A stretch of 64,000 nt of DNA from Clostridia bacterium (GTDB lineage: Bacteria; Bacillota; Clostridia; RGIG7378). The stretch lies in assembly GCA_045588325.1 (NCBI GenBank), contig JAZNEA010000104.1, positions 1,560 through 65,559 on the forward strand. Reading direction: 5' to 3'. This document shows positions 1-64,000 of the stretch, piece after piece. How positions within the stretch are numbered: position 1 is the first letter of the stretch; each line of letters begins with the position of its first letter. Below the pieces are notes generated by a model. The model worked only from the letters and a program-made list of their open reading frames with translations. It was not told the DNA's origin and searched no databases. The position numbers and the translations under genes were made by a program.

Positions 1-767
<767 letters not shown>

Positions 768-771
768 TCAG

Positions 772-1356
772 TTAGTTTGCAACCTTGACCATGCTGTGTC
801 GGATTACTCTGTCACCCAGCATATAGCCCTTTTGGAATTCCTCCACCACTGTGTTATCCCCTACCGAATCATCCTCAACGTGCATTACCGCGTTATGAAT
901 GTTGGGATCGAACTCCTTGCCTATGGCCTCAATCTCTATGACGCCAGCCTTTGTCAGCACCTCTTTGAACTGCCTGACAACCATCTTGACACCCTCGTGA
1001 TACTGTTTCGCCTCAGGTGATTCAGGCTCTGCCGCCATGGCTCTGTCCAGATTGTCCAGCACAGGGAGAATCTTCTCCACTGCATCTGCCTTGCCGTCCC
1101 CGTACATCATCTCCTTTTCTTTGGTGGTGCGACGACGGTAATTGTCATACTCAGCGGCAAGCCTTAACAATTTGTCATTGGCCTCTGCCAGCTCTTTTTC
1201 CTTTGCGGCCAGCTTTTCCTCCAGGTCTGCAACCTGCTTAGCCAGCTTGCGGTCTACCTTTTCCTTCTTAGAGGTGGCCTTTTCGGCTGGTTCCTGTACT
1301 TCCTGAGGCTGTGCATCCTCTGGAACTACAGTGTCCTTAATGTTCTCTTCGCTCAT
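772..1356 (-). CDS. grpE: Nucleotide exchange factor GrpE
   Basis: 194-aa ORF with acidic coiled-coil N-terminus and GrpE-like C-terminal region (…YDNYRRRTTKE…). Sits between hrcA and dnaK. Confidence 0.9.
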   Translation of the reverse strand: MSEENIKDTVVPEDAQPQEVQEPAEKATSKKEKVDRKLAKQVADLEEKLAAKEKELAEANDKLLRLAAEYDNYRRRTTKEKEMMYGDGKADAVEKILPVLDNLDRAMAAEPESPEAKQYHEGVKMVVRQFKEVLTKAGVIEIEAIGKEFDPNIHNAVMHVEDDSVGDNTVVEEFQKGYMLGDRVIRHSMVKVAN

Positions 1357-2429
1357 TCCTTATCTCCCTCTGTCTGAATCTTAGTTTCTGGATTAAGACT
1401 CTTAATATTCCTGCGATTCATGACGGATTTCATATCCTTTAGTACCGAAACCACCCTGGCGTAGTCCATTCTCTTGGGGCCGATGACTCCGATAAGAACT
1501 CGATGGGATGAATCCACATCATATGTGCTGGCTACAATGGAGCAATCCTGCATCTTCTCGTCTTGGTTCTCGCTGCCGATGCTCACATACAGATCCTGCT
1601 CCTGACCCTGCTCCATGTGTGTAACTACGTCGCTGATAAAGCCCTTTTCCTCCAACATGCCGATGAGCTCCTTGGCTCTGGCAGAGTCGCTGAACTCCGG
1701 ATACTCTAAAACGTTCTTGGCACCATCAGTATATGTCCTACGCTCTTCATTTCTGCGTCTGGACTCCACAATTCCCTGCAAAACTGGCAGGAGTATGTCC
1801 GTCCTGATGCCATCCATCTTGCTAAGGGTGTTAGCCAGCGCCACGTCGATGGAGGATATCTCCAGTCCGTGGAGTTTTGACGAAAGGGTCTTAGCCACCT
1901 TGTCTACCTGCTCCTGGGTTGCGTCACTGGGGATAATGATTATCCTGTTGTGAATGCTGCCACCCTCTGTGGTTACCACCACCATGGCCTTCTCCACCTC
2001 AACCAGGAACAGCTGAACATTCTTGATTATCTCCATATCCTCGTCCATCTTGGCGGTAGCAACGATGGGATATCCGGTAATCTGGGACAGCAGCCTGGTG
2101 GCTCTCTGGAGCATGTAACTCAGCTCATCGATCTTAGATTGGAGAATCTCTGTCATGGCTGCCAGGCCCTCCTGGTCGTCAAACTGTCTGGGGCTCATAA
2201 GCGAGTCTACGTACAGCCTATAGCCTCTGTCGGAGGGGACGCGTCCTGCAGATGTGTGTGGCTGCTCCAAATATCCCATCTCCTCCAGATCTGCCATCTC
2301 ATTGCGGATGGTGGCAGGTGACAGCTTGAGGTCCAGCTTCTTGGAAATATTACGGGATCCTACGGGCTCTCCAGTCTGGATGTACTCGTCTATAATGGCC
2401 TCTAATATCTTTAACTTTCTGTCGTCCAT
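1353..2429 (-). CDS. hrcA: Heat-inducible transcriptional repressor HrcA
   Basis: 358-aa ORF with HrcA N-terminal winged-helix signature (MDDRKLKILEAIIDEYIQTGEPVGSR). 4-bp overlap with grpE. CIRCE operator immediately upstream. Confidence 0.9.
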   Translation of the reverse strand: MDDRKLKILEAIIDEYIQTGEPVGSRNISKKLDLKLSPATIRNEMADLEEMGYLEQPHTSAGRVPSDRGYRLYVDSLMSPRQFDDQEGLAAMTEILQSKIDELSYMLQRATRLLSQITGYPIVATAKMDEDMEIIKNVQLFLVEVEKAMVVVTTEGGSIHNRIIIIPSDATQEQVDKVAKTLSSKLHGLEISSIDVALANTLSKMDGIRTDILLPVLQGIVESRRRNEERRTYTDGAKNVLEYPEFSDSARAKELIGMLEEKGFISDVVTHMEQGQEQDLYVSIGSENQDEKMQDCSIVASTYDVDSSHRVLIGVIGPKRMDYARVVSVLKDMKSVMNRRNIKSLNPETKIQTEGDKE

Positions 2430-2482
2430 TTAATCCTCCGATCTGTCAAAACCGGTCTTAAGTTCTCCTCTGTCTCTCTTTG

Positions 2483-2509
2483 TTAGCACTCACCTCTGTC
2501 GAGTGCTAA
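2483..2509 (-). promoter_or_regulatory. CIRCE operator (HrcA binding site) TTAGCACTC-N9-GAGTGCTAA
   Basis: Perfect inverted repeat ttagcactc acctctgtc gagtgctaa read directly in the sequence, in the leader upstream of hrcA. Confidence 0.85.
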
Positions 2510-2520
2510 TCACTGAGTAC

Positions 2521-2549
2521 ATCTTACTACCCCTGCGAAGTATTGTCAA
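2521..2549 (-). promoter_or_regulatory. Candidate sigma-A promoter of hrcA-grpE-dnaK (minus strand: -35 TTGACA, 17-nt spacer, -10 TAAGAT)
   Basis: Reverse complement of 2521-2549 reads TTGACAatacttcgcaggggtagTAAGAT, immediately 5' of CIRCE. Confidence 0.55.
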
Positions 2550-2719
2550 CATAGCCTTTTGCGAAATATTTATTATTTTGGGAGGCATATTTTGTGCAGT
2601 TTTCCGTAATACTATGCTTTCGAGGCCATATTATAAGTGCAAATATTAAAAATGGGGTTTTTTTGCTCAAAAGTTCTGTTATAATAAGCAGATAGAAAAG
2701 AAATACGAGGTGGATCTTT

Positions 2720-3886
2720 ATGCAAATTAAGTTAATAGATGGTGGCGTAGTGGCACCAGAGGGCTTTTTCGCCTCCGGTATGGCAACCGGTATTAAGCCA
2801 AATAATGTAAATGATTTCGCACTAGTTTGTTCTGACGATACAGCAGCAGCTGCTGGCGTATTTTCTTGCGCCAACGTTCGCAGCAATTCTATCAAGGTCG
2901 TTATGGATCATATTTCCAACGGCTATGCCAATGCAATCGTAGTTAACAGCGGCAACGCAAACGCATGTAACGGCCAGCAGGGTATTGCTGATGCTAAGCA
3001 TATTTGCTCCCTTGTAGCTGAGCAGTTGAGCTGCGATGCTGAGGATGTCCTGTTCCTCTCCACCGGAATTATGGGCAAGGCTCTTCCCATGGACAAGTTG
3101 ACCGCTTCCGTAGAGACACTTGTTGGCAACATGTCCGACAGTGGTAATTTGGATGCCATTGATTCTATCATGACATGCGACACACGCCGCAAGGAGTATG
3201 CCGCTGAGTTCAAGCTCCAGGATGAGGTTGTACGCGTTGGTGTTATGGTTAAGGGTTCAGGTATCTACTATCCTCTTATGGGAGGCATTACTGTTATCAT
3301 CACAACAGATGTTAACATTTCTAAGGCTCTCCTGCAGAAGTCTCTTGAGACTGTTGTTGCCAAGACATTTGCCAAGATTTCCGTAGACGGCAAGTTGGGC
3401 TGCTACGAGGCAGTTGTTGCACTTGCCAACGGCCAGGCAGACAACTCTGGCATCGTCGCCCAGGACAACGCATACGACAGCTTCACCAATGTTCTCCAGT
3501 ATCTTTGCTCCAACCTTTGCAAGGATTTGGTTAGAGACTGCGAGAGCGGCAAGTTTGTCGAGGTTACTGTTAAGAACGCAGCTACAGCAGAGCAGGCTCT
3601 TGAGCTGGCCAACGCAATTGCTGGATCCTCCGCATTCAAGGCAGATTTGTCAGAGGGTATTTGCGATGTCAGCAGCATTGTAAATGCAATCAATGGTTCT
3701 CAGTATGAGATTACAGACTCCATGCTGGACGTCTTCCTTGGTGATATACAGATCCTCAGAGGAGGCAGCGTTGCAGAATACGACGAGGAGGCCATGGCAG
3801 CTCTTCTTGCTAAGAACTCCATCGCACTTACAGTTATCACATCTACAGGCACATACACAGACAAGGTTCTGGCCAGCCTGTACTAA
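2720..3886 (+). CDS. argJ: ArgJ-family protein (glutamate N-acetyltransferase / ornithine acetyltransferase-like), atypical
   Basis: 388-aa ORF with the ArgJ-like block VVNSGNANACNGQQGIADA and a KGSG…TTD region. RBS GAGGTGG upstream, -10-like TATAAT at about 2680. The autoproteolytic ATML motif appears replaced (see findings). Confidence 0.75.
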   Translation: MQIKLIDGGVVAPEGFFASGMATGIKPNNVNDFALVCSDDTAAAAGVFSCANVRSNSIKVVMDHISNGYANAIVVNSGNANACNGQQGIADAKHICSLVAEQLSCDAEDVLFLSTGIMGKALPMDKLTASVETLVGNMSDSGNLDAIDSIMTCDTRRKEYAAEFKLQDEVVRVGVMVKGSGIYYPLMGGITVIITTDVNISKALLQKSLETVVAKTFAKISVDGKLGCYEAVVALANGQADNSGIVAQDNAYDSFTNVLQYLCSNLCKDLVRDCESGKFVEVTVKNAATAEQALELANAIAGSSAFKADLSEGICDVSSIVNAINGSQYEITDSMLDVFLGDIQILRGGSVAEYDEEAMAALLAKNSIALTVITSTGTYTDKVLASLY

Positions 3887-3912
3887 TACTGCATAGGGTA
3901 AGAGATATAACA

Positions 3913-3942
3913 AAAGCGTGACCGCCAGGCCACGCTTTTTTG
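3913..3942 (+). terminator. Candidate rho-independent terminator after argJ-like gene
   Basis: Short GCGTG…CACGC hairpin followed by TTTTTTGTTT. Confidence 0.45.
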
Positions 3943-3948
3943 TTTGCA

Positions 3949-3980
3949 AAAAGGCCACCATGTGAAAATGGTGGCCTGAG
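3949..3980 (-). terminator. Rho-independent terminator of the 4003-5925 gene (bidirectional hairpin)
   Basis: Perfect 9-bp stem GGCCACCAT/ATGGTGGCC with a 6-nt loop, followed by a U-run on the minus strand. Confidence 0.7.
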
Positions 3981-4002
3981 ATTTGATTTTGCTAAAAGCA
4001 GT

Positions 4003-5925
4003 TTACTTGTTGTTGTAGATAACCTCTACTCCGTCATAGACCTTAAGGCCCTTAACGTTAAGCTGATCTCCTCCAAAAATCTGATCGAAAGGAATTAGAT
4101 TCATGTGACTATCAACGCACTGTGAATGATCGTAATCAGCAGGGAGTCCATCATAACTATAACCGGGCTCAACACGCATGCCGCGTCCACCATTCAAACC
4201 AGGAGTAGGCTCGCAGTAATGATAATTTGCCCAATCACCATAGGTAACGGTTACATTGTTGCAAGTGATGTTGTATTGAGACATATCAGGATAATTAGAA
4301 CCGTCGATTGTAGTTGTCTTCGCCAAACGACCGATAATCATACCGCACATACGATAATTATAATAGTCGTAGGAAGCGGTACAGTCATTGTAAGCATCAA
4401 TACGGCAAGCAATATCTACGTTCTCAAAGTTGTAGGTTGCTCCAGGCTCTCCCTGTCCAACAATACCACCGATAGAGCTGTCAAAGGAGCCCCACAGACC
4501 TGCAAGAACACAATCTTCATCAATGGTAATATTCTTGAAGGTATAGTCGCCTGCACCCGACCAGCCAATAATACCGCCGTTACCGTTGTTGTAGGTTGCT
4601 GAAATGCTATCCTTGATGGTGATGTTTTCAAACACGCAGGTACCAGTAGCGCTGCCCGCAACGAAGGATGTGTCGCCACCCTCAATGTAGCTTTCACCAC
4701 CATTAAGAGTAAGGTTCTTAATGGTTGCGTTGTTCACTTTACCAAACAGGCCGTAGGATCCATAGTGGTCCCAGTCATATCCGAGATCCCAGCCATTTTG
4801 GTAAAGATTATAAATAGTCTTTCCATTACCATCAAAAGTTCCTTCAAAAGTTCCGTTCTTGGACTTATCACCGATCGGTCTAAACGTCAATGGATCGCCG
4901 TCAGCAGAGGGTGTAGTATCTTCGCAGTAAAGATCAAGACCTTTCATCAATGTGAAGGTAACGTCCTTAAATGTAGTGTCACCGGAAACAAGCTCAGCAA
5001 GACCTGCAAGCTGTTCTGCTGTGGTAATAGCATATTCAGTTTTAGGGGAAGCTGGGTCATACCAGGATGTGTCTGCTGTTCCATCCCATGTATCTACAGG
5101 ATCGACCAACAAGGGCTCAAACCATTCCTCTGCATTTTCCTCTGTGGTTCCAAAGCCTGCATCCAGAGCTACCTTTGCATTATCAAAACCATCTGCCTGA
5201 ACTGCCTGAGAAATAACAAGAATGTCGAGCATGCCGTCATCATTGCCATCTATTGCCTCCATATCTTCGTTGGTTGCAGTAGCTACTAAATAAACCTGGG
5301 CAAGGCTGGGATAAGAGGTATCGCCAGCGGGAAGAACGCCGTTCTCGTGTCTCCAGCTACCATCGCTGAGTTGTCCACCAGCATATACATACTCTATCAA
5401 ATAATAATTATTGCCGTTAATTGTGACGATGCCAATAGGATTCTTTGTCCAGGTTGAGTGGTAAGATGAACCAATCAAAGAGCCATCCGTGGAACCACAC
5501 TCGATAGCAACCAGCGTGCGGACGTAAGCATCGGTCCTACCCGTATTCTCAACAGTAACAAACTTATCCTGTGCATTGGGGTTACGGAACACATCCATGC
5601 CGCCATAGGAATCAACCTGTGACATTCTAACAGGGATGCTGTCCCAACCACCTGCACCGTGATTGCTAGGGTCAGTGGCAGGCAACAGTGCCTTATTCTG
5701 CTCAAAATCTTCCAGTACATAGCTGGTGCGATCGTCGATTTGGGCAGTCTTATATGTGCCGTCATCGTTTGTATCACGCTGATACTCATGCTGCTTAATC
5801 TTAACGTTCCCAAGTGTCATAACGTTGATGTCCTCTTCCTGATAGCTCAGATAGGCCAATGTGCCGCCAATAGACAGTGCAACTGTCAGTACGAATACCA
5901 GAGAAATTGTCAAAAACTTCTTCAT
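4003..5925 (-). CDS. Secreted 640-aa protein with SipW-cognate (TasA/camelysin-class) signal peptide and large beta-helix-like C-terminal region
   Basis: N-terminus MKKFLTISLVFVLTVALSIGGTLAYLSYQEE matches the GGTxAY[FL]S[DY] SipW-class signal motif. The body is Gly/Asn/Thr-rich with repeated N-I-T-I-K-like strands. RBS AAAGGATGG; terminator at 3949-3980. Confidence 0.75.
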   Translation of the reverse strand: MKKFLTISLVFVLTVALSIGGTLAYLSYQEEDINVMTLGNVKIKQHEYQRDTNDDGTYKTAQIDDRTSYVLEDFEQNKALLPATDPSNHGAGGWDSIPVRMSQVDSYGGMDVFRNPNAQDKFVTVENTGRTDAYVRTLVAIECGSTDGSLIGSSYHSTWTKNPIGIVTINGNNYYLIEYVYAGGQLSDGSWRHENGVLPAGDTSYPSLAQVYLVATATNEDMEAIDGNDDGMLDILVISQAVQADGFDNAKVALDAGFGTTEENAEEWFEPLLVDPVDTWDGTADTSWYDPASPKTEYAITTAEQLAGLAELVSGDTTFKDVTFTLMKGLDLYCEDTTPSADGDPLTFRPIGDKSKNGTFEGTFDGNGKTIYNLYQNGWDLGYDWDHYGSYGLFGKVNNATIKNLTLNGGESYIEGGDTSFVAGSATGTCVFENITIKDSISATYNNGNGGIIGWSGAGDYTFKNITIDEDCVLAGLWGSFDSSIGGIVGQGEPGATYNFENVDIACRIDAYNDCTASYDYYNYRMCGMIIGRLAKTTTIDGSNYPDMSQYNITCNNVTVTYGDWANYHYCEPTPGLNGGRGMRVEPGYSYDGLPADYDHSQCVDSHMNLIPFDQIFGGDQLNVKGLKVYDGVEVIYNNK

Positions 5926-6168
5926 CTTTTATTCCATCCTTTCTAAATTGCTAAAGGCTGCATTTCTCCCAACAAAACGTCAAAACCTGATGTCTTAAAA
6001 TGTAGTCGACAGTTAGATTTCTTCATCTCTTTTGCGACATTTGTTATGTGAGACGCAACACAAAGATTCCTTTGTATTATATTTTGTCGCATTTTAGATG
6101 TCAACTGTCTCATTCTAGAAAATTTATGATGTCCCTCAATTTGGTTAAAATACATTTAGAGGTTTTAT

Positions 6169-6417
6169 ATGACGATGAACAACTTTGACAATCTAGAACG
6201 TTATCGAGACTTAGGATGCGCCATCTCCTACTATAGAAAGCGCAAGAAACTCACTCAGGAGCAACTGTCTGAGCAAGTTGGTATCAGCCGACAGCATATG
6301 GGCGCTATCGAGGCCCCCAACATGGTTCGCGCTGTATCTTTGGATGTTCTTTTTAATATTGCTACTGTTTTAGAAATAGAGCCGTATGTTCTCCTAAAGT
6401 TCTCTCCTGAAAAATAG
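6169..6417 (+). CDS. XRE-family helix-turn-helix transcriptional regulator (82 aa)
   Basis: HTH_3-like core KLTQEQLSEQVGISRQHMGAIE. Divergent from the SipW-signal protein gene. Confidence 0.75.
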   Translation: MTMNNFDNLERYRDLGCAISYYRKRKKLTQEQLSEQVGISRQHMGAIEAPNMVRAVSLDVLFNIATVLEIEPYVLLKFSPEK

Positions 6418-6492
6418 GCGGTGCGCACTTCTGTGTACCTGAGTTTTGTTACGCCAAAATTGCTGTGGAGAACTCCGATTTTTAAAAAAATA

Positions 6493-6531
6493 AAGGAGAT
6501 GGATATTTAAGCTATCCATCTCCTTTTTATT
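6493..6531. terminator. Bidirectional intrinsic terminator between the XRE gene and clpE (convergent genes)
   Basis: aaaggagatggata…tatccatctccttt, a perfect 14-bp stem flanked by A-run and T-run. Confidence 0.8.
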
Positions 6532-6541
6532 TGTCTTAATA

Positions 6542-8863
6542 CTATTTGGCCTTTGTCTTAGCCTTAGGGGCGTTGGCTGACACCTTGATAACTATTGGCT
6601 CAGTGCCATCATAGTCCAGCAATAGATTATCTCCATCCTTAATGCTGCCCTCCAGATACATCCTAGCCATGCGCTCCTCCAGGTTGCGCTGGATGCTCCT
6701 CTTGATGGGACGAGCTCCAAATGCATCGTTGCGCTCATAATTGAGCAGGTATTCCTTAAGGCCGTCTGTGACGGAAATGACAATCTTCTTGTCCTGCAGA
6801 TCCTCTGCCAACATATTAATCTGCAAGTCCAGAATCTGTCTGAGTTCAGGCTCGGTAAGCTTATCGAACACTACAATGTCATCAACACGATTAAGGAACT
6901 CTGGTCTGAACAGATTCTTAAGCGCGGACTTAATGCGTGCCTCTGACCTGTCCGTAGTGTCGGAACCAAAACCAACATCTCCAACCTTAAGTGTAGTGCC
7001 TGCATTGGATGTCATAACTATGACAGTATTCTCAAAGTTGACAACTCTGCCCTGGCTATCTGTGAGTCTGCCATCGTCCAGAATCTGCAGCAAAATGTTG
7101 AATACGTCCTGATGGGCCTTCTCAATCTCGTCCAGCAAGATTACTGAGTAGGGTCTGCGTCGAATCTTCTCTGTCAGCTGTCCTGCCTCGTCATATCCCA
7201 CATATCCAGGAGGCGAACCAATCAGCTTAGAGGTCGTATGTTTCTCCATGAACTCAGACATATCCAGTCTGACCATGGCCTCCTCTGTACCAAAGAGCTC
7301 CTGAGTAAGAGCCTTAACCAGCTCTGTCTTACCAACTCCTGTAGGTCCCACAAAGATAAAGGATGCGGGGCGTTTCTTAGCTCTGAGTCCTGCTCTGCAC
7401 CTACGAATGGTAGAAGCAACTGCAGATATGGCCTTTTCCTGGCCAACGACTCTCTTATGCAGGCTCTCCTCTAACTTCAGGAGTCTGGCGCCCTCTTCCT
7501 CCGAAACCTTATTGATCGGGATGCCGGTCCACATCTCTATAACGCCAGCAACATCGTCGAATGTGACCTCAAAGCTATATGCCTCCTCAGCCAAGGCCTT
7601 AACCTTGTCTGCCAAAACACAGGCCTCCTGTCTCATCTGAGCCAGCTTTTCGTAATCTGGCTGAGACCTGGCCTCCTCAACTGCCACGGCTGCCTCTGCA
7701 TCTGCCAGCTTGTCGCTCATCTGATCCAGCTCCTGCAGCTTAACATTCTTGAGGTTGGCCCTGGATGCGGCCTCGTCCATAATGTCTATGGCCTTATCCG
7801 GAAGGAATCTATCTGTAACATATCTCTCTGAAAGGGACACCATCCTCTCCAACACATGGTCGGAAATAGTAACGCCGTGATACTTTTCGTAGTACGGACG
7901 TACCCCCTTCATAATCTCCACAGTATCTGCCATGCTGGGCTCATTGACCATAACGGGCTGGAATCTACGCTCCAGCGCACTGTCCTTTTCGATATGCTTG
8001 CGATACTCGTCAAGGGTGGTTGCACCGATAATGCGCAGTTCTCCTCTGGCCAGAACAGGCTTAAGGATATTGGCGGCATTCATAGCGCCCTCGGCATTGC
8101 CTGCCCCAACAATATTGTGGAGCTCGTCAATAACAAGGATAATGTTGCCACACTTAATTGCCTCGTCTACTACGCCCTTAATTCTGGACTCGAACTGTCC
8201 TCTGAACTGAGTACCAGCTACCATGCCAGTCATGTCCAACTGAATAATTTCGTAGTTCTTAAGTCTCTCAGGAACTCTGCCTTCAGCAATGGCAACCGCC
8301 AATCCCTCTGCAATGGCAGTCTTACCTACACCAGGCTCTCCGATGAGAACTGGGTTGTTCTTTTGTCTACGATTTAATATCTGGATAACCCTATCCAGCT
8401 CCTTGTCTCTGCCGACAATCTTGTCAATCTCGCCACGAGAAGCCTTGTTGGTCAAGTTGCTGCCATACGTCTCCAGGAACTTGTGCTTAACCTTTTTAGG
8501 CTCCTTACCCTCTGCGGCTCCGCGCTCGTCCTTATGCTCCGAGTTAGCCCTGGACTCCTCCTGGAGGCTCTCACTATCTCCCTGCTGCATGGCGCTGTTG
8601 AGTATCTCTTTGAGCATGGCTGGATCAGAAATCTTCTCCAGCATCTCCGGATCTGCATCCTTCATGCTGTCTGTCATCTGCTCACAGAACTCATCCACCT
8701 GGTCTGGGTCAATACCCAACTGCTTAATAACCGAATCTACCATGCCAAGATTCATCTTCTTGGCACAAGATAAACAGAGGAATTCCTGCTTAACTGCAGT
8801 ACCCTCTGACTTCATGATCTGAATCATGGCGACATTCTTTTTGCATTTAGAACACAATTGCAT
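6542..8863 (-). CDS. clpE: ATP-dependent Clp protease ATP-binding subunit, ClpE-type (N-terminal zinc ribbon, two AAA+ modules, ClpP-docking VGF loop)
   Basis: N-terminal CxxC…CxxC motifs (MQLCSKCKK…CLSCAKK). Two Walker A sites (GEPGVGKT, GPTGVGKT), UVR-like coiled coil, and a VGF tripeptide. The ATG at 8863 has RBS GAGAGGTG 6 nt upstream; the ORF track starts 9 nt earlier at a GTG. Confidence 0.85.
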   Translation of the reverse strand: MQLCSKCKKNVAMIQIMKSEGTAVKQEFLCLSCAKKMNLGMVDSVIKQLGIDPDQVDEFCEQMTDSMKDADPEMLEKISDPAMLKEILNSAMQQGDSESLQEESRANSEHKDERGAAEGKEPKKVKHKFLETYGSNLTNKASRGEIDKIVGRDKELDRVIQILNRRQKNNPVLIGEPGVGKTAIAEGLAVAIAEGRVPERLKNYEIIQLDMTGMVAGTQFRGQFESRIKGVVDEAIKCGNIILVIDELHNIVGAGNAEGAMNAANILKPVLARGELRIIGATTLDEYRKHIEKDSALERRFQPVMVNEPSMADTVEIMKGVRPYYEKYHGVTISDHVLERMVSLSERYVTDRFLPDKAIDIMDEAASRANLKNVKLQELDQMSDKLADAEAAVAVEEARSQPDYEKLAQMRQEACVLADKVKALAEEAYSFEVTFDDVAGVIEMWTGIPINKVSEEEGARLLKLEESLHKRVVGQEKAISAVASTIRRCRAGLRAKKRPASFIFVGPTGVGKTELVKALTQELFGTEEAMVRLDMSEFMEKHTTSKLIGSPPGYVGYDEAGQLTEKIRRRPYSVILLDEIEKAHQDVFNILLQILDDGRLTDSQGRVVNFENTVIVMTSNAGTTLKVGDVGFGSDTTDRSEARIKSALKNLFRPEFLNRVDDIVVFDKLTEPELRQILDLQINMLAEDLQDKKIVISVTDGLKEYLLNYERNDAFGARPIKRSIQRNLEERMARMYLEGSIKDGDNLLLDYDGTEPIVIKVSANAPKAKTKAK

Positions 8864-8888
8864 ATGTGTCACCTCTCTAACAATAGTA

Positions 8889-8930
8889 ATTTAAAATTAT
8901 ACTCCCTTGGACAGTGCTTTTGCAAGATAC
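8889..8930 (-). promoter_or_regulatory. Candidate clpE promoter embedded in the 3' end of uvrA (-35 TTGCAA, 18 nt, -10 TATAAT)
   Basis: The minus strand reads TTGCAAaagcactgtccaagggagTATAAT directly upstream of the clpE RBS. Confidence 0.45.
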
Positions 8931-11773
8931 TGACCTGTGTAGGAGTTTGGCACCTTGGAGACCTGCTCCGGCGTACCCTGGGCAATGACTGTGCCGCCCA
9001 TGTCTCCACCCTCTGGGCCCATGTCGATTATATAATCAGCGCACTTGATAACATCCAGGTTGTGCTCAATTACCACAACTGTATTGCCTGCATCTGCCAG
9101 CCTCTGCAGGATCTCAATGAGTCTCTTGACATCGTCCATATGCAAACCCGTAGTGGGCTCGTCCAGAATATATAACGTCTTGCCCGTGCTGCGCTTGGAA
9201 AGCTCAGTAGCTAATTTGACTCGCTGGGCCTCTCCTCCTGACAACGTGGTGGCAGGCTGTCCTAACCTGATATATCCAAGGCCTACATCATATAGCGCCT
9301 TAATCTTGCGATGGAGGGAAGGAATAGCCTTAAAAAATGACATCGCCTCATCCACCGTCATATCCAGAATCTCTGAAATATTCTTGCCCTTGTAACGAAC
9401 ATTCAGTGTCTCTCTGTTATACCTCTTGCCCCGGCACACTTCACATGGGACGTATACATCTGACAGGAAGTTCATCTCGATTTTGATGATACCGCCTCCC
9501 TGGCAGGCCTCACAACGGCCGCCCTTGATATTAAAGCTGAATCTGCCCGCACTATACCCCTGCATTTTGGCATCCGGTGTGGCAGCAAACAACTCGCGGA
9601 TCATGTCGAACATACCTGTGTAGGTGGCAGGGTTGGACCTGGGTGTGCGTCCAATGGGGGTCTGGTCAATATCTATAACCTTATCCAGGTGCTCAATGCC
9701 TGTAATACTGGTACACTTGCCTCCTCTGACCCTGGCCTTGTTAAGGTCGTGGAGCAGTCGCTTGCACAAAACCTCGTTAATAAGGGAACTCTTACCTGAT
9801 CCAGAAACACCTGTAACGCAGGTAAACACGCCCAATGGAATGTCTACATCCACGGACTTTAAGTTATTCTCGCTGGCCCCCTCTATGTGTAACCATTTGC
9901 CATCACTGGTCCTCCTGACCACTGGTGTTGGGATTGCCAGTTCACCACTCAAATATCTGCCCGTCAGAGAATCTGGGTTGGTCATCAGCTCCTGTGCCGT
10001 GCCCTGAGCAACGATGGTGCCACCGTTCTCTCCTGCCCCAGGTCCCACATCCACAATGTGGTCTGCCGTCAGCATCGTCTCCTCATCATGTTCTACAACA
10101 ATAAGGGAATTGCCCAAATCTCTCAACTGTTCCAAAGTCTTTAGCAACTTGGCATTATCCCTCTGGTGCAAACCAATGGATGGCTCATCCAGTATATATA
10201 GTACTCCCATAAGTCCTGATCCTATCTGGGTGGCAAGACGAATACGCTGCGCTTCTCCTCCCGACAGCGTGGACGCACTGCGTGACAATGTGAGATACCC
10301 AAGTCCTACGTTGTGGAGAAAGTCCAATCTGGCCCTGATCTCCTTAAGGATCTTGTCTGCAATCATCTGCTCTCTCTCAGAAATCTGACAATTGGCGAAG
10401 AATTCTCTGGCATCCACAACAGCCATCTGGCTGACCTCATGGATATTCTTTCCACAGAACTTGACTGACAAAGTCTCTGGTTTATACCTGGTGGCATGGC
10501 ACACAGGACAATCATGTGTGCTCATGTAGCCCTCGTAGTACTTTTTCATTGACTCGGACTCGGTATTATTATACCTACGCCACATGCCATTTATTACGCC
10601 CTCAAAAGACATGTAGTATTTGTTGCCATTAGGCATCACAATCTGGAATTTTTCCCTATTTGTGCCAAAGAGGATTACATTCAGAGCCTTCTGGTGAAGT
10701 TCCCTGACTGGCACATCCACGCTGAACCCATATGCCCTGGCCAAGCCTGTGAACACCTGGGCAATCCAGCCCTCCTCCTTTTCCGTGTTCCATCCGGACA
10801 CAGCAATGGCGCCCTCGCGAATGGTCAAATCCTTATTGGGAATAACGAGATCCGGATCAATTTGAGAAATGGCGCCCAAACCGCTACAGTGAGGGCAGGC
10901 ACCCTGAGGAGCGTTAAAGGAGAACATGCGTGGCTCCAACTCCTCTAAGCTAATACCGCAATCCGGACATGCAAAATTGAGGCTCATGGTGTCCTCGTGG
11001 GATCCAACATAGTCCACGATAACCAGACCATCTGCCAACTTGAGACACTGCTCCAGGGAGTCGGCCAATCTGCGTCGAATGCTGTCCTTGACCACCAATC
11101 TATCTACAACCACCTCTATGCTGTGCTTTTTGTTCCTGTCTAGCTGGATGTCATCCTCCATGTCGTAAACCTGGCCATCCACTCTGACTCGAACATATCC
11201 CTGCTGCTTAAACTCGGCGATCATCTTGATGTACTCGCCCTTGCGGCTCCTGACAACAGGCGCCAGCAGCTGGATCCTGGTGCCCTCTGGCATTGACATA
11301 ACCTTGTCCACCATCTGGTCCACCGTCTGCTGCAGTATAGGCTTGCCACACTTGGGGCAATGAGGGTGACCCACTCTGGCGAAAAGCAATCGCAAATAGT
11401 CGTGAATCTCGGTAACCGTACCTACTGTGGAGCGGGGATTACGAGACGTGGTCTTCTGGTCAATGGAAATAGCGGGAGATAGTCCGCCAATATAGTCCAC
11501 ATCCGGCTTGTCCATCTGGCCCAGGAACTGCCTGGCATAACTGGATAGAGACTCCATGTATCTCCTCTGTCCCTCTGCATATATGGTGTCAAAGGCAAGG
11601 GAAGTTTTGCCACTGCCTGATAGGCCAGTGAACACCACCAGCTTATCCCTGGGGATCTTGAGATTAATATCCTTAAGGTTATTCTCTCTGGCTCCACGGA
11701 TTACAATATACTCCTTGTCCGAGGCAGGAGCGGTATTGTTCATCTCATTTTCTACAAAATCCTGGAATTTCAT
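8897..11773 (-). CDS. uvrA: Excinuclease ABC subunit A
   Basis: 958 aa with tandem ABC ATPase modules and zinc-finger Cys clusters (…HPHCPKCG…). ATGA overlap with the uvrB stop. Confidence 0.95.
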
Positions 11774-13791
11774 CTTGTCTTAGTCCCCTTTGATCCTATG
11801 GTGACATCCTGAATCTCGGCCTTGAGCTCGTAGATCCTGTCTCTAATCATGGCAGCAGCCTCATATCTCTCCTCAGCTGCAGCGGCCTTCATCTCTATAG
11901 TAAGCTGTGCAATCATGTCTTCTAAAGTCTTAATATCAGGCAAGCCGACAAATTCGCCTGTCTCCTGGTCCACATCTGCAATCTTGGTGGTCTCAATAAT
12001 GGTCTTAACCGCCTTAGTAACGCTGGTAGGAGTAATGCCGTGGTCAATATTGTACTGCTGTTGAATCTGTCTCCTGCGGTTGGTCTCGTCGATAGCCCTC
12101 CTCATTGAGTCGGTAATCGTGTCTGCATACATAACAACTCTACCCGCCACATTACGGGCTGCTCTGCCTATGGTCTGAACAAGACTGGTCTCGCTGCGAA
12201 GGAACCCCTCCTTATCTGCATCGAGTATGGCTACCAATCCAACCTCGGGAATGTCCAGGCCCTCTCTCAATAGATTAATACCCACCAAAACGTCGAACTC
12301 GCCCTTGCGCAGGTCCTGGATGATCTCTGTCCTCTCTATGGTCACAATGTCACTATGCAAATATCTGACGCGTACACCCATTTTGTCCAGGTAGTCTGTC
12401 AAATCCTCGGCCATCTTTTTGGTAAGCGTGGTAACCAGCACCCTATGGCCCTGGCCTGTCACTATACCGATCTCATCCAGCAGGTCATCTACCTGTCCGG
12501 TAACAGGTCTGACTATTACCTCCGGGTCAATAAGTCCCGTAGGACGAATAAGCTGCTGAACCTCCTGGGTGGAATGCTCACGCTCAAACTTGGATGGCGT
12601 GGCGCTGACGCAAATCATCTGGGGAACTCTGCCCAAAAACTCATCGAACTTAAGGGGGCGGTTATCATAGGCGGAGGGTAATCTCCATCCATATGTGACC
12701 AAATTGTCCTTACGAGCCCGGTCACCATTATACATAGCTCCCACCTGAGGAATGGTAACGTGAGACTCATCCACGAACATAATAAAATCCTCTGGCATAA
12801 AGTCCAAAAGAGTATATGGTGGAGATCCAGGCTCTCGTCCGGATAAGTGACGAGAGTAGTTCTCAATACCCTTACAGGAGCCTGTCTCTGTAAGCATCTC
12901 CATATCGTTAAGGGTACGCTCCTCTATCCTCTGCGCCTCCACATATCTGCCTCGGTCCTTAAAATCCCTGGCACACTCCTCCATCTCAGAAACGATGCCT
13001 GCTATAGCTGACTGCATCTTGGATCGCATAACTGCGTGATGGGACGCGGGAGTAATACCGACGTGACTCCTGGTGGCAATAACCTCTCCTGTGATGCTGT
13101 TAATCTCTCTGATCCTGTCTATCCCGTCCCCAAAAAACTCCACTCGGATAATAGTACCGGATGAATATGACGGAAATATCTCCAGAGTATCGCCCTTAAC
13201 TCCAAAGGTACCTCTGAGCCTTGTGAAATCGTTGCGCTGGAACTGCATGTCCACCAGGGCCTGCATAACGTCATCCATGGAGCGCTCCATGCCAGGTCTC
13301 AGCGACAACATGAGCTCCTTGTAATCCTCTGGATCGCCCAGGCCGTATATGCAGCTGACAGACGAAACGATAATAACATCCTTGCGCTCAAACAATGCTG
13401 TGGTGGCGGAGTGCCTGAGTCTGTCTATCTCATCGTTGACGTCGCAGTCCTTCTCTATATACAGGTCGGACATCGGCAGATAGGACTCCGGCTGGTAATA
13501 ATCATAATAGGACACAAAATACTCAACTGCGTTGTCCGGGAAGAAATCTCTGAACTCTGAGCAGAGCTGGGCTGCCAGTGTCTTGTTATGGGCCAGAACC
13601 AACGTGGGGCGCTGAACCCGCTGGATAACATTGGCCATGGTGTAGGTCTTGCCTGATCCGGTGACGCCCTTAAGTGTCTGGTAGCGATCTCCTCTGAGGA
13701 TGCCCTGAGATAAGCGCTCAATAGCCTCTGGCTGATCGCCAGTAGGCTTGTATTCTGAATGTAATTCAAAGCGTTTCTGTGTTTCTTGCAT
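11770..13791 (-). CDS. uvrB: Excinuclease ABC subunit B
   Basis: [24 protein letters not shown]… helicase motifs. The ORF track begins 15 nt earlier at a TTG; the ATG at 13791 has GGTGG/GAGGG upstream and matches typical UvrB N-termini. Confidence 0.93.
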
Positions 13792-13868
13792 ATCCCTCGC
13801 CACCAAAATCCATAGCAGCTAACATCGCTGCGGATATATATAATATTAGTTCTTATTCCTTATTTGTT

Positions 13869-14135
13869 TTACAATCTTATCAAAATCAGCCCCTGTAACT
13901 CACGAAAATAATCTTTCCAAAACAAAGTCATACCTTGCTTAAGACGATTATCATCCATAGCAAAACCTTTTCGCATATACTCTTTTAGTACATTTGTTGC
14001 CCATATGCGAAATTGAGTTGCCTGTTTAGAATTAACTCTATATCCTGCAGAGATAATTGTATCTAAATTGTAATAATTTGTTGGAGAATTTTGTATCTTT
14101 CCTGGAGTTGCACCATGTGGAGTGACTATTTCCAT
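13869..14135 (-). pseudogene. Remnant of a RhuM-family (virulence-associated) gene; only the central ~80 aa conserved block remains
   Basis: NYYNLDTIISAGYRVNSKQATQFRIWATNVLKEYMRKGFAMDDNRLKQ matches the conserved RhuM core. Intact RhuM proteins are about 330 aa; here the ORF is 88 aa in an AT-rich, otherwise non-coding stretch. Confidence 0.5.
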
Positions 14136-14353
14136 TTTGCTTTGTTATATCCACAATAGCATTCTTCCTTTTTTATAGAATATCATCCTCTCAACGCATC
14201 GGTTGAACATTTGTTCTATTGTATCATTCATTATATATTGCGTAAATACTAATCTAAAGTATTCCCTAAAATTAGTCAAAGATTTTCAGGCCAAATATTC
14301 AAAGAGGGATGGATTTCTCCACCCCTCAAATAAACATATTCTACCTAAAAATA

Positions 14354-15610
14354 TTACTCCACGTCCATCATGGTACCCATAAAAAACGGAACATTGTTCT
14401 CACAATCAATCAACATATACACAAACGGCTTGTCAAGATACACTTCCTTAATATCCTCCGGTGGCATTGCACTACCACAATCCATCTGGACAACAGTCAC
14501 AGCACCGGCCTTAGTACCCTGTTCTCCCACGGAAATAAAGGTCTTATGGAGAACACTGCCTATATAGATATTCATTTCCTCACGTGTGCCAAGGTTACTA
14601 AAATCTGCGTCAAACGCGTTAAAAGCATCTGACATGCCCATCTCCTGTAGAATTTTAGACATCTCCACATCGTATTTTGTCTCAAACTTGGGAATAGAAT
14701 GATTAACCGTTATGTACTGAGGATTTGATAGTAAGTCGTTTAAGGTTTTGCTGTCAAGTGCTGCAACATACTCCGCCACACTTACTCCCTCATTAGGAAG
14801 CATTGCCACAAAGGCATATTTGCCGCCTTCATAATACTTCATAAAGCCAGTTGCCTTTTCATCTTCCAGATAGATGTTGTCTGATCCATACATAAAATCT
14901 ACAGTCTGCTTGGATCCGTTCTCCTTAGTAAAATCTCCACTTTTAACCTGATACTTCTCGTAAGGCTCTGACCATTCTGCTTCAAAGGCCAAGGCATTAA
15001 TGAGATACATGATTGCCTCATCGGGAATCTGCTTAATAATCTCAGGGATCATGCCATCGGTCTTCTCTTTTACCCAATTGTTAATATCTTTGCAGGTCTG
15101 GTTGTTAAATGGTGCCTTATAAACATCTGCGCCATAGTAATCTGCGTTAGTCTGTAGGAAGTCCTGATACACTGCAAAATCCTGGTCCTCGGTAAACCAA
15201 ATGGAATTAGCAAGGCTAAGCTTATACTTGTCTCCCTGAGGAAGATTTCGCATATAACTATAGAGATATAAATTTAACTCCTCTGTGCTCATCCCTAAGA
15301 CAGCTTCCATCTGTGCTAAAGTCTGACCCTCTGCACCATTTGCCGTCATTGCCAAAGCGCATAGCACGGACAAGGGGGAAATCAACGAATTTCTGTCGTC
15401 TTCGATACTTTCCTTAAATAATCGGACTGCAAAGTCTGTTACAATAGCATTTTTGTCTCCATGGTCTTCCAAAGCAACGACCTGTCTCGGAGTAATATCC
15501 TCCATCAAATCCTTTACGTGAGTTACCGTGCCACAGCCTGTTAGATTTAATGTCATTGCACATAACAACAACACACTAACTATAATCAAACCTAAACGAT
15601 CCTTTTTCAT
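14354..15610 (-). CDS. Serpin-family serine protease inhibitor, lipoprotein (signal peptide with LTGC lipobox)
   Basis: 418 aa with serpin-length architecture and a reactive-centre-loop-like GTKAGAVTVVQMDCGSAMPPED near the C-terminus. N-terminal MKKDRLGLIIVSVLLLCAMTLNLTGCG. Confidence 0.8.
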   Translation of the reverse strand: MKKDRLGLIIVSVLLLCAMTLNLTGCGTVTHVKDLMEDITPRQVVALEDHGDKNAIVTDFAVRLFKESIEDDRNSLISPLSVLCALAMTANGAEGQTLAQMEAVLGMSTEELNLYLYSYMRNLPQGDKYKLSLANSIWFTEDQDFAVYQDFLQTNADYYGADVYKAPFNNQTCKDINNWVKEKTDGMIPEIIKQIPDEAIMYLINALAFEAEWSEPYEKYQVKSGDFTKENGSKQTVDFMYGSDNIYLEDEKATGFMKYYEGGKYAFVAMLPNEGVSVAEYVAALDSKTLNDLLSNPQYITVNHSIPKFETKYDVEMSKILQEMGMSDAFNAFDADFSNLGTREEMNIYIGSVLHKTFISVGEQGTKAGAVTVVQMDCGSAMPPEDIKEVYLDKPFVYMLIDCENNVPFFMGTMMDVE

Positions 15611-15624
15611 TATATTACCTCCTC

Positions 15625-16353
15625 TCAGTCATATAAAAACTCATATTCCGGAAGTGCTTTCCATTCCTCTGTTGAAGTTAGAATCTCTACAATTCCTTTG
15701 CATACGTCAAGGAATTTTTGCCCCTTAGCGTCGTCGGAAGCATAGGACAGGGCTATATCCTCTGCTCGAACAGTCTTTTCAAAAGTCTCCGTCTTGACAG
15801 TTAGTACCAAAGTCATGGATGGATTAGAAAACATTTTGCCCTCCTGAGGATCATATTCATCGGGATATGTCTCAATATCCAACTCTCGGATAAGCTCCCA
15901 AATTCTACACTTTTGGCTGTCTGACAAGTAAAGCGTTGTAACATAATCCTCCGGGCTGGTGGCATCTGTGGTTTTTACGAGCTTGCCAGTGGTGCTGTCG
16001 TAGGAGCTAATTCCGAAGACATTCCATGTAATAGAGAAGCTACCGCTAAACTCACCTACGTCTATGCTGTCCTTGCCATCTGAATCTGCATCTCCGCCCG
16101 GGTCAACGATTTCTCCTACCTCTGTGGATTCACCTGTTGTGCTGCCGTTTGTACCTGTCGCTCCGTCTAACGCATTGCCTGCGCTATCATTTCCTGCTGG
16201 ATCACCCGGAAACATTGTTATTACAAGTCCAAGCATCACCAGGCAAAATGGTATACACATGGTCAGGATTCGAATGCGATTTCGGTTGTATTCTTTTATT
16301 CTGTCTCTGCTGCGGCGAAACACTTCCGCCCTTCTTTCTTCAAAACTCCTCAT
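15625..16353 (-). CDS. Putative anti-sigma factor (single-pass membrane protein, Gly/Asp/Thr-rich extracytoplasmic domain)
   Basis: Short basic cytoplasmic N-terminus, one TM helix (ILTMCIPFCLVMLGLVITMF), 4-bp overlap with the upstream ECF sigma gene. Confidence 0.55.
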   Translation of the reverse strand: MRSFEERRAEVFRRSRDRIKEYNRNRIRILTMCIPFCLVMLGLVITMFPGDPAGNDSAGNALDGATGTNGSTTGESTEVGEIVDPGGDADSDGKDSIDVGEFSGSFSITWNVFGISSYDSTTGKLVKTTDATSPEDYVTTLYLSDSQKCRIWELIRELDIETYPDEYDPQEGKMFSNPSMTLVLTVKTETFEKTVRAEDIALSYASDDAKGQKFLDVCKGIVEILTSTEEWKALPEYEFLYD

Positions 16354-16901
16354 AACATCTGCTCACCATCCTTTCCTAGAATGATTCGAAGCTCCTTTTT
16401 CGCACGATACAGAAGATTGTCGACCTGCTTTCGATTCTTTTTCATAACCTTGGCAGCCTCATCGTAAGACAAATCTTCGATATAAACCAAGTGAATGACA
16501 ACACGCATATCCTCCGGTAGTGAAGCAAGAGCACTGTTTATCGCTCTCTTTCGCTGGTCCACAAGAAGAATTTCCTCCATTGCCTCCTGCTGGGACAAGG
16601 CATTCTCTGATTCGCTAAGCTCCACAAAATCAATGACCTTGCGATGCTTTATATAATTTAAGGCACGGCTACGTCCTATCATAAACAAATAGGTTTTCAA
16701 GGTCACCTTAAAGTTGTACCGATGTTTATTAACTATGAGATCCGAAAAAACATCTATAGCAATATCCTCGGCTGCGTAAATATCATGCACATAACGGTCA
16801 ATGAAGAACACTAGATTATCGAACAACTCCTTCATTATTTCGTCAAAGGCACTCTCATCACCATCAAGAAAACGGCGGTAGCTACTTGCACCGTTATCCA
16901 T
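16350..16901 (-). CDS. ECF-type RNA polymerase sigma-70 family factor
   Basis: 183 aa with region 2 (…DLIVNKHRYNF…YLFMIGRSRALNYIKHRK) and region 4 HTH (EDLSYDEAAKVMKKNRKQVDNLLYRAKKELR). Confidence 0.8.
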   Translation of the reverse strand: MDNGASSYRRFLDGDESAFDEIMKELFDNLVFFIDRYVHDIYAAEDIAIDVFSDLIVNKHRYNFKVTLKTYLFMIGRSRALNYIKHRKVIDFVELSESENALSQQEAMEEILLVDQRKRAINSALASLPEDMRVVIHLVYIEDLSYDEAAKVMKKNRKQVDNLLYRAKKELRIILGKDGEQML

Positions 16902-17381
16902 AGACCCCTCCTAATCCGGGTCATGTCTGACCACTTCATCCCTTATACAACTGAAACATAATAATTCCTTATGAAACGATAAATATCTTCATTTTTATTT
17001 TAACATTAAGTACCTTTAAATGGCACTGTTTGCCCCCCATACAAAATAGGGCAAGATTCAAATCCTACCCTAATTATCTTTATTTATCTTGTTTTATTTT
17101 TTGCTTCTTTCCATTCAGATAGTAGCCAACCAAACGCTATCAGATAGGATATTCCCTGCAAAAGCATGCCGTTATATTCAATTATACGTTGTTCTCTAAT
17201 TGTTTTGAGATAGCAAATCCATTTCTTTTATAGAATTTGTCTTCATCGTCAAACTCATAAATCGTGTAAAAGCTGAATGGCTCTCTCATTTCATTTTCTC
17301 CTTATTTAAAAAGTGCCACATAATCTTATATTCAGGTTCAGCTACAATCGACACCTATGTGCCGACGACAGCTCTCAGCAA

Positions 17382-18494
17382 TTATAAACACATGCAAAAT
17401 GCCAATAATATTCCCAGGAAAATAAAGTTGATCAGCAGGAAAAGCAATACATATCTCCCCCTGGTCGCCGGGAAGTGGTGACCATAATGTCTGAACGTGA
17501 TCAGGGATGCCAGAGAAGAAATCAGTGTACCTACACCGCCAATGTTTACTCCCCACAATAGCTCCCTATAGTTATCGGTGAACTGGGAAAGTAAAATGGC
17601 AGATGGCACATTGCTGATAAACTGGCAGGAAATCGTACTATATAACAGCGTGTTTTGCTCCATGAGGCCAGACATAAGTTCTCTGACCACGCCTATCCTG
17701 GACATGTTTCCAGCGAAAATAAAAAACGCCACAAAGGTTAGCAACAGCGGATAATCCACCATCCCAAGGGCCTTCTTGTCAAGCATGTATATAACTATGG
17801 GAATCAGAATCAATCCCACCATATACGGGACAAACCTAAAGACGATAGCAATAGCCAAAACCATTAGCACCAAATACACAATGGTGCGCTTGCGCACAAC
17901 CTGTGGCTCTGCTGGTGGTAGCGTCAGCGGTTCGTTCTTAATAAAGAAGCAGCAAATGCCTAACATCACCATAGAAAGCACAAAGGGTGCCCACATAATC
18001 TGCACAAATTCCCTATTGGAGATATTGTAGTGGCTATAAATATATAGGTTCTGAGGATTGCCAAAGGGGGTAAGCATGCCTCCCAAATTGGCCGCAATGT
18101 TCTGCAAAATGAAGGTCAAAGCCGCATACTTTGTCATGCCAGTGGTACTGAGGATAAAATACCCCAAAGGCAGGAATGTCAGTAAGGCCATGTCATTAGC
18201 AATGAGCATCGATCCAGCAAATGTAATAACAAGCAGGGCCATGACACACTTGCGGGCAGTGTTAAACCCAGTAACTATTCTCCTGGCCAATATGTAGAAG
18301 AAGTTGACGTTTTTGAGGGCGCACACAACTGCAAGCACACAAAACAGACAGGTCAATGTCCTAAAATCTATGTAGTCCAAATACTGTCTGTCAGGCTTTA
18401 CAAATATGGTAGTAATTGCCGCTGCCAAGGTGGCAATGGCAAAAACAGGATTCTTGCGGACAAATGTCCAGGTTAGTTTAAGCGCATCACGCAT
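17382..18494 (-). CDS. ArsB/NhaD-superfamily anion permease
   Basis: 370 aa, about 10-12 predicted TM helices, with the characteristic GNPQNL motif. Confidence 0.65.
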   Translation of the reverse strand: MRDALKLTWTFVRKNPVFAIATLAAAITTIFVKPDRQYLDYIDFRTLTCLFCVLAVVCALKNVNFFYILARRIVTGFNTARKCVMALLVITFAGSMLIANDMALLTFLPLGYFILSTTGMTKYAALTFILQNIAANLGGMLTPFGNPQNLYIYSHYNISNREFVQIMWAPFVLSMVMLGICCFFIKNEPLTLPPAEPQVVRKRTIVYLVLMVLAIAIVFRFVPYMVGLILIPIVIYMLDKKALGMVDYPLLLTFVAFFIFAGNMSRIGVVRELMSGLMEQNTLLYSTISCQFISNVPSAILLSQFTDNYRELLWGVNIGGVGTLISSLASLITFRHYGHHFPATRGRYVLLFLLINFIFLGILLAFCMCL

Positions 18495-18498
18495 TAAA

Positions 18499-20721
18499 TC
18501 AGATATCTCCCAATGTCATCTGCTCTTCGGGGCGATCCTCATTCTTGAGGAAACTACCTACAGCAGGAATATGTCTTGCACGATAGTACTTCTCATTTCC
18601 AATATTTGCAATACTTTGCAACTGAGCTTTTGTGACAACACTTCCCTTTTTGGATGTCATAACCTGAACTCCCTGGTTATTCTTAGTAGTTTTGGCCGCT
18701 ACAAGGGCTGTGTTAAAGATCATAATCTTAGAAATATTGCTAAAGAGAACCATATCTGCATCCTCTGTGAGGTAAAGGGCATTTACCAGTGGAGACGCGT
18801 CACTATATGCGTTCTGAAGCTTTTTGCGGTTTGTCTTTGTCTCATATGCTGACATGGGAACCTTAGATACCTTGCCGTTCTCAAATACGAATACCATATG
18901 GCCCTCGTACTTGTTAAGAACTACATAGTTAATTGGCCTCTCACCTGGCTCCATATTAAGCTCATTGGACAGATAGTTGCCCAGCATGGATGCCTTACTC
19001 TCTGGCATGTCATATAGCTTACACTTGTATACGTTCTGCTTGTTGGTAAAGAACAGGATCTCGTTGCGGTTGGTGTAGTCACCTTCCTGTACGATAACAT
19101 CTCCGTCCTTAACCTTTTGCTCCGGGTTGCCCCTGAGGGATGTGGCAGGAACCTTCTTGAAATATCCGTCATTGGTTAACAGTACGTGACAGTTGTAGTC
19201 GTCAATAAGCTCCTCCTGAGACTGCTGGAACTCCTCTACCTCATAGAGAATCTCTGTGCGTCTGGGCTGACCATACTTCTTGGCAATATCTGCCAGCTGG
19301 TTAGCAATAAACTTGCGAATCTTGCGGTCGCTGCCTCTGAGGGCTGTCATATCGTCAATAGACTTGCGCAAATCATCAATATCTGCGGTCCTGTCCAAAA
19401 TGTACTTCTTGTTAAGGTTGCGCAGCTTAATATCTGCCACAAACTCTGCCTGGAGCTGGTCAATGCCAAATGCCTCCATCAAGTTAGGTACAACCTTAGA
19501 GTCCTCCTCAGTGCCTCGGATAACTGCAATGGCCTTGTCAATATCGAGCAAGATCTTCTTAAGGCCCTCCAACAGGTGAAGCTGTCTTTCTTTGCGGTTA
19601 ATCTCATGGGTAAGCACTCTGCGAACACAGTTCATGCGGAATCTGACCCACTCGGCAATAATGCCCTTAACGCCCAGAACCATAGGCTTGCCCTCAACCA
19701 AAACATTAAAGTTACAACCAAATGTATCCTCCAGAGCTGTGGACTTAAAGAGCTTGAGCATCAGGGCATCCGGGTCAGCGTTACGCTTAATGTCGATGGT
19801 GATCTTAAGACCATTAATATCGGTCTCGTCGCGCATGTCGTTGATCTCCTTGACCTTGTTCTCCTTGAACATGTCAATGATAGTGTCCATAATGGCCTCT
19901 ACTGAGGTTGTGTATGGAATCTGTGTAATCTCGATGCAACTATTTGACTTGTCATAGTTGTACTTAGCCCTGAGTCTGAAGGAACCTCTGCCGGTATTAA
20001 CTACGTTGCGAAGGACGTTCTCATCGAATACATAGTATCCGCCTGTAGAAAAATCAGGGCCCTTAATATAGTCCATCATATCCACATCAGGATCGTTAAG
20101 GTATGCAATAGTAGCGTCGCAAACCTCCTTGAGGTTAAAACTACAGATGTTGGATGCAAGGCCAACAGCAATACCTGCTGTTGGATTGCACAAAATGTTG
20201 GGGAATGTGGCAGGGAGCAATGTGGGCTCCTTAAGTGTGCCATCATAGTTATCGACAAAATCTACGGCATCCTTGTCCATGTCTCCGAAAATCTCGGAGC
20301 AGATCTTATCCAAACGCACCTCTGTGTATCTGGATGCAGCAAACTTCATGTCTCTGGAATACTGCTTACCAAAGTTGCCCTTAGAATCTACCAAGGGATG
20401 CAACAGAGCCTCATTACCACGGGACAATCTTACCATGGTCTCATAGATAGCCTGGTCGCCGTGGGGGTTCAGCTTCATGGTCTGACCAACAACGTTAGCT
20501 GACTTAGTCCTGCTACCGCTTAATAAGCCCATCTTGTACATGGTGTAAAGGAGCTTACGGTGAGATGGCTTAAATCCATCAATCTCGGGGATGGCACGGG
20601 ACAAAATTACGCTCATGGCGTAAGGCATGTAGTTAGTCTCAAGTGTATCTGTAATATACTGATATTGTATAGGTGCTGGTGGCAGCTTAACCACCGGCTT
20701 GTCCTTTGACTTTTTGGCCAT
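18499..20721 (-). CDS. Type IIA DNA topoisomerase subunit A (GyrA/ParC-like, short 740-aa form)
   Basis: YAMSVILSRAIPEIDGFKPSHRKLLYTM and catalytic AASRYTE present; C-terminal domain shorter than canonical GyrA. Confidence 0.85.
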   Translation of the reverse strand: MAKKSKDKPVVKLPPAPIQYQYITDTLETNYMPYAMSVILSRAIPEIDGFKPSHRKLLYTMYKMGLLSGSRTKSANVVGQTMKLNPHGDQAIYETMVRLSRGNEALLHPLVDSKGNFGKQYSRDMKFAASRYTEVRLDKICSEIFGDMDKDAVDFVDNYDGTLKEPTLLPATFPNILCNPTAGIAVGLASNICSFNLKEVCDATIAYLNDPDVDMMDYIKGPDFSTGGYYVFDENVLRNVVNTGRGSFRLRAKYNYDKSNSCIEITQIPYTTSVEAIMDTIIDMFKENKVKEINDMRDETDINGLKITIDIKRNADPDALMLKLFKSTALEDTFGCNFNVLVEGKPMVLGVKGIIAEWVRFRMNCVRRVLTHEINRKERQLHLLEGLKKILLDIDKAIAVIRGTEEDSKVVPNLMEAFGIDQLQAEFVADIKLRNLNKKYILDRTADIDDLRKSIDDMTALRGSDRKIRKFIANQLADIAKKYGQPRRTEILYEVEEFQQSQEELIDDYNCHVLLTNDGYFKKVPATSLRGNPEQKVKDGDVIVQEGDYTNRNEILFFTNKQNVYKCKLYDMPESKASMLGNYLSNELNMEPGERPINYVVLNKYEGHMVFVFENGKVSKVPMSAYETKTNRKKLQNAYSDASPLVNALYLTEDADMVLFSNISKIMIFNTALVAAKTTKNNQGVQVMTSKKGSVVTKAQLQSIANIGNEKYYRARHIPAVGSFLKNEDRPEEQMTLGDI

Positions 20722-20733
20722 TTGTCTTCTCCT

Positions 20734-22701
20734 TTACATAACATCCAGGGAATCCAGATACAAATGTCCAAATTCCTCGATATGCTTCTTACGAGCTGGC
20801 AGGTCGTCTCCCAACAATACGGAGAATGTCTCTGCTGTCTCGTCCACATCTGCTGGTGTAACCTGAATAAGTTTACGTGTGGCAGGATCCATAGTGGTAA
20901 GTTTCATCATGTCAGGCTCGTTTTCACCAAGTCCCTTGGAACGCTGTATGGTAACTTTGCCTGTGAGACCTGCTACGATGTCATTCTTCTCCTTGTCTGT
21001 GTACGCAAAATACGTATTATCCTTGTTCGTAATCTCGAACAGAGGTGACTCAGCAATAAAAATCTTGCCCGCTCTGATCAATGTGGGAGCCAACCTGTAG
21101 AACATGGCCAGGCACAGTGTCCTGATCTGGTATCCGTCCACGTCGGCATCTGTACAGATAATAATTTTGGACCAGCGCAGGTTGTCTAAATCAAAGGATG
21201 CAATATCCTTATTGTGCTTAGATGTAACCTCAACGCCACAGCCCAAAATCCTGAGCAGGTCGGTAATAATATCGTTCTTAAAAATAGTGTCCAAAGGAGC
21301 CTTCATACAATTGAGAATCTTACCTCGGATGGGCATAACAGCCTGGAACTCGGAGTCCCTGGCCATCTTAACTGAACCCAATGCGGAGTCTCCCTCTACG
21401 ATATAGAGCTCTCTCTCATCTGTCTCCTTAGATCTACAGTCAACAAACTTCTTAACCTTGTTGGAGAGATCCATCTTCTCTGCCATCTTTTTCTTAGAGG
21501 CAACTCTGGCACGCTCAGCGTTCTCTCTGCTACGCTTGTTAACAAGAATCTGGTCCAAAACTCGCTCGCCCTCTATGACGTTCTCAATAAAGAAGACCTC
21601 CATCTTCTCCCTGAGGAATCGAGTCATGGCATCCTGTATAAACTTGTTGGTAATGGCCTTCTTGGTCTGGTTCTCGTAACTGGTAACAGTGGAGAATGAG
21701 TTCATGATAAAGACCAGGGAGTCCTGGATATCTGCGAATGTAACCTTAGACTCATCCTTGTTGTACTTGCCCTTGGATGTCAGGTACTTGTCCACCTCTG
21801 CAACAAAGGCTGCCTTAAGGGCCTTGTCTGGGGCTCCGCCATACTCCAGGTAGCTGGAGTTGTGGTAATATTCGATAACGTTAACAGAGTTAGAGAAACA
21901 GAAGGCTGCCTGCATCTTAACCTTATACTCGGGCTTGTCTGCACGGTCACGACCCTTGGCGTTGCTCTCACAGAACTGAATCTCTGTAAATGCTGTCTCT
22001 CCCACCAACTCCTTAATGTAGTCTGCTATACCATCCTTATACGTGTAGGAAAAAGACTGCTTGGACTGCTCATCATAAAGCTCGAAAGTAACGCCGCTGT
22101 TGACCACAGCCTGCTTTTTAAGCACGTCACAAAAGTACTCAAGGGGAATGTCTATATCTGTGAAAACCTCGATATCAGGCTTCCAGTGCTGGGTTGTACC
22201 TGTACGGCGACGAGTGACTGCCTCCTTCTTAAGGCCTCCGATGTTGTATCCCTTCTCAAAATGGAGCTCATATTTGAATCCATCCCTATAGACTGTAACA
22301 TCAAAGAACTCAGAACTAAACTGAGTGGCGCAACTGCCCAGACCATTGAGTCCCAAACTGTACTCATAATCCGAACCTGCGTTATTGTCGTACTTGCCTC
22401 CTGCGTACATCTCGCAGAAAACAAGCTCCCAGTTGAATCTCTCCTCTCTGGAGTTCCAATCCAGGGGTATGCCACGTCCGTTATCAACTACTGTGATGGA
22501 CTTGTCCCTGTGCCTGGTAACGGAAATCAAATCTCCATAACCCTCTCTAGCCTCGTCGATAGAGTTGGACAATATCTCAAAGAAGGAATGCTGACATCCC
22601 TCCAAACTATCTGAACCAAAAATAACGCCTGGACGAAGTCTGACCTTGTCCGGGCCCTTAAGTGACTTGATACTCTCGTTGTCGTACTGTTTCTTAGCCA
22701 T
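20734..22701 (-). CDS. Type IIA DNA topoisomerase subunit B (GyrB/ParE-like)
   Basis: ILSNSIDEA, VVDNGRGIP, toprim YIVEGDSALGS and PIRGKILN motifs. Start chosen at MAKKQYDNESI…RLRPGVIFGSD, the conventional GyrB/ParE N-terminus; the ORF track extends 15 codons further. Confidence 0.85.
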   Translation of the reverse strand: MAKKQYDNESIKSLKGPDKVRLRPGVIFGSDSLEGCQHSFFEILSNSIDEAREGYGDLISVTRHRDKSITVVDNGRGIPLDWNSREERFNWELVFCEMYAGGKYDNNAGSDYEYSLGLNGLGSCATQFSSEFFDVTVYRDGFKYELHFEKGYNIGGLKKEAVTRRRTGTTQHWKPDIEVFTDIDIPLEYFCDVLKKQAVVNSGVTFELYDEQSKQSFSYTYKDGIADYIKELVGETAFTEIQFCESNAKGRDRADKPEYKVKMQAAFCFSNSVNVIEYYHNSSYLEYGGAPDKALKAAFVAEVDKYLTSKGKYNKDESKVTFADIQDSLVFIMNSFSTVTSYENQTKKAITNKFIQDAMTRFLREKMEVFFIENVIEGERVLDQILVNKRSRENAERARVASKKKMAEKMDLSNKVKKFVDCRSKETDERELYIVEGDSALGSVKMARDSEFQAVMPIRGKILNCMKAPLDTIFKNDIITDLLRILGCGVEVTSKHNKDIASFDLDNLRWSKIIICTDADVDGYQIRTLCLAMFYRLAPTLIRAGKIFIAESPLFEITNKDNTYFAYTDKEKNDIVAGLTGKVTIQRSKGLGENEPDMMKLTTMDPATRKLIQVTPADVDETAETFSVLLGDDLPARKKHIEEFGHLYLDSLDVM

Positions 22702-22863
22702 CAGGCATAAACCCCCGATTATCATCAATATTGTGTATTTTAGCACATAGACAACGCTATATCAAGGGACACAGCCCTGCAAAAGAACATTTGTTTGCGT
22801 TATTCCTTGTATATTTTGCGCCTTAACTGGTGATAATCAAACAAAAATCTCCTGGAGGATCTC

Positions 22864-23772
22864 GTGAAAAAAGCAAACATTCGCCCTACTGTACTGTTGC
22901 TCGGGGCATACTCACTAATATCCTGGATAGTCTTTTCCAGCACTATTACCGGCAAGGGTATTGGCAACACCCTCGCCAGCCTGACTCTGTGGATTGTATT
23001 CCTCGGCTTGGGCTACTACCTGCTGACAAATTTGGTGACAAGGTGGGGGCTGTCTCCCTGGGCAGGCTCAGGTTGTTATGCCCTAGGCTGCTGGGGGTTT
23101 TGCCAACTTTTGAGTTTTTTGCGCTCTGGTAATACTTTTAACTCCACCCTCGTTTCCGGAGCTATCTTCCCTCCTCATCAGCCTCTGAGCTTTGTCATAG
23201 TCACGTCGGTAGCTGCCCTGCTCCTGTTCTCTCTCTCCACAAATCGCAGAACAGTTCTGACTCTAGCTACTATGGAAAACCGTCTACCTCAATCCATGCT
23301 AAAAAAAGCGACCACGTTTCTAAAATCCACGGGTCGCTATTGCCTGTATAGATTGTGTATTTGTGTGCCTGTGGCCATATTCCTGTGGGTTGGCCTAACG
23401 CTACTTAGGAATCCCTCTGCACAGTCTGTATCATATATGTCCCTGTATTTCTGCTCTGTACCTGTCATAGGCTGGGCAGTAGCCCTGGCCACAATTCTCC
23501 CTTGGGTGCTAAGCCTCTACGGTGTCGCTACATCCATCATTGCCTGCACACTACTGGGATTATCGTACCTGATGGCAGATTGGCTAATCACGCCTAAATT
23601 TGGCTTTTCCCGAGACTTTCTGTCCCCTGTTGCCTTGGTAACTATATGCACATATGCCATATTGGGACCTGCCCTGGCCCTGATTGCCGGCGGGGTATAC
23701 AGCGGTTGCTGTGGTCTCCTGTCACAACGTCGTGCTAACAGATATGGAGCTCACACCTCATCGGCTATGTAA
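22864..23772 (+). CDS. Hypothetical polytopic membrane protein (302 aa)
   Basis: GTG start preceded by GGAGGA; multiple hydrophobic helices; no recognisable motifs. Confidence 0.45.
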   Translation: MKKANIRPTVLLLGAYSLISWIVFSSTITGKGIGNTLASLTLWIVFLGLGYYLLTNLVTRWGLSPWAGSGCYALGCWGFCQLLSFLRSGNTFNSTLVSGAIFPPHQPLSFVIVTSVAALLLFSLSTNRRTVLTLATMENRLPQSMLKKATTFLKSTGRYCLYRLCICVPVAIFLWVGLTLLRNPSAQSVSYMSLYFCSVPVIGWAVALATILPWVLSLYGVATSIIACTLLGLSYLMADWLITPKFGFSRDFLSPVALVTICTYAILGPALALIAGGVYSGCCGLLSQRRANRYGAHTSSAM

Positions 23773-25022
23773 AGTCCTGGTTGGGCGAGGCCCAATATAT
23801 CACTGGACTCCTGCTCCTCTAAGACCTCCACACTCTTGAGCTTGCCCTGAATAATGGAGTTCCTCTTAGTTGCATCGTCCAGCGCCTTGTCCGCCTCACC
23901 GATCTTCTTCTTGGCCTTTTCCAATGCCACAGCAAATGTCTCATACTGTTGCTTGGCAGCTCCAAGAATTTTCCACACCTCTGAGGCCTTTTTGTCCAAT
24001 ACGATGGTCTTGAATCCCACATTAAGTGTGTTAAGGAATGCCGTTATGGTAGTGGGGCCTGCCACCATGATCCTGTATTTGTTCTGCAACTCCTCAGCCA
24101 AGCCGGGGCGACGCAAAATCTCTGCATACAATCCCTCTGTTGGCAAGAACATAATTGCAAAATCTGTGGTCTTGGGCACCTCAATATATAGTCCTGCAAT
24201 AGTGGATGCAAACCTCTTGATAGATGCCTCCAAGGCCTTGCCGTGGGCCTCTACACCCTCTCTGTCTGCCCTGTCCGCAGCCTCCTGTAGCTTGACATAT
24301 TCCTCCTGAGGGAACTTGGAATCTATGGGAAGCAATACATATTCCCCATCCTTCTCTCTGGAAGGAATCTTGATGGCGAACTCCACGCGCTCCCGATTGT
24401 TGCGAATGGAGGCGTTGCGGATAAACTGATTCTCTGTGAGGGTCTGCTCCAGGATATTGCCCAACTGAACCTCGGCCCATGTTCCTCTGGATTTGACATT
24501 GGTCAATACTCGCTGGAGTTCTGAAACTCCTCCGGCCAATTCCTTCATCTCGCCCATGGACTTGTATACGTTCTGCAGCTGATCGCCAACCTGCTTAAAG
24601 CTGGTATCCAACCTCTCCTTAAGGGTGGCAGTCAGTTTCTCATCTACCACAGCCCTCATCTCGTCAAGTTTCTTCTCATTGCTTCCCTGAAGATCCTTTA
24701 CCGACCTGGACAGGGTCTCGTTAATCTCCTTTGTCTGGTTAGTCATGTGGCTGTACATTTTATCAGACTGCTCTGCCTGGGCCTTGAGCATATCCAACTG
24801 ACCTTTGACAATCTGATTGCTCATGCTCTGCATAGCCTGATTCATCTCGCGGCGAGAGTCTGCTAAATCATGTCGAATCTGGCTCTCCATGTTGCGGATC
24901 TGCTCCTTAGAATTATCCTGCTCTCCTGCTTTGGCAGACTTGAGCCCGCGGATCTGCGCAATAAGCACTACAACCACTACAATCAGGACAGCCAGCAGTC
25001 CAATAATAATGTAATCTGTCAT
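23751..25022 (-). CDS. rmuC: DNA recombination protein RmuC
   Basis: N-terminal TM helix, long coiled coil, then RmuC C-terminal domain. Start at MTDYIIIGLL with GGAGGA RBS; the ORF track starts 8 codons earlier. Confidence 0.8.
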   Translation of the reverse strand: MTDYIIIGLLAVLIVVVVVLIAQIRGLKSAKAGEQDNSKEQIRNMESQIRHDLADSRREMNQAMQSMSNQIVKGQLDMLKAQAEQSDKMYSHMTNQTKEINETLSRSVKDLQGSNEKKLDEMRAVVDEKLTATLKERLDTSFKQVGDQLQNVYKSMGEMKELAGGVSELQRVLTNVKSRGTWAEVQLGNILEQTLTENQFIRNASIRNNRERVEFAIKIPSREKDGEYVLLPIDSKFPQEEYVKLQEAADRADREGVEAHGKALEASIKRFASTIAGLYIEVPKTTDFAIMFLPTEGLYAEILRRPGLAEELQNKYRIMVAGPTTITAFLNTLNVGFKTIVLDKKASEVWKILGAAKQQYETFAVALEKAKKKIGEADKALDDATKRNSIIQGKLKSVEVLEEQESSDILGLAQPGLYIADEV

Positions 25023-25088
25023 GTTTCCTCCAGTACTGCGAAACACTGCTCGCAGTGAATAATCAACTATGCCAAAACTGCAAAGTTA

Positions 25089-26024
25089 TTAGTTTCCGAA
25101 CAAATACTTGGCGAAGGGAGAATCCTTATCTATGATGATAGTGGTCTCTGAGTCCTTAAGGCTCTCCTTGTATGCCATAAGTGTTCTGTAGAATTCGTAA
25201 AAGTCCTTGTCTATATCATAGGCCTCGTTGTAAATCCTCGCTGCCTCTGCATCTGCCTGACCTCTGGTAATGGCGGCCTGCTTCTCCGCCTCAGCTGTGA
25301 TAACTGCGGCCTGCTTGTCTGCGTCGGACTTAATCTTAAGGGACTCCTCCTGACCCTCTGAACGGTACAGAGTTGCCATCTGGTTACGCTCTGCGATCAT
25401 ACGATCGTAGATATTGTTGTAGTTCTCCTCAGGATAGTCTGCCTTCTTAATACGAACAAATGTGATATTCATTCCATACTGGTTGAGTGTTGTGTTGTTT
25501 TCATCTGCAATATCAACGAGCATCTGTTCGGATGTCACCCTGTCAGAAATAAGGGTTGCTGCAGTAATCTTACCAACCTTCTCATTCATCTTGGAGTACA
25601 GCAAATCGTCAATACGGCTCTGTGCGCTGTTGACGCTACCAATACTTACCTTAAAGAGTACTGGATTGGTAATCTGCCACTGTGCACTGTTGTCGATGGT
25701 GACAGACTTTTTGTCATAAGTTATAACCTCTCTGGCAGATGCGTCGTATGTATACAGCTGAGTTGAGAAGTACTGCACGGTGTCAACAAAAGGCACCTTA
25801 AAAAAGAGTCCTCTGCCCTGCTCAACCTGAACCTTGGAAAAACGGGGGTCATTGGCCAGCTCAGCCTTAACTGTCTCGTAACTTTCCTCTGGGACTACTA
25901 CCTTTACAATCTCGCCAAATCGCGAGATAACTGCCTGCTGTGTCTCATCAACTGTGAAGTATGCCATGCCGGCAATAATTATGGCCAATACAGGCACTAA
26001 TGTAATGATTATTTTCTTCTTCAT
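25089..26024 (-). CDS. hflC: SPFH/band-7 protein HflC
   Basis: N-terminal TM anchor plus SPFH domain; adjacent to hflK. Confidence 0.8.
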   Translation of the reverse strand: MKKKIIITLVPVLAIIIAGMAYFTVDETQQAVISRFGEIVKVVVPEESYETVKAELANDPRFSKVQVEQGRGLFFKVPFVDTVQYFSTQLYTYDASAREVITYDKKSVTIDNSAQWQITNPVLFKVSIGSVNSAQSRIDDLLYSKMNEKVGKITAATLISDRVTSEQMLVDIADENNTTLNQYGMNITFVRIKKADYPEENYNNIYDRMIAERNQMATLYRSEGQEESLKIKSDADKQAAVITAEAEKQAAITRGQADAEAARIYNEAYDIDKDFYEFYRTLMAYKESLKDSETTIIIDKDSPFAKYLFGN

Positions 26025-26033
26025 GGTGGCCTC

Positions 26034-27002
26034 CTACTTTCCCTCTGTTATTGCCTTAAGGGGTAACAGCGTATTAACGTTGCTGGTGTCCTCGTCCATA
26101 ATATATACGGTGGCACCACCCAAAACTTCCTCAATGGTCTCCAAATACATACGTGTCTTCATGACATCCTCGTACTGTGAGAACTGCTCATATAGCGCGA
26201 CAAATGCCGCCACATCTCCCTCTGCTGTAGCAATCTTTGTTTGTGCATATGCCTCTGCGGAATTTGTCACAGACTGTGCCTTACCTCTGGCAATTGGGAT
26301 AATCTCGTTGGCGTAGCTGTTTGCCTCGTTTATGTATGTGGACTTATCCTCTCTGGCGCTGGCAACATCCTTAAATGCGCTCTGCACCTCCTCTGGTGGG
26401 TTAACGTCCTGCAACTGAACGTTCATTACTGTGAGGCCCAGCTTATACTCCTTGCACATATTCTGCAGGTCATCGAAGATCTCCTGCTGAACTGCGGATT
26501 TGTTGTCTGTCATGGACTCGTCAAGTGTGTGGTTTGCAATGGCTCTGCGGAGAGCTGTCTTAACCAATACAGCAAATGTCTCGTCAGGCTTCTCTGTCTT
26601 GAACAGATATGTGTACAGGTCGGAAATCATATACTGTGCACTGCACTCAACGTCAACCAGACACTCATCGCTGGTGAGCATCATGACATCATCCTCAGAA
26701 TCAGAATATGTAATCTTGTTCGTGGCGGATGCATCGGTCTTGTAGCCAAACTCATAGCGTCTGACGCTGCTGACATTCTCCTTGTAGACGGTGTCTACAA
26801 ATGGCACCTTAAATCGAATACCTGCCTGGGAATCGGTGTGAGAATATGCTCCAAATCTGCAGACAACGGCCTCCTCGCCTGATTCCAGAACATAAAAGCT
26901 GTTAAATACCAGAATCAGTAGAGCAATCACTGCCAGTGTTATGGGGATAACCCTCTTAAGTATAGGCCATGCCTTGGCCTTAGATGTGTTAATAGTTGAC
27001 AT
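26034..27002 (-). CDS. hflK: SPFH/band-7 protein HflK
   Basis: N-terminal TM anchor, SPFH domain, pairs with hflC. Confidence 0.8.
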   Translation of the reverse strand: MSTINTSKAKAWPILKRVIPITLAVIALLILVFNSFYVLESGEEAVVCRFGAYSHTDSQAGIRFKVPFVDTVYKENVSSVRRYEFGYKTDASATNKITYSDSEDDVMMLTSDECLVDVECSAQYMISDLYTYLFKTEKPDETFAVLVKTALRRAIANHTLDESMTDNKSAVQQEIFDDLQNMCKEYKLGLTVMNVQLQDVNPPEEVQSAFKDVASAREDKSTYINEANSYANEIIPIARGKAQSVTNSAEAYAQTKIATAEGDVAAFVALYEQFSQYEDVMKTRMYLETIEEVLGGATVYIMDEDTSNVNTLLPLKAITEGK

Positions 27003-27225
27003 CTCTTCCTCCTTAAATGAATTTAGTTTTATATTATCATCCTGTCTTTTATAATTCTCAAATAACGGCTATACTGTCCGTTTTCCTGCCCGAACGGTGC
27101 ATTCTTAGCTAATAGCTAAGAGATAAGAGATAATAAAGTTGGTTAGCGAATAGTTGGCGAACTTATAACTTTTCACTTTTCACTCTTCACTCTTCACTTT
27201 TAACTTTTATCTATCCCACTTTGTT

Positions 27226-27297
27226 CACTCTTAACTCTTATCTCTTAACTGAACTTTTCACTCTTAACTCTTATCTCTTAACTGAACTTTTCACTTA
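27226..27297. repeat. 33-bp tandem direct repeat (about 2.1 copies) in a CT-rich tract (AG-rich on the transcribed minus strand), between the DUF1015 stop and the hflK start
   Basis: cactcttaactcttatctcttaactgaacttttca repeated head-to-tail; preceded by the degenerate ttttcactcttcactcttcactttt. Confidence 0.6.
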
Positions 27298-28520
27298 CGA
27301 ATCCTTCTGCATTCCATGTAATATCGCTTATCCATGGCCTCTCCCATAGAAAACGCCTTTCGTGGCAATGCTCCGCTCCTGGATACGCTCTCCATCACGC
27401 CAGCCTTTGATATGGCTGGGAGCAAGATTCCGATTCCGTTGTCGCGATCACAGATTGACTTAAGGTCGCCCTCTCCGTGGATATAATCTATCTCAACCTC
27501 TGCGCCAGCAACAAATGCGTCCAGGAACTCCTGAATTGGTTTTACCACCATTGGAATATTAGCCTCTGTATAAACGGGAATCTCCATACCATCCGCATAA
27601 AGGGTGAATATGGGCTCGTTGCCCTGTCCCTCCAGCTGGATTCCTTCTCCTGCAAAATAAGCAGTCATCTCATCAAAAAATTCAGATATCTCCGCTCCCG
27701 TCACCACTCTATGAATGGGTTCAAAGTCCAGCGCGTTGTCGTGAATGTTCACAACCTCCACCAGTGCAAAACGTGCTGGATGATCCTGGTCTGCTCCCTC
27801 GGACTTAAGCTGCTCCCAATATGTCTTGGCAGATGCCAGAGAATGGTTACCATCCCCCACTGCAAACAACATTCCTCCCTCTGACTCCATGGACTCCATT
27901 GCCTCGATCAAGGGCAGGGCCGTCTCCTGGGACAATCTATAACCCGTAAGGTGACCACCATTGGACATAAGTTCTATGTCGTATACCTTTTCCATGGATC
28001 CCTCGGATGTGACTGCATCCAACACAAACTTAGGGTCATCTACCAACAGCATGATGTGGGGCATCTCAAGTCTGGCACTGGCCCTGATCTTGACGCGCGG
28101 GGGAATTCTGCTGATAACCGTTGCCTCCGATGCCCTTATTAACGCATTTTTGGCAGAATCAAAATCATACTTTTCCAAATCGATTGCCAAGAGCCAACCG
28201 TGGCGTGTCTTGCCATTGGAGCTACCTCTCTCAATGTATGTAACGTATTCTCCCTTGTTTGTCAGGGTGCCGTTCTCCATGTACTGTGCCATGTGTGCGT
28301 CTATGAGAGACAGAGCCGCCTCCGTCGCTGGCAAATAGACCTCAGGCAACATCATCCTCAAGGTCGATGGTGCGTCTCCAACCTGGTTTTCGACCTCTTC
28401 CCAATATTCGGGCTGAGATGTGTACTGGTCACATGCAATACATGCCCACCTTGTCTTATCTACTTGCTCTCCTGGAAGCCATATCTCCGGGATTGCTATT
28501 CCTTTGTTGCTAATATACAT
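27291..28520 (-). CDS. DUF1015-family protein (409 aa)
   Basis: Contains the family-typical WACIACDQYTSQPEYW block. Confidence 0.7.
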   Translation of the reverse strand: MYISNKGIAIPEIWLPGEQVDKTRWACIACDQYTSQPEYWEEVENQVGDAPSTLRMMLPEVYLPATEAALSLIDAHMAQYMENGTLTNKGEYVTYIERGSSNGKTRHGWLLAIDLEKYDFDSAKNALIRASEATVISRIPPRVKIRASARLEMPHIMLLVDDPKFVLDAVTSEGSMEKVYDIELMSNGGHLTGYRLSQETALPLIEAMESMESEGGMLFAVGDGNHSLASAKTYWEQLKSEGADQDHPARFALVEVVNIHDNALDFEPIHRVVTGAEISEFFDEMTAYFAGEGIQLEGQGNEPIFTLYADGMEIPVYTEANIPMVVKPIQEFLDAFVAGAEVEIDYIHGEGDLKSICDRDNGIGILLPAISKAGVMESVSRSGALPRKAFSMGEAMDKRYYMECRRIRK

Positions 28521-28574
28521 TTTCCCTCCTGATTAAACATACCGGGAGACTCTCGTCTCCCGACAGTTTTGCAT

Positions 28575-28784
28575 TTAGTCCATCATGTCATTCAGGACTC
28601 TCTTGCCCTTCCTGACCATCTTGCTCTTCTTCTCATTGCTGGCAAGCATCCACATCTCTGCGGCTGCCCCTACTGCAACTCCTGCCATCATTCCCATGGC
28701 CATTCCCCTGGCAAATCTGTTCATCTGCGTCCTCCAAAACATAGTGCTAAACTTATGTTTCCCAGGAGTAGCAATTTGTTGCAT
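28575..28784 (-). CDS. Small hypothetical membrane protein (69 aa, Gly/Ala/Met-rich TM segment)
   Basis: ORF between DUF1015 and ligA with GMAMGMMAGVAVGAAAEMWM. Confidence 0.35.
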   Translation of the reverse strand: MQQIATPGKHKFSTMFWRTQMNRFARGMAMGMMAGVAVGAAAEMWMLASNEKKSKMVRKGKRVLNDMMD

Positions 28785-28787
28785 TGT

Positions 28788-30875
<2,088 letters not shown>

Positions 30876-31802
30876 CTAAACCATTGGCGTAATTTTGTCT
30901 ATCTCGTAAGGTGTAGTCTGGTAAACAAAGTAGTTAAGCCAGTTAAAATAGAGCAAGTGAGCATGGCTACGCCAGCGGACAATGGGAGCCTGAGTATCAT
31001 CGTCTCCGGGATAGTAATACTTGGGAACCTCAATTGGCAGTCCCAAAGCCTTGTCCCTGCGATACTCTGCGTCCAATGTGTTGGGGTCATACTCTGAATG
31101 TCCTGTAATAAATACCTGTCTGCCTCCCTCGGTAGCCAGAGCATATATGCCTGCCTCCTCAGAGGTTGCCAGAATCTTGAGCTTGGGGCAAGCCTCAATG
31201 GCTGACCTCTCGACTGTAGTGTGTCTGGAATGTGGTGCGTAGAACTCGTCGTCAAAGCCCCTCATGAGCATGGATGAACGTCTCTCTACCTTGTGTGGAA
31301 ATACGCCAAACAGCTTATTCTCCAGGGGGACCTTAGGTATGCCATAATGGTAATAGAGTCCTGCCTGTGCTCCCCAACAGATATGGAATGTGCTGTGAAC
31401 GTGGGTCTTGGACCACTCCATTATCTCACAAAGCTCCTCCCAATAAGTAACCTGCTCAAAGTCCATCTGCTCTACCGGTGCACCAGTTATGACCATGCCG
31501 TCAAAATACCTGTCCTTGACCTTGTCAAAGGTGGTATAAAACTTGAGCATGTGCTCCTCAGAGGTATTCCTAGCCTTGTGTGTAGCTGTCTGCATTAATT
31601 CCAGCTCCACCTGTAATGGGGTATTGCTGAGAAGTCTGGCCAGCTGTGTCTCTGTGGCCACCTTGGTGGGCATCAAATTGAGCACCAAAATCTGCAAAGG
31701 ACGCATATCCTGCTGGATAGCCCTGGTCTCTGTCATTATGAAGATATTCTCGTCGGTGAGCACCTTTGCTGCAGGTAGCTCGTTGGGAATTTTGATGGGC
31801 AT
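30876..31802 (-). CDS. metA: Homoserine O-acyltransferase (MetA family)
   Basis: [11 protein letters not shown]…[10 protein letters not shown]…; 308 aa; 4 bp downstream of metY. Confidence 0.9.
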
Positions 31803-31806
31803 CTAA

Positions 31807-33090
31807 TTAGTCCTCCAATGCCTGTGCAATGTCTGCAATAAGATCCTCTGCATCCTCGATACCACATGAGAACCTTACCAGGTCAGGTGATACTCCGGCT
31901 GCAGCCAATTCGTCGTCATTCATCTGTCTATGTGTGGCGCTGGCAGGGTGCAGGCAACAAGTCCTGGCATCTGCAACGTGTGTCTCAATGGCAGCCAGCT
32001 TAAGCTTGCCCATAAAGGCCTCTGCTGCAGCTCTGCCACCCTTTACGCCAAAGCTGACTACACCGCATGTGCCTGATGGCATGTACTTCTGTGCCAGCTC
32101 ATACTGGTCGTCTCCAGGCAGGCCAGGGTATCTGACCCAGGTTACCTTAGGGTGATTCTGCAGGAACCTGGCAACTGCAAGTCCATTATCACAATGTCTC
32201 TTCATGCGAACATGTAGGCTCTCCATGCCCAGGTTGATATAGAAGGCATGCTGAGGGGACTGGATTGCTCCAAAATCTCTCATGAGCTGTACTGTGGCCT
32301 TAGTAATAAATGCGCCCTCGATGCCGAATCTCTCTGTATATGTTACGCCGTGGTAACTGTCGTCGGGAGTGCAAAGTCCGGGGAACTTGTCTGGATACTG
32401 TGTCCAGTCAAACTTGCCGCTGTCGATAATAGCACCGCCTACGGAAACGCCGTGGCCATCAAGATACTTGGTTGTGGAATGTGTGACAATATCTGCACCA
32501 TGCTCAAAGGGTCTGCAGTTAACGGGTGTGGCGAATGTGTTGTCAACGATAAGTGGTACGCCATGCTTGTGAGCTGCAGATGCAAATTTGTCAAAGTCAA
32601 GAACTGTCAATGCAGGGTTAGCAATAGTTTCTCCAAATACGGCCTTGGTATTCGGCTTGAATGCTGCGTCCAGCTCCTCTGCTGTGCAGTCAGGTGAAAC
32701 AAAGGTAAAGTCAATGCCCATACGCTTCATCGTAACCGCAAAGAGGTTGTATGTGCCGCCATAAATGCTGGAAGTGCTGACCACATGATCTCCCACTCCT
32801 GCAATATTGAAAATCGCAAAGAAGTTAGCTGCCTGTCCAGAGGATGTGAGCATGCCTGCGGTGCCCCCCTCAAGCTCTGTCAACTTAGCTGCAACGTAAT
32901 CATTGGTAGGGTTCTGCAATCTGGTATAGAAGTAGCCACTGGCCTCCAGGTCAAAAAGCTTGCCCATGTCTGAGCTGGTGGCGTACTTAAATGTGGTGCT
33001 CTGGTATATCGGTATCTGCCTGGGCTCTCCATTGCCAGGTGTATAACCGCCCTGTACGCATTTAGTCCCCAATCCCTGTCTGTTGTCCAT
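31807..33090 (-). CDS. metY: O-acetylhomoserine (thiol)-lyase / sulfhydrylase, PLP-dependent (MetY/CysD family)
   Basis: PLP lysine context STTKYL, 427 aa, strong AGGAGG RBS. Confidence 0.9.
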   Translation of the reverse strand: MDNRQGLGTKCVQGGYTPGNGEPRQIPIYQSTTFKYATSSDMGKLFDLEASGYFYTRLQNPTNDYVAAKLTELEGGTAGMLTSSGQAANFFAIFNIAGVGDHVVSTSSIYGGTYNLFAVTMKRMGIDFTFVSPDCTAEELDAAFKPNTKAVFGETIANPALTVLDFDKFASAAHKHGVPLIVDNTFATPVNCRPFEHGADIVTHSTTKYLDGHGVSVGGAIIDSGKFDWTQYPDKFPGLCTPDDSYHGVTYTERFGIEGAFITKATVQLMRDFGAIQSPQHAFYINLGMESLHVRMKRHCDNGLAVARFLQNHPKVTWVRYPGLPGDDQYELAQKYMPSGTCGVVSFGVKGGRAAAEAFMGKLKLAAIETHVADARTCCLHPASATHRQMNDDELAAAGVSPDLVRFSCGIEDAEDLIADIAQALED

Positions 33091-33099
33091 ATTAAACCT

Positions 33100-33272
33100 C
33101 CTGAAACAGCACTATCCTGCCGTGTAAAAAATAAAGGCGTCCAATGGTTATAACCAAAGACGCCTGCAAATCGAAATCTCGCATTTTAAGAGAACGATTA
33201 GTAGGCCAAAACGAGCATTATCATGTTACACATGTGATACATCATATTGGGCCCGCTCCTCTCTTAAAAACC
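33100..33272 (-). promoter_or_regulatory. Structured 5' leader of metY-metA with intrinsic terminator; candidate (unclassified) riboswitch/attenuator
   Basis: Minus-strand RNA begins about 7 nt after the -10. An 8-9-bp P1-like helix (UUUUAAGAGA…UCUCUUAAAA) encloses about 67 nt. A GGCGUC…GACGCC hairpin plus U-run (33126-33166) follows, then AGGAGG-ATG. Confidence 0.5.
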
Positions 33273-33279
33273 TCTATAA

Positions 33280-33308
33280 ATTTTATTTCATGCAATGGTT
33301 TTTGTCAA
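33280..33308 (-). promoter_or_regulatory. Sigma-A promoter for the metY leader (-35 TTGACA, 17 nt, -10 TAAAAT)
   Basis: Reverse complement reads TTGACAaaaaccattgcatgaaaTAAAAT. Confidence 0.6.
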
Positions 33309-33467
33309 TCCTGAAAGGGGTATCCTGCGTAGTCAAAACACACAAAAAGCGCCTTGTTTTGCAGGGACTTGAGTCATCCTATCTGTTGTAACTGAAGTTG
33401 ATTTGTTGTGTCTGGATTTCTTTGCAATGAAATGCATTCACCTGGGGTGACAGCAGTCTCCAACTCC

Positions 33468-34142
33468 TCAAGGAGCTTTTGTCCCCTTTGTATCTATTGC
33501 CTCCAAGGCCGCCTGAATTCCGTCTGCCAAAGCCTTGGCTGCCAACCGCTGAAAGTCCTCCGTTACCATCAGTCCCCTCTCTGACGGATTAGACAAATAC
33601 CCTATTTCTGCAATGCATGCAGGCATGTTTGTCTTGCGGATAACCGCCAAATTTGTCCTTGAAATTACTCCCCTGTCCCTGGTGCCTAACTGGCTCACAA
33701 GCTTTGTCTGGATTATTCGTGCCAGTTCCTCTCCTGACAGCGCAGAATTCTCCCCCTGTGAGGGGTAATACAGGGTTTCCGTGCCATTTGCCGAGGTGGC
33801 GTTTTTGATGGCATTGTGATGGATGCTTACGAATATCTCCCCCTCGTACTGATTGGCAATCCTGGCTCTGGCGTCCAATGCCACAAAGCTGTCGTCCTCT
33901 CTGGTGAGCACATAGGAGATACCTCTACTCTCCAATTCCTGGGCCAGATACTTGGCTATATTTAAGTTGAGAACCTTCTCTTCCACACCATCGTAGGTGC
34001 TGCCCGAATCCTGTCCCCCATGTCCAGGATCGATTATAACCCTGACGCTACGTTCTGCCTCTGCCCCTGTAAATGCCTCTATCAGAAACAGTAGTGCCAG
34101 CACAAACATGGATGCCCACAGAGCTACTCGACGTTTGTCCAT
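33468..34142 (-). CDS. N-acetylmuramoyl-L-alanine amidase, Amidase_3 family (CwlD-like)
   Basis: VIIDPGHGGQDSG… plus conserved E/H residues; N-terminal signal/TM; overlaps gpr by 19 bp. Confidence 0.75.
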   Translation of the reverse strand: MDKRRVALWASMFVLALLFLIEAFTGAEAERSVRVIIDPGHGGQDSGSTYDGVEEKVLNLNIAKYLAQELESRGISYVLTREDDSFVALDARARIANQYEGEIFVSIHHNAIKNATSANGTETLYYPSQGENSALSGEELARIIQTKLVSQLGTRDRGVISRTNLAVIRKTNMPACIAEIGYLSNPSERGLMVTEDFQRLAAKALADGIQAALEAIDTKGTKAP

Positions 34143-35257
34143 AGGTATTCCTCCGCCTGTTTTCTGGTGTTTACTCCATGAAATGCCATGTTAATAGAAG
34201 CAGAAATAACTGCCGACATTTTTTCTATGAGTGCATCCACATCCTTTGGTGTCACAACCATGTCCCCGATGCGAGGGTACAGAACTTCTCTGAACAACAA
34301 TTGTTTTTGATGGGAGTTCAGGTCGTCCAGCAGGCCAAACAGCTCTCGCTCCTTGCTGCTATGTTCCTCCATTTTCTCCTTCAGAGATGAGATAGTTAGT
34401 TCCACTGCCTCCGACGCCAAAGTGGCAGCATCGACTACTGTGGGAACACCTACTGCTATAACTGGAACGCCCAGCGTCTTGCGGGACAATTCCATTCTGC
34501 GATTGCCCACTCCCGACCCTGGCACTATACCGCTATCTGTAAACTGAACGGACCTGCCCAATCTCTCTATGCTACGGGAGGCCAGAGCATCTATTACCAC
34601 GACCAAACCAGGCTTTACTGTATCGACAATTCCTCGGACTGTCTCTGCAGTCTCTATGCCCGTAATACCCATTACCCCTGGGGCAATGGCGCACATTGAA
34701 CGAATTCCCCTGGTCATTTCCTCCGGAACGACTCCCCACATATGTCGCGTTACCAGCACCTGCTCTGTCACCTTGGTTCCCAGACTGTCTGCAGTAACAT
34801 ATCTGTTGCCCAGACCCAAAATCATTATGGTCTTGTCCTCGTCCAGATCTCCGCAAAGTTCCTGCAGACATTGTGTGCACACGTCAACGCACGCATCGTA
34901 GCAGCGAGGCTCGCTGTCTATATCTGTTGTTTCGATGTCCACGGTCAAATATGTTCCCATTGGCTTTCCCAGGCTTTCTGCAGCCTGAGGCTCCATTATG
35001 ACCACCTTTGTCAGCCTGATTCCATCCTCGGGCGTCTCCTGGTGGACTTTGGTGCCCTTGGGCGTCTCTCCTGCATCCGTAACACTTTCCACTGCCATGT
35101 CTGTCCTGACCTGGCACATTCTGACTCCATTTTTTGATCTGCTCTCGTCCATCATCTGATCAGAAAGCTGTCTGCACAATCTTGTTTTATCTGTGGAATC
35201 TCCCACATCTCCTGACTCAGGCGTGGGGAATTCTCCCTGATTTAACTTCTCTTCCAT
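34124..35257 (-). CDS. gpr: Germination protease GPR (spore endopeptidase)
   Basis: ILGLGNRYVTADSLGTKV and TDSGIVPGSGVGNRR blocks typical of GPR; 377 aa. Confidence 0.85.
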   Translation of the reverse strand: MEEKLNQGEFPTPESGDVGDSTDKTRLCRQLSDQMMDESRSKNGVRMCQVRTDMAVESVTDAGETPKGTKVHQETPEDGIRLTKVVIMEPQAAESLGKPMGTYLTVDIETTDIDSEPRCYDACVDVCTQCLQELCGDLDEDKTIMILGLGNRYVTADSLGTKVTEQVLVTRHMWGVVPEEMTRGIRSMCAIAPGVMGITGIETAETVRGIVDTVKPGLVVVIDALASRSIERLGRSVQFTDSGIVPGSGVGNRRMELSRKTLGVPVIAVGVPTVVDAATLASEAVELTISSLKEKMEEHSSKERELFGLLDDLNSHQKQLLFREVLYPRIGDMVVTPKDVDALIEKMSAVISASINMAFHGVNTRKQAEEYLWTNVE

Positions 35258-35394
35258 AATTTTTCCTTTTTTAAGTTAGTATTCGCAGAAAAACCCGTAT
35301 CATGAATTTGGAAATATGGAAATTTTGGCAACTTTACGCTACCTTTCTTTTAGTGTAAAATTAACCCAGCATTTTATGTATGGAGAGACTTTGT

Positions 35395-37200
35395 ATGTCA
35401 GATCGACAGAAATATATACGCAATTTTTGTATTATCGCCCATATTGACCATGGTAAGTCCACTTTGGCTGACAGGCTCATTGAGGCAACAGGTGTTTTGA
35501 CTGCCCGCGAGATGGAGAATCAGGTTCTGGACAACATGGACCTGGAGAAGGAGCGCGGCATCACCATCAAGGCCCAGTCCGTCCGCATGGTGTACAAGCA
35601 TTCCGATGGACATGAGTATATATTGAACCTGATTGACACTCCCGGACACGTGGACTTTAGCTACGAGGTTTCTCGTTCCCTTGCTGCATGTGAGGGAGCT
35701 GTTTTGGTCGTGGATGCAGCACAGGGTGTAGAGGCCCAGACCCTGGCCAACGTATACCTCGCTATCGACAACGACCTGGAGATTCTGCCGGTTCTCAATA
35801 AGGTTGATCTGCCCAGCGCAGACCCCGAGTCAGCCAGAGCAGAGATAGAGGACGTAATTGGTATTGACGCCTCCATGGCCCCCTGCATTTCTGCCAAGAA
35901 TAAGATTAATATTCCCGAGGTTTTCGACCGCATTATTGATACCCTGCCCTGTCCCAACGGAGACGAGGATGCCCCTCTTAAGGGCCTGGTTTTCGACTCA
36001 TATTACGACAGTTACAAGGGCGTTATCGTCCACACCAGCATTAAGGATGGTTCTGTCAAGACAGGTGACTCCATCAGATTTATGAACTCCGGCTCCGTAT
36101 ACCAGATTACAGAGCTTGGATATTTTAAGCCAGGCGGTTACGTTCCTACTAAGGAACTGCTTGCCGGCGAGGTTGGCTACATCATTGCCAGCATCAAGAA
36201 CGTAAGAGACATCACAGTTGGTGATACCATTACTCTGGACAGCAGACCTGCCACAGAGCCCTTGCCTGGTTACCATGAGGTCCATCCCATGGTATACAGC
36301 GGCATTTATCCTTTGGACGGCTCCGAGTATGATGAGCTAAAGGAGGCCATGGAGAAGTTGCAGTTAAATGATGCTGCATTCCACTTTGAGCCTGAGACAT
36401 CGGCTGCTCTGGGATTTGGTTTCCGCTGCGGATTCCTGGGCCTGCTCCACATGGAGATTATCCAGGAGCGCCTTGAGAGGGAGTACAACATGGACATCAT
36501 CACCACTGCTCCCAGCGTTATTTACAAGGTTCACAAAACTGACGGCACTGTCATAGACCTGGACAACCCCTCTAACCTGCCACCCACTACGGAGATTGAG
36601 TATATGGAGGAGCCCATTGTATCTGCATCCATCATGACCCCCAAGGAGTATGTGGGCAACATTATGCAGCTGGTACAGGAGCGACGCGGCGTCTACCTCG
36701 ACATGAAGTATCTGGATGTGACCAGAGTTATTTTGGAATACGAGATTCCACTTAACGAGATTATCTACGACTTCTTTGATTCCCTCAAGAGCCGCACCAA
36801 GGGTTATGCCTCTTTTGACTATGAACTTAAGGGCTACGCCCAGTCTGAGCTGGTCAAATTGGACTTCTACATGAATGGCGAGATTGTTGATGCCCTGTCA
36901 TTTATCGTGTTCAAGGATAATGCATATCCCAGAGCCCGTAAGCTGGCAGAGCGCCTCAAGGAGGTTATCCCGAGACAGCAGTTCGAGGTTCCGATTCAGG
37001 CATACATCGGCGGCAAGATTATTGCCCGTGAGACAGTCCGCGCCTACCGCAAGGATGTTACTGCCAAGTGTTATGGTGGCGACATTACCCGTAAGAAAAA
37101 GCTGCTCGAGAAGCAGAAAGAGGGCAAAAAGCGTATGCGCCAGTTTGGTACTGTGGAGATCCCACAGGAGGCCTTTATGGAGATCCTCAAGATTGACTGA
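35395..37200 (+). CDS. lepA: Elongation factor 4 (LepA)
   Basis: [22 protein letters not shown]-domain; 600-aa class. Start at the second ATG, which has GGAGAG 7 nt upstream. Confidence 0.95.
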
Positions 37201-37201
37201 T

Positions 37202-38344
37202 ATGAGCACTGTCGGACTATACATTCACGTTCCCTTTTGCAGGCATAAGTGCATATATTGTGGTTTCTATTCTGTTCCCTGCGGGGAACAGTTTTCTCTT
37301 GCGGAGAAATATCTGCAAATGCTGGAAAGGGAGTGCGAGATTAAGGCTGGCAAGTATGGCAGGCTGTCTTTGGATACCATTTTTGTAGGCGGCGGCACAC
37401 CCTCTCTACTGTCTCCTGGCGAACTCAGAGAGCTTGGCAGGATCATTCACACATACTTTGACACTAGTTCCGTGTCAGAGTTCACATTCGAGTCCAACCC
37501 TGGCACATTGGACATGGACAAACTGCAGGCCATGAGAACAATCGGGGCCAACAGGCTCAGCATGGGCCTCCAGTCCTCCAACAACGACACACTTGCCTTG
37601 ATAGGCCGCATCCACAACAGACATATTTTTGAGGAGTCCTACAGACTTGCCCGCCAGGCTGGCTTTGACAACATTTCCGTAGATATGATCTTTGGGTTCC
37701 CCGGCCAGACATTGGAGGATGTGACCCGTGACATTGATTACCTGATTAAACTTAAGCCCGAACACATTTCTGCATATAGCCTTATGATTGACGAGGGTAC
37801 TGCGCTGGAAAGGATGCTGGACGAGGGCAGGTTCACTCTCCCTCCCGAGGATGTTGAGCGCCAGATGTACTACGCATACAGGAAGATGCTATCCAAGGCA
37901 GGATATGAGCAGTACGAAATCTCCAATTGGGCACAGCCGGGCCGCCAGTCTCAGCACAACATAAGGTATTGGCGTGACAAGGATTATCTGGGCGTCGGGC
38001 CATCTGCCCACTCGCTGATGCGTGGCGAAAGGTTTGGAAATCCAGATTCCTTGGACACATGGACTCAGGATCTGACCAACAACCAGGACCCTGGCATATT
38101 GCTGGAAAAGCGTTCCACAGATGATCACATGACAGAGTTCATGTTTACCGGGCTTCGCATGCTGGAGGGCATTAACCTGACTGCTTTTGAGGCCACATTT
38201 GGCGTGACTGTTGACCAGGCATATCCTGGTGTGGTGGACAGCCTGACAGGTCGCGGACTGCTCGTTAAGGAAAATGGACATATCCACCTGACAGACGTAG
38301 GTCTTGACCTGGGTAATCAGGTTTTTGTGGAGTTTGTGAGGTAA
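37202..38344 (+). CDS. hemW: Radical-SAM heme chaperone HemW (HemN-like, oxygen-independent coproporphyrinogen oxidase family)
   Basis: MSTVGLYIHVPFCRHKCIYCGF CxxxCxxC motif; conserved lepA-hemW synteny. The ORF track extends far upstream into lepA in-frame, which is rejected. Confidence 0.9.
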   Translation: MSTVGLYIHVPFCRHKCIYCGFYSVPCGEQFSLAEKYLQMLERECEIKAGKYGRLSLDTIFVGGGTPSLLSPGELRELGRIIHTYFDTSSVSEFTFESNPGTLDMDKLQAMRTIGANRLSMGLQSSNNDTLALIGRIHNRHIFEESYRLARQAGFDNISVDMIFGFPGQTLEDVTRDIDYLIKLKPEHISAYSLMIDEGTALERMLDEGRFTLPPEDVERQMYYAYRKMLSKAGYEQYEISNWAQPGRQSQHNIRYWRDKDYLGVGPSAHSLMRGERFGNPDSLDTWTQDLTNNQDPGILLEKRSTDDHMTEFMFTGLRMLEGINLTAFEATFGVTVDQAYPGVVDSLTGRGLLVKENGHIHLTDVGLDLGNQVFVEFVR

Positions 38345-38459
38345 AACCTATACAGCAACATACAATTGCATGGCAAAATGCCCCTGAAAATGCAATAGCA
38401 ACAAAGCGTTGCTTACCATTTTTCCCTTACGTTGATATACTAACTGTGAGGTGATTAAC

Positions 38460-38828
38460 ATGAACGAAGTAGCAAAAAGCATCAAAAATCTTAGAAAAGA
38501 AAAAAAGCTTACACAGGACCAGCTAGCAGAACAACTCCACGTAACACGCCAAGCCGTATCTAACTGGGAAAATGGCAAGACCCAACCTGATATAGATACA
38601 CTCAAACAAATTGCAGAGTTCTTTGACGTCTCCATCGAGCGCATTATTTACGGCAAGGAAAAGAAGAGGTTTTACTTTAGTGTGAAGGCCGACCCTCAAG
38701 CTGCCATAGAACTTGGTTCTATCCTAGCCATGATTCTATCCTACGATATGTGGGGTTCCATTGGCAAAGCCATCCTCCACGGCATCCTGGGTTGGGCCTA
38801 CGTAATTTATTACGTAATTAAGTTTTAA
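38460..38828 (+). CDS. XRE-family HTH regulator with C-terminal transmembrane segment
   Basis: KLTQDQLAEQLHVTRQAVSNWENGK HTH. Hydrophobic C-terminal 50 aa. RBS GGTGA 5 nt before the ATG. Confidence 0.7.
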   Translation: MNEVAKSIKNLRKEKKLTQDQLAEQLHVTRQAVSNWENGKTQPDIDTLKQIAEFFDVSIERIIYGKEKKRFYFSVKADPQAAIELGSILAMILSYDMWGSIGKAILHGILGWAYVIYYVIKF

Positions 38829-39058
38829 TCTTCCCCGCAGCTCATACTATTTAGGTGTGAGCGCTTTTATTAATGGTTTTAACGAAGACTATATGGCAGC
38901 AAAAAGTACGACTCCTATGCCCCATGCATCGAGGAGATTTATAGATGCCGTGGGTCGTTCTAGCAGAAGACACTTTGAACTTTTTCGCGTTTATTTCGTA
39001 TCTTTAGTATAATTTAGTTGGATATACATAACTTAACATTCACAAAGGAGACCTTCAT

Positions 39059-39550
39059 ATGAAGAAATTAATGGTTATTCTTTTATCTGTAGTCCTAGTC
39101 TTTTCAATTGTGGCTTGCGCTCAACAAGACTCCACACAAACCGTAATGAAGGCTAGAGAAGGAAAAATGCCATCTACTAAAGATGAATTCAACAATGAAG
39201 TCAAGGCAATAATACAAGATTACAAAGCAAACTATGATAACATTACCTCCAACGGTGGCAAAATTACTAAGGTGACTTTCGAAACGGATTTTGATATTGA
39301 GAAATGCTCTGTTTCTAGAGTATCGTCAGTAGATGACAACAATATTGATGTAGAACTAAACGGCTATTTAGATCTAGCTGTAGAAACAACCATAAATGGC
39401 AATAAGGCTACTATCGAAACAGCTTTTTGGTATGGCGGTGGTTGGGTTCAAGAATATCCCATCTGGAGCTATCTAGTTCAACTAGTGGACACTGATGGAA
39501 ACGTACACTATTACTATTTTAGAGTAGATTATTCTTCAACAAACAAATAA
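39059..39550 (+). CDS. Hypothetical lipoprotein (163 aa)
   Basis: Signal peptide with lipobox (FSIVAC), RBS GGAGA, -10 TATAAT at about 39008, own terminator. Appears lower in GC than flanks. Confidence 0.6.
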   Translation: MKKLMVILLSVVLVFSIVACAQQDSTQTVMKAREGKMPSTKDEFNNEVKAIIQDYKANYDNITSNGGKITKVTFETDFDIEKCSVSRVSSVDDNNIDVELNGYLDLAVETTINGNKATIETAFWYGGGWVQEYPIWSYLVQLVDTDGNVHYYYFRVDYSSTNK

Positions 39551-39555
39551 CTTGC

Positions 39556-39582
39556 CTGCCTCCACCCTCTGGTGGAGGTTTT
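39556..39582 (+). terminator. Intrinsic terminator of lipoprotein gene (coordinates approximate)
   Basis: cctccaccctctggtggagg followed by tttttt. Confidence 0.6.
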
Positions 39583-39587
39583 TTGCA

Positions 39588-39620
39588 ATAAAAAAACCCG
39601 CCGACTGCTCGGCGGGTCAC
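39588..39620 (-). terminator. Intrinsic terminator of hfq (coordinates approximate)
   Basis: Minus strand gacccgccgagcagtcggcgggttttttt. Confidence 0.7.
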
Positions 39621-39640
39621 AAACCAATTCAGACAATCAA

Positions 39641-39898
39641 TTATTCATCATCAGAAGAAGATGTAAACAGGACATCCATGGGCCTTGTGGGCGAAATGGT
39701 GGAGATAGCATGCTTATAAATCATCTGCTGTCTGCCATCGGACTCAAGCACCACTATAAAGTTGTCAAATGCCTTGACGAATCCCCTGATCTGTACACCA
39801 TTTGTAATAAAAATGGTAACAGGGTTGTTTGTCTTGCGGACATGGTTCAAAATAACGTCCTGAATGTTGATTCCCTTGTTCTTATTCTCTCTTTCCAT
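39641..39898 (-). CDS. hfq: RNA chaperone Hfq
   Basis: Sm motifs: …[57 protein letters not shown]…. Confidence 0.9.
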
Positions 39899-40037
39899 AG
39901 AATCTTCCCTTCGATAATGTATAATTTATATTTTTGACCACATTTAGATGCGCATCACGGTAAATTATATCTTATTTTGGGAAAATTACACTTCCGTATT
40001 CCACCAAAAAAGCACACTATTTTTGACTCTTTGCCAA

Positions 40038-40898
40038 TTATTGCCTTATTTTATTCCTGAACCATGTAAGCTGTCGCTTGGCATAATTGCGGGTCTTTTG
40101 CTTCAGGTAGTCCTTGGCCTCCTCCAGGGTCTGTTCACCACGGATGTAGGCCGCCATCTCCTTATATGCAATGGCCTTGGCGCAGGGGCATGATTCCGGC
40201 AAATTCCAGCTCATGAACATCTCTGTCTCCTGTATGAGGCCACGCTCCACCATAATGTCCACCCTGCGGTTAATCCTGTCGTACAACACTTCCCTGGGCA
40301 TGTCCATCATATGAACCTGGAATTGGTACGGTGACTCCTGCAGCCTGGACTCTGCCTCCATGTCCAGTATTGACCTGCCTGTTATCAGCTTAATCTCCAG
40401 TGCCCGGATAATCCTCTTGGTATCGCCGGGCGACAGACGCTGTGCGGCCTTAGGATCTGACTCCTGCAATCTGTTGTACAGCACCTCTGTACCCTCTGTC
40501 TGGGCCACCTGTTGCAGCGAAGCCCTCAGTTCCTCGTCGGTTTCAGTCTCCGTATACTGTATATTGTCCATAAGGGCGCTGACATACTGGCCTGTACCTC
40601 CCACCACAATTGGTGTCTTGCCGCGGCTAAGTATGTCCTCTATAGTTCTGACTGCATCCTCCTTGTACCTGGCTACGCTGTAGAATTCTCGCGGCTCCAG
40701 CACGCTCATCAGGTGATGAGGGATCCCCTGCATTTCCTCCTGAGTGGGCTTACCTGTGCCAATGTCCAAGTACTTATAGACCTGCATCGAGTCACAATTA
40801 ACTACCTCCCCCGAACTGCGGAGGGCCAGATCAATGCCATATGCGGTTTTGCCTGATGCGGTTGGGCCGCAAACTATATGAACCAATGGCTTTGTCAT
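40038..40898 (-). CDS. miaA: tRNA dimethylallyltransferase MiaA
   Basis: P-loop HIVCGPTASGKT; conserved miaA-hfq linkage. Confidence 0.9.
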   Translation of the reverse strand: MTKPLVHIVCGPTASGKTAYGIDLALRSSGEVVNCDSMQVYKYLDIGTGKPTQEEMQGIPHHLMSVLEPREFYSVARYKEDAVRTIEDILSRGKTPIVVGGTGQYVSALMDNIQYTETETDEELRASLQQVAQTEGTEVLYNRLQESDPKAAQRLSPGDTKRIIRALEIKLITGRSILDMEAESRLQESPYQFQVHMMDMPREVLYDRINRRVDIMVERGLIQETEMFMSWNLPESCPCAKAIAYKEMAAYIRGEQTLEEAKDYLKQKTRNYAKRQLTWFRNKIRQ

Positions 40899-42769
40899 AA
40901 TATTCTCCGGAACATTTTTTCCACGTCTGTTGTAGAAAGCTTTATTGCTGTAGGTCTGCCGTGGGGACAGTTAAATGGATTGTCCAAGGCCTTAAGGTCC
41001 TCTACCAGCTGGTCTATTTGGGGCTTTTGCAGTCGTTGATTGGCCTTAACTGCTCCTGTGCAAGCGATTTTGTACAGGAATGACTCTGCCCTGATCTCTA
41101 CCTTTTGTCCATTCATCAGGCTGTCCAACATATAGACGAAGGTTTCTGCAAAGCCCTCCGGATCGGCATTAACGGGAATGGCCCTGATAACTACGGTGTT
41201 TTTTCCAAAATCCTCGAACTCCACACCCAGCGCCTCAAAGTCCCGAGTGTATGCAAATACTGAGGAGTATTCTGTGGTGGTCAAAGGTACCGTAATCGGG
41301 AACAACATTTGCTGCTGGGCAATTTCTCCACGATGATACTCTGCCAACAATCTCTCGAACCTGATGCGCTCATGGGCGGCATGCTGGTCGATCAGTATGG
41401 CATCTGTGCCTCGCTGGAACATGAGATAAGTGTTCCAAAGAGTGCCCACATACTCCATGCCATCGAACTCCCTGTTGCCCTTAGGCTGCTGTGGTTCATG
41501 CTGGCGAGGTGCCACCACAGGCTGCTCCACAGGCTCTGCCTGAGTCACAACATATGATTTTGGCTGATAAATATGCTCAATTACAGTCGTTTTTGTCTCC
41601 TTATCTAAAACTGTAGGAGAAACGACGGTTTCTGCTGGTTTTCCCTCTATCTTTGACACATATGGCGTTACAGGCTCCTGCACCTGTATTTCTGCCAGGA
41701 TCTGTTGCACCTCTGGGTCTGGCTCCGGCACATATTGGGATGTCTTTCTGGCACTAAGCAGCGCCTCCGGAATAGAGTTTCCCTCTTCAAGTGCATTGGC
41801 TACTGCGTGTCTCAGCGCATCTGCCACCTTGTTCTCCTCAGCAAAGCGAACCTCCGTCTTCTGTGGGTGTACATTCACATCCACCGCCCATGGAGATACT
41901 CGAATATTAAGACACGCAAACGGGTACTGTTTTTTCATCAGTCGGTTGCCGTATCCCATTTCCAGTGCCATAGTCATCGTCTTGGAACGGAAGAGCCTGC
42001 CATTGCAATACAGTATCTCGTTGGCCCTGTTGCCTCGGGCTATGGCTGGTATGCCAATAAATCCATCAATAGACACAGCGTTCTCACTGTGCGATACGGG
42101 AACCAGGTGCTCTGCTATGGCACCGCCAAACACGCTGTAGATGGCCTCCCTAAGGTCGCCATTGCCGGTGGTTGCGAACTCCTTGTCTCCTCCGCTATAC
42201 AGTGACACAGCCACCTCTGGATGTGCCAAAGCCAGGCGGCTCAACATTTCTGCAATCGCTGCCCCTTCATATGTGTCTTTTTTGAGGAATTTGTACCTTG
42301 CCGGTGTATTAAAAAACAGATCTTTAACTGTGATTGTGGTTCCAGTCGGTGCTCCATGGGAACAGAGGTTCATTACATCGCCTCCGCTGATGTTTATCCT
42401 GGTGCCACTGTCGGCCTCTGCCGTCTTGGTTATCATCTCCAGGTTAGAAACAGCAGAAATGCTGGCCAGGGCCTCGCCTCGGAATCCATTGGTGCTAATA
42501 CCATTCTCCAAATCCTGAGCAGTTCTGAGTTTGGACGTTGCATGGCGCTCAAAGGCCATTGCCACATCCTCTGCAGCAATTCCGCAGCCATTGTCAGATA
42601 CCCTTATATACTTGATGCCTCCGCCACGGATATCCACCCTGACTGAGGTAGCCCCGGCATCGATGGAGTTCTCCACCAATTCCTTGACAACAGAGGCAGG
42701 TCTCTCTACCACCTCTCCCGCTGCTATCTGATTAGCCGTCAACTCATCCAGAATAATAATCTTGGCCAT
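40895..42769 (-). CDS. mutL: DNA mismatch repair protein MutL
   Basis: GHKL ATPase N-terminus: IAAGEVVERPASVVKELVENSIDAG. Confidence 0.95.
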   Translation of the reverse strand: MAKIIILDELTANQIAAGEVVERPASVVKELVENSIDAGATSVRVDIRGGGIKYIRVSDNGCGIAAEDVAMAFERHATSKLRTAQDLENGISTNGFRGEALASISAVSNLEMITKTAEADSGTRINISGGDVMNLCSHGAPTGTTITVKDLFFNTPARYKFLKKDTYEGAAIAEMLSRLALAHPEVAVSLYSGGDKEFATTGNGDLREAIYSVFGGAIAEHLVPVSHSENAVSIDGFIGIPAIARGNRANEILYCNGRLFRSKTMTMALEMGYGNRLMKKQYPFACLNIRVSPWAVDVNVHPQKTEVRFAEENKVADALRHAVANALEEGNSIPEALLSARKTSQYVPEPDPEVQQILAEIQVQEPVTPYVSKIEGKPAETVVSPTVLDKETKTTVIEHIYQPKSYVVTQAEPVEQPVVAPRQHEPQQPKGNREFDGMEYVGTLWNTYLMFQRGTDAILIDQHAAHERIRFERLLAEYHRGEIAQQQMLFPITVPLTTTEYSSVFAYTRDFEALGVEFEDFGKNTVVIRAIPVNADPEGFAETFVYMLDSLMNGQKVEIRAESFLYKIACTGAVKANQRLQKPQIDQLVEDLKALDNPFNCPHGRPTAIKLSTTDVEKMFRRIL

Positions 42770-42770
42770 A

Positions 42771-45365
42771 TTAACCCCTCTTTATCTTCTGTTGCATCTG
42801 GTACAGCACGTTAAGTGCCTCCAGGGGACTTAATTTGTCAATCTCTACAGCCCTGAGCATGTCCAATACCGCCTCCGTCTCTGCAGGGAAGTTGGAGTAA
42901 GACAGCAGGTCAAACTGTCCCTCTATCTGGCGCTTAGTCTTGGGCTTGTGCACAATGTTGGCCTTTTCCAGCTGAGTCAGAAGCTCCTCTGCCCTGTCTG
43001 TAACCGCATCGGAAATACCTGCCAATCTGGCAACCTCAATACCGTAGCTGCCATCTGCCCCGCCTCTCTTAATCTTGTGCAGGAAAACTATGGATTTGCC
43101 ACGGCCCTGGGCAGAAATCGAGTAGTTCTTAACGCCATCAATCTTGCCCTCCAGCTCTGTAAGCTCATGATAATGGGTGGCAAACAACATTCTGGCGCCA
43201 ATTTTGTGACATATATGCTCCGTCACAGCCCACGCAATAGACAGGCCGTCGTAGGTGGATGTGCCTCGTCCTATTTCATCCAAAATAACCAGGCTGCGCT
43301 CAGTGGCGTTGTCTATTATGTTGGCCACCTCATTCATCTCTACCATGAACGTACTCTGTCCACCGGCCAAGTCATCAGAAGCACCAACTCTGGTGAAGAT
43401 CCTGTCTGCAACGCCAATATGAGCGCTGGCTGCCGGCACAAAGGAGCCCGTCTGGGCCATGAGCACGATTATGGCTGTCTGTCGCATGAATGTGGACTTA
43501 CCTGACATATTGGGGCCTGTAATTATCATGGCCCTGTTGTCCTCTGTGTCCAGGTATGTATCGTTGGGGATAAAGGAGCCGCTGTCCAGCATCTTCTCCA
43601 CAACAGGGTGTCTGCCGTCCTTAACATCTATGATATTGCTGTTATCTACAACAGGACGAACATATCCTCCCTCGGCTGCAGCCTCTGCCATGGAACAAAC
43701 TGCGTCCAATGTGGCCATTGCGTTGGCTGTGGCCTTAAGGGTCACGATCCTGGCTAAAAGGGCCTCCTTAACCTCTGTAAAGAGCCTGTATTCCAGGTCC
43801 ACAAGTTTGCTCTCGGCGCCCAACAAATCCTCCTCGATTCGCTTAAGGTCCTCGGTAATATACCTCTCCGCATTGGCTAGCGTCTGCTTGCGAATGTACT
43901 CCTGTGGAACCAAATCGTAGAAGGACTTGGTTACCTCGATGTAGTAACCAAATACGCGGTTATATCCTATTTTGAGGTTCTTAATGCCTGTGCGGTCACG
44001 CTCCTTGGCCTCCTCAGCTGCCAGCCATTCTCTGCCATGGTCCCTGATATCCCTCAGGCGATCCACCTCTCCGTTGTATCCGCTCTTTATAACATTGCCC
44101 TCTCTGGTGGTGACCGGTGGAAAATCGTCTATAGCTCTGTCTATAAGGTCAAAGATATCGGGCATTTCGTCCAAAGACTCCCTGACATCCCTTAACATTT
44201 CGCCGGGCAACCTGGCCAAAATCGCCTTAATGTCCGGAACTACTCGCAGAGAGTTCTTAACAGAAATCAGGTCCCTGCCATTTACATTGCCCAGAATGAG
44301 CTTGCCCGCCAGCCTCTCAACGTCGTATGTGACCTTGAGCAGCTGACGAATCTGGTCTCTCTTGACCAAATCATCCTTAAGGGCCTCTACTGCATCTAAT
44401 CTGTAGTTGATGTCCTCAACGCTAAGCATGGGCTGCTCCAGCCATCCGCGCAGCATGCGAGCTCCGGGAGATGTGACTGTGCGATCCAATACCCATACTA
44501 ATGTGGCCTTGCGGTTTTTGTCCCTGATGTTCTCCGAAATCTCCAGATTGCGGCGTGAAGAGGGATCCAGCACCATGAAGGCCTCTATCTTGTATTTTTG
44601 AATCTGATTGATGTGCGTCAATTGACAGCGCTGTGTCTCGTCCAGATAGCTGAGAAGTGCCCCGGCTGCAGTCATCTCCAACTCGTTCATCTGGGAAGCG
44701 GCCTGAGATCCAAACTGCTCCACTGCCCTGGCCTTGGCCTGGCGAGGCTCAAACTCCCTGTCCGTAAGAACTGTGGTATAAATATTCTGAGATGCGATGG
44801 TCCTGGCAATGGGACCCTCCTGTCCCGTGGCAGCACTACACAAAAGCTCTGCCGGCTTAATCCTGGCCAGCTCATCTGCCACCTTAGAGCAGGTGTCACC
44901 GTATGTGGCAGAGGTCACCTTAAACTCTCCTGTAGAAACCTCTGCAACGGCAATGCCGTGCAGCATTCCTGCGGAGTAAACGCAGGTAATATAGTTGCTA
45001 AGGTTCTGCTCCAACATAGACTGCTCGCTAAGAGTACCGGGAGTCAACACACGAACAACCTCGCGCCTGACAAGGCCCTTGGCCTCAGCCGGGTTCTCTG
45101 TCTGCTCCACGATCACAACCTTGTGACCCTTTTCCAGCAGTTTTGCGGCATATCCGTCGATGGCATGGAAAGGTACTCCACACATGGGAGCTCGCTCCGG
45201 CAATCCACAATCTCTGCCTGTCAGAGTTATTTCTAAGTCCCTGGAGGCAACCTTGGCATCCTCAAAGAATGTCTCGTAAAAATCTCCCAGGCGGAACAAG
45301 ACAATACAGTCCTTGTACTGCTCCTTGATATCTATATACTGTTGCATCATGGGAGATAATGCCAT
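42771..45365 (-). CDS. mutS: DNA mismatch repair protein MutS
   Basis: N-terminal mismatch-binding TPMMQQY…GDFYE and Walker A GPNMSGKST. Confidence 0.95.
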   Translation of the reverse strand: MALSPMMQQYIDIKEQYKDCIVLFRLGDFYETFFEDAKVASRDLEITLTGRDCGLPERAPMCGVPFHAIDGYAAKLLEKGHKVVIVEQTENPAEAKGLVRREVVRVLTPGTLSEQSMLEQNLSNYITCVYSAGMLHGIAVAEVSTGEFKVTSATYGDTCSKVADELARIKPAELLCSAATGQEGPIARTIASQNIYTTVLTDREFEPRQAKARAVEQFGSQAASQMNELEMTAAGALLSYLDETQRCQLTHINQIQKYKIEAFMVLDPSSRRNLEISENIRDKNRKATLVWVLDRTVTSPGARMLRGWLEQPMLSVEDINYRLDAVEALKDDLVKRDQIRQLLKVTYDVERLAGKLILGNVNGRDLISVKNSLRVVPDIKAILARLPGEMLRDVRESLDEMPDIFDLIDRAIDDFPPVTTREGNVIKSGYNGEVDRLRDIRDHGREWLAAEEAKERDRTGIKNLKIGYNRVFGYYIEVTKSFYDLVPQEYIRKQTLANAERYITEDLKRIEEDLLGAESKLVDLEYRLFTEVKEALLARIVTLKATANAMATLDAVCSMAEAAAEGGYVRPVVDNSNIIDVKDGRHPVVEKMLDSGSFIPNDTYLDTEDNRAMIITGPNMSGKSTFMRQTAIIVLMAQTGSFVPAASAHIGVADRIFTRVGASDDLAGGQSTFMVEMNEVANIIDNATERSLVILDEIGRGTSTYDGLSIAWAVTEHICHKIGARMLFATHYHELTELEGKIDGVKNYSISAQGRGKSIVFLHKIKRGGADGSYGIEVARLAGISDAVTDRAEELLTQLEKANIVHKPKTKRQIEGQFDLLSYSNFPAETEAVLDMLRAVEIDKLSPLEALNVLYQMQQKIKRG

Positions 45366-46793
45366 TTAGTCCTCCGTAATTACTGTACCCTCCAGGTACC
45401 ATGTCTTTGCTGTATCTATTTTAACACTTAATATATCGCCAGGCACGCAATCCCTGTGAGAGTACAGGACTATCTTGTTGCCTTCTGTGCGTCCGGTCAT
45501 CATATCCGGGTTGCTCTGACTGGGGCCCTCATGCATGACCTGCAAAACCGTGCCCTCCTGAGCCTTGGATGAGCGGTATGAGCTATCAGTTATGATCCTC
45601 TGCATCTCCTCAAATCTACGGTGCACCACATCCTCCGGCACCTGATCCTCTCTCTTGGCTGCAGGTGTGCCAGTCCTCCTGGAATAAATGAAGATGTACG
45701 CCATATCAAAGGCACACTCCTCGATAAACGCCATGGACTCCTGGTGCTGTTCGTCCGTCTCTCCCGGGAAACCTGTGATAAGGTCTGTGGAAACTGTGAC
45801 GCCTGGGATCCTGTCCCTGATCTTGGTCAGCAGTGCTCTGTATTGCTCTGCTGTGTATCTGCGGTTCATCTGTCTCAAAATCTCTGTGGACCCAGACTGC
45901 AAAGGCAGGTGAATCTGCTTGCACATCTTAGGCTCTGTGGCAACCGCATCGATTATTTCGTCTGACAAATCCTTAGGGTGAGAGGTCATAAATCTGACTC
46001 TCTTGATGCCAGGCACCTGACAAACCATATGTAGCAACTCCGCAAAGGCCTGTCCACCTGGCAGTCCGCGCTCAGAACCATAGGAATTAACATTCTGTCC
46101 CAGCAAAGTTATCTCCTGCACTCCTGCCTGGGCCAGGCTGTTTACCTCTGACATAATGTCCTCTACAGACCTGGATCTCTCCCTGCCTCTCACATAGGGG
46201 ACTATGCAATACGAGCAGAAATTGTTGCAACCATACATAATGGTAACCCACGCCTTGATGCTGCCGTGGGACTCCTTAGGCGTGCCCTCTGCAATGCGCT
46301 CCGTGCCATCCAGGTCAATGGCTCTGCCGCCCTGCTGGATCACCTGGCAAATCATGTCCGGCAAATTATTGATATTGCCCGTGCCTGCGATTATGTCTAC
46401 ATGGCGATAGCTCCGCCTCAGTTCCTCCACAACAGTTGGCTGCTGTGTCATACACCCCATAATACCTATAATCAGGTGAGGTTTCTTTCTCTTAAGGCCC
46501 TTGAGCACTCCAACATGGCCGTACACCTTTTGCTCTGCATTCTCTCTGACGCAGCAGGTGTTGTAGATGATGACATCTGCCTCCTCCTGGGTGCCTACCT
46601 CCTCCATGCCGCTATCCAGCAGTACGCCCAGGATTTTCTCTCCCTCCTCCTCGCTCATCTGACATCCAAATGTCTGGACATATGCCCTGCGAGGATGGCC
46701 GTGCTCCATGGCGAACTGGCGGTTATACTCCTGCAATCTGTCGATAGCGCCCTGATGGCTGCTGTATTTGTCTACTGGGTATTTGTTGTTCAT
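45366..46793 (-). CDS. miaB: tRNA-2-methylthio-N6-dimethylallyladenosine synthase MiaB (radical SAM methylthiotransferase)
   Basis: N-terminal MTTase Cys triad (TFGCQMSEEE…) and radical SAM CxxxCxxC (CNNFCSYC). Confidence 0.9.
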   Translation of the reverse strand: MNNKYPVDKYSSHQGAIDRLQEYNRQFAMEHGHPRRAYVQTFGCQMSEEEGEKILGVLLDSGMEEVGTQEEADVIIYNTCCVRENAEQKVYGHVGVLKGLKRKKPHLIIGIMGCMTQQPTVVEELRRSYRHVDIIAGTGNINNLPDMICQVIQQGGRAIDLDGTERIAEGTPKESHGSIKAWVTIMYGCNNFCSYCIVPYVRGRERSRSVEDIMSEVNSLAQAGVQEITLLGQNVNSYGSERGLPGGQAFAELLHMVCQVPGIKRVRFMTSHPKDLSDEIIDAVATEPKMCKQIHLPLQSGSTEILRQMNRRYTAEQYRALLTKIRDRIPGVTVSTDLITGFPGETDEQHQESMAFIEECAFDMAYIFIYSRRTGTPAAKREDQVPEDVVHRRFEEMQRIITDSSYRSSKAQEGTVLQVMHEGPSQSNPDMMTGRTEGNKIVLYSHRDCVPGDILSVKIDTAKTWYLEGTVITED

Positions 46794-46862
46794 GTTCTTA
46801 TCAAATCAAAACTCGGATTGGTTGCCCTCTCCGAGTCTTAAGTCTCCGTCTATCTTTGTGAG

Positions 46863-47408
46863 TTATTCCTCGGCGGAAATCGACTTACGGTTGGCCTCAA
46901 GCACATCCCTCATCTCGCCAAGGTTGTGGTCAACAGGCACCAGCGCCTTGTCCAGTGACTCCTGAAATGCAACCACAGTTGTATTGTATGCATTGTTGAT
47001 GACCGACATAGTCTCTGCCACTGCCTTTTGCAAATCAGTGAGAATAGAATCGGCATACTGTCTGGATGCCTCTCTCATCTGTCTGTCATACTCATCGGCC
47101 TTGTCACAGATATCATCTGCCATGCGACGTGCGTCATTGGTTATCTGGTGCTCGTCCAGCAGATACTCTCTGCGCTTGTCCGCATCGGCCAGGATCTTCT
47201 CTGCATCTGCTCTTGCATTACCAATAATCTCATCTCTCTTGTTGATAATGCGGTTGGCCTCCTTAATCTCGTCGGGGAGGTGAAGACGCATCTCATTGAG
47301 GATCTCGATAACCTGATCCTTGTCTATCATGCAGCGTCCTGTAAGTGGAACTGCCTTTGCCTCATCTATAATCTTGTCCAGCTGATCAATGAGAATTCTG
47401 AAATTCAT
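46863..47408 (-). CDS. Hypothetical coiled-coil protein (181 aa)
   Basis: Charged heptad-rich sequence; no catalytic motifs recognised. Confidence 0.45.
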   Translation of the reverse strand: MNFRILIDQLDKIIDEAKAVPLTGRCMIDKDQVIEILNEMRLHLPDEIKEANRIINKRDEIIGNARADAEKILADADKRREYLLDEHQITNDARRMADDICDKADEYDRQMREASRQYADSILTDLQKAVAETMSVINNAYNTTVVAFQESLDKALVPVDHNLGEMRDVLEANRKSISAEE

Positions 47409-47467
47409 ATGACCCCCTATAGAATATTAGTATGCTTACTTAGAAACAAGTATAGCATACAGGTTTT

Positions 47468-47956
47468 TTAATTGCAATTTGCGGCGAACTTCTCTGCCAC
47501 TAAATCCTTGATCTCCTCAGGCACAAATCCAGTGAGATCAGCCTTATGTTTTGCCAGGTCTCTTACCATGCTGGAGCTAAGGTACAGGTGGTTCTGATTA
47601 GCCAACAGGAATATGGTGTCCAGCTCGGGATTGATGCTCTTGTTAAGGAATGCAATCTGTAGTTCGTAGTCAAAATCTGACACAGCCCTGAGACCTCTCA
47701 CCAATGTTTTGCTACCAGTAATCCTCATGTACTCTGCTGTAAGGCCACTAAACGCCTCTATGGACACATTATCCATATTAGCCGTTGCCAGTTCCAGCAT
47801 ATGAACCCTCTCCTCTACGGAGAAAACAGAATTCTTGGCGTTGTTGTCCAATACCGCCACCACCAGCTTATCACACAGGGAGCTGGCCCTCCTGATAATG
47901 TCCATATGTCCCTCTGTAACAGGATCAAATGTTCCGGGATATACAAATGTGTTCAT
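47468..47956 (-). CDS. coaD: Phosphopantetheine adenylyltransferase
   Basis: YPGTFDPVTEGHMDII nucleotidyltransferase motif. Confidence 0.9.
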   Translation of the reverse strand: MNTFVYPGTFDPVTEGHMDIIRRASSLCDKLVVAVLDNNAKNSVFSVEERVHMLELATANMDNVSIEAFSGLTAEYMRITGSKTLVRGLRAVSDFDYELQIAFLNKSINPELDTIFLLANQNHLYLSSSMVRDLAKHKADLTGFVPEEIKDLVAEKFAANCN

Positions 47957-48531
47957 TGCTCTGTCTCCTTCCTGAAAAAGGTCAAATGGCTGACTCCGTA
48001 CCTCTTGGTTCGGTATGCCCTGAGGCTGCCAAACTCCTGAGGTATGGGATAACTATGTTCGACTATTATAATGCAGTTCTTTGCCACAAGGCAAGAATCC
48101 GACAAAAACGACAGTGTGTCACTGTACATATGGTTAGCCACCTTGGACTCTCCCTCTGCGTATGGAGGATCCATAAATACAAAGTCATAGCTCTGTCCCA
48201 TGGTGTCCAACTCCCTGAGTGCCCTGCCAACGTCGTATCCCATAACCCTGGCCCTGTCTTCAAAGCCACAGGTCCTGATGTTGCCTTGCAGAATGCCACA
48301 GGTGCGCCTGTCCTTTTCTACAAATGTGGCATGGACAGCACCCCTGCTGATTGCCTCTATGCCGACAGCACCGCTGCCCGAAAACAGGTCCAGAAACCTT
48401 GACCCTGCAATGTCAAAGCCAAGCATACTAAACAGAGCCTCTCTGGTCTGGTCTGTTGTAGGTCTGGTAGCGTTCCCCTCGGGTGTATTAATTTTGCGTC
48501 CACCGGCAGTGCCGGAAATAATTCTGATCAT
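47953..48531 (-). CDS. rsmD: 16S rRNA (guanine966-N2)-methyltransferase RsmD
   Basis: SAM-binding LDLFSGSGAVGIEAISRG and DPPY motif; overlaps coaD by 4 bp. Confidence 0.85.
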   Translation of the reverse strand: MIRIISGTAGGRKINTPEGNATRPTTDQTREALFSMLGFDIAGSRFLDLFSGSGAVGIEAISRGAVHATFVEKDRRTCGILQGNIRTCGFEDRARVMGYDVGRALRELDTMGQSYDFVFMDPPYAEGESKVANHMYSDTLSFLSDSCLVAKNCIIIVEHSYPIPQEFGSLRAYRTKRYGVSHLTFFRKETEQ

Positions 48532-48534
48532 ATG

Positions 48535-50616
48535 TCATCCTATATAGTAATTGTTTTGTTGCATCTGCAAAACTTCCATCTCTAGTCTGCGGGAGAATCT
48601 GGCCTGCTCCTCCTCAGTCATTGCGGAGTTCATGTCCTCGATGTCCTGAGAAATCCCTGCTAACAGGGAGGAATTCTTAAAGAAGGCGCTCATCTTCATG
48701 GGGGGCAATCCATGTTGGCCTGTTCCAAAGAAGTTGCCGGGGCCTCTGAGTTCCAGATCCTTCTCTGCAATGTAAAAACCGTCGTTTGACGACTTAAAAA
48801 TCTTAAGACGCTGTTGTACATCCTCTCTGCCAGTACGATCCACTACAATACAGTTGGCCTCTGTGTTGCCTCGGCCCACTCTGCCCCTCAACTGATGCAG
48901 CTGGGATAATCCGAACCTCTCTCCATTTTGGATTATCATGAGATTTGCCTCCGGCACGTTAACTCCAACCTCGATTACCGTTGTGGATACCATAACGTTG
49001 GCCTGCCCTGTGCGGAATGCCTCCATGGCTGCTTCCTTGTCTGCCCTCTTCATCTTACCATGAATGAGCACTGGTCTTATCCAAGACTTAGTTGCAGTCA
49101 TGGCGCTGACCTCCCGGAACATCTCCTCCGCAGAAATCAACTCTCCCGGTGCGCCAAATTCGCCATTGCCGGGGTCACTCTCCTCTACAAGGGGGCACAC
49201 GATATAAGTCCTGCCTCCCTGAGCAGTGGTCTTGGACACAAACTCCATAATCCTGGCATCGTAGGAGGGGTTAACCACAAATGTCTTAACTGGCTGTCTG
49301 CCTGCTGGCAACTGATTTACCACCGAAATATCTGTATCCCCGTACATGGTCAGAGACAGTGTCCTGGGAATCGGGGTGGCCGACATTATGATCACGTCAG
49401 GGCGAAGTGCCTTTGACTGCAAAACCTTACGCTGCTCCACTCCAAACCTGTGTTGCTCGTCTGTTATAACCAGGCCCACATTGGAGTATTCCATATTGTC
49501 CACCAACAGAGCGTGGGTGCCAAATGCCACCAGGTTGTGGCAATCCTTGGCCATCTCCATGGCCTCTCTGCGTTGGCTTGCCCTCATGCCTCCTGTGACC
49601 AATACGCTGGGCACCTCCGGCAGCATCCTGCGAAAGTCACTGAATAATTGCTCCGCCAATACCTCTGTCGGCGCCATCATCAACCCCTGGTATCCGGAGC
49701 GGGATGCCTTTGCCAGAGCCAAAAAGGCCAGTATAGACTTGCCGCATCCCACATCGCCCTGCACCAGGCGATTCATGGGAGAAAGGCTCTCCATATCCCT
49801 GCTGATCTCAGTCCAGGCGTCCATCTGAGCCTCGGTGAGCTGATACGGCAAACCGTCGATCACATCCTGCACCTGGGCGGCCCTGGGCTCCTTAGATCCA
49901 GCGGTGGTAGCCCTCATCCTGCGGGAGTAGCGATCCAACAGCACCTTGATAACCAATATTTCCTCGTACAGCAGACGCCTCTTGGCCTCCTCCAGGGCAT
50001 CAAAATCCTGAGGAAAATGCAACCCCATCAAACTCTGGTATAAGCTCTGGAAACCATGCTTTTGGAGGATGTACCGAGGTAAATACTCTGGCAGATCCCT
50101 GAGCATCTCACATGCAGTGGCCACGGCCTTGCGGTATCCTGCCGAGCCTACCTTGCCCTCATTTCTGTACACAGGGATTATAACCTTGTACTGTTTGTCG
50201 GCCTTGTATTTTTCAAAAGATGGGTTAACCAGCGAGATTTGCCCCTTTCTCTGAGGGTAGCCGTAAAAGACGTATATATCTCCCGGTTTAATGGTACGCT
50301 GCAAGTACAGCGCATTGAAGAATGTCAGCCTGGCTGTGTCTGTGCCATCGCTGACGCTAAAGGTGCACCAACTGCGATTATAATTGCGCTGGACAGTAAC
50401 TCGTGACACGACCCTGGCCACGAAACCCTGTAGCGTGCCATCTGCCGTAAGCTTGTCTATGGAGCGGATATCCCTACGATCCTCATACCTGAGAGGATAG
50501 TTGAAAACCAGGTCATACAAAGTGCGGATGCCCATTTTGTTGAGCTCCTCTGCACGTTTTTCTCCTATGCCTTTGATGGCTGTGATGTTGCTGGTAAATA
50601 ATTCAAGGCTATCCAT
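48535..50616 (-). CDS. recG: ATP-dependent DNA helicase RecG
   Basis: Wedge domain plus SF2 helicase motifs (GDVGCGKS, DEQHRFG). Confidence 0.95.
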   Translation of the reverse strand: MDSLELFTSNITAIKGIGEKRAEELNKMGIRTLYDLVFNYPLRYEDRRDIRSIDKLTADGTLQGFVARVVSRVTVQRNYNRSWCTFSVSDGTDTARLTFFNALYLQRTIKPGDIYVFYGYPQRKGQISLVNPSFEKYKADKQYKVIIPVYRNEGKVGSAGYRKAVATACEMLRDLPEYLPRYILQKHGFQSLYQSLMGLHFPQDFDALEEAKRRLLYEEILVIKVLLDRYSRRMRATTAGSKEPRAAQVQDVIDGLPYQLTEAQMDAWTEISRDMESLSPMNRLVQGDVGCGKSILAFLALAKASRSGYQGLMMAPTEVLAEQLFSDFRRMLPEVPSVLVTGGMRASQRREAMEMAKDCHNLVAFGTHALLVDNMEYSNVGLVITDEQHRFGVEQRKVLQSKALRPDVIIMSATPIPRTLSLTMYGDTDISVVNQLPAGRQPVKTFVVNPSYDARIMEFVSKTTAQGGRTYIVCPLVEESDPGNGEFGAPGELISAEEMFREVSAMTATKSWIRPVLIHGKMKRADKEAAMEAFRTGQANVMVSTTVIEVGVNVPEANLMIIQNGERFGLSQLHQLRGRVGRGNTEANCIVVDRTGREDVQQRLKIFKSSNDGFYIAEKDLELRGPGNFFGTGQHGLPPMKMSAFFKNSSLLAGISQDIEDMNSAMTEEEQARFSRRLEMEVLQMQQNNYYIG

Positions 50617-50651
50617 GACCTAAGTATAGTCTAAAAAGGCAATTTTTGCAC

Positions 50652-51881
50652 CTAGGATGCAGGTTTGTACTCTTTTAATGTGACATCCAGAATCATTGTT
50701 GTGTTATCTCTGATAACCTTTATGGCAACCACATCTCCTGGCTTATAGTTCAATATCAGGTCTGTGACGTCGCTGCTGGTCTTAATCTCCTCATTATCAA
50801 TGGAAACTATGTAGTCTCCTACCTTTAACTCTGCGTCTGACATGGCGGACTGTACGTAAACGCCATACCTGCTGACCTGGTGGCTAATGGCTGAAAAATA
50901 GTCGTTAATATCGATCAGATCCACATCCAGGGTTGCCCTGCCTGACACGTATCCCTGCTCCATAAGCTCATTGGCCACCTTAACTGCGTAGTCGATGGGG
51001 ATTGCAAAGCCTATTCCCTCAATATCTGTGTCGGAGGCCTTGGCATTTACGATACCGATGAGCTGACCATAGCTATTAAAGAGTCCACCTCCGGAGTTGC
51101 CTGGGTTGATCTCCGCATTGGTCTGCATCAACGTCATGTTTATGCCGTTTACCTTAATCTCTCTGCTAAGGGCACTGACAATACCATCCGTCACTGTGCT
51201 GCCAAGTCCCATGGGGTTGCCAATAACTACTGCGATCTCGCCCAGGCAAACGTCCGCTGTCTTGCCCACTTTTGCTACAGTGAGGGTGAGACTGCCTGGA
51301 TTAATCCTGAGCACAGCAACATCTGCGGCCTCGTCTGAGGCGACCAAGGTTGCATTAAATGTAGTGCCGTCTGCCAGGGTAACCTTGATAGAGTCTGCCC
51401 CGTCAATTACGTGGTGATTGGTAATAATCACACCATCAGCTCCAACTATAACACCGCTGCCTGCGCCGCTCTTAACATAGGACTGGTTCCAGTTGCCGGT
51501 GACAGTGGCCTCTGTGTGCACCATTACGACGCTGTTGACGCAATTTGCAGCCACCTCAGCAACCGTCATCTGTCCCTGACCACCTGAATTATCGCCAGGC
51601 GTAGGAGCTGCTGTGGGCTTGTCCGTCTGTGTTATGGGGGCTGGGGTAGCTGTGGGGGTAGCAACAGGCGGCTCAGAAGTTGCCTGCTGATGTCCATGAT
51701 CCTGTGTGCCGAGCATGGCTCCAAAATATCCTGCGCCAAGGCAAAGTCCTACCATAAGCACAGCTCCCAAAACAATGCCCAGAATCTTAACTCCCTTATT
51801 GCCCTTAGGCTTGTTGTCTATGGGCTGTGGTACTCCTGAATATGTTCCGTTTGGATTAAAATTATACTCTACGTTAATCAT
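50652..51881 (-). CDS. htrA: HtrA/DegP-family serine protease with PDZ domain, membrane-anchored
   Basis: Catalytic triad context (TNHHV, D, GNSGGGL). Pro/Thr-rich linker and C-terminal PDZ. Start MINVEYNF with GGGAGA RBS; the ORF track starts 17 codons earlier. Confidence 0.85.
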   Translation of the reverse strand: MINVEYNFNPNGTYSGVPQPIDNKPKGNKGVKILGIVLGAVLMVGLCLGAGYFGAMLGTQDHGHQQATSEPPVATPTATPAPITQTDKPTAAPTPGDNSGGQGQMTVAEVAANCVNSVVMVHTEATVTGNWNQSYVKSGAGSGVIVGADGVIITNHHVIDGADSIKVTLADGTTFNATLVASDEAADVAVLRINPGSLTLTVAKVGKTADVCLGEIAVVIGNPMGLGSTVTDGIVSALSREIKVNGINMTLMQTNAEINPGNSGGGLFNSYGQLIGIVNAKASDTDIEGIGFAIPIDYAVKVANELMEQGYVSGRATLDVDLIDINDYFSAISHQVSRYGVYVQSAMSDAELKVGDYIVSIDNEEIKTSSDVTDLILNYKPGDVVAIKVIRDNTTMILDVTLKEYKPAS

Positions 51882-51976
51882 AAATCTTCTCCCAGTGTCA
51901 TTGCACTTAGTGTACACGAGCTTTGTTAACAATAGCAGAACACTATGTAAACATCAGAATGCGTAAATATAAACTG

Positions 51977-52879
51977 TTATTCCTCATTTGCAAAGAGCTT
52001 TTGGTACAGCTCGATAAGATCGTTGGGATCTCCCTCGAGAGCTGTAACTGCCCTCACCGCCTCTGTGAGGAACAATCTGTCCACCAGTGCAGGATTCTTG
52101 CTTATAAAGCCCTTAATAAAAGATATGGCCCTGTGGTTGCCAACTCTGGCAAAGAGTTCCAGCAAAAAGGGTCTGTCCTGGCTCTCCTTGACGCCCCTCT
52201 TGAGCAATGAATATGCATCCTCGGACCACTCCGGATAGTCAACGATATATCTCAGCAGCGGAGTGTGCATGGCAGTCATGACTGATGCCTCCTTGATATA
52301 CTCCACAACTACTGGACAAATCTCTGTTGCCTGACAATTGTGCAGGGCAGCCACCACAGCATCCTGTACCAATTCCCAATCTGCATCTCCCTGTTCTACC
52401 ATACGGAAGCTGGCCTCATTAAGGCGGAAGATAATATCAAACAAATCCTCATCTCCACATGCTGAATACAGCTTAAGGGCTGTGGCAACCTCTGTGGACT
52501 GGCTGTCAAAATTGATGGTGCAGAAGCGCTTGGTGACGGCTGCCACCTTTGGTGCGTACTCTGTGCCCTTGTATGATGCAACTTTAGCCTCTACAGCATC
52601 GGGCAAAAGGTCCACCAGATACAGCATTGGATCTGACAGGAGTTCCAGGAACATATCTGGCTCCAGGTCTGCAATGTATCCGCTGATAGTCTTGTTATCC
52701 AGGGCCTCCACAGGGTTGGTGTTAAAACACATAACCTCTGCCTCACGCATCTGCAACATGGCCTGCGTCTCTATATCCTCTATATTTTCTCCAGAAAGCT
52801 GCTCCACAATACCCTCAATATGTGTGTCCAGCTGCTGTGTCATCTCCTCGATCGCAGTGAATAAAACATCAAACTTCAT
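51977..52879 (-). CDS. Hypothetical cytoplasmic protein (300 aa)
   Basis: Long ORF in the same orientation as neighbours; no motifs recognised. Confidence 0.5.
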   Translation of the reverse strand: MKFDVLFTAIEEMTQQLDTHIEGIVEQLSGENIEDIETQAMLQMREAEVMCFNTNPVEALDNKTISGYIADLEPDMFLELLSDPMLYLVDLLPDAVEAKVASYKGTEYAPKVAAVTKRFCTINFDSQSTEVATALKLYSACGDEDLFDIIFRLNEASFRMVEQGDADWELVQDAVVAALHNCQATEICPVVVEYIKEASVMTAMHTPLLRYIVDYPEWSEDAYSLLKRGVKESQDRPFLLELFARVGNHRAISFIKGFISKNPALVDRLFLTEAVRAVTALEGDPNDLIELYQKLFANEE

Positions 52880-52893
52880 TGGCAGATATCCTC

Positions 52894-53481
52894 CTAAAAC
52901 TTGCGTCCTGTACGCTTAAAATAGTCATAACCTGACTCCTCCTCATTGGATGCAGGCTTTTTGAGTATGTGGATGTTGATCCACTCATCAACGTCAAACT
53001 TATTAATAGCGCCAATATAGCCCAGACCGCTGACCACAACAGGAACCAACAGTGCTACAAGTCTCAGCCAGATGCTGCCCGAGGCGCCATAGTAAAAATA
53101 CCCTCCGTATGCCACCACAGCCTGAACTAATCCGGCAATATCGGGAGCCACAGTCCAATCATTGGAAGCCGGCAGGAATAACTCGGCAAGCACAATAATT
53201 ATCACAAACGGCAACATGGCAATGGCTCCTGTGACAAATCCCTTTGCCTTGCCCATGGGGCCAACCAAATCATCACGCACTTCTCTGAATGCGCACTTAT
53301 TCACCAGGGAATACACTATGCATATCTGCATGATAAGGGCCAATACTGAGAAAATAGTCAAAGCCCTTGGGCCTAGGGCAAAAAACGGAATACAACCAAA
53401 TATAAAAACTAATATGGACATGCCATATGCCCTGATGGTACTGAACACGGCTGTCTTAACCTGGGAATAAAATGACCTCAT
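52894..53481 (-). CDS. Hypothetical integral membrane protein (195 aa, possibly YesL/DUF624-like)
   Basis: About 5 hydrophobic helices; basic C-terminus. Confidence 0.45.
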   Translation of the reverse strand: MRSFYSQVKTAVFSTIRAYGMSILVFIFGCIPFFALGPRALTIFSVLALIMQICIVYSLVNKCAFREVRDDLVGPMGKAKGFVTGAIAMLPFVIIIVLAELFLPASNDWTVAPDIAGLVQAVVAYGGYFYYGASGSIWLRLVALLVPVVVSGLGYIGAINKFDVDEWINIHILKKPASNEEESGYDYFKRTGRKF

Positions 53482-53555
53482 CTATGCATTCTCCTACTAT
53501 GATATATGTTAAGTTTAATTGCTGGGAGCAATTGTGTAAAGGCATATTTTCTAAG

Positions 53556-53590
53556 TTGGACTTTATGTTTTGATTTGAATGTGCTATACT
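53556..53590 (+). promoter_or_regulatory. Candidate promoter of tRNA-Leu (TTGGAC … extended -10 TGcTATACT)
   Basis: ttggactttatgttttgatttgaatgtgctatact, immediately 5' of the tRNA. Confidence 0.4.
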
Positions 53591-53591
53591 C

Positions 53592-53678
53592 TCTACGTTG
53601 TGCCGCCTTGGTGGAATTGGCAGACACAAGGGACTTAAAATCCCTCGATGTAACAGTCGTACCGGTTCAAGTCCGGTA
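53592..53678 (+). tRNA. tRNA-Leu (anticodon UAA), class II with long variable arm, CCA encoded
   Basis: Acceptor stem GCCGCCT/AGGCGGC, anticodon stem AGGGA/TCCCT with loop CUUAAAA, T-arm ACCGG-TTCAAGT-CCGGT, and 3' ACCA. Confidence 0.85.
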
Positions 53679-53684
53679 GGCGGC

Positions 53685-53712
53685 ACCAGCACATAGCAGG
53701 TCTCAGGGCCTG
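53685..53712 (+). terminator. Intrinsic terminator after tRNA-Leu
   Basis: gcagg tctcaggg cctgc followed by tttttgtttt. Confidence 0.6.
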
Positions 53713-53805
53713 CTTTTTGTTTTCTGACACAGAGTCCCTTTTTTAGCACCGGTTACTGCAATCCCTTACTGACAAGAGAGCCATCTGCTATAATGTGTTA
53801 TAGAG

Positions 53806-54660
53806 GTGATATATATGAAAAGAAACAAAGTCAACATTTTCCTGAGTATAGTAGTAATTTTATTGATAGTAGCAGGTGTGGCCTTTCTCCTATATGATGC
53901 CCTCTACCTCAAAACACCGGACAACAATTTGCCCCGGGCCATCACCACTATTTGTCTGCTTGTAGTAACATTAATCAGGCTTATCAGCGGCTCCAACAGG
54001 GGCAAAAGCCTTAAGTTTTATGAGAAGTTTTACGAGAAAAATTTGGGGACTGCCTTCGAATCCCGACCTCGTTATCGCAGAAAGCTCTTGCAAGCCTGCC
54101 GCCTGTATAATCAGTCCAATTATGACGCCGCTCTTAAGCATTTGTTCAAATTGCTAAAGTATGCAGAGAACAGGAGCGATGCAATAGCAGTTTGGTTATT
54201 TATTGCTCTATGTTTCTCTGACGCCGGTGCAATCCAAAACGCAATCCAGGCCTATCACAAATTATTGGAAATTGAACCAAGCCATGCCACTGCACATAGC
54301 AACTTAGGTCACAGTTATATTGCTTTTGGAGACTTTGATGCGGCACTTAGTCACTACAACAGAGCCATTGAACTTAAGCCTGACAATTATTTCGCTTACC
54401 ATAACAGAGCCAGCTGCTATTTCCGACTAGGTGAATACGATGATGCCATAACCGATGCCAAAAAGGCTCTTGAGTTTAAGAACAACGGCGTAGAGTCTGC
54501 ATGCCTATTGACTATAATCTATGCATTGCTGGGTGATGATGAGAACAAAAAGCATTACTACCATCTCGCCATCGCATCGGGCAAAAATCCTGACGATTTA
54601 AACGCCTCTATAGAGTACTTTTCCAGCGAGAACAATATAGCCTCCCCAGAGGAAGCATAA
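53806..54660 (+). CDS. TPR-repeat protein with N-terminal membrane anchor (284 aa)
   Basis: Two N-terminal TM helices, then several 34-aa TPR-like repeats (…AIQAYHKLLEIEPSHATAHSNLGHSYIAFGDFDAALSHYNRAIELKPDNYFAYHNRASCYFRLGEYDDAI…). Confidence 0.7.
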   Translation: MIYMKRNKVNIFLSIVVILLIVAGVAFLLYDALYLKTPDNNLPRAITTICLLVVTLIRLISGSNRGKSLKFYEKFYEKNLGTAFESRPRYRRKLLQACRLYNQSNYDAALKHLFKLLKYAENRSDAIAVWLFIALCFSDAGAIQNAIQAYHKLLEIEPSHATAHSNLGHSYIAFGDFDAALSHYNRAIELKPDNYFAYHNRASCYFRLGEYDDAITDAKKALEFKNNGVESACLLTIIYALLGDDENKKHYYHLAIASGKNPDDLNASIEYFSSENNIASPEEA

Positions 54661-54681
54661 GTTCTGCCTATCTGATCAATT

Positions 54682-55428
54682 TTATTGTTGTGGAAATGAG
54701 CGCACTACAAGTCCTGGCTTGCCATACTCAAATGGGCTCCCGTCCACCATGCTGTATGAGCAGCCCGCCTCTGTAGCAATAAGCAGACCTGGGGCGATGT
54801 CCCAAATCTTGTGGTAGTAGGTAATATACATCTGAGCATTGCTGTTTGCCATCATGGCAAAATCCACGCATGCGGCGCCAAAATGCCTGGTCTTAAGGAA
54901 CTTACCCTGCAAGGACTTGACCACCTTAAACTGGTCATCCATGGGTATATCTATGTTGTCGTAATAGTCGCTGATAATAAGTATGCCATCCTTAGGGGCA
55001 ATGTCCCTGTTTACCATAATTCTCTGGCCATTTTTGTAGGCACCTTGACCCTTTTGCGCTGTGTACATGTCTCCGCTAGTGGGAAAATACATGACTGACG
55101 CCACGCACGTCTCCCCCTCAAAGAGGGCCATCTGCACGCCGTACAAATCAATACCTGCAGCATAATTGCAGGTGCCATCAATGGGGTCTATAACAATGGT
55201 AGTCCCCTCCAGCTCCGCATCCGGGTTGTATTCCTCGCTGATTATATTCACATCCGGGCAAAGCTCCCTCAGCCGGCGGATTATCAGATTCTCCGTGTCC
55301 AGGTCGTTTTGCGTCAACAAGTCATTGCGTGTCTTGTGCTCCACAACTCGGACCGTCTGGCATAACAGTTCCTGCCCTGCCTCATGGGCGACGGACGCCA
55401 TTATCCCCAATATTTTCAAATTGTTCAT
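54682..55428 (-). CDS. Inositol-monophosphatase-family (IMPase/SuhB/CysQ-like) phosphatase
   Basis: Motifs ISEE, VIDPIDGT and WDIAPG present; 248 aa. Its start codon overlaps the stop of the upstream TIR-NACHT gene (ATGA). Confidence 0.8.
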   Translation of the reverse strand: MNNLKILGIMASVAHEAGQELLCQTVRVVEHKTRNDLLTQNDLDTENLIIRRLRELCPDVNIISEEYNPDAELEGTTIVIDPIDGTCNYAAGIDLYGVQMALFEGETCVASVMYFPTSGDMYTAQKGQGAYKNGQRIMVNRDIAPKDGILIISDYYDNIDIPMDDQFKVVKSLQGKFLKTRHFGAACVDFAMMANSNAQMYITYYHKIWDIAPGLLIATEAGCSYSMVDGSPFEYGKPGLVVRSFPQQ

Positions 55429-58271
55429 ACCGTCTCTCCGATTCGCAATACAGACTCAATGTATTCTATCCAGCGATCGATGTGCTCATTTTCTTCGTTG
55501 TCCAGCATGACGCGCTTGGACAACAACTTGGACAATCTCTCTGCCACCATATTGCACTCTGCCTTTTCCAGATAGGCATCAATCTCGTCGTAAATGTCCG
55601 CTCCTGCCACAGCGCATTTCAGTCCCTCCTCGCATACGGTCACGTCGTCCCCATGATTTACAAGGGCATCCAGCGCCAGCAAGAAGTTGATCTGTCCCTT
55701 ATCGTACTTGCCAGAAGCCTCTTTGAGCAGCACCCGCAGTTCATCGCGAACACCCTGGGACGACCGCTCCATTATGCGCAGGAACTGTGTGGTGTACTGG
55801 AAACGAATATAGTATCTGTCCACGGTGTTTCTGTTTTCCAGATATATCTCCTCCGCCTTGTCCAGGCAGTCCTCTGCAGCCTCATACTCCTCCTGCCAGA
55901 TATAGCCATATGCCGAAACCCTGTAATCCTCTGCCAAAAACAGCTTGTTTGACGTACGCTTGTCTCCGTCGGGCATCTCGTCAATCTTGCGGGACAGAAT
56001 CTTCACTGCCTTGCGGCAACTCTTGTTGCTCTCGTCAAACCTCAATGTGCTCAGGTAGATTTTGCCGGTGATAAGGTGGGCCAAAGACAGCTCAAACTCG
56101 GCGTCGCTATATGGATTCTCCTCCTCATCTACGGCCAGCTCCGCATATTCTATGCCTCGTTCAAAGCTCTCCAGCGCCTCGTCAAACCTGACCAATTTTC
56201 TCTCGGACAGTCCCTTGACATTGTAAATCTCCGAAAGAATGGCGGAGGTCATCTGCTCCTGTCCCTCTAACTGCAACAGTGCCTCTGCCCTCTTTATGGC
56301 CTTGGCGAAATCCTCCACTATGTAATAGTAGAATACCTTGCCAACCTCGCCCTCCAGGCCCCAGTCTCTGTTGTCCCTGCGAAGGGCTATTGAGAGGCCC
56401 AGGTCCTTGAGCTTAAAGAATTTGCCGGAGTTGTACAGCAGTCTCCTGTGCTCCGAGAATATCCTGATAAATGTGTCAGATGTCAGGTGATCTGTACACA
56501 GGCTCTGGTCGTGCTGATGCAATTTGTCTATCTGACTCAAGTAATTGTCCAACCCGGAGTCGAACTCAAAGAAGTCAATTATGTTTTGCTGGAGGTCATG
56601 GTCCTTAAGTATTTCGGCCAACCTCTTAAAATTGCCCAATTCAATCAGAACAGCCCCAAAATACTTGAGAACATACTTGTTGTTCTGCCACTGGTTGTCG
56701 GCGTACACCTGCTCCACGTATGTCAGCAGTCGCTTATAGCCGTTCTTGCGGCTGATAAAATACACCTGGTCGATATCGTCGCTGGTAAGCCAATCAATAA
56801 TGGACTTGTGCAAAGGCTCGATAAACTTGTCCTTAAGAGGGAACAAGCTGCAGATTGCGGCCAAAATGCGCTTGACATAATACTCGTCCCACCCAAAGAA
56901 GTCCTCCAGGAATGATATCTCTGTAGGTTCCTGCTCGATGCACAGGAACTCCAACAAAGGCTTGACCTCCTCAAAGGAAACAAGATTGTCGCTGCTATTA
57001 TTGAAGATTCGGGAGAAACAGTCGTTGAAAAATCCGTAGATACCAACTGGGAACACGTTTATGTCCCCCAGGGAGAGGTTATCGTCCCTAATCTGCTTAA
57101 CAATCTCTCTGGCGTACAGGAACGAGCCCTCTGACTTGTTGATAAGGATCTCTATCTGGTGCGACCCGGCCTCTGGGAACTGTTTGGTGTAATACTCCCT
57201 AAGATCCTCCTGGGTTTGGGCCTCTGACAGGACGAAAACCTGGGAGATCGGCTTGAGAATCCTGCTGACCTCTGGTTCGTTCCTGCTGGTGAGCACGAAC
57301 TTGAGCCACCAGGGCAACGACTCCCTCGTCCTCTGCAAAATTGAACAAATCTCGTTCCGGCCCATGCCTGAGCACTCATCAAGGGCGTCAATTATGACCA
57401 TCAGCGGCTTGCGATGCTCCAACTTGGCCATAGGCTCTATAATGAGGTATTCGAATATGCGGGTGGCGTTTTTCTCAAAGAGCTTGTCCAGTTCCATAAG
57501 GTTAAGGAGCCTGTCCTTATACTCCGGAATGGCCTCTGCCAGCTGATACGCTACAGATGTAATGATTACCTTGGGATTTACCCTGTCGGAGTTGTTGAAC
57601 CTGCAGAAATGCAAAGCTCCCACCATATCTGGGTAACGCCATGTCAGCATGCTGGATATGGCTGTCTTGCCTGTACCTGGACCTGCGTTCAACCAGAACA
57701 CATTGTTGTTGCTGGTCATAAACTTCTCTACAGCATCGAACACGTCACGGCGGCCACTGAATCCTGTGTAGTAGCCATATGTAAGCTCCTTGGACGAGAT
57801 GGGTTTAAGACTGCTGCGCAGGCGGATCTCTGAGTCAGAAAAGCCCAGCCTGACCTTGCCAGACAAAATCTCAAACAGCTTAGTCAGAACCTTGCGGTAT
57901 TCGGAATCCACCAAATTCCCATCCGGGTCAATGGCGCTAATCAGGCTCAGCCTCTGCTTTTTGTTAATGCTGAGGGGAACTGTAGAATTATCAAGGCAGA
58001 TGGGGATGATCTCGGACTGAACCTCACCTGCACGGCAGAGTTCGTTAAGGCAGTATCCATCGTGGGATACGGAGCGGGCAGAAACCATAAACAAAAAATA
58101 TCTGCAGGCCAGTATATGCTCGTCGATAATCCTCTCCCAGTCGCCCTTGTGCAGGTAGTCCACATCCAGGAATACCTCTATACCATATGTGCGCAGATCA
58201 TCTGCCAAACGCTTGACCACCTGGTCGTGATGACCATGTCCGTAACTGATAAATACCTTGATATTATCCAT
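55425..58271 (-). CDS. TIR-NACHT(STAND NTPase)-TPR protein, bacterial NLR-like; candidate antiphage defence effector (948 aa)
   Basis: N-terminal TIR fold (KVFISYGHGHHDQ…FLFMVSARSVSHDGYCLNELCRAGE, with the conserved xCLxEL glutamate). Walker A LNAGPGTGKTA; NACHT-type Walker B MVIIDALDEC; sensor-1 FVLTSRNE. About 500 aa of helical/TPR-like repeats follow. Confidence 0.8.
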   Translation of the reverse strand: MDNIKVFISYGHGHHDQVVKRLADDLRTYGIEVFLDVDYLHKGDWERIIDEHILACRYFLFMVSARSVSHDGYCLNELCRAGEVQSEIIPICLDNSTVPLSINKKQRLSLISAIDPDGNLVDSEYRKVLTKLFEILSGKVRLGFSDSEIRLRSSLKPISSKELTYGYYTGFSGRRDVFDAVEKFMTSNNNVFWLNAGPGTGKTAISSMLTWRYPDMVGALHFCRFNNSDRVNPKVIITSVAYQLAEAIPEYKDRLLNLMELDKLFEKNATRIFEYLIIEPMAKLEHRKPLMVIIDALDECSGMGRNEICSILQRTRESLPWWLKFVLTSRNEPEVSRILKPISQVFVLSEAQTQEDLREYYTKQFPEAGSHQIEILINKSEGSFLYAREIVKQIRDDNLSLGDINVFPVGIYGFFNDCFSRIFNNSSDNLVSFEEVKPLLEFLCIEQEPTEISFLEDFFGWDEYYVKRILAAICSLFPLKDKFIEPLHKSIIDWLTSDDIDQVYFISRKNGYKRLLTYVEQVYADNQWQNNKYVLKYFGAVLIELGNFKRLAEILKDHDLQQNIIDFFEFDSGLDNYLSQIDKLHQHDQSLCTDHLTSDTFIRIFSEHRRLLYNSGKFFKLKDLGLSIALRRDNRDWGLEGEVGKVFYYYIVEDFAKAIKRAEALLQLEGQEQMTSAILSEIYNVKGLSERKLVRFDEALESFERGIEYAELAVDEEENPYSDAEFELSLAHLITGKIYLSTLRFDESNKSCRKAVKILSRKIDEMPDGDKRTSNKLFLAEDYRVSAYGYIWQEEYEAAEDCLDKAEEIYLENRNTVDRYYIRFQYTTQFLRIMERSSQGVRDELRVLLKEASGKYDKGQINFLLALDALVNHGDDVTVCEEGLKCAVAGADIYDEIDAYLEKAECNMVAERLSKLLSKRVMLDNEENEHIDRWIEYIESVLRIGETV

Positions 58272-58389
58272 TAGTCCCTCTGTCTATATCTGTGATAATT
58301 TTATATTTAAAATGTAGAGCCTTGACCTGGAAAAGTCAACCAAATGAAGGAATGTCTCCCCGACATCTGCCACGTCCCATGCTCATCGC

Positions 58390-59142
58390 CTAGCCCAACA
58401 GCACATCTGTTATGAGCATTACGCAAAATCCAACTAGCAAGGCGTATGTGGCGCCCCTCTCGTTGCCGTGGGAATGGGTCTCTGGTATCATCTCGTCGCT
58501 GATAACATACAACATGGTGCCTCCTGCAAACGCTAGCGCAAATGGCAAAATAGCGCTGGAAATGCTGACTGCAAAGTAGCCTATAAGCGTACCCACAACC
58601 TCCACCAGGCCTGTGCCCATGGCTACCAGAAATGTCTTCTTAGGAGAGACTCCTGCTGCCAGCATGGGGCCAATAATAACCATGCCCTCAGGTATATTCT
58701 GAAGGGCAATACCGCCGGCAATAATTAACGCCTGGGACGTATCACCAGAGCCAAATCCAACGCCTGCCGCAATGCCCTCCGGCAAATTGTGAATGGCAAT
58801 AGCCATAACAAACAGCAGTATCTTATCCAAATTGCCATTGTTATGTGGCTCAGTATCCGCATCCACCATCCTGTGCATGTGGGGGACCAGCTTGTCTATA
58901 AGGTTAAGGCAAACAGCGCCAGCAAAAATGCCCCCAACTGTCATGAGTAGTCCCCATTTGCCACCATACTCCAACGACGGGATAATAAGGCCCAACACCG
59001 CTGCCGCCAACATAACTCCTGCAGCAAACGACAGAACTATATCTGAAAACTTATGGGATATCCTCCTAAAAATAAAGCCTATGGCTGCGCCTACAACTGT
59101 GGCTCCACCAACGCCTATGGCTGTTAACAAAACTTCTTTCAT
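58390..59142 (-). CDS. ZIP-family divalent metal transporter (ZupT-like)
   Basis: HNLPEG and HSHG-type metal-binding motifs across 8 TM helices. Confidence 0.85.
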   Translation of the reverse strand: MKEVLLTAIGVGGATVVGAAIGFIFRRISHKFSDIVLSFAAGVMLAAAVLGLIIPSLEYGGKWGLLMTVGGIFAGAVCLNLIDKLVPHMHRMVDADTEPHNNGNLDKILLFVMAIAIHNLPEGIAAGVGFGSGDTSQALIIAGGIALQNIPEGMVIIGPMLAAGVSPKKTFLVAMGTGLVEVVGTLIGYFAVSISSAILPFALAFAGGTMLYVISDEMIPETHSHGNERGATYALLVGFCVMLITDVLLG

Positions 59143-59446
59143 ATTAATCCCTTGATAAATTATATTTGATTCGATTTTACCCTATTCCGATTGGTTTTTG
59201 AACAGCAAAATCGTCCATGCGTCAGACATTTTCCCATCATAGAGGTCATTTAATGTTGTCGGAGGGCAATGCCGATTTCCGATATTACCAACAGTTGCTC
59301 TGGGAGACCAATGGAAATACAGCTGAGCTCAAAAAGGCTGTTTTGAGGAATCGCTACTCTATTCGTCAACAGGGTCGTAATTACCTAGAAAACAAACCCG
59401 TGCCATTCTAGGCAAGGCGCCTTCTGATCAAAAAGAAAACGAGATG

Positions 59447-59617
59447 GATTACTTATGTCCGTAATTAATACGGTTATAGTTATAAAGCTAGAATCTCAAT
59501 GAAAAACAAAGGCCAGAGCAGGATTTTAAAACCTGACCTGGCCTGGTTAACTATAGTGAGTTTATACCATGGATTCAATAGTTCCTGTTCTATGCAAATA
59601 GCATCACAGAGGGTGTT
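59447..59617. repeat. Direct repeat copy A (about 175 bp, about 88% identical to copy B)
   Basis: …tatagttataaagctagaatctcaatgaaaaacaaaggcc…aaaacctgacctggcctggttaactatagtgagtttataccatggattcaatagttcctgttcta…atcacagagggtgtt, aligned by eye to 62441-62616. Confidence 0.7.
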
Positions 59618-59660
59618 GCACATTTTCATTGCAACTGAAGAATCAGGCGCCTTCATTTTA

Positions 59661-59963
59661 CTACCACTCTATACTCCTAAAATCAGAGACAAACTTTGTA
59701 TGCTGTTTCAGAATTATTGCCCTTCGTTTTCCTTTACAATAATAATTGTTTAGCCATTTTACAAATCCAACTGTCTCTAAAATGGGGGAAAGTTCTCCAT
59801 TTATATTCTCCCAATAATCCGAATCATCCTTAGGTGCTTTGTCAGCAACCCAGAAACTATGTTCGTAAGCAATTTTTATAATAATGGCACTCAACTCCCT
59901 TGGTATTGCAATAATATCAACGTCGTTATAATCATCCTCGAATATGATATTTATTCTTTCCAT
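59661..59963 (-). CDS. Hypothetical 100-aa protein, possible orphan immunity protein of the RHS cluster
   Basis: Good RBS (AGGAGAA), acidic small protein directly downstream of an RHS C-terminal fragment. Confidence 0.4.
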   Translation of the reverse strand: MERINIIFEDDYNDVDIIAIPRELSAIIIKIAYEHSFWVADKAPKDDSDYWENINGELSPILETVGFVKWLNNYYCKGKRRAIILKQHTKFVSDFRSIEW

Positions 59964-59984
59964 AGGCGTTCTCCTATTTTACTT

Positions 59985-60480
59985 CTATCCTTCCATCGGG
60001 AAAGATTCTCCTCCCTGCAGGTTGGTTACTACATAGTATGTATCTTTCAAGCTTCCCTGAATATATTGTATGGCCTCTAACCCTGTCTGTCCATACTGGA
60101 AATACAACTGCAGATTGCTGCATCTGTAATTATAGCTTAGGCAAATCACTATCCTTAAGATTGTAATGTTTTCTATTTGGCGATATATATGCACATCCAG
60201 ACTTAAGACAGGGAGTAATATCTCCGTCTAATATATTCATACTTATGGCCGTATGAGAAGGTGATACTGCCACCATTAGAGGTGTTATTGCCATCTCCGT
60301 ATGTTATCTTGGTTAAGTTCTGGTTAGAGTCATAGGTGTAATTAGCTCTCTTGTAATGAACTTCTTCATATCCAATATAGCTAATACCAGTTAATAACTG
60401 TGTAGAGCTATTATAGTAGAACCTATATTCGCGCTGATTACCATCGCATATGTAATCATCAAATCATTAGATAGTACCTC
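59985..60480 (-). pseudogene. Orphan RHS/YD-repeat C-terminal fragment, disrupted by stop codons
   Basis: Minus-strand translation gives …YRFYYNSSTQLLTGISYIGYEEVHYKRANYTYDSNQNLTKITYGDGNNTSNGGSITFSYGHKY…, preceded by two stops, with further frame breaks toward 59985. Confidence 0.55.
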
Positions 60481-60576
60481 CAACTATATTCTCTAGTTGC
60501 AACCCATTATCGTTATATAGATTTACTGTCACAGCTATGACACTATACATTCTTATTATTTGAGAAAAACGCAAAA

Positions 60577-60612
60577 AGGAGGCCGACTTCAAAACGAAGT
60601 CGGCTCACAAGC
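60577..60612 (-). terminator. Intrinsic terminator downstream of the immunity-like lipoprotein gene
   Basis: GCCGACUUC-GUUUU-GAAGUCGGC hairpin followed by a U-rich tract on the minus strand. Confidence 0.65.
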
Positions 60613-60748
60613 TTTATTTGATTTGATCTGTTGTAATTTATAAACTCTGCGTGCTGTATGTTTTAAAACATTAACTTTATTACATTTTCTCATATAGTAT
60701 CACATGAGGGGACACAATTTTGACGTAGTCCTCTCCTATATTCTCGAA

Positions 60749-61258
60749 TCACTCCTCATACCATATTCTAAGGACTCTACCATCCTTTTTCTGTATAGCT
60801 ATGTTGCACTCATCCCCGATTACAACTTCATCAAGAGATTCCCAAGATTCCCAAAAAGTTACTATCCAAATTTCATCCATTTCATCAAAAAAGACCGCCT
60901 GTACAGCATATCTAGAATATCTATCTGGTTTTTCCATACCATTAAAAACTGCCTGTGCTATGCTAATTGCCACTTCCCTCGTAGAAACTACGTCTCCATA
61001 ATAAGTCCCCATATTTTCCTCCCAGTTTTTATTAGGAAAAATACCCGACTCATAATCTATCATTGTATTCTCTGAATCTCCTTCCATCACATTATTATCT
61101 GTTGTACCGTTTTTCTCTGGTTCTACTGTTGGTGCAGCCGTGGGTGTTGGTTCTGCTGTTGGTGCAGTCGCAATATCTTGTGTTGTTATGTTGCTTTTAC
61201 ATGCTGTGAAAGCAACCACCATAGAAACCACAAAAATTACTGCTAATATTTTCTTCAT
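60749..61258 (-). CDS. Lipoprotein (169 aa), candidate cognate immunity protein, possibly NTF2-like fold
   Basis: Signal peptide with lipobox (AFTAC), Pro/Thr linker, compact C-terminal domain. Sits immediately 3' of the RHS toxin tip. Confidence 0.55.
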   Translation of the reverse strand: MKKILAVIFVVSMVVAFTACKSNITTQDIATAPTAEPTPTAAPTVEPEKNGTTDNNVMEGDSENTMIDYESGIFPNKNWEENMGTYYGDVVSTREVAISIAQAVFNGMEKPDRYSRYAVQAVFFDEMDEIWIVTFWESWESLDEVVIGDECNIAIQKKDGRVLRIWYEE

Positions 61259-61350
61259 ATAACCTCCTTGCTAATACGTTGGCCATGGTTTATTTTTACA
61301 AATAAATGAACATCCTTCCTGTAAATGATTGTACCATGATGATTGAAATT

Positions 61351-62443
61351 CTAACAAAGGGGAATTTTCTGAGAATCTGTCAACGCTATAGGTGTTATCA
61401 TTCCTAAATTTATCGTTGACGCAGACGCAACATTATATTTTAACAATTCTAAATTAGGTCCAACAACATATGCATTTATTCCCCCATTATTAGCAACATT
61501 AATATCTGCTTTAGAAAACGAATTAGAATTTGGATGTGTATGAACATATGCAACCAATGCAGTTCCTGATGGAACTTTTTTACTAACTGTAGCAGAATGA
61601 GGCTTTCCTGATCTAGGATCTGAATAATTATATGTTGTTATGCCAAGGACGGTTCTTGAATAAATCATAGCTGATTATTCGTGTCGTATATAACTACTAG
61701 AACTATATGTTTCTTCCGCAAATGCCCTTGCAGCTTCCTCCTCGGAAGAGAATGGTATGTGTACTGAACCCAATTTTCTCCATGGTAGACTTGCTGGACT
61801 ATTTAAAATATCAACATCAAATATACTTGCTTGAACAGCTACACAAAGTTTACCAAACAAAGCTAATGGAATTTCTCCTGTGCAATCCACCCTATTCACT
61901 GGATTATTGCCACAGTATGCAAACATATTTGCACCTGTCATACCCTGTCCTGTGGATACATAGATATCAGCGTTAATGAACCTACCCCACTCTGGGTTGT
62001 AGTATCTGCTGTTCAGGTAGTAGAATCCTGTCTCTGCGTCGTAGACATATCCCCTGTAACGTCGTCGTCGCGGACTGCGTTTATGTTCGCAACAGCGTCT
62101 GTAGATACTATCTCTTCGCTATTGCACCACACTCTCCGTCGCTCCTCCTCTCCCCAGAAAAGCAAGCATTTCCGGGGGCCCCATTAACCTGTCCCATGTA
62201 CCATCACTTAATGGGTTGCCTATCTGGTCATAGGTTATGGTTTTTCCGTTGTAAGAGGTTAACAAATCACTCCAATCGCTATCTGTGTAGCCATAGGAGA
62301 CAGATTCCAGAACAGTTCCAAGTGTTCCCTCGGTATAGGCATATCTCTTCTTAGAGAGGATGTTACCGCCTAAATCATAAGTGTAGGTCCATGTATCATT
62401 TAATACCTGGTCATTTACTCTGGTAAGCTGGATTGAGGTGGAT
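61351..62443 (-). pseudogene. 5'-truncated RHS-family polymorphic toxin C-terminus (YD repeats, RHS core end, C-terminal toxin domain) with an in-frame TAA
   Basis: Minus strand reads …WTYTYDLGGNILSKKRYAYTEG…GKTITYDQIGNPL…[16 protein letters not shown]…[18 protein letters not shown]…SYIRHE*SAMIYSRTV…HTHPNSNSFSKAD…. The frame is closed 5' by a stop exactly at the boundary of repeat copy B, and there is an in-frame TAA at 61675-61677. Confidence 0.6.
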
Positions 62444-62616
62444 TAAGTATGTACGCAAGTGATACGGCTATAGTTATAAAGATAGAATCTCAACGAGAAA
62501 ACAAAGGCCTGGGTAGAAATTTAAAACCTGACCTGGCCTGGTTAACTATAGTGAGTTTATACCATGGATCCAATAGTTCCTGTTCTACACATATGGTATC
62601 ACAGAGGGTGTTATTT
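62441..62616. repeat. Direct repeat copy B (partner of 59447-59617)
   Basis: See copy A; this copy begins exactly where the RHS reading frame ends. Confidence 0.7.
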
Positions 62617-62649
62617 GTTTTCGCCGCAGTCCAATCGCTCCCTTACAAA

Positions 62650-62690
62650 AAAACACCCCAATTCTGCATTGAACTGGGGTGTTATGTCCT
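62650..62690 (-). terminator. Intrinsic terminator of trpB2-like gene
   Basis: Minus strand cacccca gttcaatgcagaat tggggtg followed by ttttttt. Confidence 0.7.
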
Positions 62691-64000
62691 AAATGTTTGG
62701 CAGCGACTTAAAGCCTCTCTCCAACTCCTCATCTGTTGGAATGTAGTCGCTCATAGTGCCATCGTTAAAGTTCTCGTATGCCTTCAGGTCAAAGTATCCT
62801 GTGCCCGTAAGGCCAAAGAGGATAACCTTTTCCTCTCCTGTCTCCTTGCACTTAAGTGCCTCGTCAATGGCAACCTTAATAGCGTGGCTGCTCTCTGGCG
62901 CTGGCAGGATGCCCTCTACTCTGGCAAACTGAGTAGCTGCCTCGAATACTGCCGTCTGTTCAACGGATCTGGCCTCCATAAGGCCCTGGTCGTAAAGCTC
63001 CGAAACAACACTGTTCATACCATGGTATCTAAGTCCGCCGGAGTGGCTGGAGGATGGGATAAATCCACTGCCCAATGTGTACATCTTGGCCATAGGGCAA
63101 ACTCTACCGGTATCACAGTAATCGTAAGCATATTTGCCACGAGTCAAGCTAGGACAGGATGCAGGCTCAACTGCAATAAACTGATACTCCTGCTCTCCTC
63201 TCAGCATCTCTCCCATAAACGGAGAAATAAGACCGCCCAAGTTGGATCCGCCGCCTGCACAGCCGATAATAATATCCGGCTTAACTCCGTACTTATCCAA
63301 AGCAATCTTTGCCTCGAGTCCTATAACACTCTGGTGCAGCAATACCTGATTAAGCACGCTACCCAGAACATATCTATAACCCTCTGTGTTAGTAGCTGTC
63401 TCAACAGCCTCAGAAATGGCACATCCAAGGGAGCCTCCTGTACCGGGATGCTCCTCCAAAATCCTGCGTCCTACCTCTGTGGTATCAGAAGGTGATGGGG
63501 TAACCTCCGCACCATACGTGCGCATAACCTCTCTGCGGAAAGGCTTTTGCTCATAGCTAACCTTTACCATGTATACGTGACAATCCAGGCCCAGATAGGA
63601 ACAGGCCATAGATGTGGCTGTACCCCACTGTCCGGCACCTGTCTCCGTAGTAACACCCTTGAGCCCCTGATTCTTGGCATAATATGCCTGAGCGATGGCA
63701 GAGTTTAACTTATGGCTGCCGCTGGTGTTGTTGCCCTCAAACTTGTAATAAATCTTGGCAGGTGTCTGGAGCTTCTCCTCCAAACAATATGCCCTGACCA
63801 ATGGGGAGGGTCTGTACATCTTATAGAAATTGCGGATGTCCTCCGGAATTGGGAAATATGCTGTAGTATCGTCCAGCTCCTGCTTAATAAGCTCATCACA
63901 GAAAACATGCTGCAAATCCTCAAATGTAGCAGGCTTGCCTGTGGCAGGATTGATCAGTGGAGCAGGCTTAATCTTCATATCGGCGCGCACATTGTACCAG
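62689..64000 (-). CDS. trpB: Tryptophan synthase beta-subunit-like PLP enzyme, TrpB2 type (N-terminus beyond window end)
   Basis: …RPSPLVRAYCLEEKLQTPAKIYYKFEGNNTSGSHKLNSAIAQAYYAK… with the PLP lysine in GSHK. Frame still open at 64000. Confidence 0.8.
   Translation of the reverse strand, partial: WYNVRADMKIKPAPLINPATGKPATFEDLQHVFCDELIKQELDDTTAYFPIPEDIRNFYKMYRPSPLVRAYCLEEKLQTPAKIYYKFEGNNTSGSHKLNSAIAQAYYAKNQGLKGVTTETGAGQWGTATSMACSYLGLDCHVYMVKVSYEQKPFRREVMRTYGAEVTPSPSDTTEVGRRILEEHPGTGGSLGCAISEAVETATNTEGYRYVLGSVLNQVLLHQSVIGLEAKIALDKYGVKPDIIIGCAGGGSNLGGLISPFMGEMLRGEQEYQFIAVEPASCPSLTRGKYAYDYCDTGRVCPMAKMYTLGSGFIPSSSHSGGLRYHGMNSVVSELYDQGLMEARSVEQTAVFEAATQFARVEGILPAPESSHAIKVAIDEALKCKETGEEKVILFGLTGTGYFDLKAYENFNDGTMSDYIPTDEELERGFKSLPNI

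Follow-up and report, generated by a model that had tools for sequence, protein, structure and literature searches.

The window, the 64-kb stretch of DNA from a gut Clostridia bacterium analysed here, carries three packed minus-strand genes that encode an ECF sigma factor, a single-pass membrane protein (the middle protein) and a lipoprotein serpin (Table 1). Judged from sequence and genomic context, this triad is probably an autoregulated operon composed of a sigma factor and a non-canonical anti-sigma factor, with a cell-surface inhibitory serpin as its cargo. The locus represents a compact, conserved regulatory unit comprising a promoter motif, a sigma factor, a candidate minimal anti-sigma module and, in sensor position, an unannotated domain with about 1300 cluster representatives, termed DOM. 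An earlier note on this DNA had described the three packed genes with their 4-bp overlap and 14-bp gap, and all ORF coordinates, strands and spacings match.

Table 1. Features of the triad and its surroundings, in window positions
Feature	Position	Strand	Description
CitMHS-family transporter gene	17382-18494		upstream of the triad
Terminator-like hairpin upstream of triad	17047..17072	-	11-bp stem, then T run
Putative ECF-type promoter	16943..16970	-	AAGGAAT-N15-TGTATAA; -35-like AAGGAA 16965-16970; -10-like TGTATAA 16943-16949
5'-UTR stem-loop	16919..16932	-	between -10 element and Shine-Dalgarno sequence
Shine-Dalgarno sequence	16907-16912		AGGAGG
ECF sigma gene	16350-16901	-	183 aa
Sigma/middle gene overlap	16350-16353		4 bp, ATGA
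Middle gene	15625-16353	-	242-aa single-pass membrane protein
Middle protein residues 1-47	16213..16353	-	basic cytoplasmic helix and membrane helix (alignments A1, A2, A4; AF2)
Middle protein tether, residues 48-103	16045..16212	-	variable, disordered, acidic, Gly/Asp/Ser/Thr-rich, extracytoplasmic
DOM, middle protein residues 104-242 and stop codon	15625..16044	-	extracytoplasmic alpha/beta domain, ~140 aa
Middle gene-serpin gap	15611-15624		14 bp
Serpin gene	14354-15610	-	lipoprotein serpin, 418 aa
Serpin signal peptide and lipobox	15533-15610	-	L-T-G-C, Cys26; MKKDRLGLIIVSVLLLCAMTLNLTG-C26
Reactive-centre loop, serpin residues 363-384	14459-14524	-	register-predicted P1-P1' = G379-S380
Terminator-like hairpin downstream of serpin	14304..14327	-	10-bp stem, GAAA loop, then UUUGAAUAUUU
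rhuM remnant	13869-14135	-	88-aa ORF, RhuM (PF13310) E 1e-27

The sigma factor and the transcription unit

In Pfam, the sigma factor matches Sigma70_r4_2 (E 1.6e-12, 47.3 bits at a cut-off of 25.7) and, as a borderline hit, Sigma70_r2 (E 3.7e-5, 23.9 bits at a cut-off of 24). The NCBIfam model TIGR02937 (sigma70-ECF) is matched with 82.6 bits (cut-off 42.9). Having regions 2 and 4 only and passing the curated ECF model, the protein is an ECF (group IV) sigma factor, the identity already assigned to it in the earlier note. Its orthologues are 58-85% identical across 31 loci.

Upstream of the sigma gene, a putative ECF-type promoter is the sole match to its motif in the window, where 0.01 matches are expected by chance. 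The motif AAGGAA-N15/16-YGTATAA is present once per locus in 33 related loci and is located ~45-75 bp upstream of the sigma start in 32 of them. The exception is L047, where the sigma's promoter motif precedes a stand-alone DOM gene. In none of these 33 motif-bearing loci was it found before a serpin gene. ECF factors typically have, upstream of their own gene, a promoter for autoregulation with a -35 element of AAC type and a -10 element of CGT type, and the putative promoter of the triad is of this kind. The 5'-UTR stem-loop has the family consensus GGGGTCA-GACG-TGACCCC, the window's own stem being weaker (5 bp). In alignment A3, 77.5% of the cells are paired compared to 69.7% in shuffles (0 of 500 reach the observed value) and at most 49% after sliding, and both-sided changes occur in 14 cells. 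It is the alignment that argues for this hairpin, since the fold of the window sequence alone is not significantly stable. No Rfam family matches the 5'-UTR.

The triad is bracketed by two terminator-like hairpins. The upstream one (z = -3.2) closes the CitMHS-family transporter gene and, by its predicted structure, insulates the triad from read-through. The downstream one is located 27 nt past the serpin stop codon (MFE -28.7 kcal/mol, z = -5.3). In all 25 related loci measured, the gap between the serpin start and the preceding stop amounts to -8 to +40 nt. A sigma-70-like site at 15609-15637 was rejected as serpin promoter, because the site and the serpin start codon overlap. With a conserved triad, a shared promoter and short gaps, the three genes apparently form one conserved, autoregulated ECF transcription unit, as the control of the serpin by the sigma/anti-sigma pair proposed earlier would imply.

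The serpin

PF00079 matches residues 57-416 of the third protein with E 7.5e-88 and is covered from position 3 to 369 of 370, which identifies a serpin fold. The signal peptide ends in a lipobox of the type [LVI][ASTVI][GAS]C that most orthologues keep. The hinge reads GTKAGAV (G365-V371), and the stretch E363-Q-G-T-K-A-G-A-V-T372 is conserved across 28 orthologues. Small hinge residues at P15-P9, which permit loop insertion, predict an inhibitory serpin. P5-P5' are hypervariable between orthologues, including the loop tip at the predicted P1 residue Gly379. PF00079, the lipobox Cys26 and the hinge bear out the lipoprotein serpin with a reactive-centre loop that had been recognized previously, and the protein is predicted to be lipid-anchored at the cell surface and of the inhibitory type. 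A search for named homologues returned only unnamed metagenomic proteins; in metagenomes, an abundant, 73%-identical serpin lies in the same triad.

The middle protein as a candidate anti-sigma factor

Residues 1-28 of the middle protein are strongly basic (11 basic residues) and show the conserved pattern MR..EE..AEVFRRS..RIK. The hydrophobic residues 29-47 contain an invariant Pro35 and the near-invariant Cys33 and Cys37. In the AF2 model, residues 4-47 form a single long helix. Together with the acidic tether that follows, the basic N-terminus and this helix predict an N-in, single-pass topology. The cytoplasmic part would encompass just ~28 residues, and this shortness was counted against an anti-sigma reading. 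The tether (12 G, 9 D, 6 S and 5 T among the 55 residues 49-103) has a pLDDT below 50 over residues 49-99 and is, according to alignments A1 and A2, unconserved and variable in length. The outside part had previously been described as a Gly/Asp/Thr-rich domain. This composition belongs to the disordered linker only, and the folded domain of ~140 aa beyond it had been missed.

The domain check suggested in the earlier note, for zf-HC2 or RskA-like signatures in the 242-aa protein, was negative: Neither Pfam nor NCBIfam revealed zf-HC2, RskA, RsgI_N or another anti-sigma signature at E<=0.1. DUF4519, the sole match at this threshold, was judged spurious. A PADLOC scan of the middle protein gave no match, and when alignment A2 was searched as a profile against PDB sequences, only spurious membrane-helix or coiled-coil matches emerged. 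Residues 1-28 contain neither His nor a CxxC motif, which places the protein outside class I (ZAS/ASD), defined by HxxxCxxC zf-HC2 or RskA-like domains. The search did detect zf-HC2 (E 1e-10) in the DOM-bearing protein from locus L068, which served as positive control. Because no known anti-sigma signature was detected, the assignment of the middle protein draws on its context and architecture.

Both point in the same direction. The N-terminal module tracks the sigma lineage wherever its position is readable, irrespective of the extracytoplasmic part. Its carriers comprise class A proteins with DOM, class B proteins with another outer domain (e.g. in L025 and L026) and the mini-proteins P0391 and P0395 (63-68 aa), in which almost nothing is attached to it. 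In every case seen, the gene encoding the module overlaps or abuts the sigma gene, and the ATGA overlap of the window is found in most orthologous loci. Other sigma lineages are accompanied by other N-termini. As expected for an anti-sigma factor, the protein is encoded beside the sigma factor with which it is, from the gene arrangement, probably co-transcribed, and the lineage shares a conserved sigma-proximal module, whereas the sensor parts differ. Thus, the middle gene, previously called anti-sigma-like, behaves so in its translational coupling to sigma, in its predicted N-in topology and in a module that follows the lineage. Residues 1-47 are proposed to be the sigma-binding and membrane-anchor module, and we infer that the middle protein is the cognate anti-sigma factor, of a non-canonical type.

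DOM, an undescribed extracytoplasmic domain

DOM has no match in Pfam or NCBIfam and is an undescribed domain family. It is well folded in the AF2 model (residues 104-233, pLDDT mostly > 90) and is matched by 1303 50%-identity cluster representatives at E<=1e-3. In nearly all of the 150 DOM matches listed, it is located at the extreme C-terminus. A fold search of the model against the PDB gave Mago nashi as best and sole significant match (E 7e-4, TM 0.63), a fold-level resemblance that was taken as functionally meaningless. The same search found nothing like a known protease inhibitor or substrate.

In L068, DOM forms the outer C-terminal part of a canonical zf-HC2 anti-sigma factor encoded after another ECF sigma factor. 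In P0365, it occupies the outer C-terminal position of a BlaR1-type M56 transducer encoded after a BlaI repressor. By analogy of domain position, this supports a sensor role of DOM. In addition, DOM is found as a stand-alone lipoprotein beside ECF sigma genes and serpins. A same-strand ECF sigma gene is present within 3 kb in 41 of the 58 cases where a DOM gene has enough upstream sequence. Of 80 DOM loci, 30 encode a serpin within 6 kb; at least three gene orders and two sigma lineages that are not related to each other are represented. This is far above chance for a rare gene family and indicates a specific DOM-serpin link. An example is an Agathobacter MAG (L044), where an unrelated sigma/anti-sigma-like pair precedes two lipoprotein genes, first that of a serpin, then that of a DOM protein. 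In class C loci, DOM occurs with a beta-propeller anti-sigma-like protein in operons without protease-related genes.

The DOM lipoproteins bear on the nature of the middle protein, too. Instead of an anti-sigma factor, it might be a membrane-anchored protein that is co-transcribed with the serpin and acts as its anchor, cofactor or chaperone or as a second inhibitor, with sigma controlled transcriptionally or by another factor. Such an arrangement, which we regard as improbable, would agree with the lack of an anti-sigma signature, with the free DOM lipoproteins that directly adjoin serpins outside any anti-sigma factor (L026, L034, L044, L080) and with L047, where a stand-alone DOM gene resembles a plain member of the regulon in having the promoter of sigma. 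However, it does not account for an N-terminal module that is conserved independently of DOM and abuts or overlaps the sigma stop codon even in proteins of 63-68 aa, nor for DOM at the place where a genuine zf-HC2 anti-sigma factor and a BlaR1-type protein have their sensor.

Conservation, alternative cargo and flanking DNA

Besides the species of the window, at least 21 others share the arrangement. The full-length middle protein is present in 21 species-level genomes. The serpin is encoded directly downstream in all of them, and the sigma factor directly upstream in all 18 whose contig extends far enough. The comparison proposed in the earlier note thus reveals a conserved triad, and since the arrangement recurs in 21 independent species-level genomes, it is not due to chance. 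Along with the same sigma factor, N-terminal module and promoter, ~10 species encode DUF3221 'c3' proteins instead of a serpin. In L158 and L161, the same sigma core is combined with Big_14/DUF3221 proteins and neither DOM nor serpin. The sigma/anti-sigma pair, earlier termed dedicated, is therefore conserved with the serpin but not restricted to it. Non-serpin cargo on the same core means that the switch is not intrinsically a protease sensor.

It is quite possible, albeit short of probable, that the sigma/anti-sigma assignment is right and the cue is not proteolysis. DOM would then bind a ligand from the envelope or gut or report generic envelope stress, and the serpin would be one among several interchangeable protective cargoes. 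Both kinds of alternative cargo speak for this, as does the use of DOM as outer module of a BlaR1-type transducer and with other sigma lineages that have no protease-related neighbours. The specific link between DOM and serpins argues against it.

Downstream of the triad, the AT-rich stretch and the rhuM remnant noticed earlier are both present: The GC content is 0.33-0.35 at 13750-14500 versus 0.47-0.53 in uvrA/uvrB, and RhuM is matched partially. Of the 252 positions in the Pfam profile, the 88-aa ORF spans just 15-81, and of the 335 in that of the PADLOC candidate PDC-S05 just 73-145. Far from the full length of ~250-335 aa, it is a truncated remnant outside the operon. The flanks of the triad are not syntenic between species. 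Together with the AT-rich spacer and the truncated RhuM/PDC-S05 gene directly downstream, this would suit an independently expressed serpin that a mobile or defence island has recently brought in and that adjoins the regulatory pair by accident. Such a history is very unlikely, as the conserved unit in 21 species is the whole triad, with gaps of at most 40 nt, no rhuM homologue was found beside the triad in other loci, and no integrase, transposase or tRNA was found adjacent to it. The broader suggestion of an acquired locus is weakly supported: Non-syntenic flanks and the truncated rhuM favour it, whereas the lack of an adjacent integrase, transposase or tRNA and a GC content that is just modestly lower do not.

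Proposed mechanism

For the sigma/anti-sigma/serpin operon, we favour the following mechanism. The basic cytoplasmic helix (~28 residues) would hold sigma at the membrane, and a single membrane helix, in which Cys residues flank an invariant, helix-breaking Pro, would span the bilayer. Outside, the disordered acidic tether would present DOM, which would receive the signal. Upon an extracytoplasmic cue, the anti-sigma factor would be removed, most likely through regulated proteolysis whose last step is intramembrane cleavage, as known for RsiW, RsiV and RseA. The released sigma factor would transcribe its own operon so that sigma, anti-sigma and serpin rise together. In the most speculative step, put forward with considerable doubt, the cue would be exogenous gut serine proteases that attack the tether or DOM. 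The serpin would inhibit the attacking protease and close a negative feedback loop.

Protease sensing by the anti-sigma factor is plausible. In its complete form, the model is an ECF switch that proteases trigger and the serpin buffers: Exogenous serine proteases of the gut or host would serve as site-1 protease on the exposed tether or DOM, intramembrane cleavage at the invariant Pro-containing membrane helix would liberate sigma, and the induced surface serpin would inhibit the attacking protease and reset the switch, with the inhibitor titrated to the protease load. We consider this complete form rather unlikely. If it were true, DOM would be a new family of extracytoplasmic sensor or bait domains that three or more ECF sigma lineages and a BlaR1-type transducer could use in cis or in trans.

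In inflammatory bowel disease, gut bacterial serpins are under study because they may modulate the activity of host proteases. To our knowledge, almost nothing is known about their regulation outside Bifidobacterium. If proteases are the inducer, the triad would give abundant gut Clostridia a self-limiting circuit for protease defence and might be used as a natural genetic switch that responds to proteases. Otherwise, the locus would still provide an anti-sigma module and an extracytoplasmic signalling domain that are both new, the latter common to anti-sigma factors and BlaR1-type transducers.

Comparison with known systems

The closest solved relative of the serpin is tengpin from Thermoanaerobacter tengcongensis (PDB 2pee, 2pef, 2vh4; E 5e-114, residues 57-416). 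The hinge GTKAGAVT is identical, whereas the tip of the reactive loop differs. Tengpin has been reported to inhibit neutrophil elastase (PMC8201313, PMC5127057). Other host-associated gut or oral anaerobes, too, have surface-located or secreted serpins directed against host elastase-like proteases, namely the siropins in Eubacterium siraeum and miropin in Tannerella forsythia (PMC5127057). Siropin-like ORFs in E. siraeum contigs, recovered by a scan with the published Siropin-1 primer, have a lipobox, too, and are ~42% identical to the serpin of the window. No sigma, anti-sigma or DOM neighbours were found in these contigs; the experimentally studied siropins stand alone, and a tie between them and the triad was ruled out.

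Literature searches found neither a link between ECF sigma factors and serpins nor a description of the triad arrangement, in agreement with the earlier remark that the pairing is not an established paradigm. The ECF reclassification paper does not mention serpins. The Bacillus systems sigmaW-RsiW and sigmaV-RsiV likewise combine a sigma factor with a downstream single-pass N-in anti-sigma factor, an autoregulated ECF promoter and an extracytoplasmic signal domain. The promoter geometry of the triad resembles the sigmaW consensus TGAAAC-N16-CGTATA. In contrast to RsiW and RsiV, the latter known from the RsiV-lysozyme paradigm (PMC4183432), the middle protein is devoid of a zf-HC2/class I domain, its cytoplasmic part has ~28 residues, and DOM is unrelated to either protein. 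Moreover, the cargo is a serpin, and proteolytic activation is here a proposal.

Further structural anti-sigma classes are established, e.g. class III RsbN (PMC6101532). Class II CnrY/NepR and class III RsbN have minimal or atypical sigma-binding regions that ASD/zf-HC2 models do not detect, which is also the case for the middle protein; no sequence similarity between it and CnrY/NepR or RsbN was found. Compared to BlaR1/MecR1-type M56 transducers, DOM replaces the extracellular sensor domain in the BlaI-BlaR1-like P0365 pair, whereas the middle protein of the window has no M56 peptidase domain.

A functional counterpart may exist in Bifidobacterium breve, where serpin expression is reported to be protease-inducible via a two-component system (PMC8012564, citing PMC3457475). 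In this gut Gram-positive, too, a serpin is tied to a dedicated, adjacent and autoregulated membrane signalling system, and in B. breve proteases are the demonstrated inducer. B. breve employs a histidine kinase and a response regulator, whereas the triad would use an ECF sigma and an anti-sigma factor; the phylum is different, and the serpins are only distantly related.

Gene organization and transcription unit

The triad consists of three minus-strand genes for a sigma factor, a middle protein and a lipoprotein serpin. When the ORFs were re-read in the window, they were found exactly where the earlier note had placed them, including a 4-bp ATGA overlap between the sigma and middle ORFs and a 14-bp gap between the middle and serpin ORFs. 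The first gene product was confirmed as an ECF sigma factor by matches to Sigma70_r4_2 (Pfam, E 1.6e-12) and TIGR02937 (NCBIfam, 82.6 bits, cut-off 42.9); Sigma70_r2 (Pfam) scores 23.9 bits, narrowly below its cut-off of 24. The third is indeed a lipoprotein serpin: It matches PF00079 over its full length (E 7.5e-88), carries a lipoprotein signal peptide (…LNLTG-C26) and has a hinge of the inhibitory type (E363-QGTKAGAVT). Its nearest solved relative is tengpin (E 5e-114).

Features of the triad region and of related operons
Feature	Position	Strand	Basis or remark
ECF-type sigma factor, 183 aa	16350-16901	-	ORF and profile matches
Middle protein, 242 aa	15625-16353	-	ORF
Lipoprotein serpin, 418 aa	14354-15610	-	ORF and PF00079
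Truncated RhuM fragment, 88-aa ORF	13869-14135	-	Pfam and PADLOC profile matches
Promoter element AAGGAA-N15/16-YGTATAA	16943-16970	-	single occurrence in the 64-kb window; 0.01 expected by chance
5'-UTR stem-loop	16919-16932	-	between ECF -10 and Shine-Dalgarno sequence; also in L002-L060 upstream of sigma genes
Terminator-like hairpin upstream of triad	17047-17072	-
Terminator-like hairpin downstream of serpin	14304-14327	-	z = -5.3
c3-carrying loci L024, L025, L030, L032, L035, L046, L050, L051, L054, L060	e.g. L025 6411-7742		

When the sequences ahead of the sigma genes were aligned, a conserved element emerged, AAGGAA(T/C)-N15/16-(C/T)GTATAA(T), behind which come a stem-loop, likewise conserved, and a strong Shine-Dalgarno sequence. 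The consensus of Bacillus sigmaW-type ECF promoters is TGAAAC-N16-CGTATA; the triad element has a similar geometry and the CGTATA -10 box. In 764 kb of related loci the pattern occurs 33 times, once per locus. It is located ~45-75 bp upstream of a sigma start in 32 cases and before a serpin in none. The sole exception is L047, where AAGGAAT-N16-CGTATAA directly precedes a stand-alone lipoprotein gene (5897-6462) encoding DOM, the C-terminal extracytoplasmic domain of the middle protein. A sigma gene is absent within 6 kb, which implies that the sigma regulon exceeds its own operon in this genome. The single conserved promoter before sigma, the bracketing hairpins and the tight gene spacing indicate that sigma to serpin probably form one autoregulated transcription unit. 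Of the interpretation in the earlier note, which is borne out in part, the operon and the regulatory pairing hold up.

The 5'-UTR stem-loop has the consensus GGGGTCA-GACG-TGACCCC. In several lineages its stem shows compensatory changes (GGAAC/GTTCC, GGGC/GCCC, GGAG/CTCC). It matches no Rfam family and may be a 5'-end mRNA stabilizer or a regulatory element.

The rhuM fragment also hits PDC-S05, a candidate defence family in PADLOC (E 2e-32), at profile positions 73-145 of 335 only. It is what is left of a decayed gene, putatively one of a defence system or a prophage. The AT-rich stretch around it (GC 0.33-0.35) is the spacer between uvrB and the serpin terminator. The proposal that the triad was acquired is in agreement with the slightly lower GC, the neighbouring rhuM remnant and non-syntenic flanks, as the genes around the triad vary from species to species. 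However, neither mobility genes nor a tRNA adjoin the triad in the window, and rhuM does not accompany it in related loci. The case for acquisition is weak.

Conservation of the triad

More than 570 full-length homologues of the middle protein were found, none carrying a name. When one genome per species was scanned, 80 loci were obtained. The Clostridia MAGs that carry them bear the labels Oscillospiraceae, Acutalibacteraceae, Lachnospiraceae or Eubacteriales and derive from gut samples, including those of ruminants and rabbits. The triad proved to be conserved: In all 21 loci with a full-length middle-protein homologue (L002-L022), a serpin with 52-71% identity to that of the window lies directly downstream. 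A sigma gene (58-81% identity) lies directly upstream in 18 of the 18 loci whose contig reaches that far, and most of these retain the ATGA overlap. In 25/25 loci, the serpin start is separated from the stop of the DOM gene by -8 to +40 nt. An abundant metagenomic serpin (21 contigs, 73% identical) has the same triad context.

An abundant metagenomic relative (L082-L085, e.g. L082 6432-10013) has additional genes downstream of the triad. The first is a 314-aa ORF without Pfam match; the next encodes another serpin, which is only distantly related (438 aa, 27% identical), and after it comes a further ECF sigma gene (186 aa) that overlaps a 204-aa ORF.

Structure of the middle protein

The middle protein has no match in Pfam, NCBIfam, PADLOC or a profile search of PDB sequences; the zf-HC2 or RskA-like signature for which the earlier note had proposed a domain search is absent (Pfam, NCBIfam). 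An AF2 model based on 86 homologues (mean pLDDT 77.8) comprises a single continuous helix (residues 4-47), a disordered region (49-99) and DOM (104-233), an alpha/beta domain with a confident fold (pLDDT mostly above 90). Arg/Lys occupy 11 of the first 28 positions, and a hydrophobic stretch (29-47) follows; an N-in, single-pass topology is therefore predicted. The linker (49-103) is acidic, rich in Gly/Asp/Ser/Thr and variable in sequence and length among orthologues. Homologue alignments show strong conservation at both ends, in the N-terminal 38 residues and in DOM. Within the membrane helix, Pro35 is invariant and flanked by near-invariant Cys33 and Cys37. Substrates of site-2 proteases typically require a helix-destabilizing residue of this kind, and Pro35 may fulfil this role. 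Among PDB folds, Mago nashi was the sole significant match of DOM (E 7e-4, TM 0.63); judged from the model, the likeness is the common sheet-plus-two-helices topology and nothing beyond.

In two homologues of 308-309 aa (P0091, P0119), the N-terminal module (basic helix plus membrane helix) and DOM are separated by a lipoprotein signal peptide, MNKACMSLIIVSLLLVCAMAVNLTGC. It resembles that of the serpin itself. This looks like the fossil of an anti-sigma gene fused to a downstream DOM lipoprotein gene.

The middle protein as probable anti-sigma factor

The N-terminal module accompanies this sigma lineage whatever the extracytoplasmic part; different N-termini follow other sigma lineages. At ~18 further loci (class B), the gene after sigma encodes a ~200-aa protein that shares the N-terminal module and membrane helix but differs in its ectodomain, and DOM is carried by another membrane protein or lipoprotein encoded downstream (e.g. 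L025, L026). A separate, independent search that used only the N-terminal module as seed retrieved proteins of 63-88 aa that are made up essentially of this module. In the two contexts examined (five contigs), their genes overlap the stop of an 82%-identical sigma gene with the same promoter. DOM, in turn, is found at sensor positions of recognizable signal transducers: It forms the extracytoplasmic C-terminus of a canonical zf-HC2 anti-sigma factor of 353 aa (L068, E 1e-10) and occupies the extracellular C-terminal sensor position of a BlaR1-type M56 protein (P0365, L157). Where at least 2.5 kb of sequence was available upstream of a DOM gene (58 genes), a same-strand ECF sigma gene lies within 3 kb in 41 cases. 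Although the domain signature is missing, the case from gene context, to which the apparent gene fusion in P0091 and P0119 adds, is strong: The middle protein is most probably the anti-sigma factor of this sigma. It would belong to a short type outside class I, with DOM placed to receive the signal.

At L158-L161 (e.g. L158 3379-7927), the 82%-identical sigma gene with the same promoter is followed by genes for a 63-68 aa protein (module plus membrane helix only), a 140-aa ORF, a Big_14 protein and a DUF3221 protein; both DOM and serpin are absent. In L068 (269-1938), a distinct high-GC ECF sigma gene (203 aa) overlaps the anti-sigma gene by 4 bp, and the contig stops before any cargo gene. 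In L157 (3633-6712), a gene for a BlaI-type repressor (Penicillinase_R) precedes that of the 903-aa M56 peptidase.

DOM family and associated cargo

DOM defines an unannotated family: 1303 cluster representatives (50% identity) match at E<=1e-3, and 655 of these still match at E<=1e-10. In nearly all matches listed (150 of 1303), it is located at the extreme C-terminus of its carrier; these carriers span 158 to 912 aa. The commonest form is a ~170-aa lipoprotein. A serpin is encoded within 6 kb of 30/80 DOM loci in several gene orders, and an Agathobacter MAG (L044) combines an unrelated ECF sigma lineage with an anti-sigma-like membrane protein, a lipoprotein serpin and a DOM lipoprotein. Through such gene neighbourhoods, the DOM-serpin link reaches beyond the triad. 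Some DOM operons contain no protease-related genes, among them a class that encodes an anti-sigma-like protein with a beta-propeller (PF09826). In ~10 species, the sigma lineage of the window is paired with DUF3221-containing c3 proteins instead of a serpin. Contrary to the earlier note, the sigma pair is therefore not dedicated to the serpin. The c3 proteins are a recurrent membrane-anchored family of ~325-445 aa at the serpin's operon position; in them, a DUF3221 segment is joined to a C-terminal half that is conserved and has no assigned function.

Proposed mechanism

We consider it likely that the triad has the architecture of a sigma/anti-sigma switch with the serpin as cargo. At rest, the basic N-terminal helix of the anti-sigma factor would keep sigma sequestered on the membrane. 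An event outside the membrane that affects DOM or the tether would cause the anti-sigma factor to be removed, probably by regulated proteolysis ending inside the Pro-containing membrane helix, in analogy to RsiW, RsiV and RseA (for RsiV, see PMC4183432). Released sigma would transcribe its own operon, yielding more serpin at the cell surface.

The activating cue may itself be a protease, though this is less likely than not. In favour of it, the cargo is a protease inhibitor with a hypervariable loop tip, as expected if targets change, the tether is predicted to be disordered and exposed, DOM and serpins are linked repeatedly, and PMC8012564, citing PMC3457475, describes a precedent in B. breve, a protease-inducible serpin operon under control of a two-component system. 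However, in other species the switch is linked to different cargo, and the DOM fold offers no pointer to protease binding.

Comparison with known systems

In full-text literature searches, no paper linking an ECF sigma or anti-sigma factor to a serpin was found, and gut-serpin reviews mention the Bifidobacterium two-component system as sole regulation. The experimentally characterized E. siraeum siropins also bear a lipobox and are ~42% identical to the window serpin. In contrast to the latter, their genes stand alone, with sigma and DOM absent nearby; therefore, the triad arrangement is specific to one serpin subclade. Siropin-like genes were recovered from human-gut contigs with the published E. 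siraeum Siropin-1 primer (L086-L156, e.g. L099 5290-6594, minus strand), and no sigma gene was found near them on these contigs. They encode a lipoprotein-type signal, MKRKFTSLTLTSAILISALSLSAC; the published account calls Siropin 1 intracellular. Two primer matches ~1277-1280 bp apart on some contigs suggest tandem copies.

The triad would work like a Bacillus-type ECF sigma/anti-sigma switch, but the middle protein falls outside the class I (ZAS) anti-sigma family because the defining zf-HC2-type feature was searched for and is absent. New here are the putative anti-sigma module and DOM as a domain family in sensor position, and the serpin is an unusual, medically topical cargo for such a switch.

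What the first reader, a model, noticed from the sequence alone, without database searches (positions are those of the whole stretch)
54682..58271. TIR-NACHT-TPR NLR-like gene translationally coupled to an IMPase-family phosphatase: candidate two-gene defence module
The 948-aa protein combines three parts: (i) an N-terminal TIR domain retaining the xCLNEL motif, whose glutamate is catalytic in TIR NADases; (ii) a STAND NTPase with NACHT-type Walker B (IIDALDEC) and a TSR sensor-1; (iii) a long C-terminal helical/TPR sensor-like region. This matches the architecture of bacterial NLR-like (bNACHT/Avs-type) antiphage proteins with a TIR effector. Its stop codon overlaps the start of an IMPase/CysQ-family phosphatase (ATGA), and that phosphatase retains all three catalytic motifs. 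IMPase-fold enzymes act on phosphorylated sugars and nucleotides such as pAp. A dedicated phosphatase partner for a TIR-STAND protein is not a pairing I can place in any described system. It could process a TIR-derived nucleotide product or act as an accessory or antitoxin-like partner. The pair lies in an accessory-looking stretch just after a tRNA-Leu, next to a TPR membrane protein and a degraded RHS cluster.
Basis: partly seen in the sequence, partly recalled or inferred. Interest (0 to 1): 0.8.

Follow-up and report, generated by a model that had tools for sequence, protein, structure and literature searches.

The report
TIR-NLR-like gene with dedicated phosphatase partner
A bacterial relative of plant and animal NLR immune receptors, carrying an NAD-cleaving TIR domain, is almost always encoded next to its own sugar/nucleotide phosphatase, a pairing I could not find described and which suggests the TIR's nucleotide chemistry needs a second enzyme.

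Summary
On the minus strand, a 948-aa TIR / NACHT-like STAND NTPase / TPR protein (55425-58271) overlaps by ATGA a 248-aa IMPase-fold phosphatase (54682-55428).

The pairing is not a local accident. I examined 36 loci that encode full-length relatives (28-99% identity; gut and rumen Clostridia, Bacilli and Bacteroides). An IMPase gene lies directly beside the TIR-NACHT gene in 30 of them, once in swapped order. Flanking genes differ between loci, and the two proteins co-diverge (r=0.85, Mantel 0/2000).

- **Other partners:** where IMPase is missing, another phosphoesterase usually takes its place: MBL/Apyc1-like, calcineurin-like or alkaline phosphatase.
- **Extra genes:** eleven loci carry an MBL gene directly upstream; ten of these demonstrably also have the IMPase. 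Two carry a HAD phosphatase and one a GDPD.
- **Negative control:** ten distant TIR-NACHT relatives with different C-termini have no such neighbour.
- **Active enzymes:** the IMPase and MBL catalytic residues, the TIR glutamate and the Walker motifs are invariant.

Best reading: an Avs/TIR-NLR-like sensor-effector plus an accessory hydrolase acting on an NAD(P)-derived nucleotide. Defence activity and substrate are untested. I found no paper or PADLOC model describing the pairing. Verdict: a new variant of a known kind.

The parts
58311..58339 (-). Sigma-70-like promoter match (TTGACT-17-TACATT) in the 118-nt gap between the ZIP transporter gene and the TIR-NACHT start
   Evidence: This is a consensus match only (9 of 12) and no function is shown.
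55425..58271 (-). 948-aa TIR / NACHT-like STAND NTPase / TPR protein (whole gene, stop codon included)
57852..58271 (-). TIR domain (about aa 1-140) with invariant C74xxE77 in the DGYCLNEL motif
   Evidence: Pfam TIR_2 at 56 bits. Weak PDB sequence hits to SARM1 TIR. E77 is invariant in 63 homologues. The model shows a beta-alpha fold with strands 5-10, 32-35, 58-63 and 87-92.
57231..57764 (-). NACHT-type P-loop NTPase core (about aa 170-347): Walker A GPGTGKT (197-203), Walker B IIDALDE (293-299), sensor-1 TSR (328-330)
   Evidence: Pfam NPHP3_N at 89 bits. Invariant columns. Foldseek matches to Avs3, SAMD9, RPP1 and MalT.
56757..57230 (-). Helical and winged-helix-like STAND arm (about aa 348-505)
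   Evidence: Secondary structure of the model. Distant homologues hit WHD_TANC1 here.
55428..56756 (-). C-terminal all-helical TPR-like solenoid (about aa 506-948), the presumed sensor
   Evidence: The model has helices only, with pLDDT mostly above 90. Foldseek matches APC/C TPR subunits, Rap and LGN. Sub-threshold TPR_1/2/12 hits. Many invariant residues run to W934.
55425..55428 (-). ATGA stop/start overlap, implying translational coupling
   Evidence: Relatives show the same -4 or -8 overlap, or gaps of 25 nt or less.
54682..55428 (-). 248-aa IMPase-fold Mg-dependent phosphomonoesterase (E65/E66, DPIDGT 81-86, WD 209-210)
   Evidence: Pfam Inositol_P, E 2e-46. Model pLDDT 95.7, with TM 0.85-0.89 to TM1415, SuhB and human IMPase. 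Catalytic residues invariant in 131/131 members.
54640..54656 (-). Terminator-like hairpin 26 nt after the IMPase stop codon
   Evidence: This is a pattern match only, with a weak T-tail.

Best explanation
**What it is.** The two genes form one operon encoding a bacterial NLR-like immune module.

- **Sensor-effector.** The 948-aa protein is both sensor and effector. The C-terminal TPR solenoid would bind a trigger, presumably a phage protein as in Avs proteins. The NACHT-type NTPase would then oligomerise, bringing the N-terminal TIR domains together. That switches on their NAD(P)+-glycohydrolase or cyclase activity through the conserved glutamate E77.
- **Accessory enzyme.** The co-translated 248-aa IMPase-fold enzyme is a catalytically active accessory phosphomonoesterase. 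It would act on a ribose-linked phosphate of an NAD(P)-derived nucleotide that the TIR makes.
- **Extended operons.** Where a diesterase is also present (MBL/Apyc1-like, GDPD, calcineurin-like or NUDIX nearby), it would make the first cut and the monoesterase (IMPase, HAD, alkaline phosphatase) the second. The operon would then carry its own catabolic route for the TIR product.
- **Likely purpose.** The route would keep leaky TIR output harmless before infection, and/or make NAD+ loss irreversible after activation.

**Shown here**
- The domain architecture and the intact catalytic motifs.
- The conserved, order-independent adjacency of the two genes and their co-divergence.
- Replacement or supplementation of the IMPase by unrelated phosphoesterase folds.

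**Inferred**
- Antiphage role.
- TIR NADase activity.
- The substrate of the phosphatase and the purpose of the hydrolysis.

I put the general claim (a functional TIR-STAND plus active phosphohydrolase module) at about 0.85. The specific product-catabolism mechanism is what the confidence figure refers to.
For: **Architecture**
- HMM hits, model and Foldseek matches to Avs3, SAMD9, RPP1 and MalT plus TPR proteins.
- TIR E77 and the Walker A/B and sensor-1 residues are invariant in 63 homologues at 29-85% identity.

**Linkage**
- IMPase is adjacent in 30 of 36 informative loci.
- One of these is an order swap, in Anaeroplasma locus L046.
- Only window 54.70-58.27 kb is shared with distant loci.
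- Pairwise identities of the two proteins correlate at r=0.85, Mantel 0/2000.
- Gaps run from -8 to +25 nt.

**Enzymatic rather than structural role**
- IMPase catalytic residues are invariant in 131/131 members.
- The partner is replaced by unrelated folds: MBL/Apyc1-like overlapping the stop in the roughly 30%-identity clade (L008/L040 and L070); Metallophos (L005); alkaline phosphatase 30 nt away and convergent (L025).

**Two-step chemistry**
- An MBL with intact HxHxDH sits directly upstream in 11 loci. In 10 of them the IMPase is also present; L022 is cut by its contig end.
- One locus reads HAD, TIR-NACHT, IMPase(-8), GDPD(-14) (L152). L002 also has an upstream HAD.
- NUDIX genes lie near two loci that lack an adjacent IMPase.

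**Specificity of the association**
- 0 of 10 distant TIR-NACHT relatives with other C-termini have a phosphoesterase downstream.
- In a census of 138 neighbouring proteins, Inositol_P and MBL are the only recurrent families.

**Defence link**
- A TIR-NLR single gene is an experimentally validated antiphage system (PMC9122126).
- Family members sit beside Cas9 and TIR-STING, and beside AbiLi and an OLD-like ATPase.
Against: - No experiment exists: neither NADase activity, phosphatase substrate nor phage protection is known.
- Most IMPase-type loci are flanked by housekeeping genes, not defence genes.
- No homologue was found in IMG/VR viral contigs, in phage records or (apart from distant cyanobacterial STAND proteins) on plasmids.
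- If the TIR only makes ADPR plus nicotinamide, there is no phosphomonoester for an IMPase to remove and no obvious need to clear the product.
- IMPase-fold enzymes are not known to act on ADPR or cADPR-type molecules.
- One member (L151) has no adjacent phosphatase, so the partner is not strictly required next to the gene.
- The closest stand-alone IMPases (41% identity) are as similar to the window enzyme as the partners of distant family members are. The partner clade is therefore not cleanly separated from housekeeping enzymes.
- The single-case partners (Metallophos, alkaline phosphatase, PPTase, GDPD) could be chance neighbours.
Confidence: 0.4

Rival explanations
1. **NADP(H) phosphatase feeding the NADase.** The IMPase removes the 2'-phosphate of NADP(H), turning it into NAD(H). 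Once the TIR is activated, the NADP pool drains into the NAD pool and both collapse. This would block NADPH-dependent steps such as dNTP synthesis.
For: - IMPase-fold enzymes with NADP phosphatase activity exist. Foldseek matches the model to the Staphylococcus 'dual specific IMPase/NADP phosphatase' (4g61, 5f24; TM about 0.8) and to a 2'-AMP-bound SaIMPase-II (5dw8).
- The IMPase domain of MJ0917 is an NADPase (PMC8553519).
- NCBIfam gives a weak hit to the bifunctional NADP phosphatase/NAD kinase family (E 3e-11).
- The alternative monoesterases seen (HAD, alkaline phosphatase, Metallophos) could do the same reaction.
Against: - It does not explain the recurrent MBL/Apyc1-like diesterase, either as sole partner or alongside the IMPase, nor the GDPD.
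- A constitutive NADPase would run a futile cycle with NAD kinase.
- An efficiency-enhancing accessory predicts looser linkage than the overlap and co-divergence seen.
- The hit to the NADPase family is far below its cut-off (43 bits against 493).
Confidence: 0.25
2. **Anti-counter-defence.** The phosphohydrolases destroy intermediates that phages or host salvage would use to rebuild NAD+ after TIR cleavage (ADPR, ADPR-pyrophosphate, PRPP, NMN). NAD+ depletion then cannot be reversed.
For: - The partner set spans many generic nucleotide or sugar-phosphate hydrolases: IMPase, HAD, alkaline phosphatase, Metallophos and MBL, with NUDIX nearby. That fits 'degrade whatever is left'.
- From established knowledge, not tested here: phage NAD+ reconstitution pathways use ADPR-PP, PRPP and NMN.
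Against: - There is no evidence that any of these enzymes acts on those intermediates.
- The mechanism overlaps the best explanation (product catabolism) and cannot be separated from it by sequence analysis.
- No literature link was found.
Confidence: 0.1
3. **Non-catalytic partner.** The IMPase acts as a protein-binding regulator, chaperone or antitoxin of the TIR-NACHT protein, in the way SuhB moonlights as a structural subunit of the rRNA antitermination complex. Its phosphatase activity would be irrelevant.
For: - Translational coupling suggests fixed stoichiometry, and the two proteins co-diverge.
- SuhB-type IMPases are known structural subunits (PDB 6tqn and 6ib8 appear among the matches).
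- A nucleotide-hydrolase-fold partner of a SIR2 NADase acts as ligand sensor in Kongming (abstract of PMC13454610).
Against: - All metal-binding and catalytic residues are invariant in 131/131 sequences.
- The partner can be swapped for unrelated folds that share only phosphoesterase chemistry. A specific binder would not be replaceable in that way.
- The MBL active site is also intact.
Confidence: 0.08
4. **Not an immune module.** The TIR-NACHT-TPR protein has a housekeeping or signalling role, for example in NAD or phosphate metabolism, in these gut Firmicutes. Alternatively, the IMPase is simply the organism's housekeeping enzyme sharing an operon.
For: - Flanks are mostly housekeeping genes.
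- The locus is syntenic in 77-85% relatives.
- There is no presence on phages or plasmids.
- The closest stand-alone IMPase lies between dnaG-rpoD and ppdK.
- The whole protein, including the 'sensor', is well conserved.
Against: - The pair keeps its adjacency while its flanks change, across Clostridia, Bacilli and Bacteroides.
- The gene order is swapped once, and the partner is displaced by analogous enzymes.
- The TIR plus STAND plus repeat architecture is, so far, tied to immunity and conflict systems.
- Members occur beside Cas9/TIR-STING and AbiL/OLD.
Confidence: 0.1

Closest known systems
Rst_TIR-NLR (single-gene TIR-NLR system from E. coli P4-satellite hotspots; Rousset et al. 2022, PMC9122126)
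   Same: One polypeptide combines an N-terminal TIR with an NLR-like STAND NTPase. It is experimentally antiphage.
   Different: - It is described as a single gene with no phosphatase partner.
- It comes from a proteobacterial satellite, whereas this family is chromosomal in gut Firmicutes and Bacteroides.
- Sequence relatedness could not be tested here.
- PADLOC gave only weak matches for the long protein (TIR-domain models and a weak STAND_TPR hit).
Avs / AVAST antiviral STAND proteins (e.g. Avs3, PDB 8dgc) and bNACHT proteins
   Same: The layout is an N-terminal effector, a STAND NTPase and a C-terminal TPR-like sensor. Avs3 is the best structural match to the model (E 4e-10).
   Different: - There is no hit to any AVAST/Avs HMM in PADLOC.
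- The P-loop is of the NPHP3_N/TANC NACHT type.
- The trigger is unknown.
- Avs systems are not described with a conserved phosphatase gene. The 2026 STAND survey PMC13581612 does not mention phosphatases at all.
Plant TIR-NLRs (RPP1, ROQ1) and their NUDIX negative regulator NUDT7
   Same: - Both have a TIR followed by a STAND NTPase and a repeat sensor, and RPP1 is among the top structural matches.
- The [W/Y]CxxEL catalytic-glutamate motif is the same (my knowledge).
- In plants a separate nucleotide hydrolase restrains TIR-derived nucleotides (my knowledge). That is the closest functional analogy to the partner proposed here.
   Different: - Plants use an NB-ARC domain and LRRs rather than a NACHT-like domain and TPRs.
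- The plant hydrolase is unlinked and of NUDIX fold.
- Plant TIR products act through EDS1 receptors, and no receptor is encoded here.
Thoeris (ThsB TIR plus ThsA effector)
   Same: A bacterial TIR enzyme makes an NAD-derived nucleotide as part of immunity.
   Different: - No ThsA-type SLOG, Macro or other receptor-effector gene is present.
- Here the TIR is fused to its own STAND sensor.
- NCBIfam Thoeris type III ThcB4 scores 16 bits against a cut-off of 220.
Dual-specificity IMPase/NADP phosphatases (S. aureus IMPase-I, PDB 4g61/5f24; MJ0917 NADPase domain) and IMPase/FBPase TM1415, SuhB
   Same: The fold and metal sites are the same (TM 0.78-0.89; sequence hits). These enzymes remove ribose 2'-phosphates as well as sugar phosphates (entry titles; PMC8553519).
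   Different: - Identity is only 20-29%.
- Scores are below all curated equivalog cut-offs.
- Those enzymes are stand-alone housekeeping proteins, not operon partners of an immune-type protein.
Signal-degrading enzymes of nucleotide-based immunity (type III CRISPR ring nucleases; phage Apyc1 MBL nuclease)
   Same: A hydrolase removes an immune nucleotide. The MBL genes in 11 upstream and 2 downstream positions pass the Pfam Anti-Pycsar_Apyc1 threshold (57 bits against 50) and keep the HxHxDH motif.
   Different: - Apyc1 is a phage counter-defence enzyme, whereas here the MBL is host-encoded inside the operon.
- Ring nucleases are CARF-type enzymes or unrelated folds.
- No cyclase is present in this module.
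Kongming KomBC (SIR2 NADase complexed with an NTP-pyrophosphatase-fold partner)
   Same: An NADase effector is paired with a nucleotide-hydrolase-fold protein (abstract of PMC13454610).
   Different: - In Kongming the partner senses dITP as an activating ligand.
- The NADase and partner folds are different (SIR2 and HAM1-like).
- Kongming has no STAND sensor.

Membership tests
TIR-domain NAD(P)+ glycohydrolase/cyclase | TIR fold or HMM match above the curated threshold | tested here: met
   PF13676 TIR_2 at 56.2 bits against a cut-off of 28. The model has a flavodoxin-like beta-alpha N-terminal domain. There are weak SARM1 TIR sequence hits, and RPP1 is among the top structural matches.
TIR-domain NAD(P)+ glycohydrolase/cyclase | Conserved catalytic glutamate in the [W/Y]CxxE[L/I] motif | tested here: met
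   C74 and E77 are invariant in 63 homologues down to 29% identity. Equating E77 with the catalytic Glu of SARM1 and plant TIRs rests on motif knowledge, not on a residue-level superposition done here.
TIR-domain NAD(P)+ glycohydrolase/cyclase | NAD+ consumption and identity of the product | not testable with these tools
   This needs an enzyme assay with LC-MS.
STAND NTPase, NACHT clade | Walker A GxxGxGK[ST]; Walker B hhhhD followed two residues later by an acidic pair (D[GAS]hDE); sensor-1 Arg (TSR) | tested here: met
   GPGTGKT at 197-203, IIDALDE at 293-299 and TSR at 328-330. G199, G201, K202, D295, D298, E299 and R330 are invariant.
STAND NTPase, NACHT clade | Match to a NACHT-type HMM | tested here: inconclusive
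   PF24883 NPHP3_N (NACHT-like) scores 89 bits against 24.8. The canonical PF05729 NACHT model does not hit this protein and appears only in a few homologues, such as P0049 and P0089.
STAND NTPase, NACHT clade | NBD, helical and winged-helix module followed by a repeat sensor | tested here: met
   Model at pLDDT 87.9. Foldseek matches Avs3, SAMD9, RPP1 and MalT for the NTPase module, and APC/C, Rap and LGN TPRs for the C-terminus.
Defined antiviral STAND systems (Avs1-5/AVAST, as modelled in PADLOC v2) | Match to the family's HMMs | tested here: not met
   PADLOC returns only weak TIR-domain hits and one weak STAND_TPR hit (E 1e-3). It returns nothing for the IMPase.
Defined antiviral STAND systems (Avs / bNACHT / Rst_TIR-NLR) | Demonstrated protection against phage | not testable with these tools
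The only support is precedent for the architecture (PMC9122126).
Defined antiviral STAND systems (Avs / bNACHT / Rst_TIR-NLR) | Enrichment next to other defence genes or on mobile elements | tested here: inconclusive
   - Defence neighbours are clear in 2 lineages: Cas9 plus TIR-STING plus patatin, and AbiLi plus an OLD-like ATPase.
- Most other loci have housekeeping flanks.
- No phage or plasmid copies were found.
IMPase / FBPase / CysQ superfamily (PF00459) | HMM above threshold, the fold, and the three metal-binding motifs | tested here: met
   159 bits against a cut-off of 27. Model pLDDT 95.7 with TM 0.85-0.89 to TM1415, SuhB and human IMPase. E65/E66, D81, D84, G85, T86, W209 and D210 are invariant in 131/131 members.
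Housekeeping orthologues SuhB, CysQ, HisN, NADP phosphatase/NAD kinase | Score at or above the NCBIfam equivalog cut-off | tested here: not met
   HisN 119.5 against 275; FBPase/IMPase 101.5 against 264; CysQ 97.7 against 229; SuhB 79.4 against 332; NADPase/NADK 42.9 against 493.
Thoeris | Separate ThsA-type receptor-effector gene next to the TIR gene | tested here: not met
   No such gene is in the window or recurs in 30 related loci. ThcB4 scores 16 bits against 220.

The most novel reading that the evidence does not exclude
The TIR of this NLR-like protein does not merely burn NAD+. It makes a phosphorylated nucleotide product, for example a 2'-phospho-ADPR or cADPR-type molecule, pRib-AMP-like or a 2',3'-cNMP-derived molecule. 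The operon carries a host-encoded catabolic off-switch for that product: a diesterase (MBL, GDPD or Metallophos) followed by a monoesterase (IMPase, HAD or alkaline phosphatase). This would be the first dedicated product-clearing pathway for TIR immunity in bacteria. It would parallel CRISPR ring nucleases and plant NUDT7, and it could point to an unrecognised TIR product.
Probability: 0.25. Interest if true: 0.8.

Novelty: new variant of a known kind. Interest (0 to 1): 0.64.

Why it matters
- **Current picture.** TIR-STAND proteins are regarded as self-contained sensor-effectors that kill by NAD+ depletion.
- **What a required partner would mean.** A phosphatase that is near-obligatory, translationally coupled, catalytically intact and replaceable by analogous enzymes implies an extra chemical step. 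That step could be clearing or processing a TIR product, draining NADP(H), or blocking NAD+ resynthesis. Any of these would add a new layer to NAD-centred immunity.
- **Experimental handle.** Incubating the TIR with NAD(P)+, with and without the partner, gives a direct biochemical route to identifying what this TIR makes.
- **Where it is found.** The family is widespread in uncultured gut and rumen Firmicutes, which are under-represented in defence-system catalogues. PADLOC has no model for it.

Tried and rejected
- **IMG/VR viral contigs** scanned with the family alignment: 102 pattern matches, none a real relative.
- **Phage records:** no match. **Plasmids:** only distant cyanobacterial STAND fragments. 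The module is therefore not demonstrably mobile-element-borne.
- **JGI metagenome scan:** mostly distant NACHT-only relatives. Only L070 and L071 were full length, so it did not widen the census of the gut clade.
- **PADLOC:** no system-level match for either gene.
- **Literature:** seven full-text searches combined TIR, STAND, NACHT or NLR with IMPase, phosphatase, metallophosphoesterase or NADP phosphatase. None found a paper describing the pairing.
- **CysQ/pAp-phosphatase reading of the partner:** rejected. CysQ-type structures and HMMs score far below IMPase/FBPase/SuhB types.
- **tRNA-Leu-associated island including the TPR membrane protein and RHS fragments:** rejected. An 85% relative is syntenic from 49.5 to 59.2 kb and lacks only 59.2-62.7 kb. 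More distant loci share just the two genes.
- **P0231, a 326-aa 'TIR + IMPase' protein:** it looked like a natural fusion. It carries only the C-terminal half of the IMPase, so it is more likely a deletion remnant.
- **Clean monophyly of partner IMPases:** not obtained. A quick NJ tree places a stand-alone subclade (including P0221) near the base, among the partner lineages. The tree is only approximate.
- **Rfam:** nothing but the tRNA in 53-64 kb.
- **Complex prediction and residue-level TIR superposition** were not possible with the tools available.

Full report
**1. Observation**

The ORF list shows two minus-strand ORFs at exactly the reported coordinates: 55425..58271 (948 aa) and 54682..55428 (248 aa). 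Read on the minus strand, the junction is ...GAG ACG GTA TGA with ATG AAC AAT starting inside it. This is a 4-nt ATGA stop/start overlap.

Pfam places three features on the long protein: TIR_2 on aa 6-109, NPHP3_N (a NACHT-type P-loop) on aa 185-330, and sub-threshold TPR hits on aa 649-710. The short protein matches Inositol_P over almost its whole length, E 2e-46.

A tRNA-Leu(taa) lies at 53602-53688. A weak promoter-like site (58339-58311) and a terminator-like hairpin (54656-54640) bracket the pair. These are consensus matches only.

**2. The large protein**

A search of 5.8 billion proteins found about 90 full-length relatives. They are 930-1040 aa long and 29-99% identical. The few that carry names are annotated only as 'TIR domain-containing protein' from Clostridia, Ruminococcaceae or Bacteroides MAGs.

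In a 63-sequence alignment the following are invariant:
- the TIR motif residues C74 and E77 (DGYCLNEL);
- Walker A G199/G201/K202;
- Walker B D295/D298/E299;
- the sensor-1 arginine R330;
- many residues through the C-terminal region, up to W934.

AlphaFold2 with this alignment gives a confident model (pLDDT 87.9) with three parts: an N-terminal beta-alpha domain, a P-loop core with helical arms, and an all-helical solenoid from about residue 506. Foldseek against the PDB returns Avs3 bound to phage terminase, SAMD9, the plant TIR-NLR RPP1 and MalT for the NTPase part. It returns APC/C subunits, Rap proteins and LGN for the TPR part.

By sequence, the only solved relatives are SARM1-type TIR domains, and the match is weak. 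PADLOC gives weak TIR-domain hits but no Avs/AVAST or other system model. NCBIfam gives only far-sub-threshold TIR hits. So the architecture is that of an NLR-like TIR effector protein, but it is not a member of a catalogued system.

**3. The small protein**

- It falls below every NCBIfam equivalog cut-off. HisN, archaeal-type FBPase/IMPase and CysQ score about equally, and SuhB scores lower.
- Its best solved relatives are the Aquifex and Thermotoga IMPase/FBPases, SuhB and human IMPase. CysQ and pAp phosphatases are much weaker.
- The model is excellent (pLDDT 95.7) and superposes on TM1415, SuhB and human IMPase with TM 0.85-0.89. It also matches the staphylococcal 'dual specific IMPase/NADP phosphatase' and a 2'-AMP complex.
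- The metal-binding and catalytic residues E65, E66, D81, D84, G85, T86, W209 and D210 are invariant in all 131 members of its subfamily.

It is therefore a catalytically competent IMPase-fold phosphomonoesterase of undetermined substrate.

**4. Is the pairing conserved?**

I collected loci in three ways: exact-protein look-ups in metagenome assemblies, a scan of one genome per GTDB species, and a JGI metagenome scan. Neighbours were called with a simple ORF script plus BLAST.

Counting the window, 36 loci encode a full-length family member with observable flanks. Not all are independent: L023, L024 and L150 are close relatives.

| Arrangement | Loci |
|---|---|
| IMPase homologue directly adjacent | 30 of 36 |
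| ...of which downstream (overlap -4/-8, or gap of 25 nt or less) | 29 |
| ...of which upstream (Anaeroplasma MAG L046, order swapped) | 1 |
| No adjacent IMPase | 6 |

A translated comparison (tblastx) of the window against these loci shows that only 54.70-58.27 kb is shared with all but the closest relatives. That span is exactly the two genes. Flanking genes include ABC transporters, ribosomal protein L17, shikimate kinase, ATP-grasp enzymes and a ZIP transporter.

Pairwise identity matrices of the two proteins over 27 loci correlate at r=0.85, and no shuffle out of 2000 Mantel permutations reached this value.

As a negative control, ten distant TIR-NACHT relatives from environmental bacteria were checked. 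They share only the N-terminal ~500 residues, or in one case (L071) align along the whole length at 28% identity. None has a phosphoesterase downstream.

**5. The partner is replaceable and sometimes multiplied**

The six loci without an adjacent IMPase are:
- two lineages of the ~30%-identity clade, where an MBL/Apyc1-like hydrolase overlaps the stop codon instead (Bacteroides L008/L040, and L070);
- one with a calcineurin-like phosphoesterase 2 nt downstream (L005);
- one with an alkaline phosphatase 30 nt away and convergent (L025);
- one with an overlapping Sfp-type phosphopantetheinyl transferase and a NUDIX gene two genes further on (L004);
- one with no adjacent hydrolase, only a NUDIX gene 2.7 kb away (L151).

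In addition:
- Eleven loci have an MBL/Apyc1-like gene immediately upstream of the TIR-NACHT gene. In ten of them the IMPase is also present; L022 is cut by its contig end. The HxHxDH motif and the other metal ligands are intact.
- Two loci have a HAD phosphatase upstream.
- One locus reads HAD, TIR-NACHT, IMPase(-8), GDPD(-14).

In a Pfam census of 138 neighbouring proteins, Inositol_P and the MBL families are the only recurrent ones.

**6. Origin of the partner**

IMPase homologues fall into about 105 clusters scoring above 198 bits, followed by a drop. Many of them share contigs with the TIR-NACHT clusters; I inferred this by matching contig lengths.

A 41%-identical member (P0221, seen on 16 contigs) stands alone between dnaG-rpoD and ppdK. 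A 34% member is also alone.

In a quick NJ tree the partner IMPases form one large clade plus a few basal lineages. A stand-alone subclade containing P0221 sits among these. The partner therefore looks recruited from a Firmicute housekeeping IMPase lineage, and the separation is not clean. This is the main caveat on calling it 'dedicated'.

**7. Is it defence?**

Evidence for a defence role:
- A TIR-NLR single gene from E. coli satellites is experimentally antiphage (PMC9122126).
- The Bacteroides member sits between a type II CRISPR-Cas locus and a TIR-STING/patatin cluster.
- L151 sits between an OLD-like ATPase, AbiLi (E 3e-59), a NUDIX gene and a helicase.

Evidence against, or neutral:
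- Most IMPase-type loci have housekeeping flanks.
- The window locus is syntenic with its 77-85% relatives.
- No copy was found in viral contigs, phage records or plasmids.

The defence role is thus inferred mainly from the architecture.

**8. Mechanism**

Shown here:
- an intact TIR glutamate, an intact STAND NTPase and a conserved TPR solenoid;
- an intact phosphomonoesterase co-translated with it;
- partner exchange among unrelated phosphoesterase folds;
- co-occurrence of a diesterase-type and a monoesterase-type enzyme in a third of the loci.

Inferred: trigger binding, then NTP-dependent oligomerisation, then TIR activation on NAD(P)+. The accessory hydrolases then act on an NAD(P)-derived nucleotide.

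I favour catabolism of a TIR product (confidence 0.4). It is the only reading that accounts for both the diesterase and the monoesterase partners, and for the immunity-gene-like tight linkage.

The main rival (0.25) is an NADP(H) 2'-phosphatase that feeds the NADP pool to the NADase. It has good enzymological precedent but does not explain the MBL or GDPD genes.

Three further readings are less likely:
- Destroying NAD+-reconstitution intermediates (0.1).
- A non-catalytic regulator (0.08). The invariant active sites and the fold swapping argue against it.
- A non-immune role (0.1).

**9. Known or new?**

TIR-STAND proteins as antiphage effectors are known. The general idea that TIR-type nucleotide generators co-occur with calcineurin-type phosphodiesterases, NUDIX and Macro domains in conflict systems has been stated (PMC7159879).

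I found no description of a conserved IMPase or phosphoesterase partner for a TIR-NACHT-TPR protein. This covered seven full-text searches and the 2026 survey of bacterial STAND receptors, which does not mention phosphatases. PADLOC has no model for either gene as a system.

I therefore rate it a new variant of a known kind. The analysis has clear limits:
- There are no experiments.
- Gene calls come from a simple ORF script.
- The tree is approximate.
- Several alternative partners rest on single cases.
- The MAG genomes could not be checked for a second IMPase copy.

Noticed in passing
window 59211-62685, with direct repeats at 59441-59617 and 62435-62612: A segment of about 3.5 kb is absent from the 85%-identical relative L017. 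It holds two copies of a ~180-nt direct repeat (83-90% identical, ~2995 nt apart), one near each end. It carries small ORFs, including an RHS C-terminal tip (…[15 protein letters not shown]) and a DUF4329/JAB-like fragment. It looks like an orphan polymorphic-toxin/immunity cassette insertion, unrelated to the TIR-NACHT pair. No Rfam family matches the repeat.
   Followed up: partly
L068 3223-4203 (protein P0231): A 326-aa ORF has an N-terminal TIR_2 domain joined to the C-terminal half of a partner-type IMPase (50% identity over aa 110-242). It is probably a deletion remnant of the two-gene module rather than a functional fusion.
   Followed up: partly
L008/L009/L010 (Bacteroides cellulolyticus-like) 1-15063: The ~30%-identity family member, with its overlapping MBL gene, lies between a type II CRISPR-Cas9/Cas1/Cas2 locus and a block of TIR-STING, RyR domain, an unannotated 706-aa protein and patatin. 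This is a dense defence island.
   Followed up: partly
L152 3205-9069: This operon is rich in phosphoesterases: HAD hydrolase, TIR-NACHT, IMPase (overlap -8), GDPD glycerophosphodiesterase (overlap -14), then an unannotated 238-aa protein. A large SNF2/helicase-type gene follows nearby.
   Followed up: no
L151 175-10829: A family member without any adjacent phosphatase sits among an OLD/AbiL-like AAA_15 ATPase, an AbiLi homologue (E 3e-59) with a 212-aa partner, a NUDIX hydrolase and an AAA_11/AAA_12 helicase.
   Followed up: partly
window 53806-54660 (+): This 284-aa protein has an N-terminal membrane segment and well-scoring TPR repeats, and it is convergent with the IMPase gene. It is conserved in the 85% relative L017, but not matched in the 77% relative L011 or in more distant loci. 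It is therefore a neighbour and not part of the module.
   Followed up: partly
L011 5248-5988: In the 77%-identity relative, the gene directly upstream of TIR-NACHT is a PNP_UDP_1 nucleoside phosphorylase rather than the ZIP transporter. PNP domains are themselves used as nucleotide-cleaving immune effectors, so this may or may not be a coincidence.
   Followed up: no
IMPase subfamily alignment (window aa 87 and 213): The whole subfamily, stand-alone members included, has DPIDGTCN (Cys87) and WDIAPG (Pro213). From memory, canonical IMPases more usually have T/K-N and WDxAAG at these positions. This may be a specificity signature.
   Followed up: no

What the first reader, a model, noticed from the sequence alone, without database searches (positions are those of the whole stretch)
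59447..62616. Degraded RHS/YD polymorphic-toxin locus precisely bounded by two ~175-bp direct repeats
Between the repeats lie only C-terminal pieces of RHS genes, in this order along the minus strand:
- a 5'-truncated RHS tail with the [10 protein letters not shown]…[15 protein letters not shown] junction and a C-terminal tip;
- an immunity-like lipoprotein;
- a second YD-repeat fragment riddled with stops;
- a small acidic ORF.
Copy B of the repeat starts exactly at the stop codon that closes the RHS frame on its 5' side, so the truncation point and the repeat boundary coincide. That pattern suggests the repeat marks a recombination or insertion junction, or a duplication unit, rather than a chance similarity. 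The repeat carries no obvious ORF or conserved hairpin (the GGCCAG…CTGGCC stem in copy A is broken in copy B).
Basis: seen in the sequence. Interest (0 to 1): 0.6.

Follow-up and report, generated by a model that had tools for sequence, protein, structure and literature searches.

The report
Degraded RHS toxin island, strain-specific insertion
A 3.3-kb piece of a broken-down RHS toxin/immunity gene array, carrying two old copies of a terminator-bearing spacer, was inserted between two housekeeping genes in one strain of an uncultured Clostridia bacterium; it is an ordinary relic of horizontal transfer, not a new kind of element.

Summary
The repeat is real. Copy A is 59441-59627 and copy B is 62435-62622. 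They are about 87% identical over 178 nt, share a 47-nt identical core, and have no third copy in the window.

The repeats do not mark the insertion junctions. Three metagenome contigs of the same species carry an empty site: the TrpB-like gene, 262 nt, then the ZIP gene, with no repeat. The whole segment 59356-62632 (3277 nt, 38% GC against about 49% in the flanks) is therefore a strain-specific insertion. It sits 13 nt after the TrpB-like terminator and is flanked by a 7-bp duplication, AATCGCT. Both repeat copies lie inside it.

Three other contigs match its central 1.8 kb at 99.4% identity with an intact RHS tail, DUF4329 (Tox-JAB-2) toxin and immunity gene. The window copy is a decayed derivative: a nonsense codon, a frameshift and at least three deletions or breakpoints.

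The repeat copies differ by 12%, against 0.6-2.4% for everything else, so the duplication predates the insertion. On the gene strand each copy carries a terminator-like hairpin plus a U-run. Copy A follows an immunity-like ORF. Copy B abuts a truncated RHS core within 5 nt.

My best reading is that the repeat is a repeated 3'-UTR/terminator segment at module boundaries of a donor orphan array. No homologue was found in any collection searched. Interest is low.

The parts
59349..59355 (.). Left copy of the 7-bp duplication AATCGCT that flanks the insertion. The empty site has a single copy.
   Evidence: L001 positions 7284-7290 align to both 59349-59355 and 62633-62639.
59356..59440 (-). 85-nt end segment of the insert, of unknown origin. 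On the gene strand it lies distal to repeat copy A.
   Evidence: It is absent from empty-site contigs. It has no similarity to any fetched locus.
59441..59627 (-). Repeat copy A (R-A). It starts about 35 nt after the stop of the immunity-like ORF.
59497..59544 (-). Terminator-like hairpin (59544-59510, -19.5 kcal/mol) plus the U-run UUUGUUUUUCAUU, inside R-A.
   Evidence: z = -2.7.
59661..59963 (-). 100-aa mildly acidic ORF (pI 5.1), immunity-like.
   Evidence: Homologues are 58% and 53% identical. The 53% homologue directly follows a PT-HINT toxin gene on L009. It matches no Pfam or NCBIfam family.
59988..60117 (-). Fragment from the end of an RHS core (LQLYFQYGQTG...YYVVTNLQG), truncated before the tail.
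   Evidence: It is 90% identical to L012:49-154, the RHS core just upstream of the tail.
60206..60463 (-). 5' part of a second RHS orphan (RHS2). It has a 145-nt deletion at 60285-60293 and a breakpoint at 60243.
   Evidence: L010 carries a 636-aa open version. There is a 9-nt overlap at the deletion junction.
60582..60604 (-). Intrinsic terminator after the immunity gene.
   Evidence: -16.4 kcal/mol, z = -4.6.
60749..61258 (-). 169-aa lipoprotein, the putative immunity protein for the DUF4329 toxin. The ORF is intact.
   Evidence: It has a weak Imm-NTF2-2 hit. The same toxin-immunity order occurs in L004. Cluster mates of at least 90% identity lie on L010-L012. The Tox-JAB-2/Imm-NTF2-2 pairing is described in PMC3482391.
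61351..62061 (-). RHS tail (TIGR03696) plus a DUF4329/Tox-JAB-2 toxin domain, now a pseudogene. TAT became TAA at 61675, and there is a 1-nt deletion at about 61364.
   Evidence: It is 99.4% identical to the intact genes on L010 and L012.
62062..62434 (-). Earlier YD-repeat part of an RHS core. It is joined to the tail by an internal deletion and is 5'-truncated at the edge of copy B.
   Evidence: 72% identity to P0065. L012 shows an uninterrupted core upstream of 62061.
62435..62622 (-). Repeat copy B (R-B). A weakened hairpin lies at 62539-62505 (-12.9 kcal/mol).
62623..62632 (-). Last 10 nt of the insert, between R-B and the junction.
62633..62639 (.). Right copy of the 7-bp duplication AATCGCT.
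62652..62683 (-). Host intrinsic terminator of the TrpB-like gene. The insertion point is 13 nt past its U-run.
   Evidence: -20.8 kcal/mol, z = -5.0. It is present in empty-site contigs.

Best explanation
Window 59356-62632 is a strain-specific, horizontally acquired 3277-nt fragment of a degenerate 'orphan' RHS toxin/immunity array. It was inserted into the spacer between a TrpB-like PLP enzyme gene and a ZIP/ZupT transporter gene, 13 nt after the first gene's terminator.

**Shown.**
- Related strains have the uninterrupted site.
- The insert is flanked by a 7-bp duplication, AATCGCT.
- It is AT-richer than the host.
- Its central 1.8 kb is 99.4% identical to intact RHS-tail/Tox-JAB-2 toxin plus immunity genes in other metagenomes.
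- The window copy is inactivated by a nonsense codon, a frameshift and several deletions.

**Inferred.**
- The two 187-nt repeats came in with the fragment and are much older than the insertion.
- Each is a copy of a 3'-UTR/terminator segment that closes a toxin-immunity module. Copy A follows an immunity-like ORF. Copy B is what remains of the preceding module's end, and is immediately followed by a truncated RHS core.
- This is the layout expected when incoming RHS tips displace older ones downstream (C-terminal displacement).
- The fragment probably integrated as a circular intermediate through one crossover at the 7-bp identity, either illegitimately or by a recombinase supplied in trans.
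- The repeats have no current function here.
For: **Empty sites and the insertion.**
- L001, L002 and L003 align to the window up to 59355 and from 62633 onward, at 97.6-99.4% identity. A 7-nt overlap corresponds to AATCGCT.
- The insert is 38.2% GC. The flanks are 48.6% and 49.3%.

**Donor-like contigs.**
- L010, L011 and L012 match 62061-60285 at 99.4% identity.
- In them the toxin is open: Tyr where the window has a stop at 61675, and no 1-nt deletion at 61364.
- The RHS core is continuous upstream, and RHS2 is longer.

**Family assignments.**
- TIGR03696 scores 66.6 bits and DUF4329 scores 37 bits, both above their cut-offs.
- The Tox-JAB-2/Imm-NTF2-2/RHS association is described in PMC3482391.

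**Age of the repeat.**
- There are 22 mismatches and 1 indel in 178 columns.
- The central segment shows 10 substitutions in 1765 nt against its relatives.

**Terminator-like hairpin.** A hairpin plus U-run lies on the gene strand in both copies.

**Sharp R-B/RHS junction.**

**Published model.** A circular-intermediate model for RHS tip displacement is set out in PMC2935791.

**Variable spacer.** The TrpB-like/ZIP spacer is 123 nt, 262 nt, 469 nt (with an 89-aa Zn-ribbon ORF) or 3.5 kb in related contigs.
Against: **No donor context for the repeat.** No contig containing the repeat in its original setting was found. Its role as a module-boundary 3' segment rests on two copies in one assembly.

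**No homologue anywhere searched.**
- Species-representative genomes, JGI metagenomes and IMG/VR. These were exact-match scans with one to three short (21-30 nt) patterns per collection, so diverged copies would be missed.
- Plasmids and phages.
- 27 fetched loci, by nhmmer.
- Protein level: the 58-aa ORF over copy A matches only itself among 1.84 billion representatives.

**No intact rhs gene nearby.** None lies in the 64-kb window, so this is not itself a displacement array in place.

**Mechanism unresolved.** The 7-bp duplication would equally fit a transposase-made target-site duplication.

**Limited independent support.** The junctions with the repeats and the large internal deletions are seen in one assembly only. 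The independent contigs cover only 62061-60243.
Confidence: 0.55

Rival explanations
1. The two repeats are remnants or ends of a small mobile element (an IS end or a MITE) in direct orientation. Together they form a composite-transposon-like unit that carried the RHS fragment here. The 7-bp AATCGCT would then be a target-site duplication made by a transposase acting in trans.
For: - A clean 7-bp flanking duplication, with no loss of host sequence.
- A repeat copy lies near each end of the insert.
- Copy B cuts an RHS reading frame abruptly, as an insertion would.
- A 10-mer, AGGCGCCTTC, occurs on both sides of copy A at 59415-24 and 59645-54.
Against: - There are no terminal inverted repeats at the insert ends or at the ends of either repeat copy. 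Alignment scores are at shuffle level, and no inverted repeat of 30 nt or more was found.
- There is no transposase ORF, and the peptide encoded by the repeat has no relatives.
- The insert ends are asymmetric relative to the repeats: 85 nt on one side, 10-20 nt on the other.
- No other copy turned up in any searched collection.
- The 10-mer is not matched around copy B and is not significant in a gapped-alignment shuffle test.
Confidence: 0.15
2. The repeats are cis-acting recombination sites of a cassette system for toxin/immunity modules. They would be analogous to integron attC sites, or to the repetitive intergenic sequences of Bacteroidales rAID-1 arrays, and would be used by a recombinase encoded elsewhere. 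The AATCGCT would be the crossover core.
For: - A 7-bp identity at both junctions is the size of a tyrosine-recombinase overlap region (established knowledge), as seen.
- Copy B ends 10-20 nt from the junction.
- The 9-mer TGAAGAATC lies just past copy A (59636-44), within about 3 nt of the position equivalent to copy B's junction. It equals the empty-site target TGAAGAATC(GCT).
- rAID-1 arrays of orphan immunity genes do have repeated intergenic sequences (bioRxiv 10.1101/471110).
- The same spacer holds different cargo in related strains.
Against: - No recombinase gene lies in or next to the insert.
- There are only two copies.
- The copies share no attC-like folded structure. Copy B folds no better than shuffles.
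- Outside the 7 bp, the circle junction and the target share nothing.
- The 9-mer match is post hoc and reaches its score in 4% of shuffles.
- L025's alternative cargo replaces the terminator rather than inserting at the same point.
Confidence: 0.1
3. Part of the structure is a metagenome-assembly artefact, either the repeat junctions or the internal RHS deletions. RHS paralogues and the 47-nt identical core of the repeat could make an assembler switch paths.
For: - The nearest named relative of a host protein is from a MAG.
- RHS contigs in the databases are short and break within RHS genes.
- Nothing independent confirms the sequence at 62062-62632 or 59356-60242.
Against: - Both host junctions are exact, with only 7 bp shared, which is far below any assembler k-mer.
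- The central 1.8 kb is colinear with three independent assemblies.
- The point lesions and the 145-nt deletion with 9-nt microhomology look biological.
Confidence: 0.05
4. The repeat encodes a structured non-coding RNA or a small protein with its own function.
For: - Copy A folds somewhat better than shuffles, with z = -2.1 on the - strand and -3.1 on the + strand.
- A 58-aa ORF overlapping copy A was called in the source record.
Against: - No Rfam match at E <= 1.
- Copy B folds like shuffles.
- A 1-nt indel between the copies breaks any frame that spans the repeat.
- By my count from the translations, about 7 of 12 substitutions in the minus frame change the amino acid, and in the + strand frame the copies differ at 12 amino-acid positions.
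- The peptide has no relative among 1.84 billion proteins.
Confidence: 0.03

Closest known systems
Dissociated ('orphan') rhs core-fragment/tip/immunity modules produced by C-terminal displacement (Jackson et al. 2009, PMC2935791)
   Same: - GC-poor strings of 5'-truncated RHS core fragments of variable length.
- Each fragment carries a tip (toxin) and is followed by an immunity gene.
- The published model proposes movement through an episomal circle.
   Different: - Here the modules are not downstream of an intact rhs gene. They sit alone between two housekeeping genes as a 3.3-kb insertion.
- The insertion is at a 7-bp identity, not within rhs core homology.
- The host is a Clostridia bacterium, not an enterobacterium.
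- The flanking repeat is non-coding rather than core sequence.
RHS-Tox-JAB-2 (DUF4329) toxins with Imm-NTF2-2 immunity proteins (Zhang et al. 2012, PMC3482391)
   Same: - The toxin domain hits DUF4329 above Pfam's cut-off.
- It follows an RHS-associated core domain.
- The next gene has a weak Imm-NTF2-2 match.
   Different: - The toxin is a pseudogene in the window.
- The immunity protein has a lipoprotein signal peptide, and its Imm-NTF2-2 score is below the cut-off.
rAID-1 recombinase-associated orphan immunity arrays of Bacteroidales (Ross et al., bioRxiv 10.1101/471110)
   Same: - Low-GC acquired clusters of orphan immunity genes and toxin remnants.
- Repeated intergenic sequences.
   Different: - There is no adjacent XerD-like recombinase.
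- There are only two repeat copies.
- The phylum is different.
- The repeat shows no integron-like structure.

Membership tests
RHS/YD polymorphic toxin | YD/RHS repeats forming the shell | tested here: inconclusive
   Window fragments hit PF05593 only below the cut-off (14 and 20.7 bits against 22). The near-identical longer RHS2 on L010 hits TIGR01643 at 38 bits against 15.8. BLASTP gives 60-72% identity to RHS-annotated proteins.
RHS/YD polymorphic toxin | RHS-associated core domain (TIGR03696) at the core/tip boundary | tested here: met
   66.6 bits against a cut-off of 32.5 for the window translation, and 74.2 bits for L012.
RHS/YD polymorphic toxin | Variable C-terminal toxin domain followed by a cognate immunity gene | tested here: met
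   DUF4329/Tox-JAB-2 scores 37 bits against 28.6. The downstream lipoprotein has a weak Imm-NTF2-2 hit. L004 has the same gene order. The pairing is described in PMC3482391.
RHS/YD polymorphic toxin | Intact full-length gene with an N-terminal secretion or delivery region | tested here: not met
   The gene is 5'-truncated at 62434. It has an internal deletion at 62061, a stop at 61675 and a frameshift at 61364. What remains is a relic, not a working toxin gene.
Orphan rhs array formed in place by C-terminal displacement | Core-fragment/tip modules lying directly downstream of an intact rhs gene of the same clade | tested here: not met
   No ORF of 150 aa or more in the insert is RHS, and the neighbouring genes are the TrpB-like gene and ZIP. 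The rest of the 64-kb window was not screened for rhs genes. The array architecture is inferred for the donor, not for this site.
rAID-1 / integron-like cassette array | Adjacent tyrosine recombinase (XerD-like or IntI) | tested here: not met
   The flanking genes are the TrpB-like enzyme, ZIP and a TIR-STAND protein. There is no recombinase in the insert.
rAID-1 / integron-like cassette array | Repeated intergenic recombination sites with a conserved foldable structure | tested here: inconclusive
   A repeat is present in two copies. No fold is shared beyond a decayed terminator hairpin.
IS / MITE / composite transposon | Terminal inverted repeats and a transposase (or many genomic copies, for a MITE) | tested here: not met
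   There are no inverted repeats, no transposase and no further copies in any collection searched. Only the 7-bp duplication fits.
Known structured RNA family (Rfam) | A match to a covariance model | tested here: not met
   No match at E <= 1 in 58000-64000. The only tRNA gene in the window is at 53602-53688.

The most novel reading that the evidence does not exclude
The 187-nt repeat could be a cis-acting site of a so-far undescribed cassette system in Clostridia. Such a system would move orphan RHS toxin/immunity modules as circles and insert them at short AATC-type cores just downstream of terminators, using a recombinase encoded elsewhere. It would be a Firmicutes counterpart of integrons or rAID-1 arrays.
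Probability: 0.08. Interest if true: 0.6.

Novelty: new member of a known kind. Interest (0 to 1): 0.22.

Why it matters
This is a clean natural example, with both the empty site and the intact donor-like genes in hand, of polymorphic-toxin debris moving between gut Clostridia and decaying quickly. The toxin is knocked out while the immunity ORF stays intact, which fits retention of orphan immunity as a defence. It also shows that a pair of repeats flanking an island need not be its attachment sites. Beyond that it does not change what is known about RHS systems. The only open point is the origin of the repeat itself.

Tried and rejected
**Structured RNA or tRNA-type att site.** Rejected. There are no Rfam hits and no tRNA or tmRNA at the locus, and no fold is shared by the copies.

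**Coding repeat.** Rejected. There are no Pfam hits. The 58-aa ORF is a singleton among 15 billion proteins and has no HMMER relative among 1.84 billion. The substitution pattern shows no sign of constraint.

**attL/attR made by integration.** Rejected. The empty site lacks the repeat.

**Rolling-circle or terminal-redundancy origin, or tandem duplication.** Rejected. Only the 187 nt are duplicated and the copies are 12% diverged. The 85 nt beyond copy A does not match the sequence before copy B.

**Searches for the repeat elsewhere.**
- Exact patterns in genome contigs, metagenome contigs (two scans) and viral contigs (three scans) gave nothing. The one exception was a 22-nt chance match on L019 with no extended similarity.
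- blastn against plasmids and phages gave nothing.
- nhmmer over 248 kb of fetched loci gave nothing.

**Search for the immunity gene in species-representative genomes.** Only signal-peptide matches came back.

**Exact look-ups.** Look-ups of window proteins from the insert and of the TIR-STAND protein were not on record.

**Circular permutation.** I tested whether similarity continues past copy B into the 85-nt end, as a circle would predict. It is not significant.

**L004.** I looked for the same 'repeat abutting a truncated core' layout. A terminator-like direct repeat flanks that orphan cluster, but it lies 200 nt from the RHS fragment, so it is not the same architecture.
Full report
**1.

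The repeat finder, MAFFT and blastn all recover two direct copies. The region 59441-59617 matches 62435-62612 at 87.6% identity over 178 columns with one 1-nt indel. Weak similarity continues to about 59627/62622. A 47-nt core is identical in both copies, and no shuffle of the window gave two matches to it. A profile of the two copies finds no third copy in the 64-kb window.

- An RHS fragment (62434-62062) is joined to an RHS tail carrying [10 protein letters not shown]...[12 protein letters not shown]. The tail hits TIGR03696 at 66.6 bits against a cut-off of 32.5.
- A DUF4329 (Tox-JAB-2) domain follows, at 37 bits against a cut-off of 28.6.
- A 169-aa lipoprotein has a weak Imm-NTF2-2 hit.
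- An intrinsic terminator lies at 60604-60582.
- A second, stop-riddled YD fragment follows.
- The last gene is a 100-aa ORF with pI 5.1.

RHS homology to other proteins starts at Gln 62430. That is within 5 nt of the end of copy B at 62435, so the truncation point and the repeat edge do coincide.

**2. The repeats are not the junctions of the insertion.**

The ZIP protein next to the locus is encoded on three Logan contigs, L001-L003. In all three, the TrpB-like PLP enzyme gene is followed after 262 nt by the ZIP gene, with no repeat and no RHS sequence.

megablast places the breakpoints exactly:
- The contigs match the window up to 59355 and from 62633 onward, at 97.6-99.4% identity.
- A 7-nt stretch of the contig (AGCGATT on its strand) aligns to both 59349-59355 and 62633-62639.

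The foreign segment is therefore 59356-62632, 3277 nt, flanked by a 7-bp duplication, AATCGCT. It lies 13 nt past the U-run of the TrpB-like gene's terminator (62683-62652). It is 38.2% GC against 48.6% and 49.3% in the flanks. Copy A lies 85 nt inside one end. Copy B lies 10-20 nt inside the other.

**3. The insert is a decayed copy of genes that are intact elsewhere.**

The immunity lipoprotein has cluster mates of at least 90% identity. Their contigs, L010-L012 from three different samples, match window 62061-60285 at 99.4% identity. There the RHS tail and toxin form one open frame.

Relative to those contigs, the window carries these lesions:
- TAT became TAA at 61675.
- A 1-nt deletion lies at about 61364.
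- A 145-nt deletion with a 9-nt overlap lies at 60285-60293.
- A breakpoint lies at 60243.
- A breakpoint at 62061 joins an earlier part of an RHS core directly to the tail.

L012 shows an uninterrupted core upstream of that last breakpoint. L010 shows that the gene after the immunity gene is a much longer RHS, at least 636 aa.

The piece at 60117-60013 is 90% identical to the core end on L012. It stops at NLQG, just before where a tail would begin.

The following 100-aa ORF has only two distant relatives, at 58% and 53% identity. One of them directly follows a PT-HINT toxin gene on L009, which supports an immunity role.

The immunity lipoprotein ORF is the only gene of this toxin-immunity pair left intact.

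**4. Age of the repeat.**

| Comparison | Divergence |
|---|---|
| Repeat copy A against copy B | about 12% |
| Central 1.8 kb against donor-like contigs | 0.6% |
| Host flanks against empty-site strains | 0.6-2.4% |

The duplication of the repeat therefore long predates the insertion. It cannot have been generated by the insertion. Both copies came in as part of the fragment.

**5. What the repeat is.**

Several possibilities were excluded:
- No Rfam family matches, and there is no tRNA or tmRNA at the locus.
- The copies share no overall fold. Copy B folds like shuffled sequence on both strands.
- There are no terminal inverted repeats at the ends of the insert or of either copy.
- It is unlikely to be coding. 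A 1-nt indel separates the copies, and most substitutions change the amino acid in every open frame. The 58-aa ORF over copy A is a singleton among 15 billion proteins and has no HMMER relative among 1.84 billion representatives.

What the copies do share lies on the gene (minus) strand. It is a hairpin followed by a U-run:
- Copy A: GGCCAGGUCAGG...CCUGCUCUGGCC, then UUUGUUUUUCAUU, at -19.5 kcal/mol and z = -2.7.
- Copy B: four substitutions on the 3' arm weaken the hairpin to -12.9 kcal/mol.

Copy A begins about 35 nt after the stop codon of the immunity-like ORF. Copy B is followed at once by a truncated RHS core.

The simplest reading is that the repeat is the 3'-UTR/terminator tail of a toxin-immunity module. 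On this reading it occurs twice because the donor locus was an array of modules stacked by the kind of tip displacement described for rhs loci (PMC2935791). Each module ends with its 3' tail, and the next displaced module begins with a core fragment of arbitrary length. This step is inference. No donor contig reaching the repeat could be found.

**6. How the fragment got in.**

A 7-bp direct duplication with no loss of host sequence fits either of two routes:
- One crossover between a circular molecule and the chromosome at a 7-bp identity. This could be illegitimate, or carried out by a tyrosine-type recombinase supplied in trans.
- A transposase-made target duplication.

The rhs displacement model already invokes episomal circles. 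I favour the circle route, because the insert has no inverted termini, no transposase, and ends that are asymmetric relative to the repeats.

Two post-hoc coincidences are recorded but not relied on:
- The 9-mer TGAAGAATC just past copy A equals the target sequence in the empty site. Its score is reached in 4% of shuffles.
- A 10-mer, AGGCGCCTTC, lies on both sides of copy A.

The spacer itself is variable among relatives. It is 123 nt in a sister lineage, where the TrpB-like protein is 96% identical. It is 469 nt with an 89-aa Zn-ribbon ORF in L025, 262 nt in L001-L003, and 3.5 kb in the window.

**7. Searches for the repeat elsewhere all failed.**

- Exact-pattern scans of species-representative genomes, JGI metagenomes and IMG/VR gave nothing. 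The single hit, L019, is a bare 22-mer with no extended similarity.
- blastn against plasmids and phages gave nothing.
- The immunity gene has no true relative in the species-representative genomes.

ENA and Logan assemblies, where the donor-like contigs live, cannot be searched by DNA with these tools. That is the main gap.

**8. Comparison with known systems.**

The toxin-immunity content is a textbook RHS-Tox-JAB-2/Imm-NTF2-2 pair (PMC3482391). The layout is that of dissociated rhs tips (PMC2935791), but stranded away from any intact rhs gene.

The nearest known arrays with repeated intergenic sequences are the Bacteroidales rAID-1 clusters (bioRxiv 10.1101/471110). Their defining recombinase is absent here, so this locus is not a member of that family.

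The host is an uncultured Clostridia bacterium, judging from the name attached to the 96%-identical TrpB-like protein.

**9. Caveats.**

- The repeat junctions and the outer parts of the insert rest on one assembly, which is probably a MAG.
- Independent contigs confirm only 62061-60243.
- The nature of the repeat is inferred from two copies.

**Verdict.**

The repeat is real and the description is accurate. The locus is an ordinary, recently acquired and rapidly decaying fragment of an orphan RHS array. The repeats are old internal features of that fragment, not the marks of its insertion. Interest is low (0.22). It is a new member of a known kind.

Noticed in passing
window 55425-58271 (-): A 948-aa protein with an N-terminal TIR domain, an NPHP3_N/STAND NTPase domain and C-terminal TPRs. 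It has weak PADLOC TIR-effector hits and looks like a defence gene. It is conserved next to ZIP in the empty-site strains as well, so it is not part of the insertion.
   Followed up: partly
window 59143-59355 and 62640-62688; L020:6842-6964; L025:3883-4350: The spacer between the TrpB-like gene and ZIP is a variable spot among relatives. It is 123 nt in most sister-lineage contigs. In L025 it is 469 nt with a different terminator and an 89-aa double Zn-ribbon ORF. It is 262 nt in L001-L003.
   Followed up: partly
window 59217-59411 (+): A 64-aa ORF runs across the left insertion junction. In the empty-site strains its first 44 or so codons (MHQTFSHHRGHLMLSEGNADF...) are present and then read on into the neighbouring terminator. 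The roughly 150-nt segment that holds it is absent from the sister lineage. It may be the stub of an older lost gene that ends close to where the RHS fragment later inserted. It matches no Pfam family.
   Followed up: partly
L004:3-59 and 5035-5091: Another orphan cluster (RHS-DUF4329, Imm-NTF2-2 and four small ORFs) is flanked by a direct repeat of at least 57 nt. The repeat contains the 3' half of a terminator hairpin and its U-run. The left copy is cut off by the end of the contig.
   Followed up: partly
L006:6911-7944; L007:2422-3455: The 58%-identical homologue of the immunity-like ORF lies about 300 nt downstream of a tmRNA gene. This suggests a small island at ssrA. These contigs come from the same samples as sister-lineage TrpB-like/ZIP contigs: ERZ28633363 and ERZ27297760.
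   Followed up: partly
window 59636-59644 and 59415-59424 / 59645-59654: TGAAGAATC just past repeat copy A is identical to the chromosomal target in the empty site. A 10-mer, AGGCGCCTTC, occurs on both sides of copy A. Both were noticed post hoc and are of borderline significance.
   Followed up: partly
window 60285-60293: The 145-nt deletion in the second RHS fragment, relative to L010 and L011, has a 9-nt sequence shared by both deletion ends. This is typical of microhomology-mediated deletion.
   Followed up: yes
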